Shown: piece by piece, positions 1 to 64,000 of the stretch
How the letters are laid out: each line of letters starts with the position of its first letter
How positions within the stretch are numbered: the stretch's first letter is position 1
Assembly (NCBI GenBank): GCA_963847445.1
Contig: CAWJZV010000024.1
Span: 1 to 64,000, forward strand
Reading direction: 5' to 3'
Length of the DNA stretch: 64,000 nucleotides
From: an uncultured delta proteobacterium
GTDB lineage: Bacteria > Desulfobacterota > Binatia > UBA9968
Program-made: the position numbers and the translations under genes
Notes under the pieces: generated by a model
What the model was told of the DNA's origin: nothing
The model's database searches: none
The model's input: the letters and a program-made list of their open reading frames with translations, nothing else

Positions 1-293
1 TCTCAATCCCATGCGCATAGCTAACCCTCCGGAGGTTGTCGTGAACTAACTACGTAGCTTGCCGGCTTTCCCTAAGAGCGTTAAACCCCAGTGTAGCGAG
101 GTAAACGAGTTAAAAGACGCCATCGATTAGCTCGACCAACTTTCGGCAGGTGCGGTTCTTCTCGACTTTGTCCATTTAGACAACAGCCGGGTCGGATTCA
201 AAAGCGTTGTAGGTTTTGCGCGGAATCTGATCAGAGTAAAACCCTTATAATAATGGGGCAGGGCATTAAGGTAATCCCTTTCCCATCTCGGTT

Positions 294-329
294 TTGACAT
301 AATATACGGGAATAAGTATATTTGTATAA
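294..329 (+). promoter_or_regulatory. sigma70-type promoter with overlapping operator, probably leaderless, for higBA
   Basis: TTGACA (294-299), 17-nt spacer, TATATT (317-322), 6 nt, then ATG at 329. Perfect inverted repeat AATATAC-N8-GTATATT at 301-322. Confidence 0.7.
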
Positions 330-691
330 TGTCGGACAATCCCAAGCCGATCGTATGGATCGGGACATCTAGACGCGACCTAAAGACTTTCCCGAAACAG
401 GTCCGCTCCGATATCGGTCAGGCGCTTTATTCAGCCCAGTTAGGTGAAACTGATCCTGCGACCAAGCCGCTTAAGGGACTTGGCGGGGCAAGCGTAATGG
501 AGATCGTTGACCGTTACGATACCAATACTTATCGTGCTGTCTACACCGTGCAATTTTCCGAGGTTATTTACGTTCTGCACTCCTTCCAGAAGAAATCCAA
601 GAGCGGCATCGCGACACCGAAAAAGGACATCGAACTCATCCGCCGCAGACTCGCCGAAGCTCAGCGGCTTAACCGGCAAAGGAGCAACTAA
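329..691 (+). CDS. higB: RelE/HigB (Gp49-like) type II toxin
   Basis: KPLKGLGG..VMEI and YRAVY..IYVLHSFQKKS motifs; lies upstream of an XRE antitoxin. Confidence 0.85.
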   Translation: MSDNPKPIVWIGTSRRDLKTFPKQVRSDIGQALYSAQLGETDPATKPLKGLGGASVMEIVDRYDTNTYRAVYTVQFSEVIYVLHSFQKKSKSGIATPKKDIELIRRRLAEAQRLNRQRSN

Positions 692-693
692 CA

Positions 694-1029
694 ATGACAG
701 CTAAAAGACGAAAAACCATTACCTTTGAAAAAAGCAGCGGCAACGTGTTTGCTGATATTGGGTTCGCTCACCCGGAACGCGAGCAACTCAAGGCCCATCT
801 CACTCTACAAATTTTCCGCATCATCAAGAATCGCGGCCTCACACAGGTCGAAGCGGGCGCGCTCCTCGGCATAAAGCAGCCACACGTTTCGGCCCTGATG
901 CGAAACCGTTCCGGCAATTTTTCCGTCGAACGCCTAATGGATTTTTTAATTGCGCTCGGCCACGACGTTGAGATCACCGTCAAGCCAACTCGCAAATCAC
1001 AGGGGCAGGTGTCGATCGTCCTTGCTTGA
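694..1029 (+). CDS. higA: XRE/HTH antitoxin (HigA-like)
   Basis: SSGNVFADIG N-terminus; LTQVEAGALLGIKQPHVSAL helix-turn-helix; FSVERLM motif. Confidence 0.85.
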   Translation: MTAKRRKTITFEKSSGNVFADIGFAHPEREQLKAHLTLQIFRIIKNRGLTQVEAGALLGIKQPHVSALMRNRSGNFSVERLMDFLIALGHDVEITVKPTRKSQGQVSIVLA

Positions 1030-1206
1030 TAGCGCGAGTGCAATTTGGGACGAATGCACCCCAGCACGAAACGTTTCTCAACCTTGATCATCCGCGCTGC
1101 CCGCGAGCAGTGTCCTGTTTCGGGCTCGCGCGCAGCGCAATCAGACTCGCCACTCCATCGACCTGGGTGTCTCCATCGCACGCATGAAGTAGAGGTCGGG
1201 AACGTT

Positions 1207-1470
1207 TTAACAACACCGTTCCGCTACTCTTTTCCTGATCCAAAAGGACTTTGTCCAGCTAGTCAATAACGTCACCTGTTCGGAGACTGCCAACACAATG
1301 ATCTTGGCCCGCTTCATCAACCGCGCCGGGGTTTTCCCTGCTCGCGACCACGTCTTGAGAATATTCATTTCTCTCTCGGTCAACTCTATGACTGGGGCAA
1401 CCCGCATAAAAACTTCCTCCTGCCCCTTAGACGTAGATTAACTCCTATTAATTCAGAGACACTACACTAG
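1207..1470 (-). mobile_element. IS630-family remnant (left end plus transposase N-terminus)
   Basis: MRVAPVIELTERE..RAKIIVLA resembles IS630 transposase N-termini. A GGAGGA RBS precedes it, the end reads CTAGTGTAGTGTCTC, and similarity is lost after about 40 codons. Confidence 0.65.
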
Positions 1471-1603
1471 ATCTTTCGACTTTGCTTCGCTACTCACACG
1501 CGGTCCGCTCGCGACATACAATTGCGCGGGAATGATTCGGCCCAAATTTTCGTCACTCTACTGGAATTGCCGGGGAGGTGGCAAGGGTTTCTTAAAAACA
1601 ACC

Positions 1604-1850
1604 CCGTTCCAGGTTCAAGGCATTTAAAGATCGTACCGTTCCAATAGTTCCAGTCGTTCCACAGGTTCCAAACGTTCCAGCGGCTTCTTGGATCGTTCAA
1701 AGGTTCAAGGGTTCAAGGTCAGATTCGGATGGGATGAAGTCGGGGCCAGGCCCGTTCAAGGTTCAAGGTTCAAAAGTTCAATGTCAGATTTGGACGGGAT
1801 CGCGGAAGAGTCGCTGTTCAGCGGTTCAAGCGTTCAAGGACAGATTCGGA
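1604..1850. repeat. GTTC(A/C)A-rich short-period repeat tract, including three ~60-bp units ending in CAGATT(C/T)GG
   Basis: Read directly from the sequence; homologous to 2520-2650. Confidence 0.8.
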
Positions 1851-1860
1851 GAGCTGTCGC

Positions 1861-2073
1861 CTATTTGCCAACGGTGAGCTCGGCTTCAAAGGGCCGCTCC
1901 TTGCGAAACCGACTGACGCCGAGAATGCTGAACCCGACCACTTGTCCATGCTCGTCGACCCGCTCCATGAGCGCGTCATGGGCAGTTTCGCGCATTGAGC
2001 CGGCGGCATCGCTGAACCGTACTTTTAAAAAGTCCCCTTCGGGATCGAACCAGACTTTTACTTTATCGACCAT
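1861..2073 (-). CDS. DUF2283-family protein (putative antitoxin)
   Basis: VWFDPEGDFLKVRFS and RVDEHGQVVGFSIL signatures; overlaps the upstream gene. Confidence 0.75.
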   Translation of the reverse strand: MVDKVKVWFDPEGDFLKVRFSDAAGSMRETAHDALMERVDEHGQVVGFSILGVSRFRKERPFEAELTVGK

Positions 2074-2369
2074 AGGATTTCTCCTGCTTTCACATTGTCC
2101 GTCAAGTACGCGGTGATAACAAAAGCATCACTGGGTAAATACTTTACCACCACGCACAACCATTTCCCACCCAGCCGGGTACGCGCATAAAACTCGTAAA
2201 AGAGCTTTACGCTATCGTCGGAACGCGATACCCGGACCTCGCTCGGTGTCTGCAAGATTCGCCCGACTTCATCTTCCATTCCGACCATCTCAGCATGCTC
2301 CAAGATAGGCATCAGTCGTTCGTCGGTGAGCCTAATGGAGCGGCCAAAGCAATCGTTGATCAGCTTCAT
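2058..2369 (-). CDS. RelE/BECR-fold putative RNase toxin
   Basis: IRLTDER..I and KWLCVVVKY..AFVITAY pattern; coupled to the DUF2283 gene. Confidence 0.6.
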   Translation of the reverse strand: MKLINDCFGRSIRLTDERLMPILEHAEMVGMEDEVGRILQTPSEVRVSRSDDSVKLFYEFYARTRLGGKWLCVVVKYLPSDAFVITAYLTDNVKAGEILWSIK

Positions 2370-2404
2370 AGTTGCAAGATATGGCAGCGCTCCACTCGGC
2401 GCAA
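2370..2404 (-). promoter_or_regulatory. probable leaderless promoter
   Basis: TTGCGC-N17-TATCTT-N6-ATG on the minus strand; no Shine-Dalgarno. Confidence 0.5.
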
Positions 2405-2519
2405 TCCCCGTAATAGCGACGGTTCGCCGCCTTGTGACATCAATGAAACGGACTAAAGGCCTGATCGCTTCGCTCCGGTCTTGCCCCCGTGCAAAGATTC
2501 ACGGCAGTTAAAGATCAAC

Positions 2520-2650
2520 CCGTTCAAATCGCTCCAATCATTCAACCGCTTCGCCACGTTCAAAACGTTAACTGACTAGGACTCGTTCAAGGGTTCAAGG
2601 CATTTAAAGATCGGCCCGTTCAAAAGTTCAAGGTCAGATTCGGGCGGGGA
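2520..2650. repeat. GTTCAA-rich tract, direct copy of part of 1604-1850
   Basis: GGTTCAAGGCATTTAAAGATCG at 1612 and 2592; GTTCAAGGTCAGATTCGG at about 1711 and 2626. Confidence 0.8.
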
Positions 2651-2694
2651 CTTCCGCTTTTCCGGAATTCCGGGAACGTGAGAATGGACGTCAA

Positions 2695-2920
2695 TTATCG
2701 TTTTCCATAGCGTGCGGTGCGTTCCTCAACCAGGAAGCCGATCTTGCGCTTCTTGGGCTCCGGCGGGGTTATCAGTTGCCGCACGCGGCGAACAACGTCC
2801 TGATGCTCGTGTCGTGCGCCGTCACCGCTCGCTCCAACTCATCCAGTTTAAGTTTGACTTCTTGTTGCAGCTCAACGGTGGCGCGGAGGCGAATGAAGGC
2901 CCGCACCACAAATGAGCTAC
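2695..2920 (-). pseudogene. C-terminal remnant of an ORF6N/KilA-N DNA-binding protein
   Basis: Translates FVVRAFIRLR..KLDELER..HD..I..LF, then a frameshift, then RQLITPPEPKKRKIGF; the 5' part is absent. Confidence 0.65.
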
Positions 2921-3028
2921 CTGGGGACGCTGTTTCCTAGAGGGACAAAGTCCGTTCATGCCGCAGACGCGGAATTCAGCACTAACTTTGGCGTTGATGT
3001 AAATCGTAAATCGACAAACATTGCGCCG

Positions 3029-3307
3029 TCAAATCGACGCTTCTTTAAAAGCGCGGAGAACGGCGTTCATGCGCGTTTGATACCCTCGCCCTTGGGCTTT
3101 AAACCACTCTACAACGTCCGCATCGACTCGGAGGGCCAGCGATGTCTTTGGGGGAACCGGTTGAAGCCCCTTACGCACAAGCGTCCGAGCGACATGCGTG
3201 ATGACGAGCTGCGGATGCGCTTTCGATAGTTTGATTTGGTGCTCTTTCATTGCGCGTAATCGTTTCCAATCAGTTTTGGAGACTTTTGAAGAGGTACGCT
3301 TCTTCAT
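3029..3307 (-). CDS. brnA: BrnA antitoxin
   Basis: TDWKRL and LRVDADVVEWFKAQGRGYQTRMNAVLR motifs. Confidence 0.9.
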   Translation of the reverse strand: MKKRTSSKVSKTDWKRLRAMKEHQIKLSKAHPQLVITHVARTLVRKGLQPVPPKTSLALRVDADVVEWFKAQGRGYQTRMNAVLRAFKEASI

Positions 3308-3545
3308 GTCGTGTCGCCTTTCTAAAAGAGATAATGCGGATTTGTTCCGGTGTTTCGGTATGGACAATGGAAACGGCTGTGCCTTTGAGAACCCCCAAGG
3401 TCACAAAGCGCTGCTCGCCGTAGTTGAATCGATCATCTTCGTACGTAACTGTCGAACCGCCGAAGACCTCCGGCGCGTCACGGAAGTCGAGTTTGTGAAT
3501 CCTGAGATTAGCACTTCGTTTGCGCTCATCCCATTCAAAGAGCAT
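3270..3545 (-). CDS. brnT: BrnT RNase toxin
   Basis: FEWDERK..N..H..DF, YGEQRF and IRIISFRKA motifs. Confidence 0.9.
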   Translation of the reverse strand: MLFEWDERKRSANLRIHKLDFRDAPEVFGGSTVTYEDDRFNYGEQRFVTLGVLKGTAVSIVHTETPEQIRIISFRKATRHEEAYLFKSLQN

Positions 3546-3580
3546 AGACAAACTGTATATACATGTCGCTACGCCGTCAA
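3546..3580 (-). promoter_or_regulatory. probable leaderless promoter and operator of brnTA
   Basis: TTGACG-N17-TACAGT-N6-ATG; the palindrome TGTATATACA overlaps the -10 box. Confidence 0.65.
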
Positions 3581-3647
3581 GATGGTTAACAGCTCCGTGC
3601 AAGTCCGTTTTTCACATAGTGCAGGGGATGGCCGGGAGGCGGTGACT

Positions 3648-3950
3648 CGGGTTTAAAACCCGCCCCAACGATTCCAAAATCTTTTTTGCGTTCTTTGCAT
3701 TGCTATGTCTCATGATTCGCGCGCGACGCGCAAATTCGCCGGATTAGAAAATATCTCGGTCTCGAAGATTCCTCTCGCCAAGGCGCAAAGGCGCCAAGTT
3801 CGGAGTTTCTGTCATTTCGACCACGGGGAGAAATCTCTGTTAGAACCCTCGCATCCGCTCGGGATGACGGGCATTGGCCCGTCACCTTTGCGTCTTTGCG
3901 CCTTTGCGAGAGACAATCCGAAACTCGGTTGCGGCTCTGCTGCGCTAAGC
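3648..3950. repeat. composite intergenic repeat mosaic (GTAG-type REP, CGCAAAG palindrome, nested GTCAT..ATGAC element, GGTTGCGGC motif)
   Basis: Each component recurs elsewhere in the window. Confidence 0.8.
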
Positions 3951-4004
3951 CCCTTGCGGTTAATTCCCCGATTCCGAATATTCTTGCGCGGCTAAATTCT
4001 CTTC

Positions 4005-4205
4005 TTACAGCTTCGCTAGATCGCTGATCTTGCCGCGCCGTCCCGCGTGGTGGAAATTCGGCCACTCTTCGACCTGGGCATCGTGGTAATTCTCACGGTA
4101 CCATTTGACGATCTCGCCGGCGGTGGCGAACCAAACTTTCTTATGTTTCTTGGCGTAGCGGATGAACTCGCGCAAGAGTAACGCGCGGAACGGCCGGCCG
4201 CCGAC
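4005..4205 (-). pseudogene. displaced duplicate of the last 66 codons plus stop of the deacetylase gene (5561-5761)
   Basis: 201-nt direct repeat with 6 differences, all synonymous. Confidence 0.9.
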
Positions 4206-4426
4206 ACCATCCGCGACCGCCTCCAAACCGAAGGAATTACCAAGATGGCTCCAATAAATCAGGTTTTCGTTTCAAGATATTTCCTGTGCATTGGCCCCCC
4301 ATCGTCGGAGTTCGATAGAACCGCGTTCCGGCCGAAGTATTAGTGCAAATAGCTCCGAAAATGATATATTACTCGGACAATACATTCGGCGGTATTGTCG
4401 CCGACCAAAAAAGGCACGTGAAAAAA

Positions 4427-4735
4427 ATGAGCATCGAGATTCCGAAAGAACAGATCGCTGACTTTTGCCGAAAGTGGAAAATCGTAGAACTTTCTCTATT
4501 CGGCTCGGTGCTGCGGGAAGACTTCAGACCCGACAGCGACGTGGACGTCCTGGTAACCTTTTCTCAAGACGCAGACTGGAGCTTGCTCGACCACATGGCC
4601 ATGGAGGAGGAGGCGTCAGCTATTTTCGGCAGGAAGGTAGACTTGATAAGCCGCAAGGCGATTGAGCGCAGCGACAATTACATTCGTCGGAAGGCTATCT
4701 TGGAAACAGCCCAGCCTTACTATGTCACGCGATGA
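4427..4735 (+). CDS. mntA: MNT minimal nucleotidyltransferase antitoxin
   Basis: LFGSVLREDFRPDSDVDVLV (GS-x10-DxD) motif. Confidence 0.9.
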   Translation: MSIEIPKEQIADFCRKWKIVELSLFGSVLREDFRPDSDVDVLVTFSQDADWSLLDHMAMEEEASAIFGRKVDLISRKAIERSDNYIRRKAILETAQPYYVTR

Positions 4736-5064
4736 CGCCACCTTACTGGATTTGCTTAAGGCGGCCCGGTTGGTAGTGCGGTTTAAAGGGAAACTCGCGA
4801 AGAAAGCCTTCGTCCGCGACGTTAAGACGCAATCGGCAATCTTGCATCAATTGCTCGTCATCGGAGAAGCGGTAAAAAGGTTGTCAGAGGAATTCCGTGG
4901 CCAACATTCTCGAATCCCCTGGATAAGAATCGCAGGTGATGCGTGATAAATTGATCCATGCGTACGATGCTGTAGATTTGGATGAGGTTTGGAAAACGGT
5001 AACCAAAGACATTGCACCCCTGATTTCTTTCTTAGAGCGGCTCGTACCGCAGGAGAAAAAATAA
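4722..5064 (+). CDS. hepT: HEPN/DUF86 RNase toxin (frameshift near 4938)
   Basis: VIGEAVK and IPW..IAG, then in the shifted frame MRDKLIHAY (R-x4-H). Confidence 0.85.
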
Positions 5065-5122
5065 AATAGTCTTCAAAGACTCATTTCAAATAAAGTACGC
5101 GGTCTGTCTACATCTCAGAAAA

Positions 5123-5510
5123 AGGGCGGGTTTAAAACCCGCCCCTACGATTCAGAAATCTTTTTTGCGTTCTTTGCACTGTGATGCATTAGAATTTGCC
5201 ACGCCTGTGCAAATTTTATCCCCTGAGGTCGCCGCTCCGCCACCCCAGGGCGTATGCCATACGCCCCTACGTGCGGAATTCGTCCTGAAATTTACTTTGC
5301 ATTGCAGTAGCTCACAGTTTGCGAAGCTTGCGCAAATTTTCGGTCCTGGGTCCGTAAATAGCCGCGCTCCATTGAAAAATCCATCTCACCACGAAGACAC
5401 GAAGAGCACGAAGTTCGGAGTAATAATTTTCCGAACCCTTAGTGTCCTTCGCGACCTTCGTGGTGAAAACTCTTTCCCATTTGGTTGCGGCTATGCTGCG
5501 CTAAGCCCTT
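5123..5510. repeat. composite repeat mosaic containing the empty CACCACGAAG..CTTCGTGGTG element (5385-5470)
   Basis: GTAG-type REPs at 5123 and 5248; the outer parts match 3648-3950. Confidence 0.8.
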
Positions 5511-5560
5511 TGCGGTTAATTCCCCGATTCCGAATATTCTTGCGCGGCTAAATTCTCTTC

Positions 5561-6503
5561 CTACAGCTTCGCTAGATCGCTGATCTTGCCGCGCCGTCCC
5601 GCGTGGTGGAAGTTCGGCCACTCTTCGACCTGGGCGTCGTGGTAATTTTCACGGTACCATTTGACGATCTCGCCGGCGGTGGCGAACCAGACTTTCTTAT
5701 GTTTCTTGGCGTAGCGGATGAACTCGCGCAAGAGTAAAGCGCGGAACGGCCGGCCGCCGACAAACGGATGATTGCCCCACATCATGAACTTCGGATCGGT
5801 GGCGCCCTCTTCGTAGAGGCAATCGAAGCAATCCTTCCACATCTGCAACAAATCGCGCGGCGTGCGGCCGGCGCGCTGGTAGCTCGAATAGTCGTTTAGG
5901 TCCTGGAAATACGCCAGCACCGTCAGCTCCTTATTCTTGACCTTGAGCGTGTACGGCGTCTCCTCATGCTGCGGGTCCATCCAATAGTTGTAGCCGCATT
6001 CCAGGATCACTTCCGGCGTCGAAGCGCTCGGCGCCACGCCGGTAGACAGATAGCCCACCGGCGCGTTGCCGACGACTTTTTTGACGGCAGCGACGGTGTT
6101 TCAGCAGATCCTTCTTTTCCTTGGCCCGCTGCTTCATGTAACTGTAGTCATGGGTCCAGGTCTCGGTGCCGATCTCATGGCCATACTGGGCGGCTTCTTG
6201 GAAAATCTCCGGATAATTTTGCACCGTGATGCCGGTGGGGAAAAAAGTCGTGCGAATCTTTTCCTGCTCGAAAACATTCAGCATCCGGTAAATGCCGACG
6301 CGTTCGCCGAACTCGCGGTCGGTGATGATCGCCAGGTTTCTTTTGGTGACGGCGTTGCGCGGAAAACTGCGCCGATTCTCCTGCTGTAACGTGTCCGGCC
6401 CGCCGAGATCTTCCGGCCAGGTTTCAAAGGCGACGCAAGGCGTGATCGCGATGCGCGCGCCGTTGGGCCATTTGATCGGCTTGCGCTTGGGTTTAACTTT
6501 CAT
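5561..6503 (-). CDS. polysaccharide deacetylase/PuuE-like hydrolase (frameshift near 6100)
   Basis: WPNGARIA, EFGERVGIYRML, GHEIG and HPFVGGRPFR motifs. Confidence 0.8.
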
Positions 6504-6726
6504 ACTGCCTCCCTCAGAAGTTGAAAAAATTTTTCTACTCATGCCACAGTTCCGAGCCATTGCCAACCGAGCGCTGGATAAAGAAAGGGCGGGTTTAAAC
6601 CCGCCCCTACCAATTCGAATTCTATTTTGCGTTCTTTGCGTTCTTTGCGGCCAATTCTCCATCTTCCGCTTCCGCTTGCGTCGCGCTGGGCTCTTTGTGG
6701 TTAAATTCCTAAATCCGACTCTTCTC

Positions 6727-7761
6727 CTACTTGAACTGCGGCATGACCTTGTCAGCGAACAAGCGAATGCTTTTTAGCGCCATCTCCTGCGGCATGCCGC
6801 CGAAGTGAAACGTCCCGGAGATCGTCGTCAGCCCGTTGGGCTCGGCCCATTTGCGAATCGTATCCGCGACCCGTTGCGGATCGCCGGCCAGGACAAACCC
6901 CTCGGTGATTTGCGTCTTGGCGTCGCGCTGGATCAGCAGGCCAACCTCTTTGCGGTCGGTATCCGCGGCCTGATGAACCACGAGATAATTGTCCAGATAA
7001 GGCGCGGCCTCTTCGATGGCTTTTTCCAGACTGCTCGACACGTAAATGTGAAATTTGCCCAGGATGTCCATTTTGCCGGCGTCGTGCCCGGCTTTAGCTA
7101 AATTGTCGCGATAGATTTTTATAAACGCCGGCAACGCTCCCGGGTCGCGATAGAGGTACGGCAGCGTCATCAATTGAAAGCCGTTTTCTCCGGCCCAGCG
7201 AAATGAATCCTCCGTGCGCGCGCAGCCGACCCAAAAGCGCGGATGCGGCCGCTGCACCGGTTTGGGAAACACCGGGACGTTTTCATAATTGAAAAACTCG
7301 CCCTTGAAATTGACCGGCTTGTCCGACCACGCTTGCAGCATGACCTCGACGCCTTCATACATGCGCCCGGTCGCTTCCTTCTGATCGACGCGGTATTTTT
7401 TATACTCGTGCGCTTCGCTGCCCTTGCCGACGCCGAAATCCAACCGTCCATTGGAGATCACATCGACCATCGCATAGGACTCGGCCAGGTCGATGGGGTT
7501 ATGCAGCGGCAATACGCCAATCGCCACACCGAGGCGAATTTGCTTGGTCGTGCGCGCGATCGCCGACATGAACGTCGGCGGATGGGGCAGATCGCCGCCG
7601 TAGTGGGCAAAGTGATGCTCGGTTACCCAAATATGATCGTAACCAAGCCGGTCCATCTCTTCCATTTGGCCGAACATCTTCTGGTAAAACTCGGACACCG
7701 AGCCGTCGAGATCCGGCACGTAGGTCGGCAGATAATGCGATCCAAACTTGGTCACGCCCAT
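6727..7761 (-). CDS. LLM-class flavin-dependent oxidoreductase
   Basis: WVTEHHF, D..SNGRLDFGVG.G and PKPVQRPHP motifs; GGAGG RBS. Confidence 0.9.
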   Translation of the reverse strand: MGVTKFGSHYLPTYVPDLDGSVSEFYQKMFGQMEEMDRLGYDHIWVTEHHFAHYGGDLPHPPTFMSAIARTTKQIRLGVAIGVLPLHNPIDLAESYAMVDVISNGRLDFGVGKGSEAHEYKKYRVDQKEATGRMYEGVEVMLQAWSDKPVNFKGEFFNYENVPVFPKPVQRPHPRFWVGCARTEDSFRWAGENGFQLMTLPYLYRDPGALPAFIKIYRDNLAKAGHDAGKMDILGKFHIYVSSSLEKAIEEAAPYLDNYLVVHQAADTDRKEVGLLIQRDAKTQITEGFVLAGDPQRVADTIRKWAEPNGLTTISGTFHFGGMPQEMALKSIRLFADKVMPQFK

Positions 7762-7948
7762 GGCTTGATAAACCTCCAAGGAATTTCCCTCAACATATAA
7801 GTGGCTCGCGGGCAAGAAGTCAACGGACCGAGCCTATACTCGAACGCCCAACAATCGTAGTCACGCCTAGTAGTTTGCGCGCCGATTTACATCACGCTGC
7901 CATTCGCATAGGACAGATATTGAGCGCTTGATCGAAGGAGGAGACGTC

Positions 7949-8923
7949 ATGATTCACACGCGCATTTGCGATCTGCTCGGCATCGACCATCCCATCGTGC
8001 TCGGCGGCATGGGCAGCGCCACCACCGCAACCCTGGTCGCCGCGGTGTCCAACGCCGGCGGCTTCGGCACCCTCGGCACCTCGGCTTTCAACGCGGCAAC
8101 GCTGGAGAACGAGATCGCCGCCATTCATGAGCGCACCGACAAACCCTTCGGCATCAATCACCTTTTGTTTCAGACCCAGGAAGATATGTTCGCGGTCACG
8201 CTGCGCGCCCGCCCGGCGGTCGCCGCCTTCGCCTGGGCTCGTAAAGAGCAAAACCTCCACGACTATTTTCAGCGCGCCCATGACGCCGGTTGCAAAGTGA
8301 TGCATATGGCCGGGGAAGTTGCCGAAGCGCTGCGCGCCGCCGATGCCGGCGCCGATGTCCTGGTCGCGCAAGGCACCGAAGCCGGCGGCCATGTCGGTTG
8401 GATGGCATCGTTGCCGCTGCTGCCGATGATGGTCAAAGCGGTGGCGCCGCTGCCGGTGCTGTGCGCCGGCGGCATCGCCGATGGCCGCGGTCTCGCCGCC
8501 GCCCTCGCTCTCGGCGCCGACGGCGTGTTGCTCGGCACCCGCTTCATGGCCACACCCGAAGCGCCGATCCATGCGAACTTCAAACAAGCCATCGTCAAAA
8601 GCGACGGCCATGACACCATACTCACCGAAATCCCCGATCTCGCCAGCCAGCGCGTCTGGCCCGGCGCCATGTCGCGCGCCCAGCGCAATCGGTTTATCGA
8701 ACGCTGGGCCGGCCGCGAGTGGGCGATCCGCCAGGACGCCGCGGAAGTCGGCAAGCAAGTCGCCGCCGCCCGCGCCGCCGGCGATATCGACAACGCCCCG
8801 CTATCCTTCGGCCAAGACGCCGGCTTGATCGACTCGATCAAAAGCGTCAACGACGTCGTCCAGGACATCGTCGCCGAAGCAGAGGAAATTCTGCGCGTCC
8901 GGCTGCCCGGTCTACTGCGCTAG
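7949..8923 (+). CDS. nitronate monooxygenase/FabK-like flavoprotein
   Basis: PIVLGGMG, QGTEAGGH, AGGIADGRG and GTRF motifs. Confidence 0.9.
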   Translation: MIHTRICDLLGIDHPIVLGGMGSATTATLVAAVSNAGGFGTLGTSAFNAATLENEIAAIHERTDKPFGINHLLFQTQEDMFAVTLRARPAVAAFAWARKEQNLHDYFQRAHDAGCKVMHMAGEVAEALRAADAGADVLVAQGTEAGGHVGWMASLPLLPMMVKAVAPLPVLCAGGIADGRGLAAALALGADGVLLGTRFMATPEAPIHANFKQAIVKSDGHDTILTEIPDLASQRVWPGAMSRAQRNRFIERWAGREWAIRQDAAEVGKQVAAARAAGDIDNAPLSFGQDAGLIDSIKSVNDVVQDIVAEAEEILRVRLPGLLR

Positions 8924-8964
8924 AATAGCGAGCCGGGTCATAAGCTCGACCAGCGGTTGCGAAT

Positions 8965-9215
8965 TCACCACCAAGCTCTCAGCGCGGCACCGCCGCTACC
9001 GAAACTCGGAACGTCTCCGCAAAGCGCGCAAAGGGCGCGAAGGAAGAGCGTTGTCATTTCGCACGCAGAGAGAAATCCTTCGCAGATCCCGCGCATTTGC
9101 TCGTGATGACAGGCTTCTGGCCTGTCACTTTGCGGCCTTGGCGCGAGGAATGTCCGAATCCGAGGCGCTCTAGTCTGCGAAAATTTGCGCACGCCGCGCA
9201 ACTTCGTGGTGCAAG
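8965..9215. repeat. composite repeat mosaic with GTCAT..ATGAC element at 9052-9111
   Basis: Same components as 3648-3950. Confidence 0.7.
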
Positions 9216-9446
9216 CGATCTATCCCTCCTCAGCTGCAACTTCACACCATCGAGCTCGTTGCGGCTACGACTCCACCGGCGACTCCGCGGCCTTCCGCGT
9301 CCGAATCCTTCCCGATCCTGCCAAAAAATTCATCCCAGCGGCAATAATTACACTGCCTGCAATGAATCGCCTGAGGCAGTGAAAAACTCTCGTACCGAGC
9401 CGCCGCCGGCATGTTAAACTTGACTTTGTTTCACGCTGGTAAATTT

Positions 9447-10565
9447 ATGAAGCGCTGGCCAATAATCGTCCTGGCCGTGATCACGACCATCGCCGTCGCC
9501 ATCGGTGCCGCCTACCACATCGGAGCAAAGTTACTCCAGGGAAAAATCGTCGAAGCCCTGGGTCCCCGCAGCCGCGTCGGCGCGCTCAAGGTCAATTGGT
9601 TCACCGTCGAGCTTTTGGGTCTCAGGATCGACGCCCCCAAAGGTTGGCCGGCGGTGCGCACGTTGGAGGCTGAGCGGGTGACCATCGTTCCCGATCTGCG
9701 CAGTCTCTTGTCGGATAAAATCCGCATATCCTCCATCGTCGTCCAGCGGCCTTATCTCTCCATGCTGCGCACCCCGGGGAAACTCCGCATGGTTCCCAGT
9801 CTGACCGAGGACAATACAACCTCACAGCCGGGACGGGACAACCGCCGTGCGGTGACGATCTCGACCATCGAGCTTAAGGACGGCAGCCTGGAGCTTTTTG
9901 ACGCCACGGTGAGCCGACCGCCGCTGAAAATCACCATGGAACGGATCGACGCGACGATTCGTGACGTAGCCGCACCCGCTGCGGAGAAAACCCGCTTCGA
10001 ACTCACCGGGACCGTCAAAGGAATCATCCGCGACGGGCGGGCCAGACTCAGCGGCTGGGTCGGTCCGAGCGCGCGGAATTCGTCATCGCGCATCGCACTC
10101 GCCGGGGTCGATATGATCGCGCTCCAACCCTATCTGGTAAAAAAGCACGAGGCGCGGATTGTCAGAGGATCTCTCGATCTGAATCTCGACTCCGAAGTGC
10201 GCAACAATCAGCTCGACGGCAAGGGCAAGATCATCATCAAAGAGCTGGAACTTGCCCGGTCCCAGGGCTTCTTCGACACCTTCATGGGGCTGCCGCGCAC
10301 CGCCGTTATCGGCTTTCTCAAAGACCACAACAACGCCATCGATGTCGCCTTCACTGTCCAGGGCGATACCAGCAATCCCAACTTCTCGCTCAACGAGAAC
10401 CTACCCACACGCATCGCCGCATCCATGGCCGGCACCCTCGGCGTCAGCATCATAAATGTCGCCGAAGGACTCGGCAGCCTCGGCCGCAAGGGCATGGAGG
10501 GCGCCGGCAGCGTGGTCGAAGGCGTCGGCGCGGCGATTAAAAGCCTTTTCGGCAGCAAGCAATAA
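9447..10565 (+). CDS. DUF748/AsmA-like membrane-anchored protein
   Basis: N-terminal TM helix, beta-rich body, LKDHNNAIDV.F.V.G...NPNF C-terminus. Confidence 0.7.
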   Translation: MKRWPIIVLAVITTIAVAIGAAYHIGAKLLQGKIVEALGPRSRVGALKVNWFTVELLGLRIDAPKGWPAVRTLEAERVTIVPDLRSLLSDKIRISSIVVQRPYLSMLRTPGKLRMVPSLTEDNTTSQPGRDNRRAVTISTIELKDGSLELFDATVSRPPLKITMERIDATIRDVAAPAAEKTRFELTGTVKGIIRDGRARLSGWVGPSARNSSSRIALAGVDMIALQPYLVKKHEARIVRGSLDLNLDSEVRNNQLDGKGKIIIKELELARSQGFFDTFMGLPRTAVIGFLKDHNNAIDVAFTVQGDTSNPNFSLNENLPTRIAASMAGTLGVSIINVAEGLGSLGRKGMEGAGSVVEGVGAAIKSLFGSKQ

Positions 10566-10617
10566 TCGGTTAGAGAATTCGCCATAAAGAGCGTAAAAAA
10601 AATCGCAGAGTCCGAGC

Positions 10618-11055
10618 GTAGGGGCGGGTTTGAAACCCGCCCTCCTAGTTCTGGCATGACGAAAATATTTCCCAGGCTGCCGCAGAATTTGTTGCCACAC
10701 AACTACGAGGAAATCCTATCTCACCACGAAGGACACGAAGAGCACGAAGTTCGGACTAATAATTTTCCGAACCCTTCGTGTCCTTCGTGAGCTCCTTCGA
10801 AAATACCTGTGAGGGGATGGATATGCACATCGATAACGACTCTCTGTTCCGTCATACCGGCGCAGGCCGGTATCCATCCCCCCTCCCGCCCCTGGATGCC
10901 GGCCTGCGCCGGCATGACGAGTCTAAGGAATGAACCCTCGCGAGAGGGCTTCCGGTATTTTCATGATCAGTAGACGAGCGTAAGCCCATGAAGCACTTCG
11001 TGGTGAAAACTCTTTGCCATTTGGTTGCGGCTCTGCCGCACTAGGTTCTCTGCGG
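10618..11055. repeat. nested repeat mosaic with a CGTC REP doublet at 10850-10919
   Basis: Filled version of the 5385-5505 element. Confidence 0.85.
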
Positions 11056-11079
11056 CTAGTTCTCCGAATCCTGACCAAC

Positions 11080-12389
11080 TCAATACTCCACGCATTTCGA
11101 CATTCCCTGGCCCCAGAGATCGGCGCCGCCGATCATGACATCGCGCGCTTCCAATGGCAGCGCGGCGCGCCCGTCTACCGGCGCTGCGCCGGGGAATGGA
11201 AATATCTTGATCTGCCGGTACGGCCCGATCACTTTGTCCATGGCCGGCAGTTCAATGGGCCGATCCAGACTGCCGGTGCTGACCGCCGCGTCCGCCTCCG
11301 CCACAGTGAAAAGCACCGGACTATCCGTGCCCGCCTTGCCGCCGTTCTCGTAGGTCACCAACGTCGCCTTGATGTTCTGCCGTTCGCAGGCGCGCAGCGT
11401 GAACATGACATCGACAAAGGCGTTGCCGCCGCCGATCCAGGTCACCAGCGCGCCATTAGCTCCCATCGCCTTGGCGAGGCGCGCCGCATTTTGCGCGCCG
11501 ACTTCCTTGCCATGGGAAGTTTCGAAGCGAATGCGCTGCAACACCACACCGGCAAAATTTAATGTCTTGCCATGGGCCGCGTACAACGCCAGCACCAACG
11601 GATGATTCTGCCAATCCCATGTCGTCGGATAGTAGCCGCGCCCCGAGCGCGTCGTATCGACGGTCACTGCGCCATCGAATAGCTCGTTGGGATGAACATA
11701 GGTCGCCAGCGAACTGCGCAGCGACAAGCCGTAATAACCGACGCCCGAGTGAACATGCTGCGGATCGGTGATAACGCCTTGGATCAGCATGACATTGGGC
11801 AGGCGGGAATCGGTGGCGGTTAAATCATAAGTAGTGACATTCGCCGGCGCCAATTCGGCGGTGATTCGCGCCAAGCGCTCAGCGACTTTGAACTCCGCCA
11901 ATTGAATCGCCGTGTGCGCATCGAGCTCCGCCAGACCGTCGACAATCTTGAAGCTGATAACCAGATGACAGAGCGAACTAAAACGCGACACCGCCGCGCC
12001 AGGCCCCGACATGTCGAGGATCGCACTGCGCTGCACCGTCGTACCCGCGCGGATCGTCCCTTCGTACGCCGCCGCCGCGACCACGCGTCATGCCGGATAG
12101 CCGATGAGTCCGCCCCGCGCCGAGGTCTTCGACCGCGCCCAACACCCCGGCAAAAATCTGCCCGCCGCCGGAAACTTTGCATCGCGGCTCGACGATGTCG
12201 CGAATGCCGGTAATGCGCGTCTTCTCCCCCGGCAGCGCCACCGCCAACGCAACATCCTCGATCCGCGCGTCCTCGCGCACCAGCGCGAGCAGCTCGCCCT
12301 TCATCGACCTCGAGCAGCTGGTTCTCGTACGAGAAACGATGGCTCAAGCGAATTTGCTTTACCGGAAATTCCGCGATCTCAAGTTTCAT
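11080..12389 (-). CDS. glycine/sarcosine/betaine reductase component B proprotein-like (GrdE/PrdA family; frameshifts near 12300 and 12085)
   Basis: PGEKTRI..I.D.VEPR.K, G.T..L.G, DMSGPGA, HPNELFDGA and GGGN..VD motifs. Confidence 0.75.
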
Positions 12390-12502
12390 AATTATCGATG
12401 ACCGACTGCAGTCCGAAATAAACGATTGGAACGTTTTGAACGTCTGAAACGCGAATCATTTCCGAACGCCTTACCGCTTACCCGCTTACCCCTTACCGAT
12501 TT

Positions 12503-13576
12503 CTACGGCGCCCCCATAATTTTGCGAAAGTCCTGAATATAAGTCTGCAAGTTCGCCCCCAGCTTCGGATTCACCACATAGTCCGGCTTCACCTGAAACT
12601 CTTTGAACTTGCTGCGCACGCCCTTCATGGCGCTGCCCTTGCCCAAGGTCCCGGCCAAGAAACCCTGCGCTTCATCCGACAGCACCCATTCAGCGAACAG
12701 CAGCGCTGCATGGGGGTGCGGCGCGTTCTTGGCGATGAACAATCCTTCGGGCTTGACGATCGACGGCGCCAGGACTTTGAAACCAAGCGGCGCGCCCTTC
12801 TCGCGAATCGCCGCCGAAGTCTCGCCGTTGATGGCGATACCGATGGGATATTCTCCCGAGGTCACCACTTGAGTCGTCAAGGTGCCGCCGCGCCGGTAGC
12901 TCAAGTCCTGCTTCGATAGGCGCGTCAAGTAATTTACCGCTTTGTCGCGGCCCCAGGCCGCTTCCATGGCTGCGAGAATATAGCCCGCCTCGGGATCGAA
13001 GAGCATTTTCCCCTTCCACGACGGACTGAGTAATTCTTCATAGCTCTTCGGCGCCTGGTCCGGCTTCACCGCGGCGCTGTTGTACAACAAAGCCGTGGTT
13101 AGAGCGTACATGCTGTGCCAGTTGCCGCCGGGATCGAAGGTGCCGTCAAAGTAACGGTTCGCGCCGGGCACTTGATACGCCTGCACCAGATTGGCGTTCA
13201 TCAACTGGTAGCCATAGCTCAGGTCGACTTGCACCACATCCACCGCATGCCGCCCCGCCCGCGCTTCGGTCAAAGTCCGGCTGAGAATGCCGTCCCGCGG
13301 CGAAAAATAATGATTCAGCGCCATGGCGCGATAGCGCGAGTTGTATACCCGCGCCAACGGCAAAAACTCATCGATCGGCAAGGTGCCGTAATAAGCCAGC
13401 TCCCCTTCCGCCTGCGCGCCTTTGAGAAGGTACGCGATGCGATCCGGCGCCTTGAGCGACTTTACCTTCGCCGCTACTTCGGCGACCGTCGCGGCTTGCA
13501 CCGGAGATCGCGCAGTCGATAAAAGAGACAACAGCAAAACGGCAAGTCCTAAAACTGATTTCATCCCATATAGCAT
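12503..13576 (-). CDS. ABC transporter extracellular solute-binding protein (Fe3+/AfuA-like)
   Basis: Signal peptide; GAQAEGEL, APKSYEELL.P.WKGK and APHPHAALLF motifs. Confidence 0.8.
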   Translation of the reverse strand: MLYGMKSVLGLAVLLLSLLSTARSPVQAATVAEVAAKVKSLKAPDRIAYLLKGAQAEGELAYYGTLPIDEFLPLARVYNSRYRAMALNHYFSPRDGILSRTLTEARAGRHAVDVVQVDLSYGYQLMNANLVQAYQVPGANRYFDGTFDPGGNWHSMYALTTALLYNSAAVKPDQAPKSYEELLSPSWKGKMLFDPEAGYILAAMEAAWGRDKAVNYLTRLSKQDLSYRRGGTLTTQVVTSGEYPIGIAINGETSAAIREKGAPLGFKVLAPSIVKPEGLFIAKNAPHPHAALLFAEWVLSDEAQGFLAGTLGKGSAMKGVRSKFKEFQVKPDYVVNPKLGANLQTYIQDFRKIMGAP

Positions 13577-13707
13577 AGAGTCCGCCTTCCTCGTTCCGGC
13601 GCGATTGCCAACCGATCAAAGCATCGTTTTATAGAACGAACACGTGAGGGTCAAATTAAGATCGCTGCGTGGACAACTACAAAATATCAGCGAGGTCTTT
13701 GAAAATA

Positions 13708-14291
13708 CTAACTGACCGGCGCGTTCCAAGTCTTAAGCGCCGGAGTGTCGTAGTAATAACCGAGCACACTTAACGTCGCTGTGTCGAGCAACAAGTGTTC
13801 GCCGAAACTCGGCGGCTGATTGATCCACCGCGCCGCAATGACTCTGAGGATATGGCCATGCGCGAATAACGCGACGTTGCCATCGGTGGCGCGGACTTTG
13901 GCGAGCACGCGATCGGCGCGGCCGGCGACTTGCTCCGGTGTCTCGCCGCCGGGACAGCCATGATGAAAAACCGACCAACCCGGCCTCGCTGATTGAATTT
14001 GCTTGGTCGTGAGACCTTCGTATTCGCCGTAGTTCCATTCCATCAAGTCCGGTTCAACACCTTGCAGAACTTTGCGAGTCCCGCCAGCTCGCAGGTTTCG
14101 CGCGCTCGTTGAAGCGGACTGCTCAGGACCAAAACGAATTGCTCTTGCGCCAAAACCGGCTGCAACAATCGCGCGATTTTCCGGCCCTGCTCGGTAAGCG
14201 GCACATCGGTGACGCCGGTATGTTTGCCGTCGCGGCTCCATTCGGTTTCGCCGTGGCGGATCAAATAGATTTTTTGCGCTTCATCAGCCAT
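13708..14291 (-). CDS. histidine phosphatase family protein (frameshift near 14055)
   Basis: [24 protein letters not shown] and AHGH motifs. Confidence 0.85.
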
Positions 14292-14488
14292 CGCTCAAAT
14301 GGTACTGCTGTCGCTTAATTTAACCTTGTCAGCGTAAATTGTCCGGCCAGCTGACGCCACGCCGCCACCCCAGGGCGCATCGTGATGCGCCCCTACATTC
14401 GGTCTTCCTCATGGATTTTTTTTGCGCCCTTTCGCGTTTCCGATCGCCCTGAGCTTTGTCGAAGGGTGCGGCCAATCCCTCCGGCCGA

Positions 14489-15922
14489 TTATCTACCGCC
14501 GACCTTGTCGTTCAAAAATCCCTGCCAGTCGCCGGCGACTTTGTCTTTCAGCTCGCGGCTGTGGCCGCTCGACTTGGGGAACTTGTCGCGCCATTCGTAG
14601 GGCCGCGTGGCGTCGATGATGGCGCGCGAGTTGAAGCCTTTTTCGCCGACCGGAATGCGCGGGTCGAGGGGGCCGCTCCAGCAGCGCCGGAGAATCTCGA
14701 TGGAGTCAACCGGATCGGAGCGCGAGCTGATCGCCCAGATGACTTCTTCGGTATTGGTAATATCGATGTCTTCGTCGACGACGATGACGTAGCGGCCAAG
14801 ATAGGCGCCGGAGCGGCACTGGCTGGCGATCATCGCCGCCTGGCGGGCGTGGCCGGGATAGCGCTGCTTGATCGCCAGCACGGTCATGAAGCGGCCGCCT
14901 GAAGGATGCGACCAAACGGCTTGCACGTCAGGCACGCCGGCTTCGTCGAGAGAATTCCAGATCAACGCCGAGAGCATCAACGAGAAATGCAGGTTGTCGC
15001 CGCTGGAAGGTTTGAGCAATGGGAAACCGCACAGGATCGGATCGTTGCGATGATAGACCGCTTTGACACGGATCACCGGCACGGCGGGTTGGTTGCTGGC
15101 GTAGTAACCGGTCCACTCGCCGAACGGCCCTTCGGGCATGAAATCGTTGGGCGCCACTTCGCCTTCGATGGCGATCTCGGAGTCGGCGGGGATCGGCAGT
15201 CCGGTGAGCGGTCCTTCGACGATGTCATGGGGCTGGCCGGTGATGCCGCCGGCATAGGCGTATTCGTTCACCCGGTACGGCACGTCGGTGGAGGCGACGA
15301 GAAAGTTGATCGGATGATGGCCGAAGGAGACTGCGATGGGCAGCGGCTTGCCATCGGCGTGAGACTTGTCGCGGTGCACGCGCCCATGCTTGCCCGGCGA
15401 CATATGCAGCCCCATGTGATCGCGGCCGTGAATCATGATGCGATAGGTGCCGACGTTGACCCATTTTTCTTCCGGATCGCGGGTGACGACCAAGTCGTCG
15501 GTGCCGATGTAGCGGCCGCCGTCGAGCTCATGCCATTTCGGCACGGGGAATTTGAATAAATCGATATCGGCGCCCTTCTGAACGTTTTCAAACAGCGGCG
15601 CGCTTTTGACCAAGCGCGGCTCGATGGGTTGAATCGATTTAACCTGCTGGCGCCACTGCTGCACGAAGTCGAAGGGCGCTAACTTCGGGTCCATGCCCAT
15701 GGTCAGCGCGAGCCGCTGCAACGACGACAGCAAGTTAACCGCTACTCTATGACCGGCGGGATATTCTTTGATCTTATCGAAGACAATCGCCGGCCGGGTC
15801 TTCGAGCGCTCATTGATGAGTTCGGTCAGCGTCGACAGCTCCAGATTCCAATGGGCGTCGTTGACGTTCATCAACTGGCCGAGTCTGTTTACCTCATCGA
15901 GCCATGTCCGTAGGTCTGCCAT
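14489..15922 (-). CDS. UbiD-family (de)carboxylase
   Basis: DGGRYIGT, NVGTYR, EGPFGEWTGYY and VVDEDID motifs. Confidence 0.9.
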   Translation of the reverse strand: MADLRTWLDEVNRLGQLMNVNDAHWNLELSTLTELINERSKTRPAIVFDKIKEYPAGHRVAVNLLSSLQRLALTMGMDPKLAPFDFVQQWRQQVKSIQPIEPRLVKSAPLFENVQKGADIDLFKFPVPKWHELDGGRYIGTDDLVVTRDPEEKWVNVGTYRIMIHGRDHMGLHMSPGKHGRVHRDKSHADGKPLPIAVSFGHHPINFLVASTDVPYRVNEYAYAGGITGQPHDIVEGPLTGLPIPADSEIAIEGEVAPNDFMPEGPFGEWTGYYASNQPAVPVIRVKAVYHRNDPILCGFPLLKPSSGDNLHFSLMLSALIWNSLDEAGVPDVQAVWSHPSGGRFMTVLAIKQRYPGHARQAAMIASQCRSGAYLGRYVIVVDEDIDITNTEEVIWAISSRSDPVDSIEILRRCWSGPLDPRIPVGEKGFNSRAIIDATRPYEWRDKFPKSSGHSRELKDKVAGDWQGFLNDKVGGR

Positions 15923-16194
15923 AACCAATATTCCTATCTCGCTGAAAAATTATGAAACTTTTAAGCAGCGGCGAATCTATCCCTTGTCCCTCTGGATGTA
16001 GGCGGGGATGAGGACTACCGCAGCGTTTGCCATCACCTCAGTCTCCACCGTGTCATCGGGGAGTTGAACGGAGCGCCGTTCGAGAGCCTCACGGCCCTGA
16101 CGGCAATCGAAGGGCAGCGATTGAACGGCTTGCCTTCGATAAACTCAAGCCCTGAGACATGCCGAAGGGAACGTTTTGAACTTCTTTCTTCAGC

Positions 16195-17260
16195 TCACCG
16201 CGGCGGCAGTTTCTTCGGACCGGCGATGATTTTGAACAGCTCGATCGCCTCCGGGTCGCGCGGCACTTCTCTGATCGCCTTCTCGTGGTTTTCCGGCAGC
16301 AACGGCGACGGATCGTCGCCGGATAAGTTTGAGATAGTATTTGGCGAACTCGGGATCCAGATAGGTCTTGCGAAAAGCCTCTTTCAAAATATCGACGCGA
16401 TCCTTCGGCGTGCCCGGCGGCAGCACGAAGGGCGTGCCGGTGACGCGAAAGCCGCGCTGCAGGGCGAGCATCTTACGCTCGTGGTCGTTCTTGGCGAAGG
16501 TCTCGATCTCGGGCAGCTTGGCGAAGACTGGATGGGTGTGCTTATCGCCTTTGGGCGTTTCCATGATCGCGTGAATATTGACCAAACCCTTGTCGAGCCA
16601 ATCGCGATTGCGTTGCAGAATGGTGTCCGGGCCGGTGGCGCGGCCGTCGATCTCGCCGCGCATCATCGCCGGATCGAGCTCGGCGCCGCCGAAGGCGGCG
16701 ATAAACAGCGCCTCCTTGAGGCCGAGCATGTAGACGAAAAGACGCCCTTCGTTGTACGTGGAAAAGCCGATTGACTGGCCGCCGATCTTGACTCCGGTGG
16801 CGGCGCGCAGCTTATCGAGGGTGTCGAGACCGGCGTCTTTGCGGGTGACAAACACCGAATGATAGGTGCTGTACGGCGAACCCAAGTAATGGAACTTGTC
16901 GATGTCGTACAACACGCCGGATTCCCCGAGTATGGCGAGGGACACCATGGCCGAACTAAAGTTGCCGATGGTCAAGCCGTCGGGACGCGACGAGCGAAAG
17001 ACATGATTGGCCGCCTTGCGGCTGCCGCCGCCAGGCATGAATTCCATGATGATCGTCGGACTGCCGGGAATATATTTTTGCAGGAACGGCACGAGCGCGC
17101 GCACCCGCAAATCGCCGGTGCCGCCAGGGTCGCGGCCTTGCACGATGGTGATCGTCTTGCCTTGAAAAAACGGCGCTTGGCCGTAGGTTAGGCTGGGAAA
17201 CAACTGGCTCAGATAACAGAACGCCGAGAACAGTAAACCATATCGACCTGATTTCATCAT
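16195..17260 (-). CDS. TctC/Bug-like binding protein (frameshift near 16320)
   Basis: FFQGKTI, PGG..D, IPG.P, PGGG, PDGLTIG and PPGTPKDRV motifs. Confidence 0.8.
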
Positions 17261-17331
17261 GCTTACCTCCTGACTGACTACCGAGGACTTGTACGCTATT
17301 TATCTCTTTGGTCAAGGGCATATTGTCGCGC

Positions 17332-18379
17332 TCAGTTGCCCAAGACTTTCTTCAACCGCTCGATGACCTCCGGCGGTTGGCCGATGATTTCCTTGGCGAG
17401 CCTGTTCCAGTTCGTCGCCGCCGACCGGATCGAATTCGTAGTTGCGCTTCTTCACTTCGGCGCGGAACTGTTCGTCGGTCATGGTTTTGGCGAAGGCGTC
17501 GCGCAGCGTCTTCAAGCGATCCGCCGGCATGTGCCGGCGGACCGAACATCGGCCGGCCCATGTCGTCGGCGCCGAGCGAGCACGGTCGCCAGCCGGCGGC
17601 CCGGACTCGGGAGTTTTATAGCTGGTCCATGATTTCAAAAATCGTCGGCGTATTGGGCAGGCGCGCGTCGCGTTTGCTGCCGCTCTGAAACATATGATGG
17701 ACGAAGTTGGTCTTGCGCCAGGTGTGATAGGGTTCGCGGCCGAAGAACGCTTCGATGGTAAACGCCCGGCAGTGAATTTCGCCGCGCTCGACGCCGAGAT
17801 CGATATCGGTGCCGCCGGGATAGCCGGTGACGATTTGAAACTTGGCGCCGACGGTTTCTTGCAGCAGTTTGGGAAAGTAGGAGTCCGGCCCGGTGACGCC
17901 GGTGGCGCCGCATTTGGGCGGCTCCTTGGCGGTGCGAACTTCTTCGATGGTTTTGTAGGGACTATCGGCGCGCATGTACATCTGGCTGTTGCCGCGCGCC
18001 GGCGAGCCGATCCAGCTAAACTTCGACCAATCGAACTGAATCTCGGAGCGGCCGACGAACTGGTTAAGATAAAGCGATGGGATCACCGAGCCGATGATCG
18101 TCAGGCCGTCCGGTTTCGACTCCGGTGTAAAGATGATTGACCGCGACGACATGGCCTGCGCCGGGCATGTTCTGGACGATGAAGCTGGGATTGCCGGGAA
18201 TATGCCGGCCCATATGATCGACGATCAGCCGCGCCCAGAAATCGTAGAGATTCCCCGGCGGCGTGCCGACGATCACGCGGATGGTCTTGCCTTGGTAAAA
18301 CGGGGCCTGGGCCGGTGAGCCGTGAACGCCGAAAAGCAAGCTCCCAGAGCACCAGCCAGAAGAAACTTATTCAATTCAT
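17332..18379 (-). CDS. TctC/Bug-like binding protein (several frameshifts)
   Basis: Consecutive ORF pieces carry FYQGKTI, PDGLT, PPKCGATG and GEIHCR. Confidence 0.75.
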
Positions 18380-18541
18380 CGCACCTCCGAGGACTTGAGC
18401 ATTGCGCGGGCTACTCTACTAAAAAAATTGCATAAAGCTAGAGGGATTCTTTTCGCTATCCAGCGTCTCCAACCAAGGGCGGAACTCAGTTGATCTTGTC
18501 TTTGTGCTCTTCCAAGCCCGGTGACAAGAGATACTCTTTCT

Positions 18542-18832
18542 TCATTTGACCACATGGGTCAGAAAGTGCGCGCCGTCGCTCTTGACCGTCTGATACTTTG
18601 ACGTCGCCTCGCGCATGGCGTTGTGCACCGGCGTGCCGCGATGCCGGGTATGCGCCTCGACGCTGTCCCACTCGATCATCAAGATCACCCGGCTCGGATC
18701 TTCGACGCTGGTAAAAAACTTGATGCCATGGGAGCCGGCGAAGTTGGCTTTCTTGAGAATGTCGCCAAACACTTGGACATACTCGTCGCGCTTTTCCGCT
18801 TGGACCTGCTGAATGACGATTTCTTGGATCAT
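18542..18832 (-). CDS. antibiotic biosynthesis monooxygenase (ABM) family protein
   Basis: 96 aa; EDPSRVILMIEWDSVEAH motif. Confidence 0.8.
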   Translation of the reverse strand: MIQEIVIQQVQAEKRDEYVQVFGDILKKANFAGSHGIKFFTSVEDPSRVILMIEWDSVEAHTRHRGTPVHNAMREATSKYQTVKSDGAHFLTHVVK

Positions 18833-19038
18833 GGTATTCTCCCGTTCAAATAGTTCAAATCGTTCAAGCCGTTCACTACCGCGTCAATTGCCGATAGATT
18901 GACGCAAGAAAATCCTAGCGGAAACGACATAATGCCATAGATGGGTTCGAATAAATCGACGCATGGAAGATCCTGTTGCGGCGAATCCTATGTGATGGGC
19001 TGGCCTTGTGTCAACGCGCGCAGCCGCGCTGTGAAATT

Positions 19039-20226
19039 CTAATCGCCGCCCAAAAGTTCTTTAACTCGTCCGATCAGTTGCGGCGGCTGGTCGATTACTT
19101 CCCGCGCCAAGGCTTGCAGTTCTTCGCCGCTGACTTGTTCCATGCTCCAGTTGCGTTTTCTCGCTTCTTCGATCAGATCGGCGTCTTTCAACGCGCGCGT
19201 GTAGGCTTCGCGCAGAATCTTCACGCGCTCGGCGGGCGTTGCCGGCGGCGCGACGGCGAGATATTGGCCGAAATGATCGGCGCCGAGCAGCACCGCCGCT
19301 AGACGCTGCTTGGCTTCGGGCGTTTGATGGCGCGTCATCAGTTCGTAGATCGTCGGCACATCGGCGAGTTTAGGGTTACGCTTGCGCCCGCTCTGCACCA
19401 GGATGCGGATGAAGCCTTTTTTTTGCCAACTGATAAACGGTTCGCGGGCGAGGAAGGACGCCGAGGACACCGAACGACATTGCACTTCGCCTCTCTCGAT
19501 GGCGAGGTCTTGATCGCTGCCGCTCTTGTAACCGGTGACGATGCGAAACTTCGCGCCCAGCGCATCTTCCAAGACTTTGAGGCTGATGTGTCCGCTCGAC
19601 CCCGGAGCCGTGGCGGAACATTTGGGCGGCTCGCCGGCGGCGCGGATATCTTCTATCGACTTGTACGGCGCATCGGCGCGCATCATCAGCAGCGCCTCAA
19701 CCAGGCCCGCCGAGCCGATCCAACTGAACTTGCGCCAATCGAACTGGACTTCGCGCCGGCCGGTGAGCTGCTGAAAATAAAGACTCGCCGAGGTTTGGCC
19801 GATGGTGAGGCCGTCCGGTTTGGCGACGCTGTAGAGATAATTGGCCGAGATCATCGAGCCGCCGCCGGCCATGTTTTGCGCCACGATGTTCGGGTTTCCC
19901 GGGATGTATTTCACCAGATTGCGCGCCAAGGCGCGCGCCCAAAGATCGTTGGCATCGCCGGCCGCCATGTTGACGATGAACGTCATGGTCTTGCCCCGAT
20001 AGAAATCGCTTTGAGCCGACGCGGGGATGTTTGCGAAAAGCACCATTGCGGCGCAGCTGAAAAGCGAAGCGAGCAGTACCATCCCCCTTTGGAAAAGGGG
20101 GACTAAGGGGGATTTGTTTTTGCGTGCGTGGGTAAGTTCCGCCTGTGAAAATCCCGCTATAGAAAATCCCCCCTTACCCCCCTTTTTCAAAGGGGGGAAT
20201 TGCCAAGCATAGATCGAGCTGATCAT
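19039..20226 (-). CDS. TctC/Bug-like binding protein (start 20226 or 20082)
   Basis: FYRGKT, IPGNPNIV.QNM.GGG, KPDGLTIG, PPKC and GEVQCR motifs. Confidence 0.85.
   Translation of the reverse strand: MISSIYAWQFPPLKKGGKGGFSIAGFSQAELTHARKNKSPLVPLFQRGMVLLASLFSCAAMVLFANIPASAQSDFYRGKTMTFIVNMAAGDANDLWARALARNLVKYIPGNPNIVAQNMAGGGSMISANYLYSVAKPDGLTIGQTSASLYFQQLTGRREVQFDWRKFSWIGSAGLVEALLMMRADAPYKSIEDIRAAGEPPKCSATAPGSSGHISLKVLEDALGAKFRIVTGYKSGSDQDLAIERGEVQCRSVSSASFLAREPFISWQKKGFIRILVQSGRKRNPKLADVPTIYELMTRHQTPEAKQRLAAVLLGADHFGQYLAVAPPATPAERVKILREAYTRALKDADLIEEARKRNWSMEQVSGEELQALAREVIDQPPQLIGRVKELLGGD
20081..20200. repeat. CCCCCTTT..AAAGGGGG double-hairpin repeat
   Basis: Two inverted arms; related to 40581-40740 and 43285-43460. 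Confidence 0.8.
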
Positions 20227-20980
20227 TATACGTCCGCGCTAGAGGTCGTTTTGATAATATAGGTAAAGCGGGCCAGCTGGCCAACAGCTTGCCGAATCCG
20301 CGCAGCGGGTGTTTCAATCCAAGCTTGGACAGCATGTACCAGTTCATCGCCGGATTGCTCGCGACCACCGGCAGATTCAATTCGCGCTCCATCTGTTCCA
20401 GGCACTCCATCGGATCGAGCACCGCACCTTGGAAATAGATCGCGTCCACTTGGCGCTGCTCGGCCATCGCCCGGCGCGCGTAGGCGATGACATCGTCGGG
20501 GGTCATTTTGAGCGCGTCGGTGTAGTGCGGCAGAGTTTCGCCGGGCGAAATGGCAACCAGGTCGAATCGGCCGAGAAAGTCGCGAATCAGTCGATTCAAC
20601 GATGGGTCGAACGGCGTGAGCAGGAGAATTCGTTTGGCGGCAAAAGTTGTCAGCGCCGCCGCCGAGGCGCGCAACGCCGTGGCGACGGGAATCTTGAGCG
20701 CCGCGGCAAAGGCATCAGACAAATTCGGATTCAACACTTCGCGCGGCGCGCCGGGGAATATCAAGCCGTTGAGATTTTGCTTGTCGGCGAACTGCGCGGC
20801 GCGGCTGACGATCAAATCCAGCTTGCCCTGGACGTCATTCAAAACGCCGTCGTGCAGCACCAGCTGCTCGTAGAGGACTTCGACGTTGGCCGGCACCAGG
20901 TTGAGAAACTTATTGATATGCGAGCTCGACCGCGCGCTTGGTCCGAGCCAGCCGATTCTTGCGTTGTGATTGTCAGACAT
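20174..20980 (-). CDS. maleate isomerase/arylmalonate decarboxylase-like (Asp/Glu racemase superfamily)
   Basis: RIG.L.PS, KRILLLTPF and LEQMEREL.LPVVASN.A..W motifs. Confidence 0.7.
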   Translation of the reverse strand: MSDNHNARIGWLGPSARSSSHINKFLNLVPANVEVLYEQLVLHDGVLNDVQGKLDLIVSRAAQFADKQNLNGLIFPGAPREVLNPNLSDAFAAALKIPVATALRASAAALTTFAAKRILLLTPFDPSLNRLIRDFLGRFDLVAISPGETLPHYTDALKMTPDDVIAYARRAMAEQRQVDAIYFQGAVLDPMECLEQMERELNLPVVASNPAMNWYMLSKLGLKHPLRGFGKLLASWPALPILSKRPLARTYNDQLDLCLAIPPFEKGG

Positions 20981-21223
20981 CGGCCTTCCATTCCGCCGTG
21001 ATCAGACTGCTATCCCTATTGATTAGGATCTGCAACGCGATTGCCGCCCCATCGCCCCAGGGCGTATACCATACGCCCCTATGTTCGGATTTCCGCTTTG
21101 GAGTCTTCTTTGCGGGAGGCATATCCGAATCCGAGACTCTTCGATCACCGGAAAAAATATGCGCAGGGTAAGCATCTAACATGATGCTTACTCGCCTCTT
21201 ATCTCGCGAGGTCACGATTCCGC

Positions 21224-21697
21224 ATGGCGACTTCGCTGGCCATGCTCGCCGCTTGGGAAACCCTGGTCCACGCCGGCTTGCTGCGCGCCGCCTTCTTTCC
21301 GGCGCCGACGCACATCGCTCACACCCTTTTCAGCTTGGCCTTGAGTGGCGAGTTGTGGCTTCATATCGCGACGACATTAGCACGTCTGATCGCCTCTTTC
21401 CTCATGGCTGTGATACCCGGCACTGCGCTCGGCCTGGTGATGGGCTGGTGGCTCGAGATGCGCCTGGCTGCCAATCCCCTCGTACGGCTCTTGTTTCCGA
21501 TCCCGAGCATCGCTTTTTTCCCAGTGGTGATTTTCTATCCGGTCTGAGCGAATGGGGCTTGCTTCTGACCGCCGCGATCACGCCATTTCTCTTGATCACG
21601 GTGCAGGCGCCGCTCATCGATCGTCCGGACTATTTTGCGACAATGGGCTGTTGGAAAAATTGGTCACCAGCGGCTGGATCGAACAGCTCAGAAGATG
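21224..21697 (+). pseudogene. deletion remnant: NitT/TauT permease 5' part joined to a binding-protein 3' end
   Basis: SGELWLHI..TL.R and PIPSIAFFP, later FCDNGLLEKLVTSGWIEQLRR* in another frame. Confidence 0.6.
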
Positions 21698-21748
21698 AGC
21701 GGAGACATTTAACCACGAAGGGCCTAGCGCAACCGAATCTCGTAATAT

Positions 21749-21912
21749 CTCTCGCAAAGGCGCTAAGGTGACGGGCCGAGTCCCGTCATCCCGAGAGAAT
21801 TCGAGGGATCTAGGAAAGATTTCTCCCGGAGCGTGTCCTGAGCTTTATCGAAGGGGTCGAAATGACAAGGACTTTCTTCCTCCGAACTTGGCGTCTTTGC
21901 GCCTTGGCGAGA
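21749..21912. repeat. composite repeat (same as 3773-3912 and 41935-42062)
   Basis: Outer TCTCGC.AAGGCGC palindrome with an inner GTCAT..ATGAC element at 21784-21867. Confidence 0.8.
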
Positions 21913-21957
21913 TAAAATTTCTGACGCTGTTTTGTTGAACAATTCAATTGCAAGGTT

Positions 21958-22872
21958 CTACGCCCGACGAGAAACTACCCGACGCAGACGGCTCCAGGCT
22001 TCGACCAATCCGCCGGGGAGAAACAATACGACCAGCATGAAAAGAATGCCGAAGATTATCAAATGGAATTCTACCAGTTTTACCGCCAGTAATTCTTTCA
22101 AGATGACGTAAAAGAGCGCGCCGAGCACTGGGCCATGGACGGTGCCGACGCCGCCGATGTAGGACATCAGCACGGCGTCGAAAGTCCAGGCTGGAGAAAA
22201 AGTGTGCTGCGGGTAGTAACTGACGTGATAATAGGCGAAGGCGCCGCCGGCTAGTCCGGCGAGCGCCGTGGAGAGCGCCAACGCGAGAAGCTTGTGGCGC
22301 AGCGCGCTCACGCCCGTAGCTTCCGCCGCGGCTTCATCCTCGCGCACGGCGCGGATACCGAGGCCGAGGCGCGAGGGCACCAGCCATGCAACCACTCCTA
22401 CACTCACCATCGCCAAGGTTAAAGTCAGATAATAACGCGGCAAAATATTATACGATGTAAGTTCCGCCGCGGGGATGGTGGAAATCTGCGGCAATAAATT
22501 CCCGATCGTGATGCGCAGTATCTCGGCCAATCCCAACGTGCCGATGGCGAAATAGGCGCCGCGCAGACGGAATGCCGGAACGCCGATAAGCAAGCCAAAT
22601 AACATGGCCACGAGCGCGCCGGGGAAAAGCGCCAAGATCAGCGGCGTCCCGCCGACCCAAAGGGTGCGCGTGACCAGGGCGCCGAGTCCGAAAAACGCCG
22701 CGTGGCCGAGATTGATCTGGCCGGCGTAGCCGCCGAGAAGATTCCAGCTTTGCGCCAGGACGACGGCGAGAAATATTTGCACGCCGAGATTGAGCAGATC
22801 GCCGCGTATTGTAACCAGCGGCAGCGCGGCGAACGCCGCGGCGAGCAGGAGTCCCGCGCCCAGCAATTTCAC
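21958..22872 (-). CDS. livM: branched-chain amino acid ABC permease
   Basis: SWNLLGGYAGQINLGHAAFFG and RLRGAYFAIGTL motifs. Confidence 0.9.
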   Translation of the reverse strand: MKLLGAGLLLAAAFAALPLVTIRGDLLNLGVQIFLAVVLAQSWNLLGGYAGQINLGHAAFFGLGALVTRTLWVGGTPLILALFPGALVAMLFGLLIGVPAFRLRGAYFAIGTLGLAEILRITIGNLLPQISTIPAAELTSYNILPRYYLTLTLAMVSVGVVAWLVPSRLGLGIRAVREDEAAAEATGVSALRHKLLALALSTALAGLAGGAFAYYHVSYYPQHTFSPAWTFDAVLMSYIGGVGTVHGPVLGALFYVILKELLAVKLVEFHLIIFGILFMLVVLFLPGGLVEAWSRLRRVVSRRA

Positions 22873-23741
22873 GCGCGCGCTCCGAAAAGCCCCTGGGGCC
22901 GCACCACTAACACGATGAGGAAAAGAAGCAGTCCGACGACTTCGCGGTACGGACCGCCGAGAAACACCACGCTCATCGCTTCAGCGAGGCCGAGGATGAT
23001 GCCGCCGGCGAAGCTGCCGAAGAGCGAGCCGAGACCGGCGAGAACGATGACGATGAGCGCCTTGAGAGTCCATTCCATGCCGATGGACGGACTGATCGAA
23101 TAGGAAATGCTGACGAGTCCTCCGGCGATTCCGGCGAGCGCGGTGCCGAGGGCGAAGGCGAGCAGGTAGGTTTTCCCGACCGGGATTCCCATCAGAGCCG
23201 CAGCTTCCCAATCTTCGGCGGTGGCGCGGATCGCGCGGCCCCAACGCGCCTTGGCGAGAAACAGATGGAGCGCGGTTAGAATCGCAAACGCAAACACGAG
23301 GCTGCTCAGGCGCAACCACGGAATTGCCAAACCGCCGAGCCTCAACACGGCGCCGGCATAGGCGGTGGTCACGGCGCGCTCATCCGCGGTCCATAGTCGA
23401 ATAGCGAGGGCGTGCAAAACCAGCGTAAGGCCGAAACCGATGAGCAGCGAATTTTTGATGCGCGTTTCTTCGTGGGCTTTGACGACGAATTGAAACAACG
23501 CCCAGTAGAGCAATAGTCCGAGCACGAACATCGCCGGAGTGACAGCGAGCAGCGAGACAAATGGATCGATCCGCCAAAGAGTGAACAGCCAAAAGGTGCC
23601 GTAGCCGCCGAGCATGAGCAGCTCGCCGTGGGCGACGTTCAAGACGCGCAGCACGCCGAACGTCAGCGAAAGTCCCGCCGCCGCCAAGCCGTAGAGGCCG
23701 CCGACGAGGAGTCCGAGAATGAGTTGTTGGGCGAGGATCAT
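22869..23741 (-). CDS. livH: branched-chain amino acid ABC permease
   Basis: GLSLTFGVLRVLNVAHGE and GRAIRA motifs. Confidence 0.9.
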   Translation of the reverse strand: MILAQQLILGLLVGGLYGLAAAGLSLTFGVLRVLNVAHGELLMLGGYGTFWLFTLWRIDPFVSLLAVTPAMFVLGLLLYWALFQFVVKAHEETRIKNSLLIGFGLTLVLHALAIRLWTADERAVTTAYAGAVLRLGGLAIPWLRLSSLVFAFAILTALHLFLAKARWGRAIRATAEDWEAAALMGIPVGKTYLLAFALGTALAGIAGGLVSISYSISPSIGMEWTLKALIVIVLAGLGSLFGSFAGGIILGLAEAMSVVFLGGPYREVVGLLLFLIVLVVRPQGLFGARA

Positions 23742-23791
23742 TGATCAAACATGGTAAGGCGTAAAAAGTAAGTGGTGAGGTGTTCGCCTTC

Positions 23792-24161
23792 TGTCATTCC
23801 CGCGCACGCGGGAATCAAGTGCTTCGTCCTCCCTCAGACATGTTTCCGTCCCACAAGTCCTTCCAATCCGGATTTAGTTCCTCGATCAGCTTCAGTTTCC
23901 ACGCTCGATTCCACATTTTGATCTGTCTTTCCCTTGTTATGGCGGAAACCATGTCGTCGTGTAGCTCGTAATACACTAGAAGGTGAACACCGTACTTTTT
24001 TGTGAAGCCCTCGATAAAATCATTCTTGTGTGTCCACGCACGTTGTTGAACGTCACTCGTTACACCGACATAGAGAGTTCCGTTGCGCTTACTCGCGAGA
24101 ATGTAAATTGCAGGCTGTTTAGTCATCGTTAACCTGGATTCCCGTTTTCACGGGAATGACG
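23792..24161. mobile_element. putative REP-flanked GIY-YIG element
   Basis: Inverted 28-bp REPs at 23792-23819 and 24134-24161 tightly enclose one ORF, between livF and livH. Confidence 0.7.
23815..24126 (-). CDS. GIY-YIG nuclease (small standalone family)
   Basis: IYILASKRNGTLYVGVTSD..R...H, FTKKY, LVYYE, AI.RE.QIK.W.R.WK and NPDWKDL motifs. Confidence 0.92.
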   Translation of the reverse strand: MTKQPAIYILASKRNGTLYVGVTSDVQQRAWTHKNDFIEGFTKKYGVHLLVYYELHDDMVSAITRERQIKMWNRAWKLKLIEELNPDWKDLWDGNMSEGGRST

Positions 24162-24211
24162 TCGAAGGCATCGCAGTCATTTTCAGTGTCTTGTTTTTTG
24201 TCTCGTTGTAG

Positions 24212-24937
24212 TCATGAAGATACTCCCCTCGCCAGCGGCCCCAGGTAAGCCGCGCGGATGCGATCGTCCGCCAGCAGTATTTTACCATCGCCCTCGCCGA
24301 CGATTCTGCCGCCTTCGAGTATGTAGGCACGTTGGACCAGGGCCAGGACGGCGTGCACGTTTTGCTCGACGATCAACAGGCTCATGCCGTCGCGATGCAG
24401 CTCGGTGAGAATGGCAAAGATCGACTCGACGAATTTCGGCGCCAGGCCGAGGGACGGCTCGTCGAGCAGGAGCAGGCGAGGAAGACCCATGAGCGCGCGG
24501 CCGAGCGCGAGCATCTGCTGCTCGCCGCCGGATAGTAATCCGGCCCTTTGGCGCTGGCGCTCGAAAAGGCGCGGGAAGAGAGTGAAGACGCGCTCCAGTT
24601 GAGCGTGTTTTTCTTTGTGCGCGCGTTCGGTGAAGGCGCCGAGCTCGAGATTTTCACGCACGGTCATCGCGGCGAAGAGCCTGCGCCCCTCTGGGACCAG
24701 CGCAATGCCGTGTTCGACGATCCGTTGCGGCGATGCCGCGCTGATTTTTTCATCTTGCCATCGAATCGCGCCCGCGCGCGGCGCGAGCAGCCCGGAAATA
24801 GACTTGAGCAGTGTCGACTTGCCGGCGCCGTTGGGGCCGACAAGAGCGACCATTTCACCGGGACGAATGATCAAATCGACGCCGTGCAGGGCCAGTAGCG
24901 GGCCGTAGGCGACTTGGAGATTTGTTATTTCGAGCAT
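24212..24937 (-). CDS. livF: branched-chain amino acid ABC ATPase
   Basis: GPNGAGKST, VPEGRRLF, LSGGEQQML and LDEPSLGLAP motifs. Confidence 0.9.
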   Translation of the reverse strand: MLEITNLQVAYGPLLALHGVDLIIRPGEMVALVGPNGAGKSTLLKSISGLLAPRAGAIRWQDEKISAASPQRIVEHGIALVPEGRRLFAAMTVRENLELGAFTERAHKEKHAQLERVFTLFPRLFERQRQRAGLLSGGEQQMLALGRALMGLPRLLLLDEPSLGLAPKFVESIFAILTELHRDGMSLLIVEQNVHAVLALVQRAYILEGGRIVGEGDGKILLADDRIRAAYLGPLARGVSS

Positions 24938-25058
24938 TTATTAGGTAAGCCCGTTCCAATCGTTCCAAAGTTCCAATCGGTTCCATCAGGTGTTTCCCGG
25001 AGACGTTCCCTCGATCAAACGATTGGAACGGCTTGAAACTATTGAACCATTGGAACCT

Positions 25059-25787
25059 TCAATTGGTTGCGCTTTCTCCGAGATAGACTTCGATCACGTG
25101 CGGATCTTTTGCCACGCTCGCCGGCGCGCCTTCGGCGATTTTCTCGCCGGCGCTCAGTACTACGATACGATGGGAAATGTCGAGCAACGCCCAGACGATA
25201 TGTTCCACCAAGACGACGGTCAGACCGCCGCGCTGGAGCTTGCGAATGAGGTCTATCGCTGCCGCTGTTTCAGTGGGGGTCAATCCCGCCATGAACTCGT
25301 CGAGCAATAAAAGCTGCGGCGCTGTCGCCAGGGCGCGCGCCAATTCGAGACGCTTTCGATCCATCACCGTAAGAGTATTGGCAAGACGATTCGACTGGCC
25401 CGCCAAGCCGACGGAAATCAAAAGTTCGGCGGCTTTGTTGCGCGCCATGGTTCCGCTGAGCCGATCGCGACCGTAACCAAGACCGACCAGAACATTCTCC
25501 TCGGCGGTCAAGCCAAGGAATGGCCGTACGAGTTGAAATGTTCGCGCCAGACCGCGATGACAAAGTTGGTGGGGCGGCAAACCAATGGTGCGCTCGTCTT
25601 GGAAGAAAATCTCACCCGTGTCAGGAACAAGCGCGCCGCTGACGAGATTAAACAGCGTCGTCTTTCCCGATCCGTTCGGGCCCATGACGCCGAGGATTTC
25701 GCCGGCTTCAACGGTCAGGCTGACGCTCTTAACGGCGGCGACGCCGCCAAAGGTTTTAGAAACGGATTCGAGCTTAAGCAGGGACAC
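25059..25787 (-). CDS. livG: branched-chain amino acid ABC ATPase
   Basis: GPNGSGKTT, GLARTFQ and VIEVYLG motifs. Confidence 0.9.
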   Translation of the reverse strand: MSLLKLESVSKTFGGVAAVKSVSLTVEAGEILGVMGPNGSGKTTLFNLVSGALVPDTGEIFFQDERTIGLPPHQLCHRGLARTFQLVRPFLGLTAEENVLVGLGYGRDRLSGTMARNKAAELLISVGLAGQSNRLANTLTVMDRKRLELARALATAPQLLLLDEFMAGLTPTETAAAIDLIRKLQRGGLTVVLVEHIVWALLDISHRIVVLSAGEKIAEGAPASVAKDPHVIEVYLGESATN

Positions 25788-25957
25788 GGGGTGATTAATT
25801 TATCGCGCCAAGCACGCGGAGAAAATTCATTTCCGGAGCCGGATTCTCTCTCGCCAAGGCGCTAAGGCGCAAAGTTTAAGAAGATTTTCGAACAGATTCC
25901 CATCAGACACTCCGAACTTGGCGTCTTTGCGCCTTTGCGGGAGAATCTTCGTCCGGT

Positions 25958-27151
25958 CTAGCGTTGACCGAACGCCGGCGCGGGATAGCTGAACGGCGCG
26001 GTGGCAAACTCCTTGGGCCAGACCAACTCTTGTTTGCCCTTGAGCCATTGCAGGACAAAGACTTTGACCTCGCCGGTGCCATCGGAGCGGAATTGAACCG
26101 GTCCGGCTACCGTGGTCATTTTTGTCGCTGCGATGGCGTCGCGAAGCTTGTCGCGGTCCAGGGTTTTCGCGCGCGCGACCGCATCGGCAAGAATCTGCAA
26201 GCAAGCGTAGGATGGCCCCACAAGCGGATCGGACGGGCGGTTAAAGAGTTTCTGATGCGCTTCGTTCAGCTCGGCGACTTTGGGGTATTTGGCGGCGAAG
26301 TGCCAGCCGGGCGAAAAGAGCACATAATCGCCGTCCTTGTTAAGGTTTTGCGACCAGACCGGCGGGTCCGCGGCGCGAATGAAAAGATTGACCTTGGGGT
26401 TGAAATCCAGTTCCTTCATCTGTTTGACGATGGTCATGCCGTCCGGCGGCGATGGTAGCGCGAGGACGGCTTCGGCGCCCGCCGATTTGGCTTTCAAAAT
26501 TAAATCGGAAAAATCTTTCGACCCCGGCGCGTATTCGCCGCTCGCGGCGATCTGATAGCCATGCTTCTTGGCGGCGCTTTCCCAGCCCGAGCCCATTTCC
26601 TTTCCCCAGTCCGTCCGTTCGAGAAAGAGCGCCACTTTGCGCGGGCGCTGCGCGGCGGGAATCAGCCCATCGAGGAAAACGAAGGTCTCGTTTGTCAGGT
26701 CCGGCGATTTCGGAAAAGGCGAGAAGAGATAGCGCAAGCCCTGTTTGTGAATGCCGTGAAGCGCAAAGGCGATGCCGAGGTAAGGAATCTTGTTCTTATC
26801 GCCGATGGAAGCCGCCGCCGCGTGCAGATCCGAGCCTGCTCCACCCAAATACGCTACGACACCCTGGGACGCGAGGGTCTCCATGCGCGCGACGGTTTTG
26901 GTCGGATCCGATTCGTCGTCCAACATGGTCATTTCGATCTGCAGCTTCTTGCCGCCTACCGTCACGCCGCCCGCGGCGTTGATTTGCTGCACGGCGATCT
27001 CGTAGCCGGTCTTAACCTGACCGCCAAGCGCGGCGTATCTCCCGGTGAGCGGCACCACCGCGCCGACTTTTATGGTTTGGGCGAGGCTATCGAAGGAGCT
27101 GGTAAAAAGCGCGACCGCTATGGCAAGCGAAATGAGAATCATCCGTCTCAT
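25958..27151 (-). CDS. LivJ/LivK-like ABC substrate-binding protein
   Basis: Signal peptide; IKVGAVVPLTG and DDESDP motifs; first gene of the liv operon. Confidence 0.85.
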   Translation of the reverse strand: MRRMILISLAIAVALFTSSFDSLAQTIKVGAVVPLTGRYAALGGQVKTGYEIAVQQINAAGGVTVGGKKLQIEMTMLDDESDPTKTVARMETLASQGVVAYLGGAGSDLHAAAASIGDKNKIPYLGIAFALHGIHKQGLRYLFSPFPKSPDLTNETFVFLDGLIPAAQRPRKVALFLERTDWGKEMGSGWESAAKKHGYQIAASGEYAPGSKDFSDLILKAKSAGAEAVLALPSPPDGMTIVKQMKELDFNPKVNLFIRAADPPVWSQNLNKDGDYVLFSPGWHFAAKYPKVAELNEAHQKLFNRPSDPLVGPSYACLQILADAVARAKTLDRDKLRDAIAATKMTTVAGPVQFRSDGTGEVKVFVLQWLKGKQELVWPKEFATAPFSYPAPAFGQR

Positions 27152-27219
27152 GCTGTCCTCCCAAGATTTGGGCTTCCCGCCGCGACGATAGATAGCACTG
27201 TCGGAGCGGCGCGTCAAAG

Positions 27220-28325
27220 TTAAACCGTGCCCCAAACTTTAACGGCGCTATCGACTACCAATTTGAGTTTTTGCCACTGCTGTTCTTCCGTCAACAGATT
27301 GCCTTCCATCGTCGAGGCGAAGCCGCATTGCGGACTGAGCGCGAGATTCTCCAGCGGCACGTACTTGGCCGCTTCGTCGACGCGCCTGGCGAGTTGGTCC
27401 GCCGACTCCATTGCCGCCAGCTTGCTGCTGACCAGGCCGAGAACCACGCTCTTGCCGCGCGGCACCCAGCGCAGCGGTTCGAATGTCCCGGCGCGTTCGG
27501 ACTCGTACTCAAGGAGAAACGTGTCGACTTGCAACTGGCCGAACAGTTTTTCGGCGATGGCGTCGTAGCCGCCCTCGGCGTACCATTGGCTGCGATTGTT
27601 GCCGCGGCACAGATGAATCGCCAGGATCACCCCGTCGCGCTGCGCTCCCTCCAGGCAAGCGTTGTCGGCGCGAATCGCTTCGTCGAGGGCTTGCTCGGGA
27701 TCGAGCCCCATTTCATTTTTCACATAGCTGCGCCACTTCGGATCGATGTAGTAGCTGTAGCGCGGCGCGTCGATTTGGATGTAGCGCGCGCCCTCGGTCG
27801 CCAAGGCGTGAATCTCCGCCTTGATCACCGGCACGATGTCCCAGAGCAAAGCGGAATGGTTGGGATAGATCTTGTCGCTGATACCTTTCTTAAAATAGAT
27901 CGCCGGAAATTGATTGGCGGTGGGCAGCGTGACTTTGATGTCGCCAGGCTGCTGTTGCTTCAAGAAGGCGAACTCATGTTCGGTCAAGCGCCGGGTTTGT
28001 TTGATCTTGGCCGACAACCGTGCCGGGCACCATCGAGGGACGGGGCGATGCGCCTGCTGCCGTTTGCCAAGTACGCGGCACCGCCACCCCTTCGTCGATT
28101 CCTTCCACGGCATCGTTGAAGTCGCTCATGAAGTTGCCGCGGCGAAACTCGCCGTCGGTGAAAGATCTTGAAACCGAGTTCCTGCTGCTTCTCGATCACT
28201 CGCAGGATGTGCTGGTCTTCGAGCGCGCGCAGCTCTGCGCCGCCGACATTCGCGCTGCGTGCCTGCAATAGCTCCGCGGGCCGAAGCAAACTGCCGATAT
28301 GATCGGCGCGATAGATAGTTGCCAT
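27220..28325 (-). CDS. cobalamin-independent methionine synthase II family protein (frameshifts near 28160 and 28020)
   Basis: RADHIGSLLRP, IQIDAP, HLCRGN and LSPQCGFAS (Zn ligands). Confidence 0.85.
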
Positions 28326-28347
28326 GAAGTCTCCCTCCCTGTACGTG

Positions 28348-28420
28348 ATGGAGCTATTGGAGTATTGGAGTGTTGGGAATCCGGAAACCCATGATACTCC
28401 AGCACTCCAATACTCGAATC
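28348..28420. repeat. GGAGTATT/AATACTCC octamer inverted repeat (also 39073-39150 and 58681-58790)
   Basis: Read directly from the sequence; three loci. Confidence 0.8.
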
Positions 28421-28443
28421 GACTCCAGTCTCCTTCATCCACT

Positions 28444-29560
28444 CTATTCCGCCAAGAGTTTTTTCAATCTGGCGATCACCTCTGGCGGCTGGGCGATGAC
28501 TTCTTTCGCCAGCGCGCTAAGCGCTTCGCCGCCGACCGCTTCCACTGGCCAGCTGCGCTTCTTCGCCTCGGCGAGCAGTTCGGGATCTTTCATCGTGTTG
28601 CTCCAAGCGTCGCGCAGGGTTTTCAATCGATCCGCCGGCATGCCCGGGGGCGCCATCCAGGGCCGGCCGAATTCATTGGGCGCCATCACCAGCGTGGCGA
28701 GGCGTCGTTCGGCGTCGCGGGTCTTATATTGGTTCATCAGGTCGATCAAGCGTCGGTGTTTCCGGCAATTGCGGATCCCGTTTGCGGCCGGTCTGGACGA
28801 ACGGGCCGGGTGAAGCCCTTCTTGAACCAACCGATGTGCGGTTCCCGGCCAAAAAAAGCCGCGATGGTGATTACGCGACAGTGCAGCTCGCCGCGCTCCA
28901 GGGCGAGATCGATGTCAGCGGCGCCTTGGTAGCCCGCGATGATATTAAATTTCACGCCGAAGATTTCTTCCATGAGCTTCGGCGTGTGATAAGTGATCGA
29001 GCCTGTGCCGGTGGAGCCGCATTTAGGCGGCTCCGCTGCCTTGCGCAGATCGTCGATGGTTTTGTACGGAGTATCGCCGCGAAACAGAACCAACAATTCG
29101 GTCTGCTCCGGCGTGCCGAGCCAGTTGAATTTCGCCCAATCGAACTGCACTTCCTTCCGGCCGATCAGTTGGTCGATATAGAGGCCCGGGTTGATCGAAC
29201 CGAGAGTGAGCCCGTCGGGCTTGGCAACGTTATAAATGTGATTCGCCGCGATCACCGAGCCGGCGCCGGGCATGTTTTGCACCATGACGCTGGGATTGCC
29301 GGGAATATGTTTGCCCAGATAGGTGGCGATGTGACGCGTCCATAAATCGTAAAGATCGCCGGCCTGGCCGCCGCGGATGACGCGCACGGTCTTGCCTTGG
29401 AAAAAGTTCGACTGGGCATGGGCCATCTCCCCACACATACGCCGAGTACGAAAGCGATGACCGATAATCCCGCCCATTTTGTCGGGGCGATTTTGGACTT
29501 TTGGATTTTAGATTGTCGGATTGAAAACGCAAGCAACATCGTAAGAGGTTTTTGTTTCAT
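28444..29560 (-). CDS. TctC/Bug-like binding protein (frameshifts)
   Basis: FFQGKTV, KPDGLTLG, PPKCGSTG, GELHCR and PPGMPADR motifs. Confidence 0.8.
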
Positions 29561-29604
29561 GAATTTTCCCCTAATCCAAAATCCAAAATCGAAAATCCAA
29601 AATG

Positions 29605-30600
29605 TCATCTTATGACCCTATCCGCCCGCACCAGCACGTTGGGCGGGATCGTCAGGCCGATCTGCTTCGCTGCTTTCAGATTGACGATGAACTCGAACTT
29701 GATCGGCTGCTCGACGGGAAGGTCGGCGGGCGTTCGTTCCCTTGAGAATCTTGTCCACGTAAGTCGCCGCGCGACGATACTGGTCGAATTCGTCGGGTCC
29801 GTAGGAGATGAGACACGCCGCTTCGACGAAATCCGCCCCATCGACACATGGACGGCAACCGATTCTTGGCCGCGAGCTCCAGCGACCTGTTTACGTACGA
29901 AAGTTAGTGAAGGCGTTCGGGAAACACGAGCAATGCATCGGCGTCGCCTTCTTGAATGCGGCAAAAGCATCTTGAAAACGATCTGGTGCTCGGACAGACA
30001 CAACTCGCAGAATTAACCCGAACGCCCGAGCGGCCAATCTCTGTTTGTTTGAGCTCGATCTGCATCCCCAGAAGAGCCCGCAAACTCATGCCAAAGTACC
30101 GCCACCCGGCGAACCTTTGGAACGGCTTCTTTGAGAAGCTCGAGCCGCTTGCCACTGAGATCTGGGGAGATGTCGGTGGAGCCCAGTGACATTTCCTCCC
30201 GGGCGAGCAGGCTGGCAGCTAGCCCGCTCCCAACCGGATCACCGGCGCCGCCCACGACAATGGGAATCGTGCTGGTCGCTTGCTTCACGGCCGCCGTGAA
30301 ACCGCCGCTTCCGACGACAATGACGTCAGGTTTTAGCCGCACCATCTCGGCGGCCAGATCGGCGAATCTGTCCCGCTTGCCCTCCGCATACCGGTACTCA
30401 AGCACAACGTTTTTCCCCTCGATGTAGCCCAACTCCTGCAGACCTTGCCGGAAAGCATCGATACGGCTCTTGTGGGTCGAAGCGGAACCGGAAGCCGGCA
30501 CGCCGATCCGGAAAACTTTCACCACTTGCTGTGCCTCGACGGGGCAACTAAGCGACAGAAGCATCTGGCAAAGAGCTAAGACAAAGATTTTTTTACTCAT
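29605..30600 (-). CDS. ABC_sub_bind (PF04392-type) substrate-binding protein, multiple frameshifts
   Basis: AFRQGL.ELGY.EGKN, TIPIV, KRLELLKE and [27 protein letters not shown] motifs. Confidence 0.8.
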
Positions 30601-30798
30601 AGAGTTTCTCTTACCGCATACTTCAGAATCGACAAAGCATTTTGTCGCGCCCATCATTCCCGCGCACAGTTGAATGACCGAGAAACGGAGTGCCGACCTT
30701 TCTCCCCAACCTTATCGAAAAAAGTGCCTACCGCAAACCAAATTCCAATGGGGGTCTGTGTCCAGACGGGTCAGCTTGTGATAATTGTCACCTACCTA

Positions 30799-31077
30799 AT
30801 GGAACCTAAAAAAGCGGGTGATTTAACCGGTGAGATCTGCACCCGGTGCTGTGTCGGCCGCTTGGCAGCGAAGCGCGGGCGTGAATACTTTAGGCACGGG
30901 GACGAGATGATGATCATCGAGAACGTGCCCGCGTGGGTGTGCAACAAATGTGGCGAGCGTTACCATCGCTCCCAAGTATTCAAGAGAATGCGTCAGATAG
31001 CAGCTGCGAAAAACCAAATCACCAAACACGTGCGGGTTCCAGTCGCGCGCTACCAGTCGAGCGACGAAGCAGCGTGA
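30799..31077 (+). CDS. YgiT/MqsA-type zinc-finger antitoxin; cognate toxin apparently reduced to a short upstream remnant
   Basis: CTRC and IIENVPAWVCNKCGERY motifs. Confidence 0.75.
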   Translation: MEPKKAGDLTGEICTRCCVGRLAAKRGREYFRHGDEMMIIENVPAWVCNKCGERYHRSQVFKRMRQIAAAKNQITKHVRVPVARYQSSDEAA

Positions 31078-31188
31078 GAGCGACTGTGCGAACACTGCAG
31101 CGCATCGGACGCTTGGAGAATTCCAAAACCAATTCCGTGTTTAGGTAACCGAAATCAGTATTTTGCCTTTTTAATTTTTACTTTTACC

Positions 31189-31299
31189 TTATCTTATGAC
31201 CCGATCCGCCCGCACCAGCACGGTGGGCGGTATTGTCAGACCGATCTGCTTTGCCGCTTTCAGATTGACGATGAACTCGAACTTGATCGGTTGCTCCAT
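31189..31299 (-). pseudogene. isolated 3' end (36 codons) of an ABC_sub_bind gene
   Basis: [35 protein letters not shown]. Confidence 0.9.
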
Positions 31300-31328
31300 G
31301 TTTAACTCATATTCGCCTCGCATGATGC

Positions 31329-31357
31329 TTGACCACTACTTTTCGCTTCGCCATAAT
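31329..31357 (+). promoter_or_regulatory. sigma70-type promoter of the RHH-PIN pair
   Basis: TTGACC-N17-CATAAT, followed by a GGAGGT RBS. Confidence 0.6.
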
Positions 31358-31378
31358 GGAAACGTTCTGGAGGTATAA

Positions 31379-31609
31379 ATGGCTACGCTGAATATCAAAA
31401 AAATCCCGGATCGCTTGTACCGAAAACTTCAGGCGCGAGCAACTAAACAACATCGCACAGTTACCCAAGAGGTTATTCATATTCTTAGCGTTGCCACGGA
31501 AAATGCCGCGCCTCTCTCTATCCTCGACCTCCAAGGTCTTGGCAAAGAAGTCTGGACCAAGATAGACGCTGGCAAACATGTTAACAAGGAACGACGCGAG
31601 TGGGATTGA
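31379..31609 (+). CDS. vapB: FitA/Arc-like RHH antitoxin
   Basis: MATLNIK.IPD.LY.KL..RA...HR motif; overlaps the PIN gene. Confidence 0.8.
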   Translation: MATLNIKKIPDRLYRKLQARATKQHRTVTQEVIHILSVATENAAPLSILDLQGLGKEVWTKIDAGKHVNKERREWD

Positions 31610-32063
31610 TCGACGATCTTGATCCCGGACCGGTCGCTCTGGATACTCAAGTATCATCTACTTCATCGAGGAGGATGAACGTTTCCTTCCGCTTGTAAAC
31701 CCCGTGTTTGAAGCAATCGATCACGGCACCCGTCCGGCAGTCACGTCCGCTCTTACTTTGATGGAGCTTCTCGTCGTACCCTATCGGAACGGCAATGCCG
31801 CGCTTGCCGATCGCTACGAAGCATTATTGACGAGAAGCCGAGGCCTCCGTTGCGTAGATATCGACCGGTCCGTACTGAAAGCCGCAGCGCAACTTCGCGC
31901 CAACCTTAAGCTCAAACCTCCCGATGCTATTCAGGTGGCGACAGCGATGGTAGCCAATTGCAGTGTGTTTCTCACCAACGACCGCAGAATACCCGCCACA
32001 CCGGGAATGAGAATCTTGCAACTCAATAAATACCTCCCGTCGACAACAGCGAAACGGAACTAA
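31600..32063 (+). CDS. vapC: PIN-domain toxin (frameshift near 31655)
   Basis: VALDT..IYFIE, LTLMELLV, PDAIQ.ATA and FLTND motifs. Confidence 0.85.
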
Positions 32064-32133
32064 AACTACTCAGTGCGAGACCGGCATTCACAAAACCGAA
32101 AATGTTTTCACCTTACGCTTCACCCTTCACTCC

Positions 32134-33125
32134 TCAACGAATCACCTTATCCGCCCGCACCAGCACGTTGGGCGGAATCGTCAGGCCGATCTGCTTCGCC
32201 GCTTTCAGATTGATAATGAACTCGAACTTGATCGGTTGCTCGACGGGCAAGGTCGGCGGGCGTCCGACCTTTCAGGATCTTGTCCACATACGTAGCGGCA
32301 CGCCGGGCCAAGGTCGTTAGAGTTCACGTCGTAACTCATAAGCCCGCCGGCTTCGACAAACTCGCTGGTCGGGTATGTCGCTGGAAGCCGGTTCTTTACT
32401 GCGAGCTCGGTGAACTGTGTTCGCTGAGAATTCAGCACAGGACTCGCGCAGTACGAAGACTGCGTCAGCCCGCCCCTTGCTGGCGGCTCGAAATGCGGTC
32501 TCAATATCCTTGGGTCCTAGTACGTCTAGGTATTGAAGCTTAACCCCGAACGCCGCCTGCGGCGAGCTCAGTCTCTTTTAGCGATTGTGTGTTGCCTGGA
32601 TTGGTTGAAGTCCCGAAGACTGCCACGCGGGAGAGCTTGGGAAGTATTTCTTTAAGCAGCTCCAGCCGTCTTTCCAGATTAGTCCGGAGCGAGGGAGGAT
32701 AACCCGGTGATATTTCCGCCCAGGTCGCGCAAGGCTGGCTACGAAACCATTGCCAATAGGATCGGTATCTTGCGCCATGACAATCGGAATCGTCGACAGT
32801 TGCTTCCTTGGCGGCACGGGTTGTTGTCGGACCATGCGAGACGATGATGTCGACCTTGAGACGCACCAGTCTCGGCCACGAGCGCAGGCAGCCGATCAAA
32901 TTTTCCCTCTGCAGATCGCTGTTCAATGACAATGTTTTTCCCCTCTACGTAACCAAGCTCGCGCAGACCTTGACGGAATGCCTCGATGACGGGCTGCGAC
33001 CGCGGAAAGCGGTGAGCAGTTAAATATCCTATCCGAGGGATTTTCGTTGGCTGCTGCGCCTCGGCGGGGAGGCTAAGCGCGAAGAGCATAGCGCCAAGCG
33101 TAAAGACAAAGATTTTTTTACTCAT
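32134..33125 (-). CDS. ABC_sub_bind (PF04392-type) substrate-binding protein, multiple frameshifts
   Basis: Paralog of 29605-30600, including a homologous upstream region. Confidence 0.8.
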
Positions 33126-33178
33126 AGAGTTTGCCGGCTCTGTAAAATTCAGAATTGAAAAAGCATTTCGTCGTGTCC

Positions 33179-33335
33179 GTCATACCGTTGAAAGCTTGCC
33201 CCGGACGCGATCCGGGGACGGTATCCAGGTGGATGATGGGTCTGGATTCCCGTTGTCACGGGAATGAGTGCGATTCGATGTAGGGGCGGGTCGCGACCCG
33301 CCCTCGCCTGGATTACCGCCTGCGCGGAAATGACG
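33179..33335. repeat. CGTC-type REP cluster with nested palindromes and a GTAG REP
   Basis: CGTCATACCG..CGGTATCCAG, CTGGATTCCC-N8-GGGAATGA and GTAGGGGCGGG..CCCGCCC. Confidence 0.75.
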
Positions 33336-33379
33336 GATCAAGCAGAGCCGCTTCTTAATCGAGCTTGTGAGGCAGCACA

Positions 33380-34304
33380 CTAGCGAAAAGTCTCCTTGAT
33401 GTAGCGGTACGCCGCGATGGCCGCAGTGGCTCCGTCGCCGGCGGAGGTGATCGCTTGGCGCGCCGAGTCCTCGCGGATATCGCCGACGGCGTAGAGGCCG
33501 TCGTCGCGCAGTCTTCATCCAGTTGTCCGTTGGGACATGGCCGCTGTCGCTCAGCTTTACGACATCACGCAATAACGCTGTGTTCGGCTGCAAGCCGACG
33601 TAGATGAAAAGACCGGCGAGCTCGACTTGAGAGGTTTCGCCGGATTTAAGGTCGCGGGCGCGCACGCCGGTGACGACTTCGTCGCCGAGAACTTCTTCGA
33701 TGACCGTTTGGTAGCGCGGCGTGATCTTCGCGTTGTCCAACACCCTTTGCAAATAGGTCTGCTGCGCGGCAAACGAATCGCCGTGATGGAAGAGCAATAC
33801 TTTCTCGGCGTAGTTCGTCAGCGTCAACGCTTCCTGCAGCGCCGAGTCGCCGCCACCGACGACGCCGACGGTCTGGCCGTTGTACATCGGGCCGTCGCAG
33901 CTGGCGCAATGGCTGACGCCGCGGCCCATGAGTTTTTCTTCTCCCGGGACGCCGAGATGCTTGAGCGTCGAGCCGGTGGCGACGATCACCGCCTTGGCCT
34001 GATAGCTTTCTTCCTCCGTGACCACCGACCAGAGTTTTTCTGCCGCATCGAGTCGCAAAACTTCGGCGCGCTGAAACTCCGCGCCATGGTCTGACGCCTG
34101 ACGCTGCAAGTTGGGGCAGATTTCATAGCCGGAAACGCCGTCGGGGAAACCGGGAAAGTCTTCGATCTTTTCAATGCTGATCAGATGGCCGCCGGGAATG
34201 TTCGATTCGAAAACCAAAGTCGAGAGTCCTTGGCGCGCCGAAAAAAGTCCGGCGGTGAGGCCGGCGAGGCCGGAGCCGACAATAATTACGTCGTAATCAG
34301 CCAT
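33380..34304 (-). CDS. trxB: thioredoxin reductase (frameshift near 33505)
   Basis: GRGVSHCASCDG and VVGGGDSA; in the shifted frame LYAVGDIR..RQAITSAGDGA. Confidence 0.85.
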
Positions 34305-34430
34305 GATTTGTTTCGTAAGGGGTGAAGGGTTAAGGGGTTAGGGGTTTCGATCGCCTCACCTCCCTCGCGACGCGGGGGAGGACGAGTGGGGATTGAACGG
34401 AGCGTAACGTTGAACGTTGACCGCATGTCG

Positions 34431-36095
34431 TTATCTCCACTCATCCACCGACACCGTCTTTTGATAGTTGCAATCCATGATGCGCCAGTAGCCGTTGGTT
34501 TCGCCGCCGACGACGACGACGTGGATTTCTTCGGGCTTGAACATATGGATCATTTCGTCCGGGGCGGCTTTCAACTTCGACGCGTAGGGTTCTTCGCCGA
34601 AGGTGGCGCGCGGATAGATGTAATTCTGGATCAGCTGATAATCCCAGTATTCCTTCGCCGCCATGAGCGAATTTTCGTAGGCCCATTCGATCAGTTTCTC
34701 CTTAGTATCGAAACCGCCGCGGTCGATGAACTGGCGCGCGGTGATGGGATCGAGCAGGAAGGTCGGCTGGCTGTGGGCGTCGAGACCGCGCAGCATGCTG
34801 CGCACATGCTCGCGCCAATATTGCTCGCGCACGCCGAGGGTAAACGCCGTCGAGCGGCAGCCGGTGAATACGCTGACCGTGCTGTCGGTGGCTTTGAAGC
34901 CATGCTCGACGTGGAACGGCGTCCACGGACTGCGCTCTTCGTTCTCGGCGAAGGTCACGTTGTTGTAGGCGTAGTTGTTGCCCTGGGAGCCCATGTAGGT
35001 GACGCCGGGCACCGAGCTGCCCTGGCCGTTTTGCGAGAGCAGGCCGTAGGCGCGGCCGATGGTGGCGTTGGCGTGGTTGAACGGACCCATGGCGCCGGTG
35101 CCGCTGTTCATTTTGATTTCGTTTCGAATCGGCCCGTTGACCACGACCATGGCGGCCGCCGAGCTCGACGTGCTGCCGCGGGCGGTGACGCCGGTGGACG
35201 CGAGCGCCAGGATCACCGGAAAATATTCCGGCCGGGCGCCGGCCATCACCGCGTTGACCGCGACTTTTTCCACCGTGTATTCCCAGTATTCTCTGAAATG
35301 GGTCGAGCGCATATGGCCGACCACTTCATCGGGCTTGTGGCTGGTGTGGGCGAGCATTGCCGCCACGCGCTTTTCCGTCGGCAGGACGATGGGCAGCTTG
35401 TCGGTCCAATTTTTGTCGAGAAACAGCTGCTGCAAATTCTCTTCGCTATCGGCATCGACCAGGCGCGGCGTCGCGGCATGGGCGAATTTTTCACTGACAA
35501 CGCCGCTGTCGTCGATCGGTTGGGTCAGCCCTTCGATGACTTCCTGCATCACCGGCCGGCCGCTGAGCGGATCCTTGCCGTCGATGTAGGCGCGCAGTTG
35601 CTCGGCGGTCTTGCCCATCACCGGTTGCGGCACGAAGGCGCGCGGCGCCCGCGGCATGCCATGGACGCGGTTCACCGACTCGACGACTTTTTCAAACACA
35701 TGGGTGTGCAGCGCCACGGTGGGCACGCCGTACTTATTATCGAGGGTCATTGCATGCGCGGCGACCGCCGGCGCACAGGTGCTTCAATGACCGACACCGA
35801 CGATGGCGGCGTCGCCGTCCGCTTTGATTATCTCCCAGGTCTTGGGATCGTCCTTGGTGTAGACGTTGTTCATCTCGACGAACTTGGTTTTTACCGTCGG
35901 CATGTTGTCGGTGAACCAATTCTGCAACTGGCGCAGAAACAGTCCCGAGTCGTCGAAGCGCGGATCGACTAAATAGACGGTCTTGCCGTCCAAGCTGTCG
36001 AGCCGCGGCGCCAGCGCTTTGGGCGTGATCTTGGGCGGATAGCCCACCGGATTTAACACCGAAATGTTTTGGGTTGCGTTAGTGCTGTCAGCCAT
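34431..36095 (-). CDS. predicted 554-aa selenoprotein (UGSC-like UxxC domain fused to an uncharacterised domain)
   Basis: ORFs 35784-36095 and 34431-35750 are in frame, and the only stop between them is a TGA in GVGH-U-STCAPAV. Confidence 0.85.
35755..35775 (-). promoter_or_regulatory. putative bacterial SECIS hairpin
   Basis: UGCG-C-CGGC-GGUC-GCCG-CGCA starts 9 nt after the UGA, with the GGUC loop at +18 to +21. Confidence 0.65.
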
Positions 36096-36180
36096 AGGTA
36101 AATCCTCCTCGCTTATTTACAACCGAAATATCACGGCGGTTGGCCGATTCCTAGCTAAAGATATTGGGCGAAAAACGGAA

Positions 36181-36350
36181 AAATTCGAAGCTCGAAATCC
36201 GAAACAAATTCAAAACGATGAAAAACAACTACAATGCTCCAAACGGGAAGGATCAGATTCGATGTTTGGATTTTCCAAGTTTGAGATTTATTTGGCTGCG
36301 TTTGTTTCGGTCCGCGGGGCCGCTTTCGATATTCGGATTTCGGATTTTTT
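36181..36350. repeat. MITE-like element with CGAAATC heptamer arms (also 44588-44750 and 52951-53190)
   Basis: Shared arms and shared internal sequence at three loci. Confidence 0.75.
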
Positions 36351-36438
36351 CCGTGGCGTCCCTTCGACCTGGCTCAGGATAATCTCCGAGAGGGATCTCA
36401 CCAAACTGAACCACCACCGTTTTTTTGCTTTCGCGCGC

Positions 36439-37509
36439 TTACTCGGCGAGAAGTTTTTTCACTCTCTCGATCACCTCGGCGCTCTGGTCCATGACTTCGC
36501 GCGCGAGCTTTTGCAACTGCTCTCCCGGCGTGTAGTCGATATCCAGGTTGCTCTTCTTCACCTCGGCAAGCAACTCGGGATCCTTGAGCGCTTGCGCATA
36601 AGCGGCGCGCAGGATCTTCACGAGGTCGGCGCGCGTGCCCGGCGGGGCGATCAGCGCGCGGCCAAAATCATTCGCCGTGAGCACCGTTTCGGCGACACTC
36701 CGGCTCACCTGCGGGGTCTTGTATTCGCTCATGATCTCCCAGATCGTCGGCGTCTCGGGCAGCCTCGGGTCGCGGCTGCGCGCGTCCTGCACCAGATGGC
36801 GGTCGTAACCTTTCGCGTGCCATGTGTTAAACGGTTCACGGCCGAAGTGAGATGAGATGTCATGACCGCGGCAGACGACCTCGCCCTTTTCCACGGCAAG
36901 ATCGATTTCTTTGCCGCCGGCGTAACCGACGATGACATTGAATTTCGCGCCGACGGTTTCCTCTAGAATCTTGGGTAAAATGTAGCCAGAGCTGGCAAAG
37001 CCCGAGGCGCCGCATTTCGGCGGCTCTTTCGCCTTGATGACATCGCCGATGGTTTTGAAAGGAGCGTCGGCGCGAAAATAGAGCATCTGCGTCCATTTTT
37101 CTTGGCTGCCGATCCAGTCGAATTTGCGCACGTCGAACTTGACCTCGGTGCGTCCGACCAGTTGGGTTAGATAGAGGCTGCTATTCGGTATGCCGACGGT
37201 GAGGCCGTCCGGTTTGGCGACGCTGTAAACGTAGTTGGCCGCCACCACCGAGCTGGCGCCGGGCATGTTTTGCACGATCATGTTCGGGCGCCCGGCAATG
37301 AATTTCGGCATGCTCCGGGCGAACATGCGCGCCCATTGATCGGACAAACCGCCGGCGGTGAAACCGACGATAATCCGAATCGTCTTGCCTTGGTAGTAGG
37401 GCTCCGTTTGCGCCTGACCTGGAGCCGTTAGGGCTGCGCAGAGCAGAACCGAGATCAAAGCCAGCGCATATTTCGACGCGCGTGACAGGAATGGAAATTT
37501 TTCAAACAT
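36439..37509 (-). CDS. TctC/Bug-like binding protein
   Basis: YYQGKTI, KPDGLTVG, PPKCGASG and GEVVCR motifs; GAGG RBS before the ATG at 37509. Confidence 0.85.
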   Translation of the reverse strand: MFEKFPFLSRASKYALALISVLLCAALTAPGQAQTEPYYQGKTIRIIVGFTAGGLSDQWARMFARSMPKFIAGRPNMIVQNMPGASSVVAANYVYSVAKPDGLTVGIPNSSLYLTQLVGRTEVKFDVRKFDWIGSQEKWTQMLYFRADAPFKTIGDVIKAKEPPKCGASGFASSGYILPKILEETVGAKFNVIVGYAGGKEIDLAVEKGEVVCRGHDISSHFGREPFNTWHAKGYDRHLVQDARSRDPRLPETPTIWEIMSEYKTPQVSRSVAETVLTANDFGRALIAPPGTRADLVKILRAAYAQALKDPELLAEVKKSNLDIDYTPGEQLQKLAREVMDQSAEVIERVKKLLAE

Positions 37510-38035
37510 TTTATACCTCAGAAGAGAAGGGAGATTACCACAAAGTCTGTCCTGAGCGTATGCGAAGGAACTGAGTCGCGCAAAGGGCGCAACGAAGATT
37601 TCCAAATGGTAGGGGCGGGTTTCAAACCCGCCCTCTGGGAGTTGGGGCATCGACAAATTGCGCGCAAGCCGCGCCAGGGTTCGGATGAGGGCGCGCGCAT
37701 GCTGTGCTTCTGCGTCGTGAAAACAATACTTCACCCTTCGCTGTGAGGAAGGGCATATGCCATACGCCCCTACTAAAGAGATCCGAACTTTGCGCCCTTT
37801 GCGTGCTTCGCGTGAGATATTCCGAAATTTGGTTGCGGCTCTGCCGCGTTAGGCCTCTGTAGTTAAATGCTCTTCCTACCCGAGAGCTCATTTTTGACCG
37901 CGCCGGCGGTCTATATATCTTCAGCGCAATCTGCCATCGATCGTCCTTGACGTTCAAATTCGATCTGCCTTATGGTGCAGATCGCTCGGGTTTCGTCGAC
38001 TGGCTTGGCGTTTTGGAATTCATAACGGAGGCGAT

Positions 38036-39068
38036 ATGAAAAACATCTACGCGTCCTTCATCCTACTTCTCGTTTGGGGCGCCGAAGGCTGCGGCGCAGA
38101 CTCCCTACTTCCAGGGTAAGACCATAAGAATTGTCGTCGGCTATCCCACCGCCAGTGCCCATGACCAATGGGCGCGCTTGATTGCGCCGCAGTTGACCAA
38201 ACATATTCCGGGAAATCCCGCCACCATCGTGCAAAACATGCCCGGCGCCGGCTCGTTGACCGCGACCAATTATGTTTACAGCGTGGCCAAGCCCGATGGC
38301 TTGACTCTCGGCGTCAACAACGCGGCGCTTTACTTCGAACAGCTGCTGAAAAAGAAGGAAGTTCAGTTCGATTGGGCGAAGTTCACCTGGGTCGGCAGCA
38401 CGACGCCGACGAGTCCACTCCTGTACATGTGGGCGAACACACCCTACAAAACCATTCACGATGTGCGCACGGCGTCGGTGGCGCCGAAGTGCGGCGCGAC
38501 CGGCACGGGCAACACCGGCTACTATCTTCCCAAATTGCTCGAAGAGACCATCGGCGCGAAGTTTCAGATCGTTTTGGGTTACGAAGGCGGCGCGAGTATC
38601 GAGTTGGCCGTGGAGCGCGGCGAGGTGCAGTGCCGCGCCTTTACCATTCAGGTGTTTTTTGGCCGCGAGCCGTTTCATACCTGGCGCAGCAAGAACCTGG
38701 TGCGCGTGCTGGTTCAAGGCGGCAAGAAGCGCGATCCGCGCTTGCCCGAAACGCCGCTAATCAGCGAACTGATGGATCAATACAAGGTCTCGGAAGCCAA
38801 TCGCCGTTTGGTGACCGTGATGATGGGATCGGGTGAGTTCGGCGCCGCGCCGATGTTCGCGCCGCCGGGGACTTCGCCGGAACTGACCAAAATATTGCGC
38901 GCGGGTTATGCCAAAGCGCTCACCAGCCCTGAGCTCATTGCCGACGCCAAAAAGCAGGGTCTCGAACCTGAGTTGATTCCCGCCGAAGAGATCGAAGCAC
39001 TTGCCAAGGAAGTGTTGACCCAGCCGGCCGATGTGATCGCGTCGATGAAGAAAGTCATGGGAGAGTGA
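38036..39068 (+). CDS. TctC/Bug-like binding protein (frameshift near 38090)
   Basis: GGAGG RBS; PYFQGKTI, APKCGATG and GEVQCR motifs. Confidence 0.85.
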
Positions 39069-39184
39069 AGATTGGAGTGATGGAGTATTGGAGTGTTGGG
39101 TCTCGGAACTCCGAAAACCCATGACTCCATACTCCAGTACTCCATATTCCAGTCTTCTTCACCGTCTTCCCGCCCCACAGGCTG

Positions 39185-39222
39185 TCGAAGAAGCCGCTTT
39201 TCTCCATCTCGTCGAGATAGCG
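39185..39222. repeat. 38-bp perfect direct repeat of 39442-39479 (displaced gene tail)
   Basis: TCGAAGAAGCCGCTTTTCTCCATCTCGTCGAGATAGCG occurs twice. Confidence 0.9.
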
Positions 39223-39231
39223 CTCAGCGTC

Positions 39232-39314
39232 CGTCATACCGTTGGAAAACGGTATCCAGGGGATGGATGGACCCCGGTTTTCACCGGGGTGACGATGATA
39301 AGGCGGGAATGACG
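39232..39314. repeat. CGTC-type REP doublet
   Basis: ATACCG-N8-CGGTAT and ACCCCG-N8-CGGGGT arms in inverted orientation. Confidence 0.8.
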
Positions 39315-39416
39315 TCGACTTCTAGTCGATGTTCGCCGCCTCGGCCTCGAACAGACGATTATCAAGACCTCTCGCGTTTTGGGTGAGAGTCGTCAAGTTA
39401 CCGGCAACTTGTTGGG

Positions 39417-40409
39417 CTATTTTTTGGAGCTCCAAATATTTTCGAAGAAGCCGCTTTTCTCCATCTCGTCGAGATAGCGGCGGTCGATGAGCTGCTGGGG
39501 TTGAACTTTCTTGGCGCGCGGGTCGTTGATGGCGAGCTCGTCGAGGATCGCTTGCAGCGCTTCTGGCCGCACGTCGAATCTCGGCTCCATGGCTTTGAGT
39601 TCGTTGTTGTACGAGGTTTCGAGGACTTTGCGATCGCTGACGCGCAAGTACTTGGCTAAAATCTTCAATGTCGTTTCCCTCTCAGCGTGAAAAATCTTCG
39701 ACGCCTCGGCCATCGAGCGCATGAACTGGCCGATCACCTGCGGTTTGCGCGCGATCACGGAACGCCGGGAGACGAAAGCCGCGGCGGCGTAGGGAATGCG
39801 CAGGTCGGGGCCGTAGATCAAATAGTGAAACCCTTGGGCGACGGCGTTTTGACCGTAGGTCAGCATCGCCGAGGCGTCCACCGAGCCATTGAGCAGCGCG
39901 ATCAGGTCGGCGGCATCGCCGCCGGTCTGGCGAAAGATCACATCCTTGGCCGGGTCCAAGCCGATACGCTGCAAAACTTGGATGGCGAAATAATGGTTGT
40001 TGCTGCCGAGGCGGTTGACGCCGATGCTTTTGCCTTTGAGATCTTCCGGCCGTTTGATCTCCGGCTTGGCGACGATGCTGTGCGTCAGAATATTCTTTAC
40101 CGCGCCGACGATGACGAAGTCCTGGGCGCCTTGGACATAGGCACTCAGGATGCCGATGCCGCCGATTATTCCGACGTCGGTTTCCCCGCCGATCATGGCT
40201 GCGGCAGCAGTGCTGGCGGAGCGCATGAGCACCAGATCGAAGTCGAGATTATGCTTGCGAAAGATGCCGGCATCGCGGGCGATCCAGGGCAAGGATTGCG
40301 AAATTGCGATGGCCGAGTGAATGCCGATGAGCTTGTCGGCGCCGGCCGCGTTGTGCAATGGCAAGACGATGAGCAGGAAACCAAGAACGGCGATTCTGTG
40401 GACTCGCAT
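39417..40409 (-). CDS. NitT/TauT-type ABC substrate-binding protein
   Basis: PWIA.D.G.F.K..LD, EDLKGK.IG and EMEKSGFF motifs. Confidence 0.85.
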   Translation of the reverse strand: MRVHRIAVLGFLLIVLPLHNAAGADKLIGIHSAIAISQSLPWIARDAGIFRKHNLDFDLVLMRSASTAAAAMIGGETDVGIIGGIGILSAYVQGAQDFVIVGAVKNILTHSIVAKPEIKRPEDLKGKSIGVNRLGSNNHYFAIQVLQRIGLDPAKDVIFRQTGGDAADLIALLNGSVDASAMLTYGQNAVAQGFHYLIYGPDLRIPYAAAAFVSRRSVIARKPQVIGQFMRSMAEASKIFHAERETTLKILAKYLRVSDRKVLETSYNNELKAMEPRFDVRPEALQAILDELAINDPRAKKVQPQQLIDRRYLDEMEKSGFFENIWSSKK

Positions 40410-40580
40410 AGGCCAGGGCTCCCTTCGCTGGTTCCGGATAGCGCACGCTTACGCTTCCGTTGCACTCGCGTCAATTGAATTCTAGCGGTTTACGAGTTCC
40501 CCATTTGAAAAATCTGATCATGGGCGACATATCATTGGCTGGACACAGAGCTGACGAAGTAAATTGCGAGCGATGATCGA

Positions 40581-40740
40581 TTCCCCCTTTGGAAAAGGGG
40601 GATTCAGGGGGATTTGATTGTGGTGTGGGGCGGATTCTTCGCAGCGGATCGGCTAACGTCTTCGACCGTGAAGCCGCATGAAAGAAAAAAATCTCCCCTG
40701 CCCCTCTTTTCCAAAGAGGGGTAACGGAGAACTCGCCACG
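40581..40740. repeat. CCCCTTT..AAAGGGG double-hairpin element, ~150 bp
   Basis: Homologous along its length to 43285-43425. Confidence 0.8.
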
Positions 40741-40898
40741 ACTTGAGCGGTTAACCAAATTTCATTGTGTCTCCCACGCCCGCCGTGTCCAACCGAGGCT
40801 TATGGCTAACGATGAGTTCTTAAAGGAGAGGTAATACTTGGCGCTTGCGCCAGTTCTCGAATATGATGCAGCGACTTTCGCCGGATGAGTGGTGCTAA

Positions 40899-41909
40899 AT
40901 GACGAAACTTCGATCGATTCCGTTCTTGATTTTGCTGTTTTGCTCGCCGTTGGTTGCGCTAGCTGCCGCGGCGGCGCCGGTGCGCGTCAATATCGGCGCT
41001 GCTTCGGTGAGCAGCAGCATGCTCAGTCTGTGGGCGGCGCAGGAGCAGGGGCTGTTCGCCAAGCATGGCATCGACGCGCAGTTGATTTTAATTCGCGGCG
41101 GCTCGACGCTGGTGGCGAGCTTGGTCACCGGCGAGATTCAGCTGGCGTTTACCTCTGGTGTATCGGTGCTCGGTGCGGCGGCCCAGGGTGTCGACGTGAA
41201 AATGCTGACTTCTATTTCGAGCCGGGTGAGTTGGAAGCTCGTCGCCAATCCGCAGATTAAAACCGCCGCCGAGCTGCGCGGCAAGCGCTTCGGCGTGCAA
41301 AGCATCGTCGGCAGCACCTGGATGTACGCGATGCTGGCGCTGGAGCAGTTGGGATTAGAACCGAAGCGCGACAACATTTCCTTTCTGCCGATCGGCGATG
41401 CCGTGACCATCGGTCATTCACTTGAAGCCGGCCGTATCGACGCCGCGGTGCTCGACCCGCCGCTCAGCCGGCGGCTCACCGGCAAAGGCTTTTCCCAGTT
41501 GGTCGATCTCGCCAAGACCAATGCAAGTTTCCCTGGCTTGGGCGTCGGCGTGACGCGGAATTATCTCGATCAGCAGCCGACGACGCTTGAAAAAGTTGTT
41601 ACGGCCTTGACGGAAGGATTGGCGTTCGCTCAGTTGCCGGCCAACAAGCCGGTTGTCCTGAAAATTCTCATGAAGCATCTGCGTGTCACCGACTCGGTCG
41701 TCGCCGAAGATGGCTATCAAGATCATCTGTCGACGCTCAACCGTAAGCCTTATCCCTCGCTCGACGGTCTGCGCAGCGCGCAAAGATTGATGGCCCAGCA
41801 GAATCCGAAGATCGCGACGCTCAAGGTGGAAGATTTGGTTGACGCGCGGTTTGTGCGCAAGTTGGACGAGAGCGGGTTCATCGACCGGCTGTACGGCGGG
41901 CAGCGCTGA
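40899..41909 (+). CDS. NitT/TauT-type ABC substrate-binding protein
   Basis: LWAAQEQGLF.KHG, LRGKRFG and KPYPS..G motifs. Confidence 0.85.
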   Translation: MTKLRSIPFLILLFCSPLVALAAAAAPVRVNIGAASVSSSMLSLWAAQEQGLFAKHGIDAQLILIRGGSTLVASLVTGEIQLAFTSGVSVLGAAAQGVDVKMLTSISSRVSWKLVANPQIKTAAELRGKRFGVQSIVGSTWMYAMLALEQLGLEPKRDNISFLPIGDAVTIGHSLEAGRIDAAVLDPPLSRRLTGKGFSQLVDLAKTNASFPGLGVGVTRNYLDQQPTTLEKVVTALTEGLAFAQLPANKPVVLKILMKHLRVTDSVVAEDGYQDHLSTLNRKPYPSLDGLRSAQRLMAQQNPKIATLKVEDLVDARFVRKLDESGFIDRLYGGQR

Positions 41910-42167
41910 GGGCGTTGTTTGGATTCGGATTTCCTCCCGCAAAGGCGCAAAGGTGACGGGCGAGGCCCGTCATCCCGAGCGAATGCGATGGATCTAAGAA
42001 GATTTCTCCCTACGGTCGAAATGACAGAATTCCGAACTTAGCGTCTTTGCGCCTTTGCGAGATAAATTCCGAGTATTCAGTACATGAAACCCAGAAGAGC
42101 TCGGTTTGAATCGGCGGTGGGATTGCGATATTCGCTGAATATACAATCATATTTTCGGAGGTAGATC

Positions 42168-42909
42168 GTGTTGGAAAACAAAGTGGTGGTGATTACCGGC
42201 AGCGGCCAGGGCATCGGCAAACATGCGGCGATGACTTTCGCCAAGGAAAAGGCGAAAGTGGTGATCGCCGACTTCAACTGCCGACTTGGCGAAGAAGACA
42301 GCCACGGAGCTGAGCGCGCTGACGGAAACCATGGCGGTCCATGCGGACGTGCGCGAAGAAGAAAGCGTCAAGAAACTGATCGACCAAGTGATCGGCCGCT
42401 TCGGCCAGATCGATGTGATGATGAACAACGCGGCGATCGTGCCGCACTTCGCCTGGAACATCCCGCGCTGGCCGCTGATCGCCGACATGCCGTTGGAATT
42501 TTGGGATCGGGTGGTCAAAACCAACCTTTACGGCACCTTTTTCGGCACCAAGCATGCGATCCCGCATATGGTTAAGCGGAAGTCCGGCCACATCATTAAC
42601 CTGTACGGCGGCGGCGGCGTGAAGCCGGGCGGCGCCGGCACCTATATGGTGACCAAGGACGGCATTCGCACGTTCTCGCGTTACGTCGCCGAGGAAGTGC
42701 GCGACGCGAATATTTGCGTCGTGACCTTTTCGCCGCGCGTGCCGATCGCCACCGAGACCGCGCCGGCGGAAGCGATCCAACGGTTGCCCGGTCCCGAAGT
42801 GCTGGGCACGGGATTCGTGCTGTGCGCGCAGTTGCCGATGGAGCAGAGCGGCAAGTGCTTCGCCTATGAGAACGGCAAGCTGGTGGCTGAAACGGTGCGG
42901 GAAGGGTGA
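42168..42909 (+). CDS. SDR-family oxidoreductase (frameshift near 42283)
   Basis: TGSGQGIG, NNAA and YMVTK (YxxxK) motifs. Confidence 0.85.
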
Positions 42910-43125
42910 GAAGAAGGCGTGCGGCAACAGGCGGCCGGGAATGCAGGGACGGACCGTCGCCTGCCCTGAGCCGAGTCGAAGGGTGTCCGCCCGTTCTGAG
43001 GGCCGACACGCAGGTCGGCACCTACACGCGTCCGAATTGAAAATGGGTCAGGGTGCCATTTGTTTGTTGCGCGCCCTCACCTCTTTCCTCTCCCAGAGGG
43101 AGAGGAAGAAGCAACTGAAAAACTG

Positions 43126-43284
43126 ATGACGAAGAAAATCACTCGGCGAGATTTTTGCTCGATGCTCTTGGCTGATCCCTTTTCAGCCCAGGCGCAACAG
43201 GCAGGGAAAATCTTCCGCATCGGTTTGCTGGATGTAAGCACCGCTTCCGGTATGGCGGTTCTCATCGATGCGTTTCGGCAGTGG
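43126..43284 (+). pseudogene. 5' fragment of an ABC_sub_bind gene truncated by a repeat element
   Basis: AQAQQAGKIFRIGLL..DAFRQ, then the repeat begins. Confidence 0.75.
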
Positions 43285-43519
43285 GATCAAGGGGGATTTG
43301 ATTGTTGTGTGGGGAGGTTTTCTTTGAAGCAATCGCGCCGTGATTTGTGACGATGGAGCCGCATGCACGCAAAAAATCTCCCCTGGCCCCTCTTTCCCGA
43401 AGAGGGGTAACGGATAACTTGCCTGGATGGGTAACGATGAGCTTTTTCAAAGGGGGGATTAATCGAATGGATGCTTCGATTTGTTTTAACTTCTGGGTTA
43501 GGACAGTAGGGAGTCAAAG

Positions 43520-44539
43520 ATGAAAGTTATCGATGCGGATGCCCATGTGATCGAGAATGAGTCGACTTGGGATTACATGCTGGAGTCGGAGAAGGCGTTC
43601 AAACCGAAGATCGTCGGCGCGAGCAATGGCAAGGATGCGTTCGACTACTGGATGATCGACGGGCGGGTGATTCCGCGCAACAACGTCGGCCGCGATCTGC
43701 CGGTGGAGTCGCGCGAGATGAGCGATCTGAGCGCGCGGATCAAGCATATGGACGAGTTGGGCATCGACTTCCAGGTGATCTATCCGACGTTTTTTATCAC
43801 GCCGGTGAGCCGGCGGCCGGACATCGATCTCGCCGTTTCGCGCAGCTACAACCGCTGGATGGCCGACATCGTCAAAAAGCAGCCGGATCGTTTTCGCTGG
43901 GTGCTGGTGCCGCCGCTGCAAAGCCAGGAGCATCTGTCGGAGGAATTGAAGTTCGGCAAGGAGAACGGCGCCTGCGGCGTCTATATGCGCGGCTTGGAGT
44001 GCGAGCGCAGCCTAAGCGATCCTTACTTCTATTCACTGTACGAGCAGGCGAGCGCGCTCGATCTGCCGATCTGCGTGCACTCGGCCAACGGCGCGTTTAC
44101 CACCTACGATTTTTTCGCCGACGATCCGGGTTTTACTAAGTTCAAGCTCGCCGTCATCGGCGCGTTTCATTCGCTCGTGTTTCACGCCATCCCGCAGCGC
44201 TTTCCCAAGTTGAAGATCGGCATCATCGAAGTCAGCGCCCAATGGATTCCCTACGCGGTGCACGATCTGTCGCGGCGCTTCGCCCGGCGCGGCCGGACGT
44301 TCCCGCAGAATATTCTCAAAGAAAATCGCATTTACGTGACTTGCCAGACCGATGACGATCTCGACCAGGTGCTGCGTTACGCCGGCGACGATAACCTGGT
44401 CATCGGCACGGACTACGGCCACGCCGACAATGCCGCCGAGATCGAAGCGCTGCGCAAGCTGCGCACCGACGGCAAAATCAGCGGACGGGTGATCGACAAG
44501 ATCTTGCAAGATAATCCGTCGGCGTTTTACGGGTTATGA
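43520..44539 (+). CDS. amidohydrolase_2 family protein
   Basis: IDADAH, YNRW, LPICVH and GTDYGH motifs. Confidence 0.9.
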   Translation: MKVIDADAHVIENESTWDYMLESEKAFKPKIVGASNGKDAFDYWMIDGRVIPRNNVGRDLPVESREMSDLSARIKHMDELGIDFQVIYPTFFITPVSRRPDIDLAVSRSYNRWMADIVKKQPDRFRWVLVPPLQSQEHLSEELKFGKENGACGVYMRGLECERSLSDPYFYSLYEQASALDLPICVHSANGAFTTYDFFADDPGFTKFKLAVIGAFHSLVFHAIPQRFPKLKIGIIEVSAQWIPYAVHDLSRRFARRGRTFPQNILKENRIYVTCQTDDDLDQVLRYAGDDNLVIGTDYGHADNAAEIEALRKLRTDGKISGRVIDKILQDNPSAFYGL

Positions 44540-44766
44540 AATCAAAAGAGGATTCTCTCGCAAAGGCGCAAAGATGCCAAGAAAATGAATTCGAAGCACG
44601 AAATCCGAAATTCCGAAACAAATTCAAATGATCGAAAATCAGAAAATTCCAAACGGGCCCGACTCGGATTCGAAGTTTTGGATTTTCCGTCTTTGTGAAT
44701 TATTTTGGCCGCGGTTTGTTTCGGATTTAGATATTCGAATTTCGGATTTATTTAAGGAGGTTGCAG

Positions 44767-45806
44767 ATGTTAAGTATCGATGCTGACGCGCATGTGATCG
44801 AGTGCGAGAAGACTTGGGATTATTTAGAAGGCGCCGACAAGCGCTATCGGCCGGTGCCGATCGCCGTCGACATGCCGACCGGCAAGAAGAGCAACTTTTG
44901 GATCATCGGCGGGCGCTTGATCGGCGGGCGCGACAACATCGGCCAGGACACCTCGAAGGAATCCCGCGAGATGGCCAACATCGACTCGCGGTTGAAACAT
45001 ATGGACGACATCGGCACCGGCGTGCAGGTGCTCTATCCGACGTTGTTTCTTGCGGCCGGTGACCGACAATCCGCGCATCGAGCTGGCGCTGTGCAAGTCC
45101 TACAACCGCTGGATGGCGGATATTTGGTCGAAGGATAAGAAGCGTTTGCGCTGGGCGGTGCAGTTGCCGCTGTTGACCATGGACGCGGCGCTTGGATGAA
45201 TTGCGCTGGTCCAAGGGCAACGGCGCCTGCGCGGTGTTCATGCGCGGCATCGAGACCAATCACGTGCTGCACGATCCGTACTTTTTCCCGCTCTACGAGG
45301 AGGCGAGCCGGCTCAATCTGCCCATCGGCATTCACTCCGGCATCGGCAACTTCACCGTCAACGACATGCTCGGCGCCGAGCCGTTTCGCGTCGCCAAGCT
45401 GATCGTCATCGGCGGCTTTCACTCGATGATCTTGAACGGCATCCTGGAAAAGTTTCCCAAGCTGCGCGTCGGCGCTATCGAAGTGGCGGCGCAGTGGGTG
45501 CCGTATATCGTGCACGATTTGAATCTGCGTTTCCCCAAGCTCGAAGGCAAAGAAGCGCGGCCCGACGTCTTGACCGGCAGCAGCCAGTTGTTCGTCGCCT
45601 GCCAGACCGACGACGACCTGCCCTACGTGCTCAAGTACGCCGGCGAAAATTGCTTGATGATCGGCTCGGACTACGGCCACGCCGATAATGCCAGCGAGTT
45701 GCTCGCCTTGGCGAAGTTGAAAGAAACCAGTGACATCGATCCCAAAGTGATCGACAAAATTCTGACTTACAATCCGGCGAAGTTTTACGGGCTGGATGTG
45801 GATTGA
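44767..45806 (+). CDS. amidohydrolase_2 family protein (frameshifts near 45050 and 45192)
   Basis: Tandem paralog of the upstream gene; IDADAH and GSDYGH motifs. Confidence 0.85.
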
Positions 45807-46032
45807 GAAACGTGATCGTGTTCGTGATCGTGGCTCGTGGTCGATTGGACGTGCTCGAAAGCGCTGCGTTGTCCCTTTGAGTTTCCCCTCGCCCGTTGCG
45901 GGAGAGGAGGGTGAGGGTTCTTGTAGGGCGATCGGCGGTCGCCCTTGCCCTCATCCCTGCCTTCTCCCAGAGGGAGAAGGGGTAAGACATCTCGAGTGAG
46001 GATTGACCCTAGCCGAAAGACAAACTAAATCG

Positions 46033-47196
46033 ATGAGTGAAATCATGGCTGATACTTACGATTTACTTTTGACCGGCGGCACGGTGGTCAATCCGGCGAC
46101 CAAGACCAATGAGAAACTCGACGTCGGCGTCAAAGGCGATCGGGTCACGGCGATTCAAGCGAGCATTCCGCGCACCGAGTGTCAAGCGCGTCATCGATGT
46201 CACCGGCTGCTACGTGACGCCGGGGTTGATCGACTTCCATGTGCATAGTTACTGGGGAGTGAATCCCTACGGCTGCGATCTCGACGCGCTGTGTCTTGCC
46301 ACCGGTGTGACCACGCGCGCTCGATGCCGGCTCGGCCGGGCCGGTGAACCTGCTCGGCTTTCGCAAACTCGTCTACGAGCGATCGAAGACGCGCATGATC
46401 GGTTTCGTCGCGTTGGCGCAGCATGGCGTGCTGCAACGAACCGGGCGAGCTGCTTAATTTGGGCTTCGCCGACTTGCGACGGCTCGGCGCAAGCGGTGAT
46501 CGACAACCGCGACATCGGCGTCGGCATCAAAGTCCGGTTGCACAAGAAATCCATCGGCGATAACAGCCGCGAAGCCTTGCGCCTGGCGATCAAGGCCGGC
46601 GAAGCGTCGGGCACGCCGATCATGGTCCATGTCGGCAGCACGGCGATCGGCATGGACGAGATCGCCGACACGTTGCGGCCGGGCGACATCATCACGCACT
46701 GCTACACGCCGCAGAAGCCGTCGATCATCGACGACAAGGGTAAGCTGCTGCCGCTCGTGCGCAAGGCCAAAGAGCGCGGCGTGATCTTCGATGTCGGCCA
46801 TGCCGGCGGCCATTTCGATTTCGCTCTGGTCGAGCGCGCCATGGGCGAGGGGATCATGCCCGATATCATCAGCTCGGACCTGCACGGGCGCTTGAGCCAG
46901 CCGGGCTTTGGCGTCGTCGGCGATTTACCGACGGTGCTGACTAAGTTCATTGCCGCTAGGCTTGAGCTTCGATGAGATTATCGCCAAGCTGCACGGTCGA
47001 CGCCGCGCAAGCGGTTGGCTGGCAAGACCGTATCGGCAGTCTCGAAGTCGGCCGCGAAGCGGATATCGCCGTGCTGCAAATCGTCGACGATCCGGTGACG
47101 CTGCACGACTCCGTCGGCGGCGAGAAGTTGCACAAGCAACGCATCGCCGCCAAGTGGACCGTCCGCGCCGGCGAAGTGTTTCAAGGCCGCGGGTGA
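46033..47196 (+). CDS. dihydroorotase-like metal-dependent amidohydrolase/deacetylase (frameshifts)
   Basis: PGLIDFHVH, GIKVR, MVH, THCY, FDVGH and SSDLH motifs. Confidence 0.8.
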
Positions 47197-47517
47197 GATA
47201 GGATTCGGAATCGGGATTTGACCACAAAGAGCGCAAGCCGGATTCGGACGTATTGCAACGCCGAGGTGCGGTCGGCAATCGCAGATGCGAATTCACCAGG
47301 CGCGCAAATTTCAGAATCGCAAAGGGCGCAAACTTCGAAGGGAAATCGTTGGGGCGTATGGCATACGCCCTGGGGTGGCGGAGAGGCGAACGCGTCGCCA
47401 CAGGATTTGCGAAGACGACGCTAATTCATTAGGAAAGTTATACGAAGGACAGAAAGGGTTCCATCGTAGGGGCAAAGTCGTGGCTTGCCCATTAATCGCG
47501 TGGAGAAAGAGGGAACA

Positions 47518-48549
47518 ATGCGAAAAGCAATTCGACTTTCATTATTGATGCTGATGGCAACGGTTGCGACCGCGGCGGCGCAGACGCCTTACTATCAAGG
47601 CAAGACGATCACGATCATCACCGGCAGCCAGACCGGCGACGTTTTCGATATCTTTGCGCGCATGATCGCGGCGCATATGGGCAAGAATATTCCCGGCAAT
47701 CCTAACATCGTCGTGCAGAATATGACCGGCGCCGGCCATATCGTCGCGGCGAATTTCGTTTATAGCGTCGCCAAACCCGACGGTCTGACGCTGCTCGCGC
47801 CCAACCCCAATCTTTACGTCGATCAACTGATCGGCCGGCCCGAGATCAAATTCGACTGGGCAAAGTTTGCCTGGCTCGGCAATGCTCAACGCACGACGGA
47901 CATGCTCTACATGCGCACCGACGCTCCTTTCAAAACCATGGAAGATGTGCGCAGCGCCAAGGAGCCGCCGAAATGCGGTGCCACCGGCACCGGTACCACC
48001 GGATTCATGGTGCCGCGGCTGTTGGATGAAACCATCGGCGCGAAATTCAATGTGATTACCGGTTACAAGGGCGGCAACGAAGTTGACTTGGCGGTGGAAC
48101 GAGGGGAGATCCAGTGCCGGGCCTTCAGTGTTACGGCCTTCTTCGCTCGCGAGCCTTTTCATACCTGGCGCAAAAACAACTTTGCGCGGGCGATTATCCA
48201 AATGGGCCACAAGCGAGATAGCCGGTTGCCTGATGTGGCGACGCTCAATGAATTGATGGAAAAATATAAGACTCCCGAAATCAGCCGTCGCGTGGCGTTG
48301 GTGGTAACCGCATCGGAAATCTTTCAACGCCCTTACATGGGCCCGCCGGGCTTGCGCCCCGAGCTGGTGAAAATTCTCCGCGAAGCGTTTCAGAAGACGC
48401 TGAAGGACAACGCGTTTTTGGAAGACGTAAAAAGCAAGAAGCTCGATGCCGAGTACACTTCCGGCGAAGAGATGGAAACCATGGCCAAAGAGATGATGTC
48501 GCAGCGGCCGGAGGTTGTCGAACGATTGAGGAAAGTGTTGGGAAACTAA
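47518..48549 (+). CDS. TctC/Bug-like binding protein
   Basis: Intact; YYQGKTI, PPKCGATG and GEIQCR motifs. Confidence 0.88.
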   Translation: MRKAIRLSLLMLMATVATAAAQTPYYQGKTITIITGSQTGDVFDIFARMIAAHMGKNIPGNPNIVVQNMTGAGHIVAANFVYSVAKPDGLTLLAPNPNLYVDQLIGRPEIKFDWAKFAWLGNAQRTTDMLYMRTDAPFKTMEDVRSAKEPPKCGATGTGTTGFMVPRLLDETIGAKFNVITGYKGGNEVDLAVERGEIQCRAFSVTAFFAREPFHTWRKNNFARAIIQMGHKRDSRLPDVATLNELMEKYKTPEISRRVALVVTASEIFQRPYMGPPGLRPELVKILREAFQKTLKDNAFLEDVKSKKLDAEYTSGEEMETMAKEMMSQRPEVVERLRKVLGN

Positions 48550-48614
48550 GATGGCAAGTAAGGCAATCTGTCCAGGGGCCGATAGGCCGTGTCCCTGCAC
48601 TTCGGAGGTTTATC

Positions 48615-49326
48615 ATGAGTTCATCGTGGGAAAACGTCAAAGTCGATGGCTCGAACATGCGCGCTTACGTCAGCGCGCCGGACGATTCGAGCAAAGCTCC
48701 GGCGATCGTCATCGTCCAGGGCCAGACCGGCGTCGACGATTTTGTTCAATTTACCCGCATGGTCGCGAGCGAAGGATTTGTCGGCGCGGCGCCGGATCTC
48801 TATCACCGCGATCCGGCGGACTGCAAAGACGACGCGCCGACGCGGCGCATGCGCTTGACCGATCAGACCGTGATCGCGGACGTCAATGCGACGGTCGGAC
48901 TTTCTCAAGTCGCATCCCGTCGGTCGACCCGGCGCGGATCGGCATCGTCGGCTTCTGCATGGGCGGGCGGGCGGTCTATTTGATGTCGGCGGTGAATCCG
49001 GACCTCAAAGCCGGCGTGATGTATTACGGCAGCGATCCGTTTCATGCCTGGGGCGATGGACCGTCGCCGTTCGAGCGCACGGCAAAGATATCCACTGCCC
49101 GATCATGGGCCACTTCGGCGAAGACGATAAGAATCCATCACCGGCGGATATGCGCAAGCTCGACGCCGAGATGACGCGGCTCGGCAAAGTCCACGAATTT
49201 CATTCCTATGCCAACGCCGCCCATGCCTTCGCCAATTTCGGCTCGCCGGGATACCGCGAACACGCGGCAACGGCTTCGTGGCCGCGGACCTTCGGGTTTT
49301 TTTCCAAGCATCTCAAGGGACGCTAA
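48615..49326 (+). CDS. dienelactone hydrolase family protein (frameshifts)
   Basis: APDLYHR, IGIVGFCMGG, FGEDD and Y.NA.HAF motifs. Confidence 0.85.
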
Positions 49327-49527
49327 GATCGATCTGTTCAAGTCGTTCAAAAGGTTCAAACCGTTCAAACCGTTTCCGAAGATCTCGCAGTTTGCGAAAA
49401 CCTTTTCGAGGTGCCGTATCGACATTGCTCATGACGACCGGACGATTGACTGAAATGACTGCGATAAATTCGTTCATGCTGAGCGTGTCGAAGCATGCTC
49501 TGCACTTTGTTTCTCAGCTAGGATCTA

Positions 49528-50526
49528 TTACCGGTACAGCCGGTCGAAAAATCCTTCCTTTTCCAGTTCTGCGACGATGGTGTCGTCGACGATGTCGTCG
49601 ACCTTCACGGTCGAGCCGGGCTTTTTCGACAGCGCGTCTTTGAGTTGAATATCCATGCCTTCCCTGCCGACGTAGGGCACGCGATCTAAAAGTTTCGCAT
49701 TGGTTTCCCAGGCGGCTTCCAGGTACGCCGGGTCATTCTGGCGCGAATACTTGGCGAGAATTTGCTTGCTCTCCTCCTTGCGGGTCTTGAAAAAGTGCGA
49801 GCCTTCGCTGAGCGCCATGACCAAACGTTTAACCGTCGGACGGTTGGCTGCTAGGTAATTTTTCGTCGTCGTGCCGCAGATGTAGGGAAATGGATAAGGC
49901 TTTTGAAAGTCGGCGGTGCTGACCAAAACCCGCTGCGGCATGCCTTTCGTCAGGTGCAAGACTCCGGGAGGCGCGGGGAACGCGGCGATGCGGCCGGTGC
50001 GGAACGCAGCGGCGCGTTCGCCGCCGCCGCCCACTTGGATCATCGCCACGTCTTTGTCCGGTTCCAAGCCGAGATATTTGAGAAACACCCGCGCGATCAC
50101 GTCCGATGAACTGCCGATGCGGCTGATGCCCATGCTCTTGCCTTTCAACTGCTCCTTGGTCTTGATCGACTCCTGGACGATCAACTCGTAGGGCAATGTG
50201 TTCATGAAGCAGGCGACCGCGACCAAGTTGGCGCCGCTGACGGCGGCGCTGGCGATGGTGCCGCCGGTGCCATTGCCGAATTTTAATTGCCCGGCGACCA
50301 GCACGGCGACGTTGGTGGACGACGCTGGGATAAAGATCGATTCGACGTCGAGGCCATGTTTTTTGTACAAGCCTTTTTCCTGGGCGATGTACCAATTGGC
50401 GCTCGGCGCGTCGATGGAGCTGTAGGAGACCGTGAGCTTCTCTTGGGCGGAGAGATTCGGATTGGCCGCAAAGAACGCAAAGAACACAAATAGGAAACAT
50501 CGTCGGCAAGTTTTGGACATCGTCAT
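49528..50526 (-). CDS. NitT/TauT-type ABC substrate-binding protein
   Basis: IAQEKGLYKKHGLD, LKGK..GISR.GS and ELEKEGF motifs. Confidence 0.85.
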   Translation of the reverse strand: MTMSKTCRRCFLFVFFAFFAANPNLSAQEKLTVSYSSIDAPSANWYIAQEKGLYKKHGLDVESIFIPASSTNVAVLVAGQLKFGNGTGGTIASAAVSGANLVAVACFMNTLPYELIVQESIKTKEQLKGKSMGISRIGSSSDVIARVFLKYLGLEPDKDVAMIQVGGGGERAAAFRTGRIAAFPAPPGVLHLTKGMPQRVLVSTADFQKPYPFPYICGTTTKNYLAANRPTVKRLVMALSEGSHFFKTRKEESKQILAKYSRQNDPAYLEAAWETNAKLLDRVPYVGREGMDIQLKDALSKKPGSTVKVDDIVDDTIVAELEKEGFFDRLYR

Positions 50527-50657
50527 CGGGCCTCCGTTTGGCGGCGATAGTAGTGAAGGATTGTGATTCGGTCAAGGCGGCGTTGACGTTGGTGCGGTGG
50601 GTCGGTTAGTGTTTCTTTGATTCGTACCCATCAACTTATGTTAGAAGGAGAACCGCC

Positions 50658-50942
50658 ATGCTATCCGCTATCGTATTGCTCACTACCGATCGCGACAAAA
50701 CCAACAAAGTTGCCGAGGCCCTCGCCGACTTGGACGGCGTCACGGAAGTCTACTCGGTGGCGGGGCGCTATGACCTGGCGGCGATCGTGCGCGCGAGCGA
50801 TAACGATCAGCTGGCGAAAGTGGTCACGGAACGGATTCGCGCTGTGCCGGGCATTACAAGCTCGGAGACTCTGATCGCGTTCCGCGTCTACTCGCGGCAT
50901 GATCTGGAACGGATGTTCTCCATCGGCATGGAGCATCCATAG
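50658..50942 (+). CDS. standalone Lrp/AsnC ligand-binding domain protein
   Basis: GVTEVYSVAGRYDL and ETLIAF motifs; no HTH. Confidence 0.8.
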   Translation: MLSAIVLLTTDRDKTNKVAEALADLDGVTEVYSVAGRYDLAAIVRASDNDQLAKVVTERIRAVPGITSSETLIAFRVYSRHDLERMFSIGMEHP

Positions 50943-51199
50943 CCAGCGACTGAAAAAGACTCATCTACTTCGTTGCGCTCGATCTCCTCGCGTCAACGTA
51001 CAGGAGTACGCCTCCGCTCGTCGATTCTTCGCGCGCCTCGTAGCTGAATCTTTTTGAGTCGCTGGCCAAGCGCTGCAGCGTCCGGCTAAAAACTCATTGA
51101 CTTCCGTGCGTCGATCTCCTCGCGTCAACGTACAGGAGTACGCCTCCGCTCGTCGATTCTTCGCGCGCCTCGTAGCTGAATCTTTTTGAGTCGCTGGCC
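50942..51199. repeat. MITE-like element with 27-bp imperfect TIRs and a tandem 89-bp perfect duplication
   Basis: 50979-51067 equals 51111-51199; TIRs at 50942-50968 and 51040-51066. Confidence 0.85.
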
Positions 51200-51394
51200 T
51201 AAAGATAGCCCACCGGCCATGGGATTGTTCCAATCGTTCCAGCCGTTCAAAACGTTCAAGTCGTTTTCGGATAATGACAATGTTCCAATGATTGTCATTT
51301 CGCGGCGGAGCCGAGAAATCTTCGGAAGATCCCTCACGTTGTTCGGGATGACAGCGAGTATTTCGCAAAAAGCGATCTGGTAAAAGTCAGCTAA

Positions 51395-52882
51395 TCAACT
51401 GCGGCGCGCGATTCGGACGATGATCGGCAAGATGAGCAGCAGTAACGAGACGGCCAGGATGCTCGCCGAGATCGGATGGGTGATGAAAACTGACGGATCG
51501 CCTTGGCTGATCGCCAATGCGCGGCGGGCTTGGGTTTCGGCCAGGGGGCCGAGGATGAGGCCGATGACCGCGGGGGCGACGGGGATGTTCCAGCGGCGCA
51601 TGGCGAAGCCGAGCAGGCCGAAGACGTAGAGTGTGATCAAATCCACCACCGATTGATGCAAACTGTACGCGCCGAGGGTGGCGAATACTAAGATGCCGGC
51701 GTAAAGCAGCGGTTGCGGGATCGTCAGAACTTTCACCCACATGCCGACTAGCGGCAAGTTGAGTATCAGCAGCAAGGCATTGCCGATATACAAACTGGCT
51801 AACAGTCCCCAAACCAAATCCGGCTGCATCTGAAACAGCAGCGGCCCCGGCGAGATGCCGTAGTTCTGAAACGCGCTGAGCAACACCGCGGCGGTGGCCG
51901 AAGTCGGAATGCCAAGCGTTAATAGCGGCACCAGTGCGCCGGTAACCGAGGCATTGTTGGCCGCTTCGGGACCGGCGACGCCTTCGATGGCGCCGTGGCC
52001 GAATTCTTCGGGATGTTTCGTCAGTCTTTTTTCCGTCGCATAGGACAGGAAGGTGGGAATCTCGGCGCCGCCCGCTGGAATCGAGCCGAAAGGGAACCCG
52101 ATGGCGGTGGCGCGCAGCCAGGCGGGCCAGGAACGTTTCCAGTCTTCCTTCGACATCCATAGCGAACCTTTGATCTGTTCCATCTTCTCTTCGAGGCGGC
52201 TCGCGTAGGCTCCGACATAGAGCGCCTCGCCGACGGCGAACAGGCCGACGGCGAGCACGACCACGTCGATGCCATCCAACAGTTCCGGCACGCCGAAGGC
52301 GAAGCGCGACTTGCCGGTTTGACTGTCGATGCCGATGAGGCCCAGCAGCAAGCCGAGAAACAGACTGGTCAAGCCGCGCACGGTGGAACTGCCGATCACC
52401 GCCGAAACCGTCGTGAAGGCGAACACCATCAGGGCGAAGTATTCCGCCGGGCCGAACTTGAGCGCGACTTCGACGACGATGGGCGCGAGCAAGGTGACAA
52501 GAATTGTCGCGATGGTGCCGGCGACGAAGGAGCCGATGGCGCTGGTGGCGAGGGCCGGGCCGGCGCGGCCGTTCTTGGCCATCATGTTGCCTTCCAAGGC
52601 GGTGGCGATGGATGCCGACTCGCCGGGAGTATTCAACAAGATCGTCGTCGTCGAGCCGCCGTACATGGCACCGTAATAGATGCCTGCGAACATGATCAGC
52701 GCACCGGTGGGATCGAGCTTAATCGTCAGAGGCATCAGCATGGCGACGGTGAGAGCCGGACCGACGCCGGGCAGCACGCCGATGAAAGTGCCGAGCATGG
52801 TGCCGATGAAACCCCAAAGCAGATTGAGCGGCGTCAGGGCGATACTAAAGCCGTGTAACAATGAGGTGAAAGTCTCGGCCAT
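51395..52882 (-). CDS. tctA: tripartite tricarboxylate transporter large permease
   Basis: [14 protein letters not shown] and [11 protein letters not shown] motifs. Confidence 0.93.
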
Positions 52883-53206
52883 TAGCTTCTTCCGTTAGAA
52901 ATGTTCAGCAGAACCATTTCAGTTATTCGCGCGTAGAGGCCAGCGAAAGAAAATCCGAAAGTCGAATATCGAATCAAACCGCACAAGGGAAAATCCGAAA
53001 TTCGAAGCACTCAAGAAGCCCCGCGGACCGAAACAAACCGGGGCCAAACAAATTCAAAATCAGAAAATCCAAAACAGTGAATTCAATCCTTCCCGTTTGG
53101 AACATTGCTACTAGTTTTTCAGTCATTAGAATTTGTTTCGAGTTTCGTGCTTCGGTCCGGGGGGCCGCTTTCGTGCTTCGAGTTTTTCCGTATTTTCTCC
53201 TCGTTT

Positions 53207-53707
53207 CTAGATGCCGGCGCCACCGAGCAATGGCTTCAACCATCCCGCCGGTAGATTGACGTTTAAGAATTTTACAAAGAAGAAGAAAACCAACAGACCG
53301 AGCAAGCAGCCAACGGCCAGATCACGCGGCCATTTGCTGCTGCCAAAACCGCGGGCCACGCAACAGAACAGTGCGGCTTGCGCGAGCACGAAGCCGGCGC
53401 GATGGATCAAAAGGATTTGCGCGAATAGACCGGCGCTCACCCAGATAAATGCACTCGGGGTAAAGCGATGCTCGCCGCGTTCTGCCGGGTCGTCGGCGAT
53501 GGCGTTGCGCCAGCCGCCGCTGAAAGTTTCGTAAAGGAGCCAGAGTCCCAGCAGGATGAGGCCGCCGGCGATGACCGCAGGGGCGATGTTAGGCCCGATG
53601 CGCGCGTAACCGCCGGCGCTGGGTAGTTGCGCCGTGCCGACGGCCGTGGCTGCTCCCAAAGCCAAGATGGCCAGGGAAAGAGTCAGCTCGGCGGGTTTGG
53701 CTTTCAT
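53207..53707 (-). CDS. tctB: tripartite tricarboxylate transporter small permease
   Basis: Hydrophobic 166 aa; GP...P and FL.V.LP.G motifs; lies between tctC and tctA. Confidence 0.88.
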   Translation of the reverse strand: MKAKPAELTLSLAILALGAATAVGTAQLPSAGGYARIGPNIAPAVIAGGLILLGLWLLYETFSGGWRNAIADDPAERGEHRFTPSAFIWVSAGLFAQILLIHRAGFVLAQAALFCCVARGFGSSKWPRDLAVGCLLGLLVFFFFVKFLNVNLPAGWLKPLLGGAGI

Positions 53708-53744
53708 GAGTTAGTAGATAATGGTCCCACGGTCAAAAATTCAT

Positions 53745-54030
53745 TATTCACCACGAAGTGAATCATGATCTTACGCACGCCACGGATAATGAAAATGGAT
53801 GGGATTTTCTCCATAGGCGGTCTGCTTGACGCGTCATTCCCGCGCACGCGGGAATCCAGGTTAGCCTGCGCCGAATTAGCCTGGATACCCGCTTTCGCGG
53901 GTATGACGGAACCCAGGTGACATCTTCATTGTGGAGACCCTCCCCTTACATGTATTTTCTAGGAGGCACGAAGGACACGAAGGTCTCGGATAATTAATAT
54001 TCCGAACTTCGTGCTCTTCGCGACCTCCTT
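53745..54030. repeat. nested repeat mosaic with a CGTC REP doublet at 53832-53908
   Basis: Inverted counterpart of the 10720-11010 composite. Confidence 0.85.
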
Positions 54031-54203
54031 GATAACGTGCGCGGCTTGCGCATAATATATCCGAGCGCCAAATCCAAGAGGGCGGGTTTCAAACCCGCCC
54101 CGACCGGATCCCGATCCTGCGCCTCTGCGTTCTATGCGGCCATTGCGAACTTCGGTTGCGGCTGTGCCGCGCAGTCCTTCGTGGTAAAAGGAAATCTCAC
54201 CGC

Positions 54204-55161
54204 CTATTTCGTGGTCTTGATACCGAGCGAAGCGATGATCCCGGCGATGCGCTTGGTGTCTTCATCGATGAACTTCTTGTAGGGTTCGCCGCTCAGAAAG
54301 ATCGGCGACCAGCCGAGTTTAATCAAGGTCTCTTTCCATGACGCCGATTCGGTGGCGCCGCGCACGATCTTGATCAAGGCGTCGGTCTGCGCCGGAGTGA
54401 TGCCGGGCGCGCCGAAGATGCCGCGCCAGTTGGCAAGCTCAACGTCGATTCCCTGTTCTTTCAGGGTCGGGTAGCCGTCGATCTTCGCCGGGCTGGAGAC
54501 CGCCAGGGCGCGCATGCGGCCGCCTTTGACCTGCTCGGCGAACTCGCCGATGCCGGAAACGCCGGCGGTAACATGACCGCCGATGATAGCGGCGATCGCT
54601 TCGCCGCCGCCCTTGAAGGGCACGTAATTGACTTTCGCGGCGTCAACGCCGCTCGCTTTGGCAATCAGTCCGGCCAGGATGTGATCGGTGCCGCCGGCGG
54701 AACCGCCGCCCCAGGAAACGCTGCCAGGATTGGCTTTGAACACTTTGACTAGATCCGCCATCGTCTTGTGCGGAGAGCTAGCCGGCACGACGATGATCTC
54801 GTACTCGCCGGTCAAGCGCGCCAACGGCGTGACCATGCCCACGTTCACCGGCGACCCTTCGAGGAGAATGGCGCCGACCATGACCATACCGCCGATTATG
54901 ACCGCGTTAGGGTCGCCCTTGGCCGAGTTGATGAATTGCGCCAGGCCAATCGTGCCGCCGGCGCCGCCCTTGTTCTCGAACTGCACCGATGACACCAGCT
55001 TGGCGCTTTGCATCGCATTGGCCAAGCTTACGCCCGGTCTGATCCCAGCCGCCGCCGGGATTGGCCGGAATCATCATTTTGAGACTAGGCTGGGCGTGAG
55101 CTCCGACGACCGTCGCTGCAACAGTCAGAGCCACGAGCAGGCTGGAAAACCATTTACGCAT
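54204..55161 (-). CDS. tctC: canonical TctC binding protein (frameshift near 55030)
   Basis: IPANPGGGWDQTGR, GAGGTIG, GGSAGGTDH and NWRG motifs. Confidence 0.9.
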
Positions 55162-55288
55162 AATGCCTCCTTGCAATTGACCGGTTCTCATTTCGAACCA
55201 AGTTGACGATGTATAGTAGACGGCGAATAAATTGACAAGCTTCAATTAGCTAAGTCCGGCTGGGCACTGGCCGGGCAAAACATTCAGA

Positions 55289-55385
55289 TCACGAGGTGAC
55301 AAGCGGATTGCGGGTGGTCAGCGTCGGAAAGCGGCTGAAGTCGCGATCCGCGGTCCACAGTTCTCGCACAACATCATCATCCACC
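55289..55385 (-). pseudogene. VapC toxin remnant (C-terminus only)
   Basis: VRELWTADRDFSRFP.L..RNPL immediately after the antitoxin. Confidence 0.7.
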
Positions 55386-55622
55386 CTAGCCGTCGTAAGC
55401 CATGTCACGAATCTGGTCCCAAGTTTTTGTCGAGACTCCTGGTTGAAGCCCTTGGCCTTTGAACGTGGCCTTTCGAAGTCGAAATTCGCTTGGCCGCTTT
55501 CTGTCCATAAAGAGCTGTCGTAGACCCTGTTCAATCAGTGCACTGACTGTAGTTTTTTCCCGTGCAGCCAGCTTCTTTGCCGCTTTCAAGAGGCTGTCGG
55601 GTATATTCACCGTCGTTTTCAT
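55386..55622 (-). CDS. vapB: VapB-type RHH antitoxin
   Basis: MKTTVNIPDSLL..AK..A, LIEQGLR and F.G.GL motifs. Confidence 0.75.
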   Translation of the reverse strand: MKTTVNIPDSLLKAAKKLAAREKTTVSALIEQGLRQLFMDRKRPSEFRLRKATFKGQGLQPGVSTKTWDQIRDMAYDG

Positions 55623-55634
55623 GTGGTTATATTT

Positions 55635-57352
55635 TCAGACGATGTGACTAGATGTCAAATCGCTGCCATCGAAAACATCACTAACTCCTACCGTAGCGAG
55701 CCGGGTTGCTTGAGATGCCAATTTGTCGCCTAACGCCTCAACTGAAATCTTCGCGCCGCTCTGACATCTAATCGCTCCGATTTCACGCAACGCGCGCGTG
55801 AAGAGCTCGGTACGAAACTTCTGATTCTCGCGCAAACCTTGAGTGGTTGCGAAGTATAAGCGACCGGTTTCGGACAGTTGCTGAAGCAAATCAATACCGA
55901 TCTGAGTTCGCGGCTCAGACCAACGTACGCTTATGAGTTCTTTCAAACTGGTTGATGCGTCGACGGGCAGCCCTTTAAGAAAGTTCACAATCCGGGTGGC
56001 CACAAACAGCGTGTAAATATCAGCGCGCTTGAAATGGTCGGTTTCGATCGCCAGAGCGGTGAGGCGGGCCTTGATGAAATCGCTTTCATTGAATTTCACG
56101 CCGCGCGCGATGGGCGAGTTGGGCGTTTGATAAAAGGGCGAGGCACCGAGCAACACCGGCAGGCGCGCGTTGAACGCCAAGGTCTGGATCATGCTGTCCA
56201 AGGATTCGTTGGGCAGGCCGAGGATTTGATAGGAAACGATCTTGAAACCCAGAGCGGCGGCCTTGTGCACGACGCGGAGATAGGCCTCCAGGGTATGCGG
56301 TCGCTTGGTGGTCTCGCGAACGGTTTTGTCCGAGCTGACCAGCGCCAAATTGAGATGGGAGAAGCCGGCTTGGCGCATCAGTTCGAGCAATTCGTCGTCG
56401 AGACTCAAGTAACTGATGCCGTTCATGGCGACGAATTCCATTTCCCGGTTGGGGAAGCGCGCGATCAGACGGCGGCACAGCTCTTTGAACGTCTGCTTGT
56501 AGTAGGTCAGGTTGTCGTCTTCGAAGTCGATGACGCGGTAGCCCTGACGGTAGCGCAATTGGATTTCTTCCAGCACCTGTTCGAGCGAGCGCCGGCGATA
56601 GTCGGTGCCGAAGGTCGTGTGCACCGAACAGAACGAGCATTTATGCGGGCAGCTGCGCGACGTGATCATGAAGGTCAGCGGCTTGCCGGCGAGTGTGTAG
56701 CTTGCCGGTGAGAAGTCGCTCAGATCCGGCATCGGCAGATCTTCGATGGGAAAGTTTTCTTCGATTGGATTGAGAACGACCTCGCCATTTCGTTTGTAGG
56801 CCAGATTGGCAACAGTCTCGACGGGCTTGTGGTTCTTTAGACAACGGAGAAATTCGACGAACGGCCTCTCACCTTCGCCGCGAATGACGTAATCGACATG
56901 CGGCCGACGCCAGCAGCGATTCCGGCACCGCCGAGGCGTGAGAGCCGCCCATGACGACGATGGCATTCGAAGCCTTCTTTATCCGCGCGGCCACTGCGAG
57001 AGCTTCGCGAAAATAGGGTGTGAACAGCGACGAGATGCCGACGATGTCCGGTTTTAGCAGCGCGATTTCTTCCTCAATCGCCTCGAAGGACTTGCCGAAG
57101 TGATAGTAGCGATGAAAGGTCGAGAACGGCGACTTATCCGCGACCCCATAATACTCGGTCAGGTAGCGGAGTTCCTTTGGGATCGGCACGGTCCTGCGGC
57201 CGGCGCCGCTGTGATAGTCCTTAACGATAACTGTCAATGTCCGGGAGATGTTTGTTGACCGCGGCTTTGAGGTAGCAAAGACCGATGGGTTGCAGGCGCA
57301 CGTCGGTGTCGTAGAAATCTTCGACCGGCGGTTGGATGAGCAAAACTCGCAT
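55635..57352 (-). CDS. B12-binding radical SAM protein (frameshifts near 57240 and 56905)
   Basis: MRVLLIQPP, PIGL.YL, GG.HAS, CPHKCSFC and FEDDN motifs. Confidence 0.85.
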
Positions 57353-57608
57353 TATTCTTGAAAGCTATTTTCTACTGAGAAATTCGACTATAGCATGGGC
57401 TTGGTCGAACGCTATACGAACAGTGACTTATGATCGGTTCATCAAAGGAGCGCGGGTTTTCTAACCCGCCGAATGAAATGGGCGGACAAGAATGTCCGCG
57501 CTCCTTTGGGTGTGCCGGCGGACCTACGATCACTGGCGGCTATGACGGATTTTTGTTAAGCATCGTCCAATAATGCTCCAATGCCAATTCCGTTGAGGTG
57601 CGACGGCC

Positions 57609-58677
57609 ATGAAGATCGAAAAAATCGAAACCCGCAAGCTCGAGATGCCCTACACCAAGCCCTTGGTGACGGCGACCAACAACTTCACGGTGGCGCGCGG
57701 TTTGTTGGTGACGGTGGGGACCAATGGCGGGGTGGAAGGTTACGGCTACGCCGATCTGTTTCCGCGCGCGGGGGAGACCCCCGAGACAGCGCAGCATGTC
57801 ATCGAGACTGTGTTGAAAGCCAAGGCGATGGGCAGGGAGTTGGAAGACTTGGGGCGCATTCGCGCCGATATGGATCATGCATCTGACCGGCCATCCGCGG
57901 GCGAAGTCGGCTTTGGAAGGGGCGCTGTATGATGCCCTGGCACGCAGCTATCATATGCCGCTGTCGGTGATGCTCGGCGGCAAGTGCCGCAGCGAAATCA
58001 ACGTCATCAAGATGGTCAGCGTCGGTGATCCCGAGGCGATGGCGGCGGAAGCCAAAGAGCTGGTCGCCGAAGGTTTGTCGCTGAAGCTCAAGGTCAGCGG
58101 CCGGATCGAAAAGGATCTGCCGCGGGTCGCCGCCGTGCGCAAGGCGGTCGGCGATGATGTGTTTATCAAGATCGACGCCAATGAAGCCTACGACGCCAAG
58201 ACTGCCATCCGTCTCGCCAAAGCTTTGGCCGACCTCGGCGTCGAGATTTTTGAGCAGCCGGTGCCGCGGGATCAGTTCGATGCCTTGTGGGAGGTGAAAA
58301 AGCATTCGCCGATCAAAATCGAGGCGGACCAATCCTGCCGCAACTTTGCCGACGCGCAGATGCTGATCAAAAACCGCATGGTCGATTCGATCAACACCGG
58401 CATTCCCAAGGTCGGCAGCATCGGCGAAGTCAGGCGCATCGCCGAGCTGTGCGAGGCCAGCGGCATCCGCTGCGCGTTATCCAATACGGCGGGCAGCGTG
58501 GTCGGCGACGCTGCGGCACTCCATCTGGCGGCGAGCACGCCGGGGATTGCGCCGTTATGCGAGTTGGGCGAATTCGAGGTGATCACCGGCGATCCGTTCT
58601 TCGGTCTCGCCGTGACCAAAGGCACTCTCACCGTGCCTGAGGGCGAAGGGCTGGGAGTGAGTCTGAGGGGGTTTTGA
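57609..58677 (+). CDS. mandelate racemase/muconate lactonizing enzyme family protein (frameshift near 57880)
   Basis: KLK, DANE, EQP, AD and P.G.GLG motifs. Confidence 0.85.
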
Positions 58678-58806
58678 AGAATGGAGTGATGGAGAATGAA
58701 GACTGGAGTAATGGAATAGGAGTAATGGAGTATTGGGAAGAATCCGAAACCCATCACTCCAGTACTCCAACGACTCCATCACTCCAATCCGCTTGGGAGG
58801 TTTTGC

Positions 58807-59505
58807 ATGAGTTCAGCTTTTGCCGCGGCGATGGATAAGATCGTCGCCGACTGTAACGACCGGCTCGAGTGGGTGAAGTCGTCGAAGGACAATTTGACCA
58901 AGGACGCGGCGCGGGTGCTGATCGAACAGTGGTCGAGTTTCACCCGGCATAGCCGGCAGTGTTGGGCTTACGTAGTCGGCAACTGTCCCCATGTCGAAGT
59001 GCGCAAGTTCGTCGTGACCGAGAACTTGTACGAGGAAGAAGCCCAGGAAGGCCATTCCCACTTTGAAATCCTCGCGCGTATGGGCATGGCGTTGGGCTTG
59101 ACCCGAGACCAGATCGTCAACGCGACACCGCTGCCGACAACCGTGGTGTCGATGCGTTGCTGGGAAGCGCTGACCAAGAACCGCACCTGGTACGAGGGAC
59201 TTGCCGCCAAGTCGGTGCTCGAGCGCACCAACAATCCCAACTGCGGCAACTTTTCCCATCATCAATCCGAGTATTGGACGCGCCAGTTGGGTTTGTCGAA
59301 AGAGGACACCGAGTTCTGGTGGATGCATGACTCCGTCGATCAGATCCATGGCGACGGTTCGCTCAATTTGCTCGAGAAATATCTCACCACCGACGCCGAG
59401 AAGCAGGCGGCGCTGCGCGCCGCGGAGGAATCGATGATGGCGTGGCAGATTTATTTTGATGGCTTTTATTTTGAAGGGATAAGGCGTTCGGCAGCGAAGC
59501 GCTAG
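58807..59505 (+). CDS. heme-oxygenase-like diiron protein (PqqC/CADD-like)
   Basis: ENLYEEE..GHSH, E and H-x3-D-x2-H ligand pattern. Confidence 0.75.
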   Translation: MSSAFAAAMDKIVADCNDRLEWVKSSKDNLTKDAARVLIEQWSSFTRHSRQCWAYVVGNCPHVEVRKFVVTENLYEEEAQEGHSHFEILARMGMALGLTRDQIVNATPLPTTVVSMRCWEALTKNRTWYEGLAAKSVLERTNNPNCGNFSHHQSEYWTRQLGLSKEDTEFWWMHDSVDQIHGDGSLNLLEKYLTTDAEKQAALRAAEESMMAWQIYFDGFYFEGIRRSAAKR

Positions 59506-59651
59506 ATTCGTCGCAGAACCGTTCAAATCGTTCAAGCCCCCTCTTCACATCCTCCCCCGCATCGCGGGGGAGGACGAGGTGGGGGATTGAACGGAGCGAA
59601 GCGGTTGAACGGCTTGAACGATTTGAACCCTAATTGGGAATTGGGAGATTT

Positions 59652-60749
59652 ATGGCCAAGCCGGAAACTAAAAAATCACTGCAGCAATTCGACGATGAGC
59701 TGAAGCAACTCTACATCACCGGGCAGTGGCAGTACGAAGGTTTGCTGGCGGCGTGTATCGGCGGGCCGAAGCCGCGCGGCGAGGCTTATCTTTGGCCCTG
59801 GAAGATGGTCGGTGAAAAGCTTGCCGAGGCCTGCGACGTGCTCGAAGAGAGCGTCACGGCGCGGCGCAGTTTGTTGTTCAACAATCCCGGCGTGCCGATG
59901 GGCGGCACGACGCATACGCTGCTCATGGGCATTCAGATGATCAAGGCCGGCGAGATCGCATGGGCGCATCGCCACACTTTGGCGGCGGTGCGTTTCGTCG
60001 CCAAAGGCGACGGCAAGGTGTTCACCGTGGTCAACGGCGAGAAGTGCCCGATGCAACCGAACGACTTGATTCTGACGCCGCAATGGACCTGGCACGATCA
60101 TCAGAATCCGACCAAGGAAACGGCGATGTGGGTCGATGTCCTCGACGTGCCGTTCATGCTCGGCCTCAACCAGCCGTTTTACGAGCCCTATCCGGGCGAC
60201 AAGGTGCAAGCGGTGCGCGACAAGCCGAGCGAGCATTTGCAGCAGCGCGCGGGTTGGGTGCGGCCGGTTTGGGAAAATTCGCAAAAGGAAAACTTGCCGC
60301 TGCGCTATGCCTGGAACGATATTGAACCGCAGCTGCGCGCCCTGGCCGATCAACCTGGCAGCCCCTACGATGGTGTTGCCCTGGAATATGTCAATCCGAT
60401 GACCGGCGGGCCAACCTTGCCGACGCTGAGCTGCTGGATACAGCTGCTGCGGCCCGGCGAACACACCAAGAAGCATCGCCACACCTCGAGCGCGGTGTAT
60501 TTCGTCGCCGGCGGCGAGGGCACGACGATCGTCGGTGACAAAGCGCTCGAATGGACCAAGAACGATTGTTTCGCTGTGCCCAACTGGGCGTGGCATGAGC
60601 ATGTCAACCGCTCAAAGAGCGAGGAAGCGTTGCTTTTCTCGGTCAACGATTCGCCGATCGTCAGCGCCTTCGGCCACTACCGCGAGGAACCGGAGGTTTC
60701 ATTGAGGTCGATGTCGATCCCCGCGGTGCCGATTCCAAAATCCAAATAA
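59652..60749 (+). CDS. gentisate 1,2-dioxygenase-like bicupin
   Basis: HRHT..AVRF, WTWHDH, Y.NP.TG, HRHTSS and WAWHEH motifs. Confidence 0.85.
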   Translation: MAKPETKKSLQQFDDELKQLYITGQWQYEGLLAACIGGPKPRGEAYLWPWKMVGEKLAEACDVLEESVTARRSLLFNNPGVPMGGTTHTLLMGIQMIKAGEIAWAHRHTLAAVRFVAKGDGKVFTVVNGEKCPMQPNDLILTPQWTWHDHQNPTKETAMWVDVLDVPFMLGLNQPFYEPYPGDKVQAVRDKPSEHLQQRAGWVRPVWENSQKENLPLRYAWNDIEPQLRALADQPGSPYDGVALEYVNPMTGGPTLPTLSCWIQLLRPGEHTKKHRHTSSAVYFVAGGEGTTIVGDKALEWTKNDCFAVPNWAWHEHVNRSKSEEALLFSVNDSPIVSAFGHYREEPEVSLRSMSIPAVPIPKSK

Positions 60750-60808
60750 CACCGTTCAAAATGTTCAATGCGTTCGATCGCTCGGATTTGAACATGCAAG
60801 GAGATGGC

Positions 60809-61194
60809 ATGATCAAGAACTTTGCACTGGCAATTCTCATCTTATCTTTGCCAAGTTCTGCCCATGTCCAGGCCCCCTTTTACGAAGAACGATCTGGGAA
60901 CTTTTGGATAAACACAATAAGAGTCCAACCATGCGCGGGCTCACCCGAGTGCTCCTCGCACCGGATGATATGGGCCGGCCGTTTTTTGGCCCGCCGCGCA
61001 TTTCCGCGGAGCGGATAAAAATACTGCGCGCAGCTTTTACCAAAGTGCTGAGCGATCCGGACGTCCAGGTCGATGCCCGCAAGAAAGGGCTGGAGCCAGC
61101 GCCGGTCAGTGGCGATGAACTAGAGAATTTGGTAAAAGAGCTCGCTCAGCCTGCGGAGGTGATTGAGCGGATGAAAGCGTTTCTGCAAAATTAG
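60809..61194 (+). pseudogene. internally deleted TctC-like gene
   Basis: Signal peptide plus QAPFYE joined out of frame to TIWELL..GRPFFGPP..VIERMK. Confidence 0.75.
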
Positions 61195-61305
61195 CCGCGG
61201 TAAGCGATGGTCTCCTGCTAATTTCTACAGAAACATATTCCAGAGGATTCAACTGTCGCGAGTGCGCCTGGATCTACGGGACGTAGGCAATCGACCGAAG
61301 CAACT

Positions 61306-61365
61306 CCGGAGCTCATCGAGATATTCAATAAACTGATTGCGGCAGGACCGTTATCGCCGCGGTAA
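61306..61365 (+). pseudogene. isolated TctC-like 3' tail
   Basis: PELIEIFNKLIAAGPLSPR* resembles the tails of the downstream paralogs. Confidence 0.55.
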
Positions 61366-61389
61366 AGGAAAAATCTAGGGAGGACGATC

Positions 61390-62460
61390 ATGAAGAGTTG
61401 CCAATGTAGATTTTCGTCGGCAGCGATGCTTCTAGCGGCCGTATTTGTTTCTGTGGGGTTCTTACCGACTCACGTTTACTCTCAAGCTAATTTTTACGAA
61501 GGCAAGACCGTTACACTCATCGCGTTCAACGCACCAGGTGGTTCCGCAGATCTTCGGGTAAAAGCCGCTCTCCCCTTTCTGAAAAAACACATTCCCGGAA
61601 ATCCCACCGTCGCGATCGACTACATGGACGGCGGAGGTGGTCGGAAAGGGGCCAATCACCTCTATCATTCGGCCCGCCCCGATGGTCTCACCATAGGCGC
61701 GGCCAGCGGGGCGATCGTGGGTTTGGGCATCATGCGCGAACAAGGCGTCACCTATGACGTCGACAGGTTCATTTATCTCGGTACCCCAGAACATGAAAAT
61801 CACGCGGTCATCTATACCAGAAAGGATCTTGGACTCGACAACTTGGAAAAGCTCAAGACCAAGCCAGGTATCAGAATCGGCGGTCAGACCGTCGGCCATA
61901 CTTCCTACGTTGCCGGACGGCTGTTTGCGTATTTCTTGGACTTGAAGGATCCCAAGTTCGTCGTTGGCTATACTTCGCCCGAAGTGGACGTCGCCTTAAT
62001 GAACGGCGAGCTCGATGCCAGAGCCAACTCGGCCATATCGGTTTTGCGCCGCAATCCGGAGTGGCTGGATAAAGGCGTGATGAACTTCCACGCCATCATG
62101 GAAGTCCCGAAAGGCGATAAACATCCGCGCCTCAGTCATGTTCCAGAGATCGAAAGTTTCGCCAAGATGGAAAGAGAAAAAAAAGTTCTCGCCGTTTGGC
62201 GCGCTTTCCGAGGCGTCGGCTCCCCTTACATCTTGCCTCCGGGAACACCCAAAGACCGGGTTGCGATTCTCGAAGAGGCGATGCGCAGGACCTTTAAAGA
62301 TCCAGAGTTTCCAAAATACTTCAGGAAACTGGTCGACGACGATCCGTCGCCACTGGGAGCGGCGGACTTGACTAAGGTAATCAGGGAGATGCCGCGGGAC
62401 GCGGAGATCCTAGAGCTGCTCAAAAGATTCTCTGGGGCCGGGCCGTTGCCAGAAAGATAA
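61390..62460 (+). CDS. TctC/Bug-like binding protein
   Basis: FYEGKTV, HIPGNP, PDGLTIG and PPGTPKDRV motifs. Confidence 0.88.
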   Translation: MKSCQCRFSSAAMLLAAVFVSVGFLPTHVYSQANFYEGKTVTLIAFNAPGGSADLRVKAALPFLKKHIPGNPTVAIDYMDGGGGRKGANHLYHSARPDGLTIGAASGAIVGLGIMREQGVTYDVDRFIYLGTPEHENHAVIYTRKDLGLDNLEKLKTKPGIRIGGQTVGHTSYVAGRLFAYFLDLKDPKFVVGYTSPEVDVALMNGELDARANSAISVLRRNPEWLDKGVMNFHAIMEVPKGDKHPRLSHVPEIESFAKMEREKKVLAVWRAFRGVGSPYILPPGTPKDRVAILEEAMRRTFKDPEFPKYFRKLVDDDPSPLGAADLTKVIREMPRDAEILELLKRFSGAGPLPER

Positions 62461-62495
62461 ATACAGGGAATTCAAGAAACAAATTTGGAGGAAAT

Positions 62496-63531
62496 ATGCT
62501 GAAGACATTAACTCTTGTCACTTACATCTTGTTCTCATTGACGGCGGCCCACGCCCAGGCGCCCTTCTATCAGGGCAAGACCGTCACGATCCTACACGGC
62601 CGAGCACCCGGTGGATCGGGCGACTATCGCGTGCGCGCGGTGTTGCCGTTTCTGCAAAAATATATTCCCGGCAATCCCACCTTCGTGCACGAGTACATGG
62701 ACGGCGGCGGCGGGCGCAAGGCGGCCAATCATATATTCGCGCTCGCGCGTACCGACGGCCTGGTGATCGGCAACGTCGGCGGCGGGGTGGTCGCCAACGC
62801 CGTGCTCGGCGAACAGGGCGTGCAGTACGACCTCGACAAGCTTCCCTTCATCGGCTCGCCTTACAGCGCGACCCATTATGTCTTCGCCACCCGCCGGGAG
62901 GCCGGGCTCAGTAATCTGGAGAAACTTCGCGCCGCCACCGGGGTGCGCATCGGCGCCCAGTCCGTCGGCCATACCAATTACACCATCGGCAGAATCTTCG
63001 CCGCGCTGCTCGGTCTCAAAGATAGCAAGTACGTCACCGGCTATTCGATTCCCGAGCGCGATGTGGCGTTGCTGCGCGGCGAGATCGACGCGATCGCCAA
63101 CACCGACGATTTCTACGCGCGCAACCCCGAATGGATCGACAAAAAAATGGTCGACTTTCACCTCGTCATGGAGATCCCCAAAGGACTGAAGCACCCGCTC
63201 TTTTCCCACCTGGCCGAGGTCGAGACCTTCGCCAAAACCGAGCGCGGCCGCAAGGTGCTTTCCCTCTTCCGTCTTTTCCGTCTCTCCGGCTCGCCGTTCA
63301 TTGTCCCGCCAACGACGCAAAAAGACCGGCTGGAGATCATCAAAGAAGCTTTGCGCAAAGACTTTCAAGGATCCGGAGTTCGTCAAGGAATACCGCAAAG
63401 TCGTCGGCGAAGATCCGACGCCGCTCATGCCGGAGGAAAACGAGCGCGCCATCCGCGACCTGCCGCGCGACGCCGAGATCATCGATCTGTTTAAAAAGTT
63501 TGCCGGTGCGGGCCCGCTGCCGCCGCTGTGA
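62496..63531 (+). CDS. TctC/Bug-like binding protein (frameshift near 63355)
   Basis: FYQGKTV and GGGGRKA motifs; ends GAGPLPPL. Confidence 0.85.
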
Positions 63532-63579
63532 TGCGCCGCGCGCTGGCACCGCGACCGCAATCAACCAAGAGATGAAAAG

Positions 63580-64000
63580 ATGAAAAGAATCTTTATGAAT
63601 AATGATAGGAAACCAGATAAATCAGCGCCGCGGCATAGCTCGGCGTTAGTCGTCGCCGTCATGCTATTGGCCGCACCGGCGTTTGCCCAGACGCCGTTTT
63701 ATCAAGGCAAGACGATCACAATGGTCGCTAGCACCGCGCCAGGAGGGACTGGGGACCTGCGAGTTAAAGCCATGGTTCCCACGCTGCGCAAACATATTCC
63801 CGGCAATCCCACTATCATCATCGAGTACATGGACGGCGGCGGCGGGCGCAAGGGGGCCAACTATTTGTATCGCAACGCCAAGCCCGACGGCTTGACCATC
63901 GGTGCGCTCAGCGGCGGCATCGTCGGGCTGCAAGTCATGCGCGAGAGCGGCGTCATGTACGATATCGACAAATTCATTCAACTGGGCACGCCCGAAAGCA
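63580..64000 (+). CDS. TctC/Bug-like binding protein (runs off the window end)
   Basis: AQTPFYQGKTI, APGGTGDLR and KPDGLTIG motifs. Confidence 0.85.
   Translation, partial: MKRIFMNNDRKPDKSAPRHSSALVVAVMLLAAPAFAQTPFYQGKTITMVASTAPGGTGDLRVKAMVPTLRKHIPGNPTIIIEYMDGGGGRKGANYLYRNAKPDGLTIGALSGGIVGLQVMRESGVMYDIDKFIQLGTPES

Follow-up and report, generated by a model that had tools for sequence, protein, structure and literature searches.

A toxin-antitoxin cassette between two copies of a host gene end: a possible case of recombinase-free insertion with long target duplication in an uncultured Binatia genome

The arrival of solitary toxin-antitoxin cassettes at ordinary chromosomal sites without a transposase or integrase is poorly explained. 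This question is raised by a locus near the start of a contig (C24) in the genome of an uncultured delta proteobacterium of the Binatia (GenBank GCA_963847445.1, contig CAWJZV010000024.1; G000, hereafter W), the first 64,000 nucleotides of which form the window analysed here, along with further contigs of the same genome (C27, C30 and C9). In this locus a predicted toxin-antitoxin pair lies between a live polysaccharide deacetylase gene and a displaced copy of its 3' end, next to a remnant of an ABC substrate-binding-protein (SBP) gene. The parts of the locus are as follows:

329 to 3602: cargo of the outer slot (IG1), by Pfam; the array runs off the contig start
329 to 691, plus strand: HigB-like Gp49 (outer slot, Pfam)
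694 to 1029, plus strand: HTH_37 antitoxin (outer slot, Pfam)
1861 to 2073, minus strand: DUF2283 (outer slot, Pfam)
2058 to 2369, minus strand: partner ORF of DUF2283 (outer slot)
3029 to 3367, minus strand: BrnA (outer slot, Pfam)
3270 to 3602, minus strand: BrnT (outer slot, Pfam)
3648 to 3720: module A, native intergenic hairpin region, a palindrome without its left arm; older copy of A'
3721 to 3926: module B, nested dispersed repeat unrelated to B', with about 90-150 genome copies
3927 to 4004: module C, 78 nt directly 3' of the orphan stop codon, in the homogenised tract
4005 to 4206, minus strand: orphan deacetylase 3' tail, 66 codons and stop, 196/202 identical to 5561-5762
4199 to 4206: junction microhomology CGCCGACA, 8 nt, common to native deacetylase and native SBP sequences in alignments
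4207 to 4298, plus strand: orphan, decayed SBP 3' tail, stop codon lost
4306 to 4426, plus strand: upstream region of the cassette, conserved with L056 (alignment)
4427 to 4735, plus strand: MNT nucleotidyltransferase, predicted antitoxin (PF01909, E 3e-17)
4722 to 5064, plus strand: HepT (HEPN), predicted toxin gene, PF01934 in two frames, broken by a 1-nt insertion near 4937
5123 to 5199: module A', complete palindrome GGGCGGGTTTAAAACCCGCCC plus 55 nt, native terminator-like region between convergent genes
5200 to 5482: module B', nested dispersed repeats, absent in L056
5483 to 5560: module C', 78 nt 3' of the live deacetylase stop codon
5561 to 6503, minus strand: live polysaccharide deacetylase gene, tail 5561-5762, with a 1-nt insertion at about 6103 in the assembly

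The tail duplication described in the initial annotation is real and covers 280 nt (3927-4206 versus 5483-5762; 97% identity, 8 differences, start-to-start spacing of 1556), as evidenced in a repeat search and MAFFT alignment. The gene is identified by a Polysacc_deac_1 match on its 5' part and by intact 313-aa orthologues in the relatives G003 and G004. Only two copies of the deacetylase tail exist in the genome, the other 14 genome matches to the repeat covering just its first 23-53 nt or short internal bits, that is, dispersed-repeat motifs. The six differences in the coding tail are exactly those first listed, all synonymous and at third positions (TAG/TAA, AAC/AAT, GAC/GAT, GAA/GAG, GTC/GTT and GCT/GCG), an outcome with a chance of (1/3)^6 = 0.0014 for six random substitutions by simple arithmetic, while modules C and C' are identical at 76 of 78 sites, leaving two non-coding differences. 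The duplicated intergenic framework with different nested repeats was likewise recovered: A and A' (3648-3720 versus 5127-5199) are 84% identical and form the closest pair in the genome, and B (3721-3926) and B' (5200-5482) do not align with each other, being distinct dispersed-repeat modules of which the genome has about 90-190 copies. A scan of 3550-5650 for promoters and terminators gave a single promoter-like site, ahead of BrnT, and a single terminator-like site, counts not above those of shuffled sequences, and a consensus scan of 4306-4426 gave no promoter-like site.

With zero amino-acid differences, both tails look like functional alleles, as had been proposed. The same conservation could be read as purifying selection on a small expressed gene or gene part, given that the ORF 4005-4226 is open (73 aa, TTG start) and that another orphan of the same gene, in G009/L044, lies within an ORF of 248-262 aa that has a new N-terminus, and differs from its live gene mostly synonymously (33 synonymous versus about 6 non-synonymous codons over the homologous part). 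This reading is very unlikely, since no Shine-Dalgarno-like sequence precedes the TTG, 7 codons are added, the orphan fragment has no Pfam match, and the same synonymous bias is seen at unrelated loci of the genome, 5' fragments included, suggesting a process rather than selection on each product. Indeed, the initial annotation had held that unbiased substitutions in orphan ends across the genome would speak against its displacement reading, and a bias was found, with 62 synonymous versus 23 non-synonymous differences between ends and orphans over eight pairs. Comparison of the nearest neighbours of the 5' and 3' parts of the G009/L044 live gene for chimerism gave no clear shift.

The SBP remnant and the junction that joins it to the orphan deacetylase tail are new relative to the initial annotation. 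BLASTP of 4207-4298 gave 17/26 identical residues to positions 279-304 of the 307-aa SBP of G004 (E 7e-9), and its DNA is about 63-74% identical to native SBP tails. In the closest relatives the SBP gene faces the deacetylase gene convergently, and the intact SBP gene of W is found at the start of another contig (C27:631-1508); synteny with G003 places the missing flank of the outer slot on C27, which opens with a Phd/YefM antitoxin fragment. The two orphans meet inside the 8-nt microhomology, suggesting that the incoming piece was cut from the same intergenic slot. An empty arrangement of this slot, in which 100-131 nt separate the stop codons of the SBP and deacetylase genes, is present in G003, G004, L041, L042, L049, L050 and L058 (G003 and G004 have one tail each, with the SBP gene about 100 nt away), and by arithmetic the two microhomology sites would stand about 400 nt apart in it. 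In L043 an orphan SBP tail is accompanied in the same slot by RadC and type III Mod/Res genes.

The junction also occurs in the metagenome locus L056 and in Logan contigs of the runs X5 and X6. In the latter two, 4305 is joined straight to 3720, going back 586 nt, so that the junction is kept and no MNT-HepT follows the SBP remnant, a variant compatible with the duplication existing without this cargo. The exact junction 25-mer had no match in metagenome contigs, and a focused search of 30 other genomes of the genus (including G005) gave no match crossing the junction; two matches of the junction 24-mer in genome contigs were rejected as chance, neither being otherwise similar to the locus. 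The four runs aligned consist of short Logan contigs, none of which spans both tail copies, and parts of the locus that they leave uncovered are uninformative. In the read evidence, from which weak joints such as 4237-5119 (side 26) were left out, the fraction of sampled words present in any one run was 0.30 at most.

L056 is an independent metagenome contig from a non-sister lineage that carries the same order as W: gene, hairpin, HepT, MNT, SBP tail and deacetylase tail. It is 82.4% identical to W over 1057 nt, comprising the junction, the SBP remnant, intact MNT and HepT and A', which follows HepT with its outer stem kept; B' is missing, and the contig covers just 83 nt of its orphan deacetylase tail. 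In the gene tree the L056 deacetylase is sister to that of G014 and not of W, and at least two changes are forced by well-supported branches. The junction, SBP remnant and cargo common to two non-sister lineages at 82% suggest that the structure is old, or that it moves as a unit; the cargo (82%) is no more similar between the two lineages than the host genes are (85%), which gives no indication of recent transfer between them. A single-copy donor with the order SBP-MNT-HepT-deacetylase was not found among the 80 metagenome loci examined.

Between the tail copies lie 1276 nt in which MNT and HepT, the MNT-HEPN pair of the initial annotation, are the only Pfam matches. As in MntA-HepT pairs, a PF01909 gene (63.2 bits) comes first and overlaps a PF01934 gene (its two halves scoring 34.8 and 39.0 bits), all above Pfam cut-offs, and what we take to be the motifs GSx10DxD and Rx4HxY are readable in the MNT and HepT translations, respectively. 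Unlike in such pairs, the toxin gene of W is frameshifted, by one extra base near 4937 compared with L056 and G033, where both genes are intact. A contig of run X1 is identical to the window over 4841-5029, the extra HepT base included, and the related strain of X6 is without the extra base at about 6103 of the deacetylase gene. With HepT broken in W, addiction cannot be stabilising the duplication there now. The G033 homologue (on C644) matches the two coding regions alone (4425-5039) in an unrelated context. A weaker cassette match was seen in G005 (L029).

No Pfam match to integrase or transposase families was obtained in the tested ORFs of the window's first 5.8 kb, in agreement with the first reading of the locus; six further ORFs of 127-3229 gave no Pfam match, and the other tested ORFs belong to toxin-antitoxin families. 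Two candidate fragments, of IS630 type at 1207-1407 and of ORF6N type at 2772-2909, were discarded for want of Pfam support. The palindrome module was also rejected as an attC-like cassette recombination site, as its 100 loci are not associated with those of toxin-antitoxin genes: of 37 toxin-antitoxin loci, two have it within 300 nt, both of them here (random mean 0.48). As for an integron cassette array, no repeated site follows each cassette and no intI was found.

Replacement of the 3' end of a gene is a hallmark of integrase-borne islands, as in e14 and phage 21 in icd of E. coli and in tRNA-gene islands, where it is integrase-mediated. As in these, a live gene here has a functional, synonymously different, cargo-supplied tail, with the old tail on the far side. 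The locus might thus be the relic of an integrase-borne island with a replacement tail, or else a two-strain assembly chimera, a view that would be favoured by the closeness of the locus to a contig start (3.6-5.8 kb away) and by the 6.9% contamination of this metagenome-assembled genome. Both are largely refuted and most improbable. In contrast to the icd and tRNA islands, there is no att core, the cargo is about 1.3 kb, no integrase family was matched (nor any tyrosine or serine recombinase in the ORFs tested in the window's first 5.8 kb), and what the orphan tail is joined to, at a microhomology, is the neighbouring host gene rather than an element end. The initial annotation had named a chimeric assembly as fatal to its view; the independent L056 contig runs from live gene through cargo to orphan, and two other studies supply contigs that cross the junction.

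It was claimed at first that an incoming allele, carrying tail and cargo, had replaced the resident 3' end and pushed it downstream. The two tails of W are 97.5% identical to each other and both 95.5% identical to that of G003, as expected for two alleles of one species, which together with the all-synonymous differences and those of the G009/L044 orphan supports displacement by a tail-plus-cargo allele of another strain. That this was a single recent event without later homogenisation is nonetheless improbable, as the junction, SBP remnant and cargo common with L056 at 75-82% make the join far older than 3% tail divergence, and 18% cargo divergence argues against L056 as a recent recipient from the W lineage. 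What stands of the claim is the two-allele pattern, and what falls is the one-off recent event.

The two orphans have also aged differently. The deacetylase orphan is 97-99% identical to its own live gene in both lineages, while the SBP orphan has decayed to about 65-75% (about 75% between W and L056), a contrast that the single recent displacement leaves unexplained. The orphan deacetylase tail of W has the live gene of its own genome as its nearest relative; over 83 sites, live and orphan tails show two differences in W and one in L056, compared with 5-8 between genomes. Furthermore, the L056 orphan and live gene have a common lineage-specific Leu-to-Phe change, which counts against one recent displacement and by which the near-identity of the tails may equally be gene conversion. 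Simple neutral decay of the orphan was ruled out by the 83-site comparison and by the decayed SBP remnant beside a matched deacetylase tail.

This is the pattern of concerted evolution by gene conversion, known for example from duplicated tuf or rRNA genes: within-genome copies are closer than between-genome orthologues and the flanks diverge, the L056 part covering 83 nt. Unlike in those genes, one of the two partners here is a fragment of 202 nt without function, and every difference left between them is synonymous. Recurrent re-integration among close strains would produce a similar picture. On the best reading, homologous recombination keeps the displaced tail in step with the live gene.

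Similar scars are present elsewhere in this genome, with VapBC, HigBA and DUF2283 cassettes each lying between a gene end and its displaced copy. The genome scan for orphan tails suggested in the initial annotation returned toxin-antitoxin Pfam matches between the repeats at four of ten further loci (PIN_3, DUF2283, Gp49 with HTH_3, and HigB with HTH_3), and at a fifth a CopG antitoxin match below its cut-off. Empty sites are available in relatives for two loci, those on C30 (in G014) and C9 (in G004 and G029).

Taken together, the best explanation, to which we would give an even chance, is recombinase-free insertion with long target duplication between the convergent SBP and deacetylase genes. 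A donor piece comprising the last ~99 nt of SBP, MNT-HepT, the intergenic hairpin and the last 202 nt of the deacetylase gene would have closed on itself, or been joined, at the 8-nt microhomology present in both genes. This circular or one-ended intermediate, probably derived from a donor genome, would have entered by Campbell-type homologous recombination in the deacetylase tail, giving in order the live gene with a full tail, the hairpin, HepT, MNT, the SBP fragment, the displaced deacetylase tail and the old downstream DNA. The 280-nt repeat may then have been held at 97-99% in each lineage through homologous recombination, whether as gene conversion or as cycles of excision and re-entry among close strains. 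The SBP fragment, which has no partner nearby, has decayed. Losing the duplication by collapse would carry a cost, owing to the addiction module between the repeats.

Tandem duplication in place yields the same junction. Here, unequal exchange at the microhomology would have duplicated the empty slot, and cassettes would have entered both slots later by another route, with gene conversion matching the tails and the addiction module protecting the duplication, as duplications that trap such a module survive because collapse would kill the cell. The spacing of the microhomology sites (~400 nt in the empty arrangement), the resemblance of A and A' at 84% to an old duplicated pair, the X5/X6 order of junction and SBP remnant followed by module B, as expected of a cargo-free 586-nt tandem unit, and cassettes in both slots between SBP stop and hairpin are all consistent with this. 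It is rather unlikely all the same, as it needs a separate, unexplained mechanism of cassette insertion and either many independent losses or two identical origins for W and L056; it also sits poorly with the C30 and C9 loci, with single cargo between repeats and with clean empty sites in relatives, and six all-synonymous differences are improbable for a freely mutating orphan (~0.01-0.09, an estimate).

For the preferred insertion with long target duplication, precedents are to be found. In Campbell-type single crossover, a circle with one arm produces a direct duplication of the arm around the cargo, and in homology-facilitated illegitimate recombination of naturally transformable bacteria, one homologous arm is combined with one illegitimate join at a short GC-rich microhomology. 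The present locus likewise combines one homologous arm with one illegitimate microhomology join; those are laboratory observations, whereas here the product is natural, old and recurrent. Insertion with long target duplication of restriction-modification gene complexes was reportedly described by Nobusato et al. in 2000 (Gene 259:99).

Furuta, Abe and Kobayashi (2010, PMC2853133) describe the same type of event for restriction-modification genes, flanked by repeats of 46-423 bp and lacking mobility genes, and provide the criteria applied here. These are flanking direct repeats of more than 30 bp (280 nt at 97% in W), an insert of less than 20 kb without integrase, transposase or prophage genes (1276 nt, the C27-C24 gap lying outside the view), a repeat that corresponds to a single sequence at the empty site of a relative (found in the seven loci listed above) and restriction-modification cargo, in place of which W carries MNT-HepT, a different cargo class that acts like the family. 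In both cases a small addictive unit without a mobility gene lies between direct repeats of host sequence whose length varies from tens to hundreds of bp; the repeats often overlap gene 3' ends and align to a single copy at the empty site of a related genome. What sets the present case apart is a type II/VII toxin-antitoxin pair as cargo, a closure point that can be seen (the other neighbour's orphan and the 8-nt microhomology) and a repeat homogenised across lineages 15% apart. A 2013 review ascribes movement with long target duplications to restriction-modification systems only (PMC3874152), and our non-exhaustive literature search found no paper in which long duplications of host gene ends are described around toxin-antitoxin cassettes.

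A broader proposal, held tentatively and on balance doubtful, is that small toxin-antitoxin and restriction-modification cassettes are mobile elements without a recombinase, the unit being the cassette plus a copy of a host gene end. RecA would recombine the two tail copies to excise a circle, which would re-insert in any relative with the gene, and the toxin would penalise loss. Every re-insertion would remake the same internal junction, which would explain the identical junction in two non-sister lineages, and recombination would match the arm to the local allele, which would explain the synonymous-only differences. If true, orphan gene ends would be working attachment arms and not debris.

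The locus reveals the closure point of the incoming piece, in an architecture found in two lineages and as a scar that recurs in one genome, and offers a testable model of a one-arm circle with RecA-dependent entry and exit and a toxin-protected duplication. For annotators, orphan gene ends beside defence or addiction genes are informative scars, and near-identity of an orphan to its live gene need not imply a recent event. The scar at this locus points to a way into the chromosome for such cassettes that relies on host recombination alone.

A direct repeat of 280 nt (97% identity by repeat search and MAFFT alignment) lies in the window, which makes up the initial 64 kb of contig C24 of W, a metagenome-assembled genome (7.19 Mb, 48 contigs, completeness 91.8%, contamination 6.9%), upholding the tail duplication claimed in the initial annotation. 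Comparison with orthologues in the related genomes G003 and G004 showed that the repeat takes in the end of a polysaccharide deacetylase gene on the minus strand (its final 66 codons with the stop) and 78 nt downstream of it, and a search across W found no third copy of the coding part. The copies differ at six coding positions, all third-position and synonymous, as had been claimed, and at two more in the non-coding 78 nt. Two further claims, that MNT-HEPN lies between the copies and that the intergenic framework is duplicated around differing interiors, were borne out by Pfam matches and by the paired modules below (A, B and C beside the orphan tail; A', B' and C' beside the live gene).

Features of the duplicated region
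3648-3720: module A, 84% identical to A'
3927-4206: repeat copy with the orphan deacetylase tail (minus strand) and its downstream 78 nt
4199-4206: CGCCGACA, within which the two orphan tails meet
4207-4298, plus strand: orphan 3' tail of an ABC substrate-binding protein (SBP) gene, directly after the orphan deacetylase tail
Between the repeat copies: MNT (PF01909) and HepT (PF01934)
5127-5199: module A'
5483-5762: repeat copy with the tail of the live deacetylase gene (minus strand) and its downstream 78 nt

Modules C and C' are likewise paired, and the interiors B and B' are mutually unrelated, each coming from dispersed repeat families of ~90-190 copies. A perfect palindrome, GGGCGGGTTTAAAACCCGCCC, together with the motif beside it is scattered through the intergenic DNA of W as a repeat (100 loci, up to 3 mismatches), at window positions 3645, 5124, 6587, 10622, 37613 and 54080 and ~94 more places in the genome; other hairpin-rich modules, with 90-190 copies, occur across the genus.

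In G003 and G004, the closest relatives of W (94% and 90% DNA identity, respectively), the deacetylase is convergent with the SBP gene, the stops lie ~100 nt apart, and no toxin-antitoxin genes are found between the two. The intact SBP gene of W occupies positions 631-1508 of a separate contig, C27, and the deacetylase lies on C24, so the slot between them measures at least 6.2 kb and crosses an assembly break. Window positions 1-3650 together with C27:1-630 form a toxin-antitoxin cassette array filling this slot, and the assembly breaks within the array.

Contents of the slot in W
Phd/YefM antitoxin fragment, at the start of C27
HigBA-like pair (Pfam)
DUF2283 pair (Pfam)
BrnTA (Pfam), then the orphan-tail/MNT-HepT feature

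The SBP orphan matches residues 279-304 of 307 in BLASTP (17/26 identities, E 7e-9) and also aligns to the SBP gene at the DNA level; it is decayed, with ~63-74% identity to native tails and its stop codon gone. W, G003 and G004 all have CGCCGACA in both native genes, with AACGG after it in the deacetylase and CCATCC after it in the SBP gene. Since both native genes contain the 8-mer, the sites joined at the junction are two host sites, which lie ~400 nt from each other where the slot is empty; the join is illegitimate and does not mark an end of a foreign element.

Independent sequences indicate that the locus structure is not an assembly artefact. A JGI metagenome contig, L056, contains an intact deacetylase, the hairpin module A', the HepT and MNT genes (both intact), a copy of the SBP-tail fragment and the identical junction, ending 83 nt into its orphan deacetylase tail. 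The junction is also bridged by short Logan contigs from two other studies (runs X5, record 21, and X6, record 26), X5 record 20 connects module B to the orphan, differing once in 383 nt, and a contig of run X1 reproduces window positions 4841-5029 without difference, including the HepT-breaking extra base. Both full tail copies on one sequence were not found among the L056, X1, X5 and X6 contigs, the X runs containing only 0.2-0.3 of sampled words. Frame-breaking single-base insertions were observed twice, in HepT near 4937 (4926-4950) and in the deacetylase at ~6103; the latter is missing in a 97%-identical strain of run X6 and may be genuine or may stem from the assembly.

A maximum-likelihood tree of 89 deacetylase genes placed W with G003, G004 and the metagenome loci L041 and L042 (support 100/100), all four of which have the empty arrangement, and L056 with G014 (support 100/96). 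As W and L056 fall in separate groups, the junction requires at least two changes on this tree; a match across it was found in 0 of 30 other genomes of the genus, including the unpublished G005. L056 and W are 85% identical in the deacetylase and 82.4% over 1057 nt of common cargo. The orphan differs from its own live tail at 2/83 sites in W and 1/83 in L056, compared to 5-8/83 between genomes, and a Leu-to-Phe change is common to both L056 copies. Over the full tail, orphan and live copies of W agree at 97.5% of sites, and the identity of either copy to G003 is 95.5%. Because the tails are alike within a genome while the SBP fragment (only ~75% alike between W and L056) and A/A' (84%) have diverged, the join is old and the 280-nt tract has apparently been held alike by homologous recombination. 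Either of two routes would give this matching: gene conversion inside a genome, or rounds of excision and re-entry between closely related strains, which would make the arms two local alleles. The all-synonymous differences agree with excision and re-entry, and also with conversion if the live gene additionally undergoes allelic exchange; free decay of the orphan accounts for them poorly.

In G009 and the near-identical metagenome locus L044, a different orphan of the deacetylase gene (residues 131-313) has a DUF2283 pair as cargo. Its identity to the live gene of the same genome is 87%, and across the homologous part codons differ synonymously in 33 cases and non-synonymously in ~6. This orphan lies within an open frame of 248-262 aa whose N-terminal 95 aa are unrelated (locus L023 on G009:C590, 722-1468; L044, 3781-4569), with a 42-nt in-frame deletion in G009 that L044 does not have; this frame may be expressed. 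In a further lineage, at metagenome locus L043 (7290-12938), the slot contains RadC together with the type III restriction-modification genes N6_N4_Mtase and ResIII, and these adjoin an orphan SBP tail of 34 residues in native orientation. On G033:C644 (locus L028, 2040-2471) an MNT-HepT homologue, found in an unrelated context, adjoins an ORF whose N-terminus gave the impression of a putative REP-associated tyrosine transposase.

Self-comparison of W, in which 19 low-copy local direct-repeat pairs were inspected, revealed similar scars elsewhere, with toxin-antitoxin families between the repeats at 4 of 10 further loci.

Cargo between repeats at further loci of W (contig, Pfam content)
C30: PIN_3, adjoining a 5' gene head
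C9: DUF2283
C28: Gp49 and HTH_3
C45: HigB and HTH_3, plus an ABC transporter
C48: CopG antitoxin match, sub-threshold
C46: HVO_A0114/MarR-type regulator plus one unknown ORF
C15: non-toxin-antitoxin genes
C7, C33: unknowns
C14: GFA-family gene; DUF433/DUF5615 pair at the second copy

Gene ends and their orphan copies, compared in eight pairs, show 62 synonymous and 23 non-synonymous differences (for example 16:1 at C30, 17:5 at C46 and 3:6 at C33). Given the few loci genome-wide (HepT, 3; PIN matches, 23; DUF2283 matches, 4), we judge such cargo to be over-represented between repeats. Empty sites were found for C30, where the slot is 80 nt in G014, and for C9, where the repeat is single-copy without cargo in G004 and G029. 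At C45 (224611-231258) an entire class II aldolase gene is doubled (784 nt, 99%), enclosing 5 kb with the HigB/HTH pair and ABC transporter, and a second HigB/HTH pair follows. Head-to-tail duplications at C16:26544-32979 (3.2 kb, 96%) and C44:3081-6922 (1.9 kb, 98%) may be real tandems or assembly effects.

The initial annotation had proposed that an incoming allele displaced the resident 3' end, an interpretation that we consider partly right, the underlying observation being real. The incoming piece would start in the SBP tail and end in the deacetylase tail, and would thus have been cut from the equivalent slot of a genome already bearing a cassette, its ends closed at the microhomology. 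A circle of such content, entering by a single crossover in the deacetylase tail, would give exactly the observed order; homologous recombination at one end and an illegitimate join at the other would give it too. The main rival, in which the empty slot was duplicated in tandem and cassettes were inserted separately afterwards, would yield the same junction, and agrees with a variant in X5 and X6 in which the orphan SBP tail runs straight into module B (4305 to 3720, going back 586); however, single-cargo loci with clean empty sites disagree with it. The 4305-to-3720 joint, seen in contigs of both studies with an overlap of 2 nt, would correspond to a tandem or circular 586-nt unit of modules B and C and both orphan tails, without MNT-HepT. 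The toxin may shield the duplication from collapse; the HepT frame is broken in W.

The closest described process is known from restriction-modification units as insertion with long target duplication, and Nobusato 2000 is reportedly its founding paper. What distinguishes the W locus is that the closure point is additionally visible. In the relevant portion of one account, that process leaves host-sequence direct repeats of 46-423 bp, with mobility genes absent and a relative carrying the empty site (PMC2853133), and a 2013 review, in the part concerned with it, ascribes it to restriction-modification systems only (PMC3874152). The type of event is already known, and the locus represents a variant of it whose history is unusually legible.

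Follow-up and report, generated by a model that had tools for sequence, protein, structure and literature searches.

The window analyzed here, a stretch of 64,000 nucleotides from an uncultured delta proteobacterium (CAWJZV010000024.1:1-64000), belongs to a genome of 7.19 Mb in 48 contigs that is termed G000 in the following. It carries genes for a liv-type ABC transporter, in which a livF-like ATPase and a livH-like permease are accompanied by a second ATPase, a second permease and a Peripla_BP_6 binding protein. The livF-like and the livH-like gene are separated by a gene for a small GIY-YIG nuclease, ssn, that is enclosed by two REPs (Table 1). Read on the gene strand, the upstream REP, CGTCATTCCCGTGAAAACGGGAATCCAG, consists of a CGTC tag, an 8-bp stem, a 4-nt loop and a CCAG tail, and the 7-nt spacer GTTAACG lies between this tail and the ATG of ssn. 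The TGA stop codon (23815-23817) falls within the downstream REP, which is inverted relative to the upstream copy such that the GTCAT heads of both face outward. Sequence, ORF call and Pfam thus confirm the 370-bp unit of the original prediction, including a start codon 7 nt from one REP and a stop codon inside the other.

Table 1. Position of the ssn unit, its neighbors and further REP doublets and clusters in the window
Feature	Position	Strand	Basis and remarks
Downstream REP, TGTCATTCCCGCGCACGCGGGAATCAAG	23792-23819	+	Window sequence; 8-bp stem and 4-nt loop
Upstream REP	24134-24161	-	CTGGATTCCCGTTTTCACGGGAATGACG on the window strand, the reverse complement of CGTCATTCCCGTGAAAACGGGAATCCAG
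ssn, gene for 103-aa single-domain GIY-YIG nuclease	23815-24126	-	ORF call, Pfam PF01541
livF-like ABC ATPase gene, 5' neighbor, same strand as ssn	24212-24937	-	PF00005, E 1.7e-32
livH-like permease gene, 3' neighbor, same strand as ssn	22869-23741	-	PF02653 (BPD_transp_2), E 2.5e-39
Gene-less heads-out REP doublet, REP family of the ssn unit; first copy fits the strict NTS consensus	53832-53908		REP scan
Heads-out REP doublet, ATACCG and ATGCCG stems	10850-10919		REP scan
Heads-out REP doublet within a stretch missing at the orthologous site of G003	39233-39293		REP scan, comparison with G003
REP cluster, make-up unlike that of the orthologous G003 cluster	33170-33335		REP scan, comparison with G003

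Assignment of the unit to the Ssn/NTS system

Small GIY-YIG nucleases paired with repeats have been described by Chenal et al. (Nat Commun 2025; PMC11893778), who named the family Ssn and defined the repeat NTS as CGTCATTCCCGCGMAVGCGGGAATCYRG, with dRS3 inside. SsnA from Neisseria meningitidis (NMV_0044, 94 aa, GIY-YIG, CDD cd10448) binds NTS solely in single-stranded form and makes its cut upstream of the repeat at a distance of a few nucleotides; cleavage is abolished by the exchanges Y6A, Y17A and E64A. Three more homologues cleave beside their own repeats, which brings the total to four. A related motif (SRM) was reported near 71% of Ssn homologues, on both sides in 42%, and an Ssn homologue is encoded in 137 of the 169 genomes that contain more than 200 SRMs. 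Transformation by NTS-bearing DNA is reduced by ssnA, and restriction of such repeat-bearing DNA as it enters in single-stranded form is the only in vivo role demonstrated. In their Discussion, the authors liken NTS-ssnA-NTS to an insertion sequence, to IS200/IS605 and to REP-associated transposases and propose domestication together with repeat expansion. Besides this paper, our literature search for a connection of GIY-YIG proteins with REP-type repeats returned nothing relevant. The CGTC REPs had been defined earlier by Di Nocera, De Gregorio and Rocco (2013; PMC3733652), who stated that they lack a dedicated transposase. Since the Ssn/NTS pairing was described in 2025 and the NTS-ssnA-NTS arrangement is in print, the unit in the window adds to a known family and is not the new, possibly unpublished mobile system that had originally been proposed. 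It provides an environmental example of the pair outside Neisseria.

Both REPs of the unit share the core ATTCCC-N8-GGGAAT and had been assigned to the CGTC/dRS3 type on this ground, in agreement with our comparisons with SRM, NTS and CGTC-1 sequences. The upstream REP fits the degenerate search sequence published for SRM, and it deviates from the strict NTS consensus solely in the topmost pair of the stem, a compensatory change from C-G to T-A. In the downstream REP, tag, stem, loop and the C following the palindrome are all present and a single mismatch to SRM is found in the tail (ATCAAG vs ATCYNB). An Rfam scan of positions 23000-25000 gave nothing beyond one chance-level viral match.

Pfam assigns residues 6-78 of the 103-aa window protein to the GIY-YIG family (PF01541, E 5e-14) and detects no second domain. 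NCBIfam yielded just a sub-threshold match to group I intron endonucleases, PADLOC and PHROGs gave no family match, and a phage search at E 1e-10 in 50,697 records returned zero matches. The matches of a PDB sequence search, weak, additive and confined to WD40 repeat proteins, were taken as spurious. For the comparison with SsnA, a gonococcal ORF served as reference in place of the N. meningitidis protein. This 94-aa ORF agrees in its start, MQPAVY, and in the contexts of Y17 and E64 with the NMV_0044 primers given in the supplement of Chenal et al. (2025). It originates from the N. gonorrhoeae records NZ_CP119140.1 and NZ_CP119142.1 (2.17 Mb), which are filed as plasmids yet chromosome-sized and for which the ssnA orthologue is unannotated in the collection table. 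The window protein shares 66% identity (59/89) with the gonococcal orthologue at E values of 2e-45 (BLASTP) and 1e-33 (tblastn), well below the value of E < 1e-10 used to delimit the Ssn family. The catalytic tyrosines and the glutamate are retained: Y8, Y19 and E66 align with the gonococcal residues at an offset of +2 relative to Y6, Y17 and E64 of Neisseria and are, together with R29, invariant across 16 diverse relatives (alignment A1). Close Ssn homologues are typically 96 aa long and usually end with DEIV. The C-terminal residues of the window protein are different, with a reading frame that extends seven codons into the downstream REP, and this altered, longer C-terminus might affect activity. 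Judged by its sequence, i.e., by length, single domain, homology, catalytic residues and the SRM 5' of the gene, the window protein is a member of the Ssn family.

CGTC REPs in the genome and beside other Ssn genes

The core ATTCCC-N8-GGGAAT occurs four times in the window (expectation 0.00, 100 shuffles) and 64 times in the complete 7.19-Mb genome. A scan of G000 for perfect hairpins headed by GTCA returned 496 matches compared with 105-382 for eight other four-letter heads, and SRM was matched 230 times vs 26 times in a reversed-sequence control; 38 sites fit the strict NTS consensus. The main stem types are ATACCG (79), ATTCCC (66), ATGCCG (52), ATTCCG (30) and ATACCC (29), and the main REP classes comprise 270 perfect-stem copies. 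Heads-out doublets with gaps of 14-57 bp were found 87 times, heads-in pairs within 100 bp not at all. The ssn unit is the sole heads-out REP pair of G000 with a gap of 101-600 bp and its layout is therefore that of a REP doublet with a gene in the spacer. Two further ssn copies are present in G000 and both are broken. The one on contig C13 (64% identity) is frameshifted and situated between two doublets, while the one on contig C1 (38% identity) is flanked by a different GTCAT-headed inverted repeat.

Some arrangements around the REPs of the window deserve mention in their own right. The region 39120-39440 contains a stretch of about 270 nt that is extra relative to the related genome G003, has a REP doublet inside and is bounded by a direct duplication, about 40 nt in length, of the end of the adjacent gene (GTCGAAGAAGCC...GAGATAGCG). 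An unrelated second repeat family (CACGAAGGACACGAAGG ... CTTCGTG) is present at 53950-54030 and also at the liv junction of G043 (L053), and a related form resides at the liv junction of G023 (L056).

The pairing of gene and repeat extends far beyond G000. A search with alignment A2, which is narrower than the diverse alignment A1, led to 80 loci from Nitrospira, iron- and sulfur-oxidizing Betaproteobacteria, Planctomycetota, Chloroflexota, Cyanobacteria, Desulfobacterota and others, the proteins being 59-76% identical to the query. With a strict requirement for perfect stems and a reach of 90 nt, and with control windows placed 350 nt further out, a forward REP was detected upstream in 50/80 loci (control 4/75), a reverse REP downstream in 42/80 (control 5/73) and REPs on both sides in 30/80 (control 2/68). 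The stems on the two sides agree in 24 of these 30 cases (permutation mean 11, maximum 18). The opposite, heads-in layout is found in seven of the 80 loci. These figures agree with the statistics of Chenal et al. (2025), who also remarked on the RAYT-like architecture. The inverted GTCAT-type hairpins that had been proposed as a feature to look for in the flanks of homologues are thus indeed there, and the REP-gene-REP layout is both real and general.

More distant subfamilies are accompanied by other GTC-headed repeats with compensatory changes in the stems. Such inverted repeats (GTTCGTCCTGAGCGTAGCG...GAAGGAC, GTCATCCTGAGC...GAAGGATC and GTCATTGCGAG...GCAATCCAG) were noted for small GIY-YIG proteins encoded at L041 in G026, L042 in G035, L018-L024, L106 and L125, and in L042 the GTTCGTCCTGAGCGTAGCG...GAAGGAC repeats form tandem arrays. 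The variety of GTC-headed repeats beside distant subfamilies suggests many co-varying pairs of enzyme and repeat.

The liv junction in related genomes

Orthologues of the livH-like permease gene are present in ten of the 31 genomes of the genus, and the junction with the livF-like gene appears in occupied, empty and decayed states among close relatives, which makes it a natural contrast. REP-ssn-REP occupies the junction in G000, G045, G018 (with stop codons and loss of the start codon), G019 and G005, the last entry resting on an unpublished genome. In G003, G011 and G013, the junction is empty, with REP-free spacers of 85, 85 and 90 bp, respectively. These three genomes supply the empty junctions that had been suggested as a check, and they agree with the original view that the liv operon is normally contiguous. 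The junction of G043 contains a degraded ssn remnant overwritten by the second repeat family and that of G023 contains unrelated repeats. A left half-hairpin is common to the empty sites and missing from the occupied ones, such that the empty state looks ancestral, and since the empty junctions are free of REPs, these must have arrived along with ssn.

G003 is the closest relative of G000 (nucleotide identity 95% for livH and 96% for livF) and its junction is nonetheless empty. The difference between the two genomes starts in the last codons of livF and stops 2 nt beyond the downstream GTCAT head. It is a replacement and not a clean insertion, as expected from homologous recombination. A target duplication is not visible at the liv junction of G000 and G003, the left border being undefined.

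Among the five occupied genomes, nucleotide identities of ssn are star-like at 74-79.5%, while those of livH range from 79% to 93%. When G000 is compared with G045 or G018, dS amounts to 1.3-1.5 for ssn and to 0.30-0.37 for the adjacent livH, a difference of about fourfold. The dN/dS values for livF were left unused because the nucleotide alignment is possibly out of frame. The ssn alleles at the liv site are therefore either far older than the split of their hosts or have been replaced, and their ages fit repeated entry or recombinational allelic exchange better than simple vertical descent. For the five liv-junction orthologues of ssn, dN/dS lies between 0.03 and 0.12 in nine out of ten pairs; in the tenth, G045-G019, dS is saturated and no ratio is obtained. 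The gene is thus under purifying selection and, by this token, functional.

A divergent GIY-YIG subfamily is encoded 2-3 kb from the liv operon in G003 (C7:135475-135732), G018 (C11:11288-11545) and G023 (C628:21003-21260), where it matches profile positions 4-93 with E values of about 1e-24 to 1e-27. It was not found at the corresponding place in G000.

Proposed role and spread of the unit and of gene-less REPs

Going by its homologues, a protein of about 96 aa from this family would bind its cognate repeat solely in single-stranded DNA, and recognition would involve the CGTC tag, the stem sequence and the C following the palindrome. The two GIY-YIG tyrosines and the metal-binding glutamate would then hydrolyze the strand on the 5' side of the repeat, a few nucleotides away. 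An enzyme acting on single-stranded repeats should be active wherever repeat-bearing single strands appear in the cell, be it in transforming or conjugating DNA or in replication or repair intermediates, and its cutting may shape recombination around REPs. The role in transformation established for Neisseria may not apply to the organism studied here. Strand and spacing indicate that the unit, inserted as it is in an operon for a liv-type ABC transporter, is probably co-transcribed with it. The REP tail provides the sole purine-rich stretch ahead of the ssn ATG. Taken together, we consider it very probable that positions 23792-24161 constitute an NTS-ssn-NTS unit, in which a gene of the Ssn family and two inverted REPs of the CGTC-1 (dRS3/NTS) type are combined, that the encoded protein cuts single-stranded DNA as other Ssn proteins do and that gene and REPs are gained, lost and exchanged among lineages as one unit.

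What spreads CGTC-type REPs is a question that the 2025 paper does not settle. That the gene is an ordinary repair-type nuclease gene, which happens to lie between REPs acting as terminators or RNA stabilizers, is hardly conceivable. REPs are common in intergenic DNA of G000, as evident from the 270 perfect-stem copies, yet such a chance or regulatory juxtaposition is contradicted by the unique gap of the unit in the survey of heads-out pairs and by the flanks of the 80 loci, where REPs are enriched about tenfold over controls and stems match across the two sides. The direct recognition of repeats in published biochemistry (Chenal et al., 2025) argues against it as well. A more serious candidate is an autonomous transposable REP-ssn-REP element belonging to a class that current IS schemes do not include. 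Its 96-aa nuclease would, together with host replication and repair, move or copy the unit and also the gene-less CGTC doublets as miniature, non-autonomous derivatives. We put this forward tentatively. It is favored by the heads-out layout that the unit shares with the gene-less doublets, by the joint arrival of REPs and gene at the liv junction, by the high dS of ssn relative to livH and by identities of 59-76% over many phyla, which point to horizontal spread. It is also in line with two loci of one metagenome-assembled genome, L097 and L120, that are 88% alike just from GTCAT to ATGAC and unrelated outside, with homology ending near the cut position reported for SsnA (Chenal et al., 2025). 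REP clusters of G000 and G003 differ at a flank identity of 95%, and CGTC REPs are without a dedicated transposase according to Di Nocera et al. (2013). Several observations speak against an autonomous element: G000 contains one intact and two degraded ssn genes and not several near-identical copies, a clean target duplication is not seen and the G000/G003 difference is a replacement as in homologous recombination, the insertion is of old date, with synteny kept in at least five genomes, and restriction of transforming DNA is the one in vivo function shown by Chenal et al. (2025). From the mechanistic side, it is relevant that the published proteins are GIY-YIG enzymes. Enzymes of this type hydrolyze DNA and pass through no covalent intermediate, so they would depend on other factors for rejoining, which also counts against autonomous transposition. 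It is unlikely, on the other hand, that ssn is a selfish passenger or guest of REP arrays, lodged in or between doublets and copied via repair or recombination after cutting them, with REPs being spread by another activity or kept by selection. This would fit the existence of REP-rich genomes without ssn, the position of the gene between two heads-in doublets in seven of 80 loci, in the C13 copy of G000 and at the gonococcal locus, and decay in place as is usual for homing-type genes (stop codons in G018, a remnant in G043 and the broken C13 and C1 copies of G000). It is at odds with empty liv sites that lack a pre-existing REP, with a dN/dS of about 0.1 and with the same repeat type accompanying the gene across phyla. 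An alternative enzyme flanked by REPs was not found; REPs on the flanks are not a consistent feature of the Y1 genes in G000 and in seven related genomes.

The relation between REP number and ssn argues in both directions. Within the genus, 21 genomes with a full-length, stop-free ssn contain a median of 74 REPs and the ten without contain a median of 8.5 (range 5-30; Mann-Whitney p 1e-4, uncorrected for relatedness or assembly quality and with 'intact' genes classed by hand from profile matches), in accordance with mobilization by Ssn. An earlier comparison of 41 relatives by one stem type and one protein query had given a weak link; the broader pattern and the profile used within the genus made the picture clearer. 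In the neighboring genus, G032 (448 REPs of the ATTCCC type), G038 (239, in a single contig) and G036 (120) are REP-rich and do not contain a small GIY-YIG gene, their matches being just UvrC-sized or weak fragments. The correlation between gene presence and REP copy number that had been suggested as a further check therefore appears in one genus and fails in the other. G026 has 71 REPs and neither a cognate ssn nor a Y1_Tnp match (E <= 0.001), a combination that is unfavorable to mobilization by Ssn and to the passenger explanation alike. One caveat works in both directions: REPs break short-read assemblies, so a 370-bp gene bounded by REPs can drop out of fragmented genomes. Many contigs of G040 start or finish in a REP.

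RAYTs are thought to mobilize GTAG REPs. A role for a RAYT as mobilizer of the CGTC REPs is not supported. Of six Y1_Tnp places in G000, five lie more than 1.5 kb away from any CGTC REP, which is in favor of Ssn as the mobilizer, and at the sixth, which is below the Pfam cut-off, a REP doublet is about 270 nt away. Single-copy Y1_Tnp genes for proteins of about 340 aa occur in seven related genomes of the neighboring genus. A CGTC REP or doublet is situated at most about 120 nt downstream in three of the seven (L037, L038 and L141; G032, G040 and G035), and none of the seven has REPs on both sides in the strict test. Regarding the hairpin-recognizing mobilizer of the original prediction, recognition of the repeat stands, as it has been shown for homologues (Chenal et al., 2025), while autonomous mobilization is still conjectural, with comparative data on either side. 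That Ssn proteins spread gene-less REP doublets and CGTC REPs in general is likewise a published hypothesis for which our comparative data argue both ways, and we rate it as possible rather than probable.

Comparison with known systems places the unit next to SsnA/NTS of N. meningitidis (Chenal et al., 2025), with which it shares a GIY-YIG protein that has one domain, measures about 94-96 aa and is 66% identical to the gonococcal orthologue, the same catalytic residues, a repeat of the form CGTCATTCCCG...CGGGAATCCAG to either side of the gene and hundreds of genomic copies of this repeat. It differs in that its host is an uncultured environmental bacterium, that it resides inside an operon for a liv-type transporter, that its REPs are positioned heads-out right against start and stop codons, whereas the gonococcal gene sits between REP doublets, and that its ORF has an altered C-terminal extension of seven residues. 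Like CGTC-1 REPs and dRS3 (Di Nocera et al., 2013), the repeats carry a CGTC or TGTC tag, an 8-bp stem starting with AT, a 4-nt loop and a CCA-type tail and occur mostly as inverted dimers. The 8-bp stem and the 4-nt loop are present in both copies flanking ssn, and copy numbers are high. In contrast to the repeats of that study, for which a dedicated enzyme was not found, several stem variants occur side by side in G000. RAYT/REPIN systems resemble the unit in having a single gene between inverted copies of the REP family of the genome, gene-less inverted doublets in intergenic DNA and a gene that is often single-copy and long resident. The enzyme encoded in the window is a GIY-YIG hydrolase (PF01541 only) and not an HUH Y1 transposase (PF01797), the tag is CGTC and not GTAG, and PF01797 matches in G000 lie away from the ssn unit.

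TnpA of IS200/IS605 cuts and rejoins DNA via a covalent phosphotyrosine, whereas we know of no rejoining activity for Ssn. The two are similar in that their substrates are hairpins of single-stranded DNA preceded, on the 5' side of the stem, by a short guide motif, a comparison drawn in the Discussion of Chenal et al. (2025). As in insertion sequences, terminal inverted repeats bound the homology between copies (L097/L120), but G000 does not contain several near-identical copies. With GIY-YIG homing endonucleases of the I-TevI type, the unit has the catalytic fold and a patchy, selfish-gene-like distribution with decaying copies in common. The window protein differs from these by having neither a separate DNA-binding domain nor an intron or phage context, and the substrate of Ssn is single-stranded and not duplex DNA (Chenal et al., 2025).

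The idea of Ssn as a mobilizer is already in print and would therefore be no surprise to the specialist. It is made testable by the GTCAT borders of the unit, by ssn alleles older than their flanks and by REP numbers that follow the presence of intact ssn in one genus and not in the neighboring one. If the NTS-ssn-NTS unit were an autonomous element, which in our opinion is possible albeit doubtful, this would answer the question, dating from 2013, of what mobilizes CGTC REPs, and the liv junction would be a site repeatedly entered or replaced by divergent ssn alleles.

Copies residing in one and the same genome were also encountered outside G000, the members of these pairs being 88-91% identical. 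The pair L082/L085 is embedded in repeat arrays such that its ends are unreadable. In the pair L096/L127, homology reaches an outer inverted repeat, CATAAGCGCTAACTTAA ... TTAAGTTAGCGCTTATG. REP-ssn-REP is enclosed by this outer repeat in L096 and L127 and similarly in L104, L107, L116 and L124, all from genomes labeled as Deltaproteobacteria. At L006 (G001:C19) and L017 (G003:C16), the REP downstream of ssn is interrupted at an identical point, after CTGGATNCCC, by the same element, which begins with AAATTCACAAAC...GTGCAACAC followed by an ORF starting with MGQNY and resembles an insertion sequence with the REP hairpin as its target.

Follow-up and report, generated by a model that had tools for sequence, protein, structure and literature searches.

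A probable UGSC-family selenoprotein with an unnamed C-terminal domain, encoded beside a thioredoxin-reductase-like gene in an uncultured member of the Binatia

The window analyzed here is a stretch of 64,000 nucleotides from an uncultured bacterium of the Binatia (assembly GCA_963847445.1, contig CAWJZV010000024.1, positions 1 to 64,000). On its minus strand lies a gene of 554 codons plus a TAA stop (34431..36095). Read directly from the minus-strand sequence, the gene opens with an ATG at 36095-36093 and closes with the TAA at 34433-34431; a Shine-Dalgarno-like sequence, GAGGAGGA (36110-36103, minus strand), stands 7 nt 5' of this ATG. Codon 104 is an in-frame TGA (35786-35784, minus strand) within the codons GGT CAT TGA AGC ACC TGT, which would specify the motif G-H-U-S-T-C with selenocysteine (Sec) as U104. 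Under translation table 11, the same stretch is divided between open reading frames of 103 aa (35784..36095) and 439 aa (34431..35750) that share one common frame. Reading through the TGA joins them into 554 residues with U104 as the single recoded codon, as had been described in an earlier reading of this DNA from its letters alone (the sequence-only reading). The orthologue in the genome G004 is 97% identical, and the alignment spans residues 1-554 with no break in the frame.

The N-terminal part of the predicted product (residues 13-169; 35589..36059, minus strand) matches the Pfam UGSC domain PF24696 with 82.1 bits in a protein search and 78 bits in a genome scan, against a gathering cut-off of 25, bearing out the family resemblance that the sequence-only reading had suggested. 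The match to the NCBIfam equivalog NF041046 reached 54.2 bits, under its cut-off of 125, and the literal U-G-S-C is absent from the U104 motif, which has U-S-T-C instead and retains the UxxC spacing. The protein thus shares with the published UGSC family (PF24696, NF041046) the UxxC motif, the alternation of Sec and Cys and an above-threshold match to PF24696, whereas it differs from canonical members in its U-S-T-C motif, its NF041046 score (54 bits vs. 125) and its additional C-terminal domain of 350 aa. By these profile scores and its motif, the protein is a divergent branch of the UGSC family. Elsewhere in the genome are two paralogues with the canonical U-G-S-C, each containing an in-frame TGA and a strong downstream hairpin.

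The AlphaFold2 model of the whole protein has a pLDDT of 90.4 and a pTM of 0.89. Its N-terminal domain is predicted to adopt a flavodoxin/CheY-like alpha/beta fold; VIA-align gave Z scores of about 10 to many unrelated flavodoxin/CheY-like chains over residues 33-198, in a search with the whole-protein model that effectively tested the N-terminal domain alone. A Foldseek search of the PDB with the whole model returned only generic alpha/beta matches, with TM scores up to 0.2. In the AlphaFold2 model, the Sec residue sits between a strand (residues 96-102) and a helix (residues 107-121).

Comparison of homologues shows that the TGA codon is widely retained. Among 40 relatives, 20 (one of them the unpublished genome G005) contain a TGA orthologue; these orthologues share 72-97% identity and have exactly one TGA each. 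We also assembled a public set of 156 loci, of which 139 contain the motif in a total of 141 copies that were scored at the DNA level. Codon 104 is TGA in 75 copies, TGC in 63 and TGT in three, so that the Cys-containing homologues called for by the sequence-only reading do exist (66 Cys codons vs. 75 TGA), and the TGA is retained in orthologues down to 43% identity. An in-frame TGA kept in orthologues together with Cys codons in homologues is the pattern by which bacterial selenoproteins are recognized, and both are found here. The Sec forms occur in Acidobacteriota, Binatota, Rokuibacteriota, Methylomirabilota, Chloroflexota, Thermodesulfobacteriota and others; the Cys forms are nearly all from Alpha- and Betaproteobacteria. 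A further 13 full-length database proteins show a C at this column, which carries no weight alone because software prints U as C. On a FastTree tree of 114 rows there are only three switches between Sec and Cys, meaning that the contrast between the two forms amounts to approximately three independent comparisons and that a pairs test of it cannot reach significance.

We also compared the window with public sequencing runs, no one of which contained more than 0.48 of the words of the 64-kb stretch. Among the matches listed, the contigs from these runs show no difference at 35784-35786; a 586-nt contig of run X2 spans the TGA and differs by two letters somewhere along its length. The metatranscriptome run X16 yielded only small pieces of 90-95% likeness, and transcription of the fused gene is therefore not demonstrated by this run.

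Immediately 3' of the TGA, inside the coding sequence, is a hairpin (35755..35775, minus strand) with a stem of 4 bp, a bulged C and a further 4 bp (UGCG-C-CGGC/GGUC/GCCG-CGCA). Its GGUC loop (35766-35763, minus strand) lies 18 nt past the A of the UGA; both the hairpin and the position of its loop agree with the sequence-only reading. The folding energy is unremarkable, with a minimum free energy (MFE) of -24.5 kcal/mol for a 71-nt stretch (z -1.12) and equally good folding in 25 of 200 shuffles. It is the comparison with other sequences alone that gives the hairpin significance. In the Sec forms, it begins 9 nt 3' of the UGA. Each of the 38 distinct Sec-form sequences (27-mers) has the GGUC loop, compared to 20 of 63 Cys forms, and an unbroken stem of at least 4 bp occurs in 27 of the 38 compared to one of the 63; the mean MFE is -12.2 kcal/mol for Sec forms vs. 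-6.0 kcal/mol for Cys forms. On a looser criterion, 10 of 49 Cys rows also carry a short-stemmed GGTC loop, and 10 of 65 Sec rows carry none. The Cys forms show synonymous variation in the Ala-Val codons under the loop, and their 3' arm codes for other residues.

Covariation within the hairpin is modest. One upper pair (columns 25-32) is GC in 32 sequences, AU in five and GU in one, with an unpaired U-U or U-C in 12 of 50 sequences, and the other three of the four upper pairs are invariant. The pair at columns 21-36 is GC in 14 sequences, CG in five, AU in two and GU in one, and from clade to clade the lower stem shifts in register. The bases of the hairpin double as codons for the conserved residues C-A-P-A-V-A-A-H, such that their conservation is partly at the protein level. 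Searched against Rfam at E ≤ 10, the stretch 35600-35900 matched no SECIS or other family. The SECIS-like character claimed in the sequence-only reading is borne out by the loop, invariant in Sec forms and variable in Cys forms. In the fdhF-type SECIS of Escherichia coli, a stem-loop with G-U in its apical loop lies directly 3' of the UGA in the coding sequence. The hairpin described here is similar in lying 3' of the UGA with its GGUC loop at a short fixed distance, but differs in that its stem is short (4 + 4 bp with one bulged C) and has a clade-dependent lower register. Because of where it lies, because its loop never varies in Sec forms and because Cys forms lack it, we read the hairpin as a probable SECIS, a reading that is not a statistical proof of structure.

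The remainder of the protein (residues 203-554; 34434..35489, minus strand) is a domain of approximately 350 aa that belongs to no named family according to Pfam and PDB searches and an AlphaFold2 model. At E ≤ 1, Pfam gave no match in 22 of 23 members of this C-terminal domain family, the remaining one being a chance match with an E value of 0.22, and no PDB sequence matched the domain at E ≤ 10. Modeled alone with AlphaFold2, the domain has a pLDDT of 83; its best fold matches reached Z 5.3 (rmsd 3.3 over 82 residues; rmsd 5.9 over 173), and the best Foldseek match was a class I fumarate hydratase (E 2.4e-3, TM 0.23). On these models, the domain appears to have no convincing solved relative, which does not prove a new fold. 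The family is large: a profile of the domain retrieved 5918 representative clusters at E ≤ 1e-3, and still 1395 when the limit was tightened to E ≤ 1e-30. It contains no invariant Cys. A split form of the fused protein is encoded in the same genome, where a UGSC gene with a TGA (C36:15653-16165) adjoins a gene for the C-terminal domain (C36:14446-15349), and comparable adjacent pairs of UGSC and C-terminal domain genes were found in at least 12 relatives. This occurrence of the two domains as adjoining separate genes supports their working together.

A gene for a thioredoxin-reductase-like (TrxR-like) flavoprotein lies 127 nt downstream of the fused gene on the same strand (33380..34304, minus strand, end approximate). 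It matches the profile TIGR01292 with 281.9 bits over profile positions 1-263 of 300, and its product contains the motif CASC at residues 133-136. In the assembly, the gene is broken by one extra base near 33504-33506, with its true C-terminus in another frame; independent short-read contigs from two other studies (runs X2 and X5) are without one base at 33504 or 33506. None of six intact orthologues of this neighbor, which scored 277-324 bits, reached the TIGR01292 equivalog cut-off of 343.45, and the gene is on these scores best described as TrxR-like rather than as a TIGR01292 equivalog. A second, different TrxR-like gene lies on contig C44, and the neighbor gene is a separate paralogue.

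We surveyed the gene neighborhoods by targeted tblastn over the 156 loci and by a Pfam scan of 41 ORFs from 10 loci; a single-linkage clustering of flanking ORFs was set aside because of spurious ORFs in high-GC DNA. A TrxR-like homologue lies at most 3 kb away in 58 of the 156 loci, many of which are cut short, and it is mostly a direct neighbor in the same orientation, upstream or downstream. Loci with such a neighbor come from Binatia-like bacteria, Vicinamibacteria, Chloroflexota, and Alpha- and Betaproteobacteria. Beyond the reductase, the neighbors differ and include MFS proteins, NMT1-like and TctC binding proteins, an amidohydrolase, an amidase and MarR. In the window itself, the upstream neighbor encodes a TctC-family solute-binding protein (36439..37734, minus strand; Pfam PF03401, 64.7 bits), with homologues in 11 of the first 78 loci, mainly in the close clade. 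A scan for promoters and terminators gave nothing useful.

The genes for Sec synthesis and insertion are present elsewhere in the assembly. On contig C14, selA, selB and selD lie together in one operon: selA was detected with 569.8 bits, selD with 360.3 bits and an in-frame TGA of its own, and selB as four ordered pieces. As assembled, each of these genes is frameshifted. The assembly (91.8% complete) yielded no full-length tRNA-Sec gene; only the 3' 28 nt of this gene are present (C12:77575-77602), beside AT-rich DNA, and the 5' 66 nt are absent. Of the machinery that the sequence-only reading had listed for checking, selA, selB and selD are present, though each is frameshifted, and a complete selC is not. 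Two other candidates for this tRNA were discarded. The ARAGORN call of a 'tRNA-SeC' at C2:139122-139203 is false, its acceptor stem being mismatched and Rfam giving no match, and the best hits of the Rfam tRNA-Sec model in this genome (45 bits, gathering cut-off 47; 150 of 964 candidates scored) are tRNA-Ser. All five relatives examined have an intact selB, and all five have a tRNA-Sec of 73-77 bits.

The state of these genes bears on whether the TGA of the fused gene is still decoded. If the Sec trait were decaying, the sel frameshifts and the missing tRNA-Sec would be real, the TGA would be a stop, and the gene would be a relic giving a 103-aa fragment or nothing. The extra bases seen in the operon as assembled (one in selA, four in selB and one in selD), the 28-nt remnant of the tRNA beside AT-rich DNA, and the genome G008, in which the fused gene is reduced to two short pieces (residues 9-88 and 484-554, with a TAG within the latter), are all in keeping with such decay. 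However, alignment of the operon with four relatives showed that the six lesions in its 4.5 kb (near C14 positions 192736, 193253, 193417, 193809, 194117 and 195734) are all +1 insertions, and they occur at the rate by which this assembly exceeds G004 genome-wide: over approximately 65 kb of aligned sequence, there are 90 isolated extra bases in the source genome (approximately 1.4 per kb) vs. 19 in G004. The comparable insertion in the neighboring reductase gene is missing from the independent short-read contigs. Because the operon is interrupted at the genome-wide rate and the neighboring lesion is missing from independent contigs, the breaks in the sel genes are most likely assembly errors. 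In addition, four genes of this genome with an in-frame TGA (selD, the two canonical UGSC genes and the fused gene) are otherwise intact, and the fused gene keeps its unbroken frame at 97% identity to the G004 copy. We therefore consider decay of the trait improbable.

Nor does the evidence favor a TGA that acts as a true stop between two separate genes, or within a nonsense pseudogene, with the 439-aa frame starting at the ATG at 35750. The table-11 frames and the public gene calls do match this arrangement, and 34 of the best 120 database hits are proteins of 436-441 aa that start just past the TGA; the same hits confirm the remark in the sequence-only reading that ordinary gene callers split the gene. 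Yet such a stop would interrupt the UGSC domain at its most conserved motif, conservation in frame across homologues extends over the 12 codons that separate the TGA from the ATG at 35750, the TGA persists in the distant orthologues described above, and the Cys forms read straight through. Inspection of the minus strand also revealed no Shine-Dalgarno-like ribosome-binding site 5' of the ATG at 35750. This arrangement is very improbable. More improbable still is decoding of the UGA by other means, whether through a reassigned code or through near-cognate read-through as Trp, Cys or Gly. Nothing specific speaks for it beyond the failure to find a full tRNA-Sec in the assembly, while TGA routinely serves as a stop in this genome, closing 996 of 2383 open frames of at least 350 codons; the sel operon is present and relatives have a tRNA-Sec, and both the Cys found at this position in homologues and the Sec-form-specific hairpin argue against it. 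Taken together, it is very probable that the region encodes one selenoprotein of 554 residues.

By the established bacterial mechanism, the hairpin would serve as the SECIS and bind SelB-GTP-Sec-tRNASec at the ribosome, allowing the UGA to be read as Sec and not as a stop. In the resulting protein, U104 and C107, located where a helix of the flavodoxin-like domain begins, would act as a redox-active selenol/thiol pair. The adjoining TrxR-like flavoprotein, through its CxxC at residues 133-136, could re-reduce this pair with NAD(P)H, and the pair could in turn deliver reducing equivalents to whichever substrate the fused C-terminal domain binds. We put at about even the chance that the two genes constitute a two-component reductase for a small molecule operating through such a redox relay. 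The arrangement is reminiscent of TrxR/thioredoxin and AhpF/AhpC in that a full-length, low-molecular-weight TrxR homologue with a CxxC adjoins a U/CxxC protein; unlike in those systems, the acceptor domain here is modeled as flavodoxin-like, with no clear thioredoxin fold.

The selenoproteins GrdB of glycine reductase and PrdB of D-proline reductase also contain a UxxC motif and rely on a thioredoxin system whose genes lie nearby. The fused protein resembles them in its UxxC motif. It differs from them in that profile, Foldseek and VIA-align searches gave no sequence or fold match to either. PrdB is listed as a UxxC protein in a table within the accessible part of a survey by Zhang and Gladyshev (PMC2398784).

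The gene is a new member of the UGSC selenoprotein family and as such ordinary for the field. UGSC-containing selenoproteins are a published family of unknown function, according to the accessible portions of the original reports (PMC1976440; Zhang and Gladyshev, 2007-2008). In the accessible part of PMC2398784 (Zhang and Gladyshev), 255 Sec sequences and a UxxC motif are reported, together with a 'UGSC/Unknown_1' fusion, and canonical UGSC sequences are given in its supplement. In non-marine metagenomes, few bacterial selenoprotein families are as abundant as this one. Reviews of 2022 and 2026 list the family in the portions available, the latter describing the functions of proteins of this kind as largely uncharacterized. 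The family thus being in print and in NCBIfam, with relatives named 'UGSC family (seleno)protein' by NCBI, the description of this gene as a 'hidden' selenoprotein in the sequence-only reading does not hold. The 'Unknown_1' partner of PMC2398784 may or may not be the C-terminal domain described here. A fused UGSC selenoprotein is therefore a kind already known; the parts that are new here are the C-terminal domain without a Pfam model or fold match and the adjacent TrxR-like gene. The accessible portions of the UGSC selenoprotein literature make no mention of a pairing with a reductase or of the size of the unnamed C-terminal domain family.

In public protein sets, this gene and many of its relatives are stored as truncations of 436-441 aa, which are without the active-site half of the redox domain. 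The conserved pairing with a TrxR-like gene, along with the link, by fusion or as a separate gene, to a large domain without a name, provides a concrete hypothesis that is testable in cultured bacteria with the Cys form. In a more tentative extension, which we regard as possible and on balance somewhat doubtful, catalysis in a widespread and undescribed reductase system may reside in the C-terminal domain, with a fused or adjacent UGSC domain and a dedicated TrxR-like flavoprotein feeding it. Such a reductase system could be tested in cultured carriers of the Cys form, for example Bradyrhizobium, Sphingomonas and Ramlibacter, and, if real, would for the first time place the long-orphan UGSC selenoprotein family in a biochemical context.

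The fused UGSC-domain selenoprotein gene (34431..36095, minus strand) also occurs in tandem, with two copies per locus, at two Vicinamibacterales loci, L090 (3286 and 4962) and L093 (3304 and 4949). Each of these copies carries a TGA within G-L-U-S-T-C and a perfect 8-bp hairpin. A bacterial-type Sec form with 69% identity is present at locus L083, on a MAG contig titled as an ammonia-oxidising archaeon, which is probably a binning error. The relative G008 retains the gene only as two short, adjacent fragments at C19:80345-80791. One covers residues 9-88, and the other covers residues 484-554 and contains an in-sequence TAG; the arrangement looks like the product of an internal deletion.

Genes for solute-binding proteins are dense around the fused gene (25958-44539 of the window). 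They encode TctC (28746, 36439, and 38178), NMT1-like (39417 and 40899), Peripla_BP_6 (25958), and ABC_sub_bind (29605-30657) proteins, and the same region holds an amidohydrolase gene and a MetE-like gene.

Outside the window, the same assembly, G000, contains 28 nt (C12:77575-77602) that match exactly the 3' terminus of tRNA-Sec from the relatives and abut AT-rich DNA; the 5' part was not found in the whole G000 assembly. This partial copy looks like the attachment-site remnant of an element that integrated into selC. An ~80-nt stretch adjoining the tRNA-Sec of the relative G021 (L045:1704-1852) gave many matches, at 75-88% identity, on most G000 contigs, including copies at 6576-6654 and 10586-10644 of the window and dozens more elsewhere; these copies make up a family of short, dispersed repeats.

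Isolated single extra bases numbered 90 in G000 compared to 19 in the relative G004, over ~65 kb compared. The excess is a genome-wide trait of the G000 assembly. Within the window, such sites lie at 12085, 12296, 16326, 17404, 17533, 17577, 17600, 17623, and 18117, at nine positions within 45051-46989, and at 48900, 48920, 49361, 50603, 50627, 56902, 57231, and 57357. Many genes are therefore expected to appear frameshifted, and for any apparent pseudogene or split gene in the window, this excess of extra bases in the assembly is the first explanation to consider.
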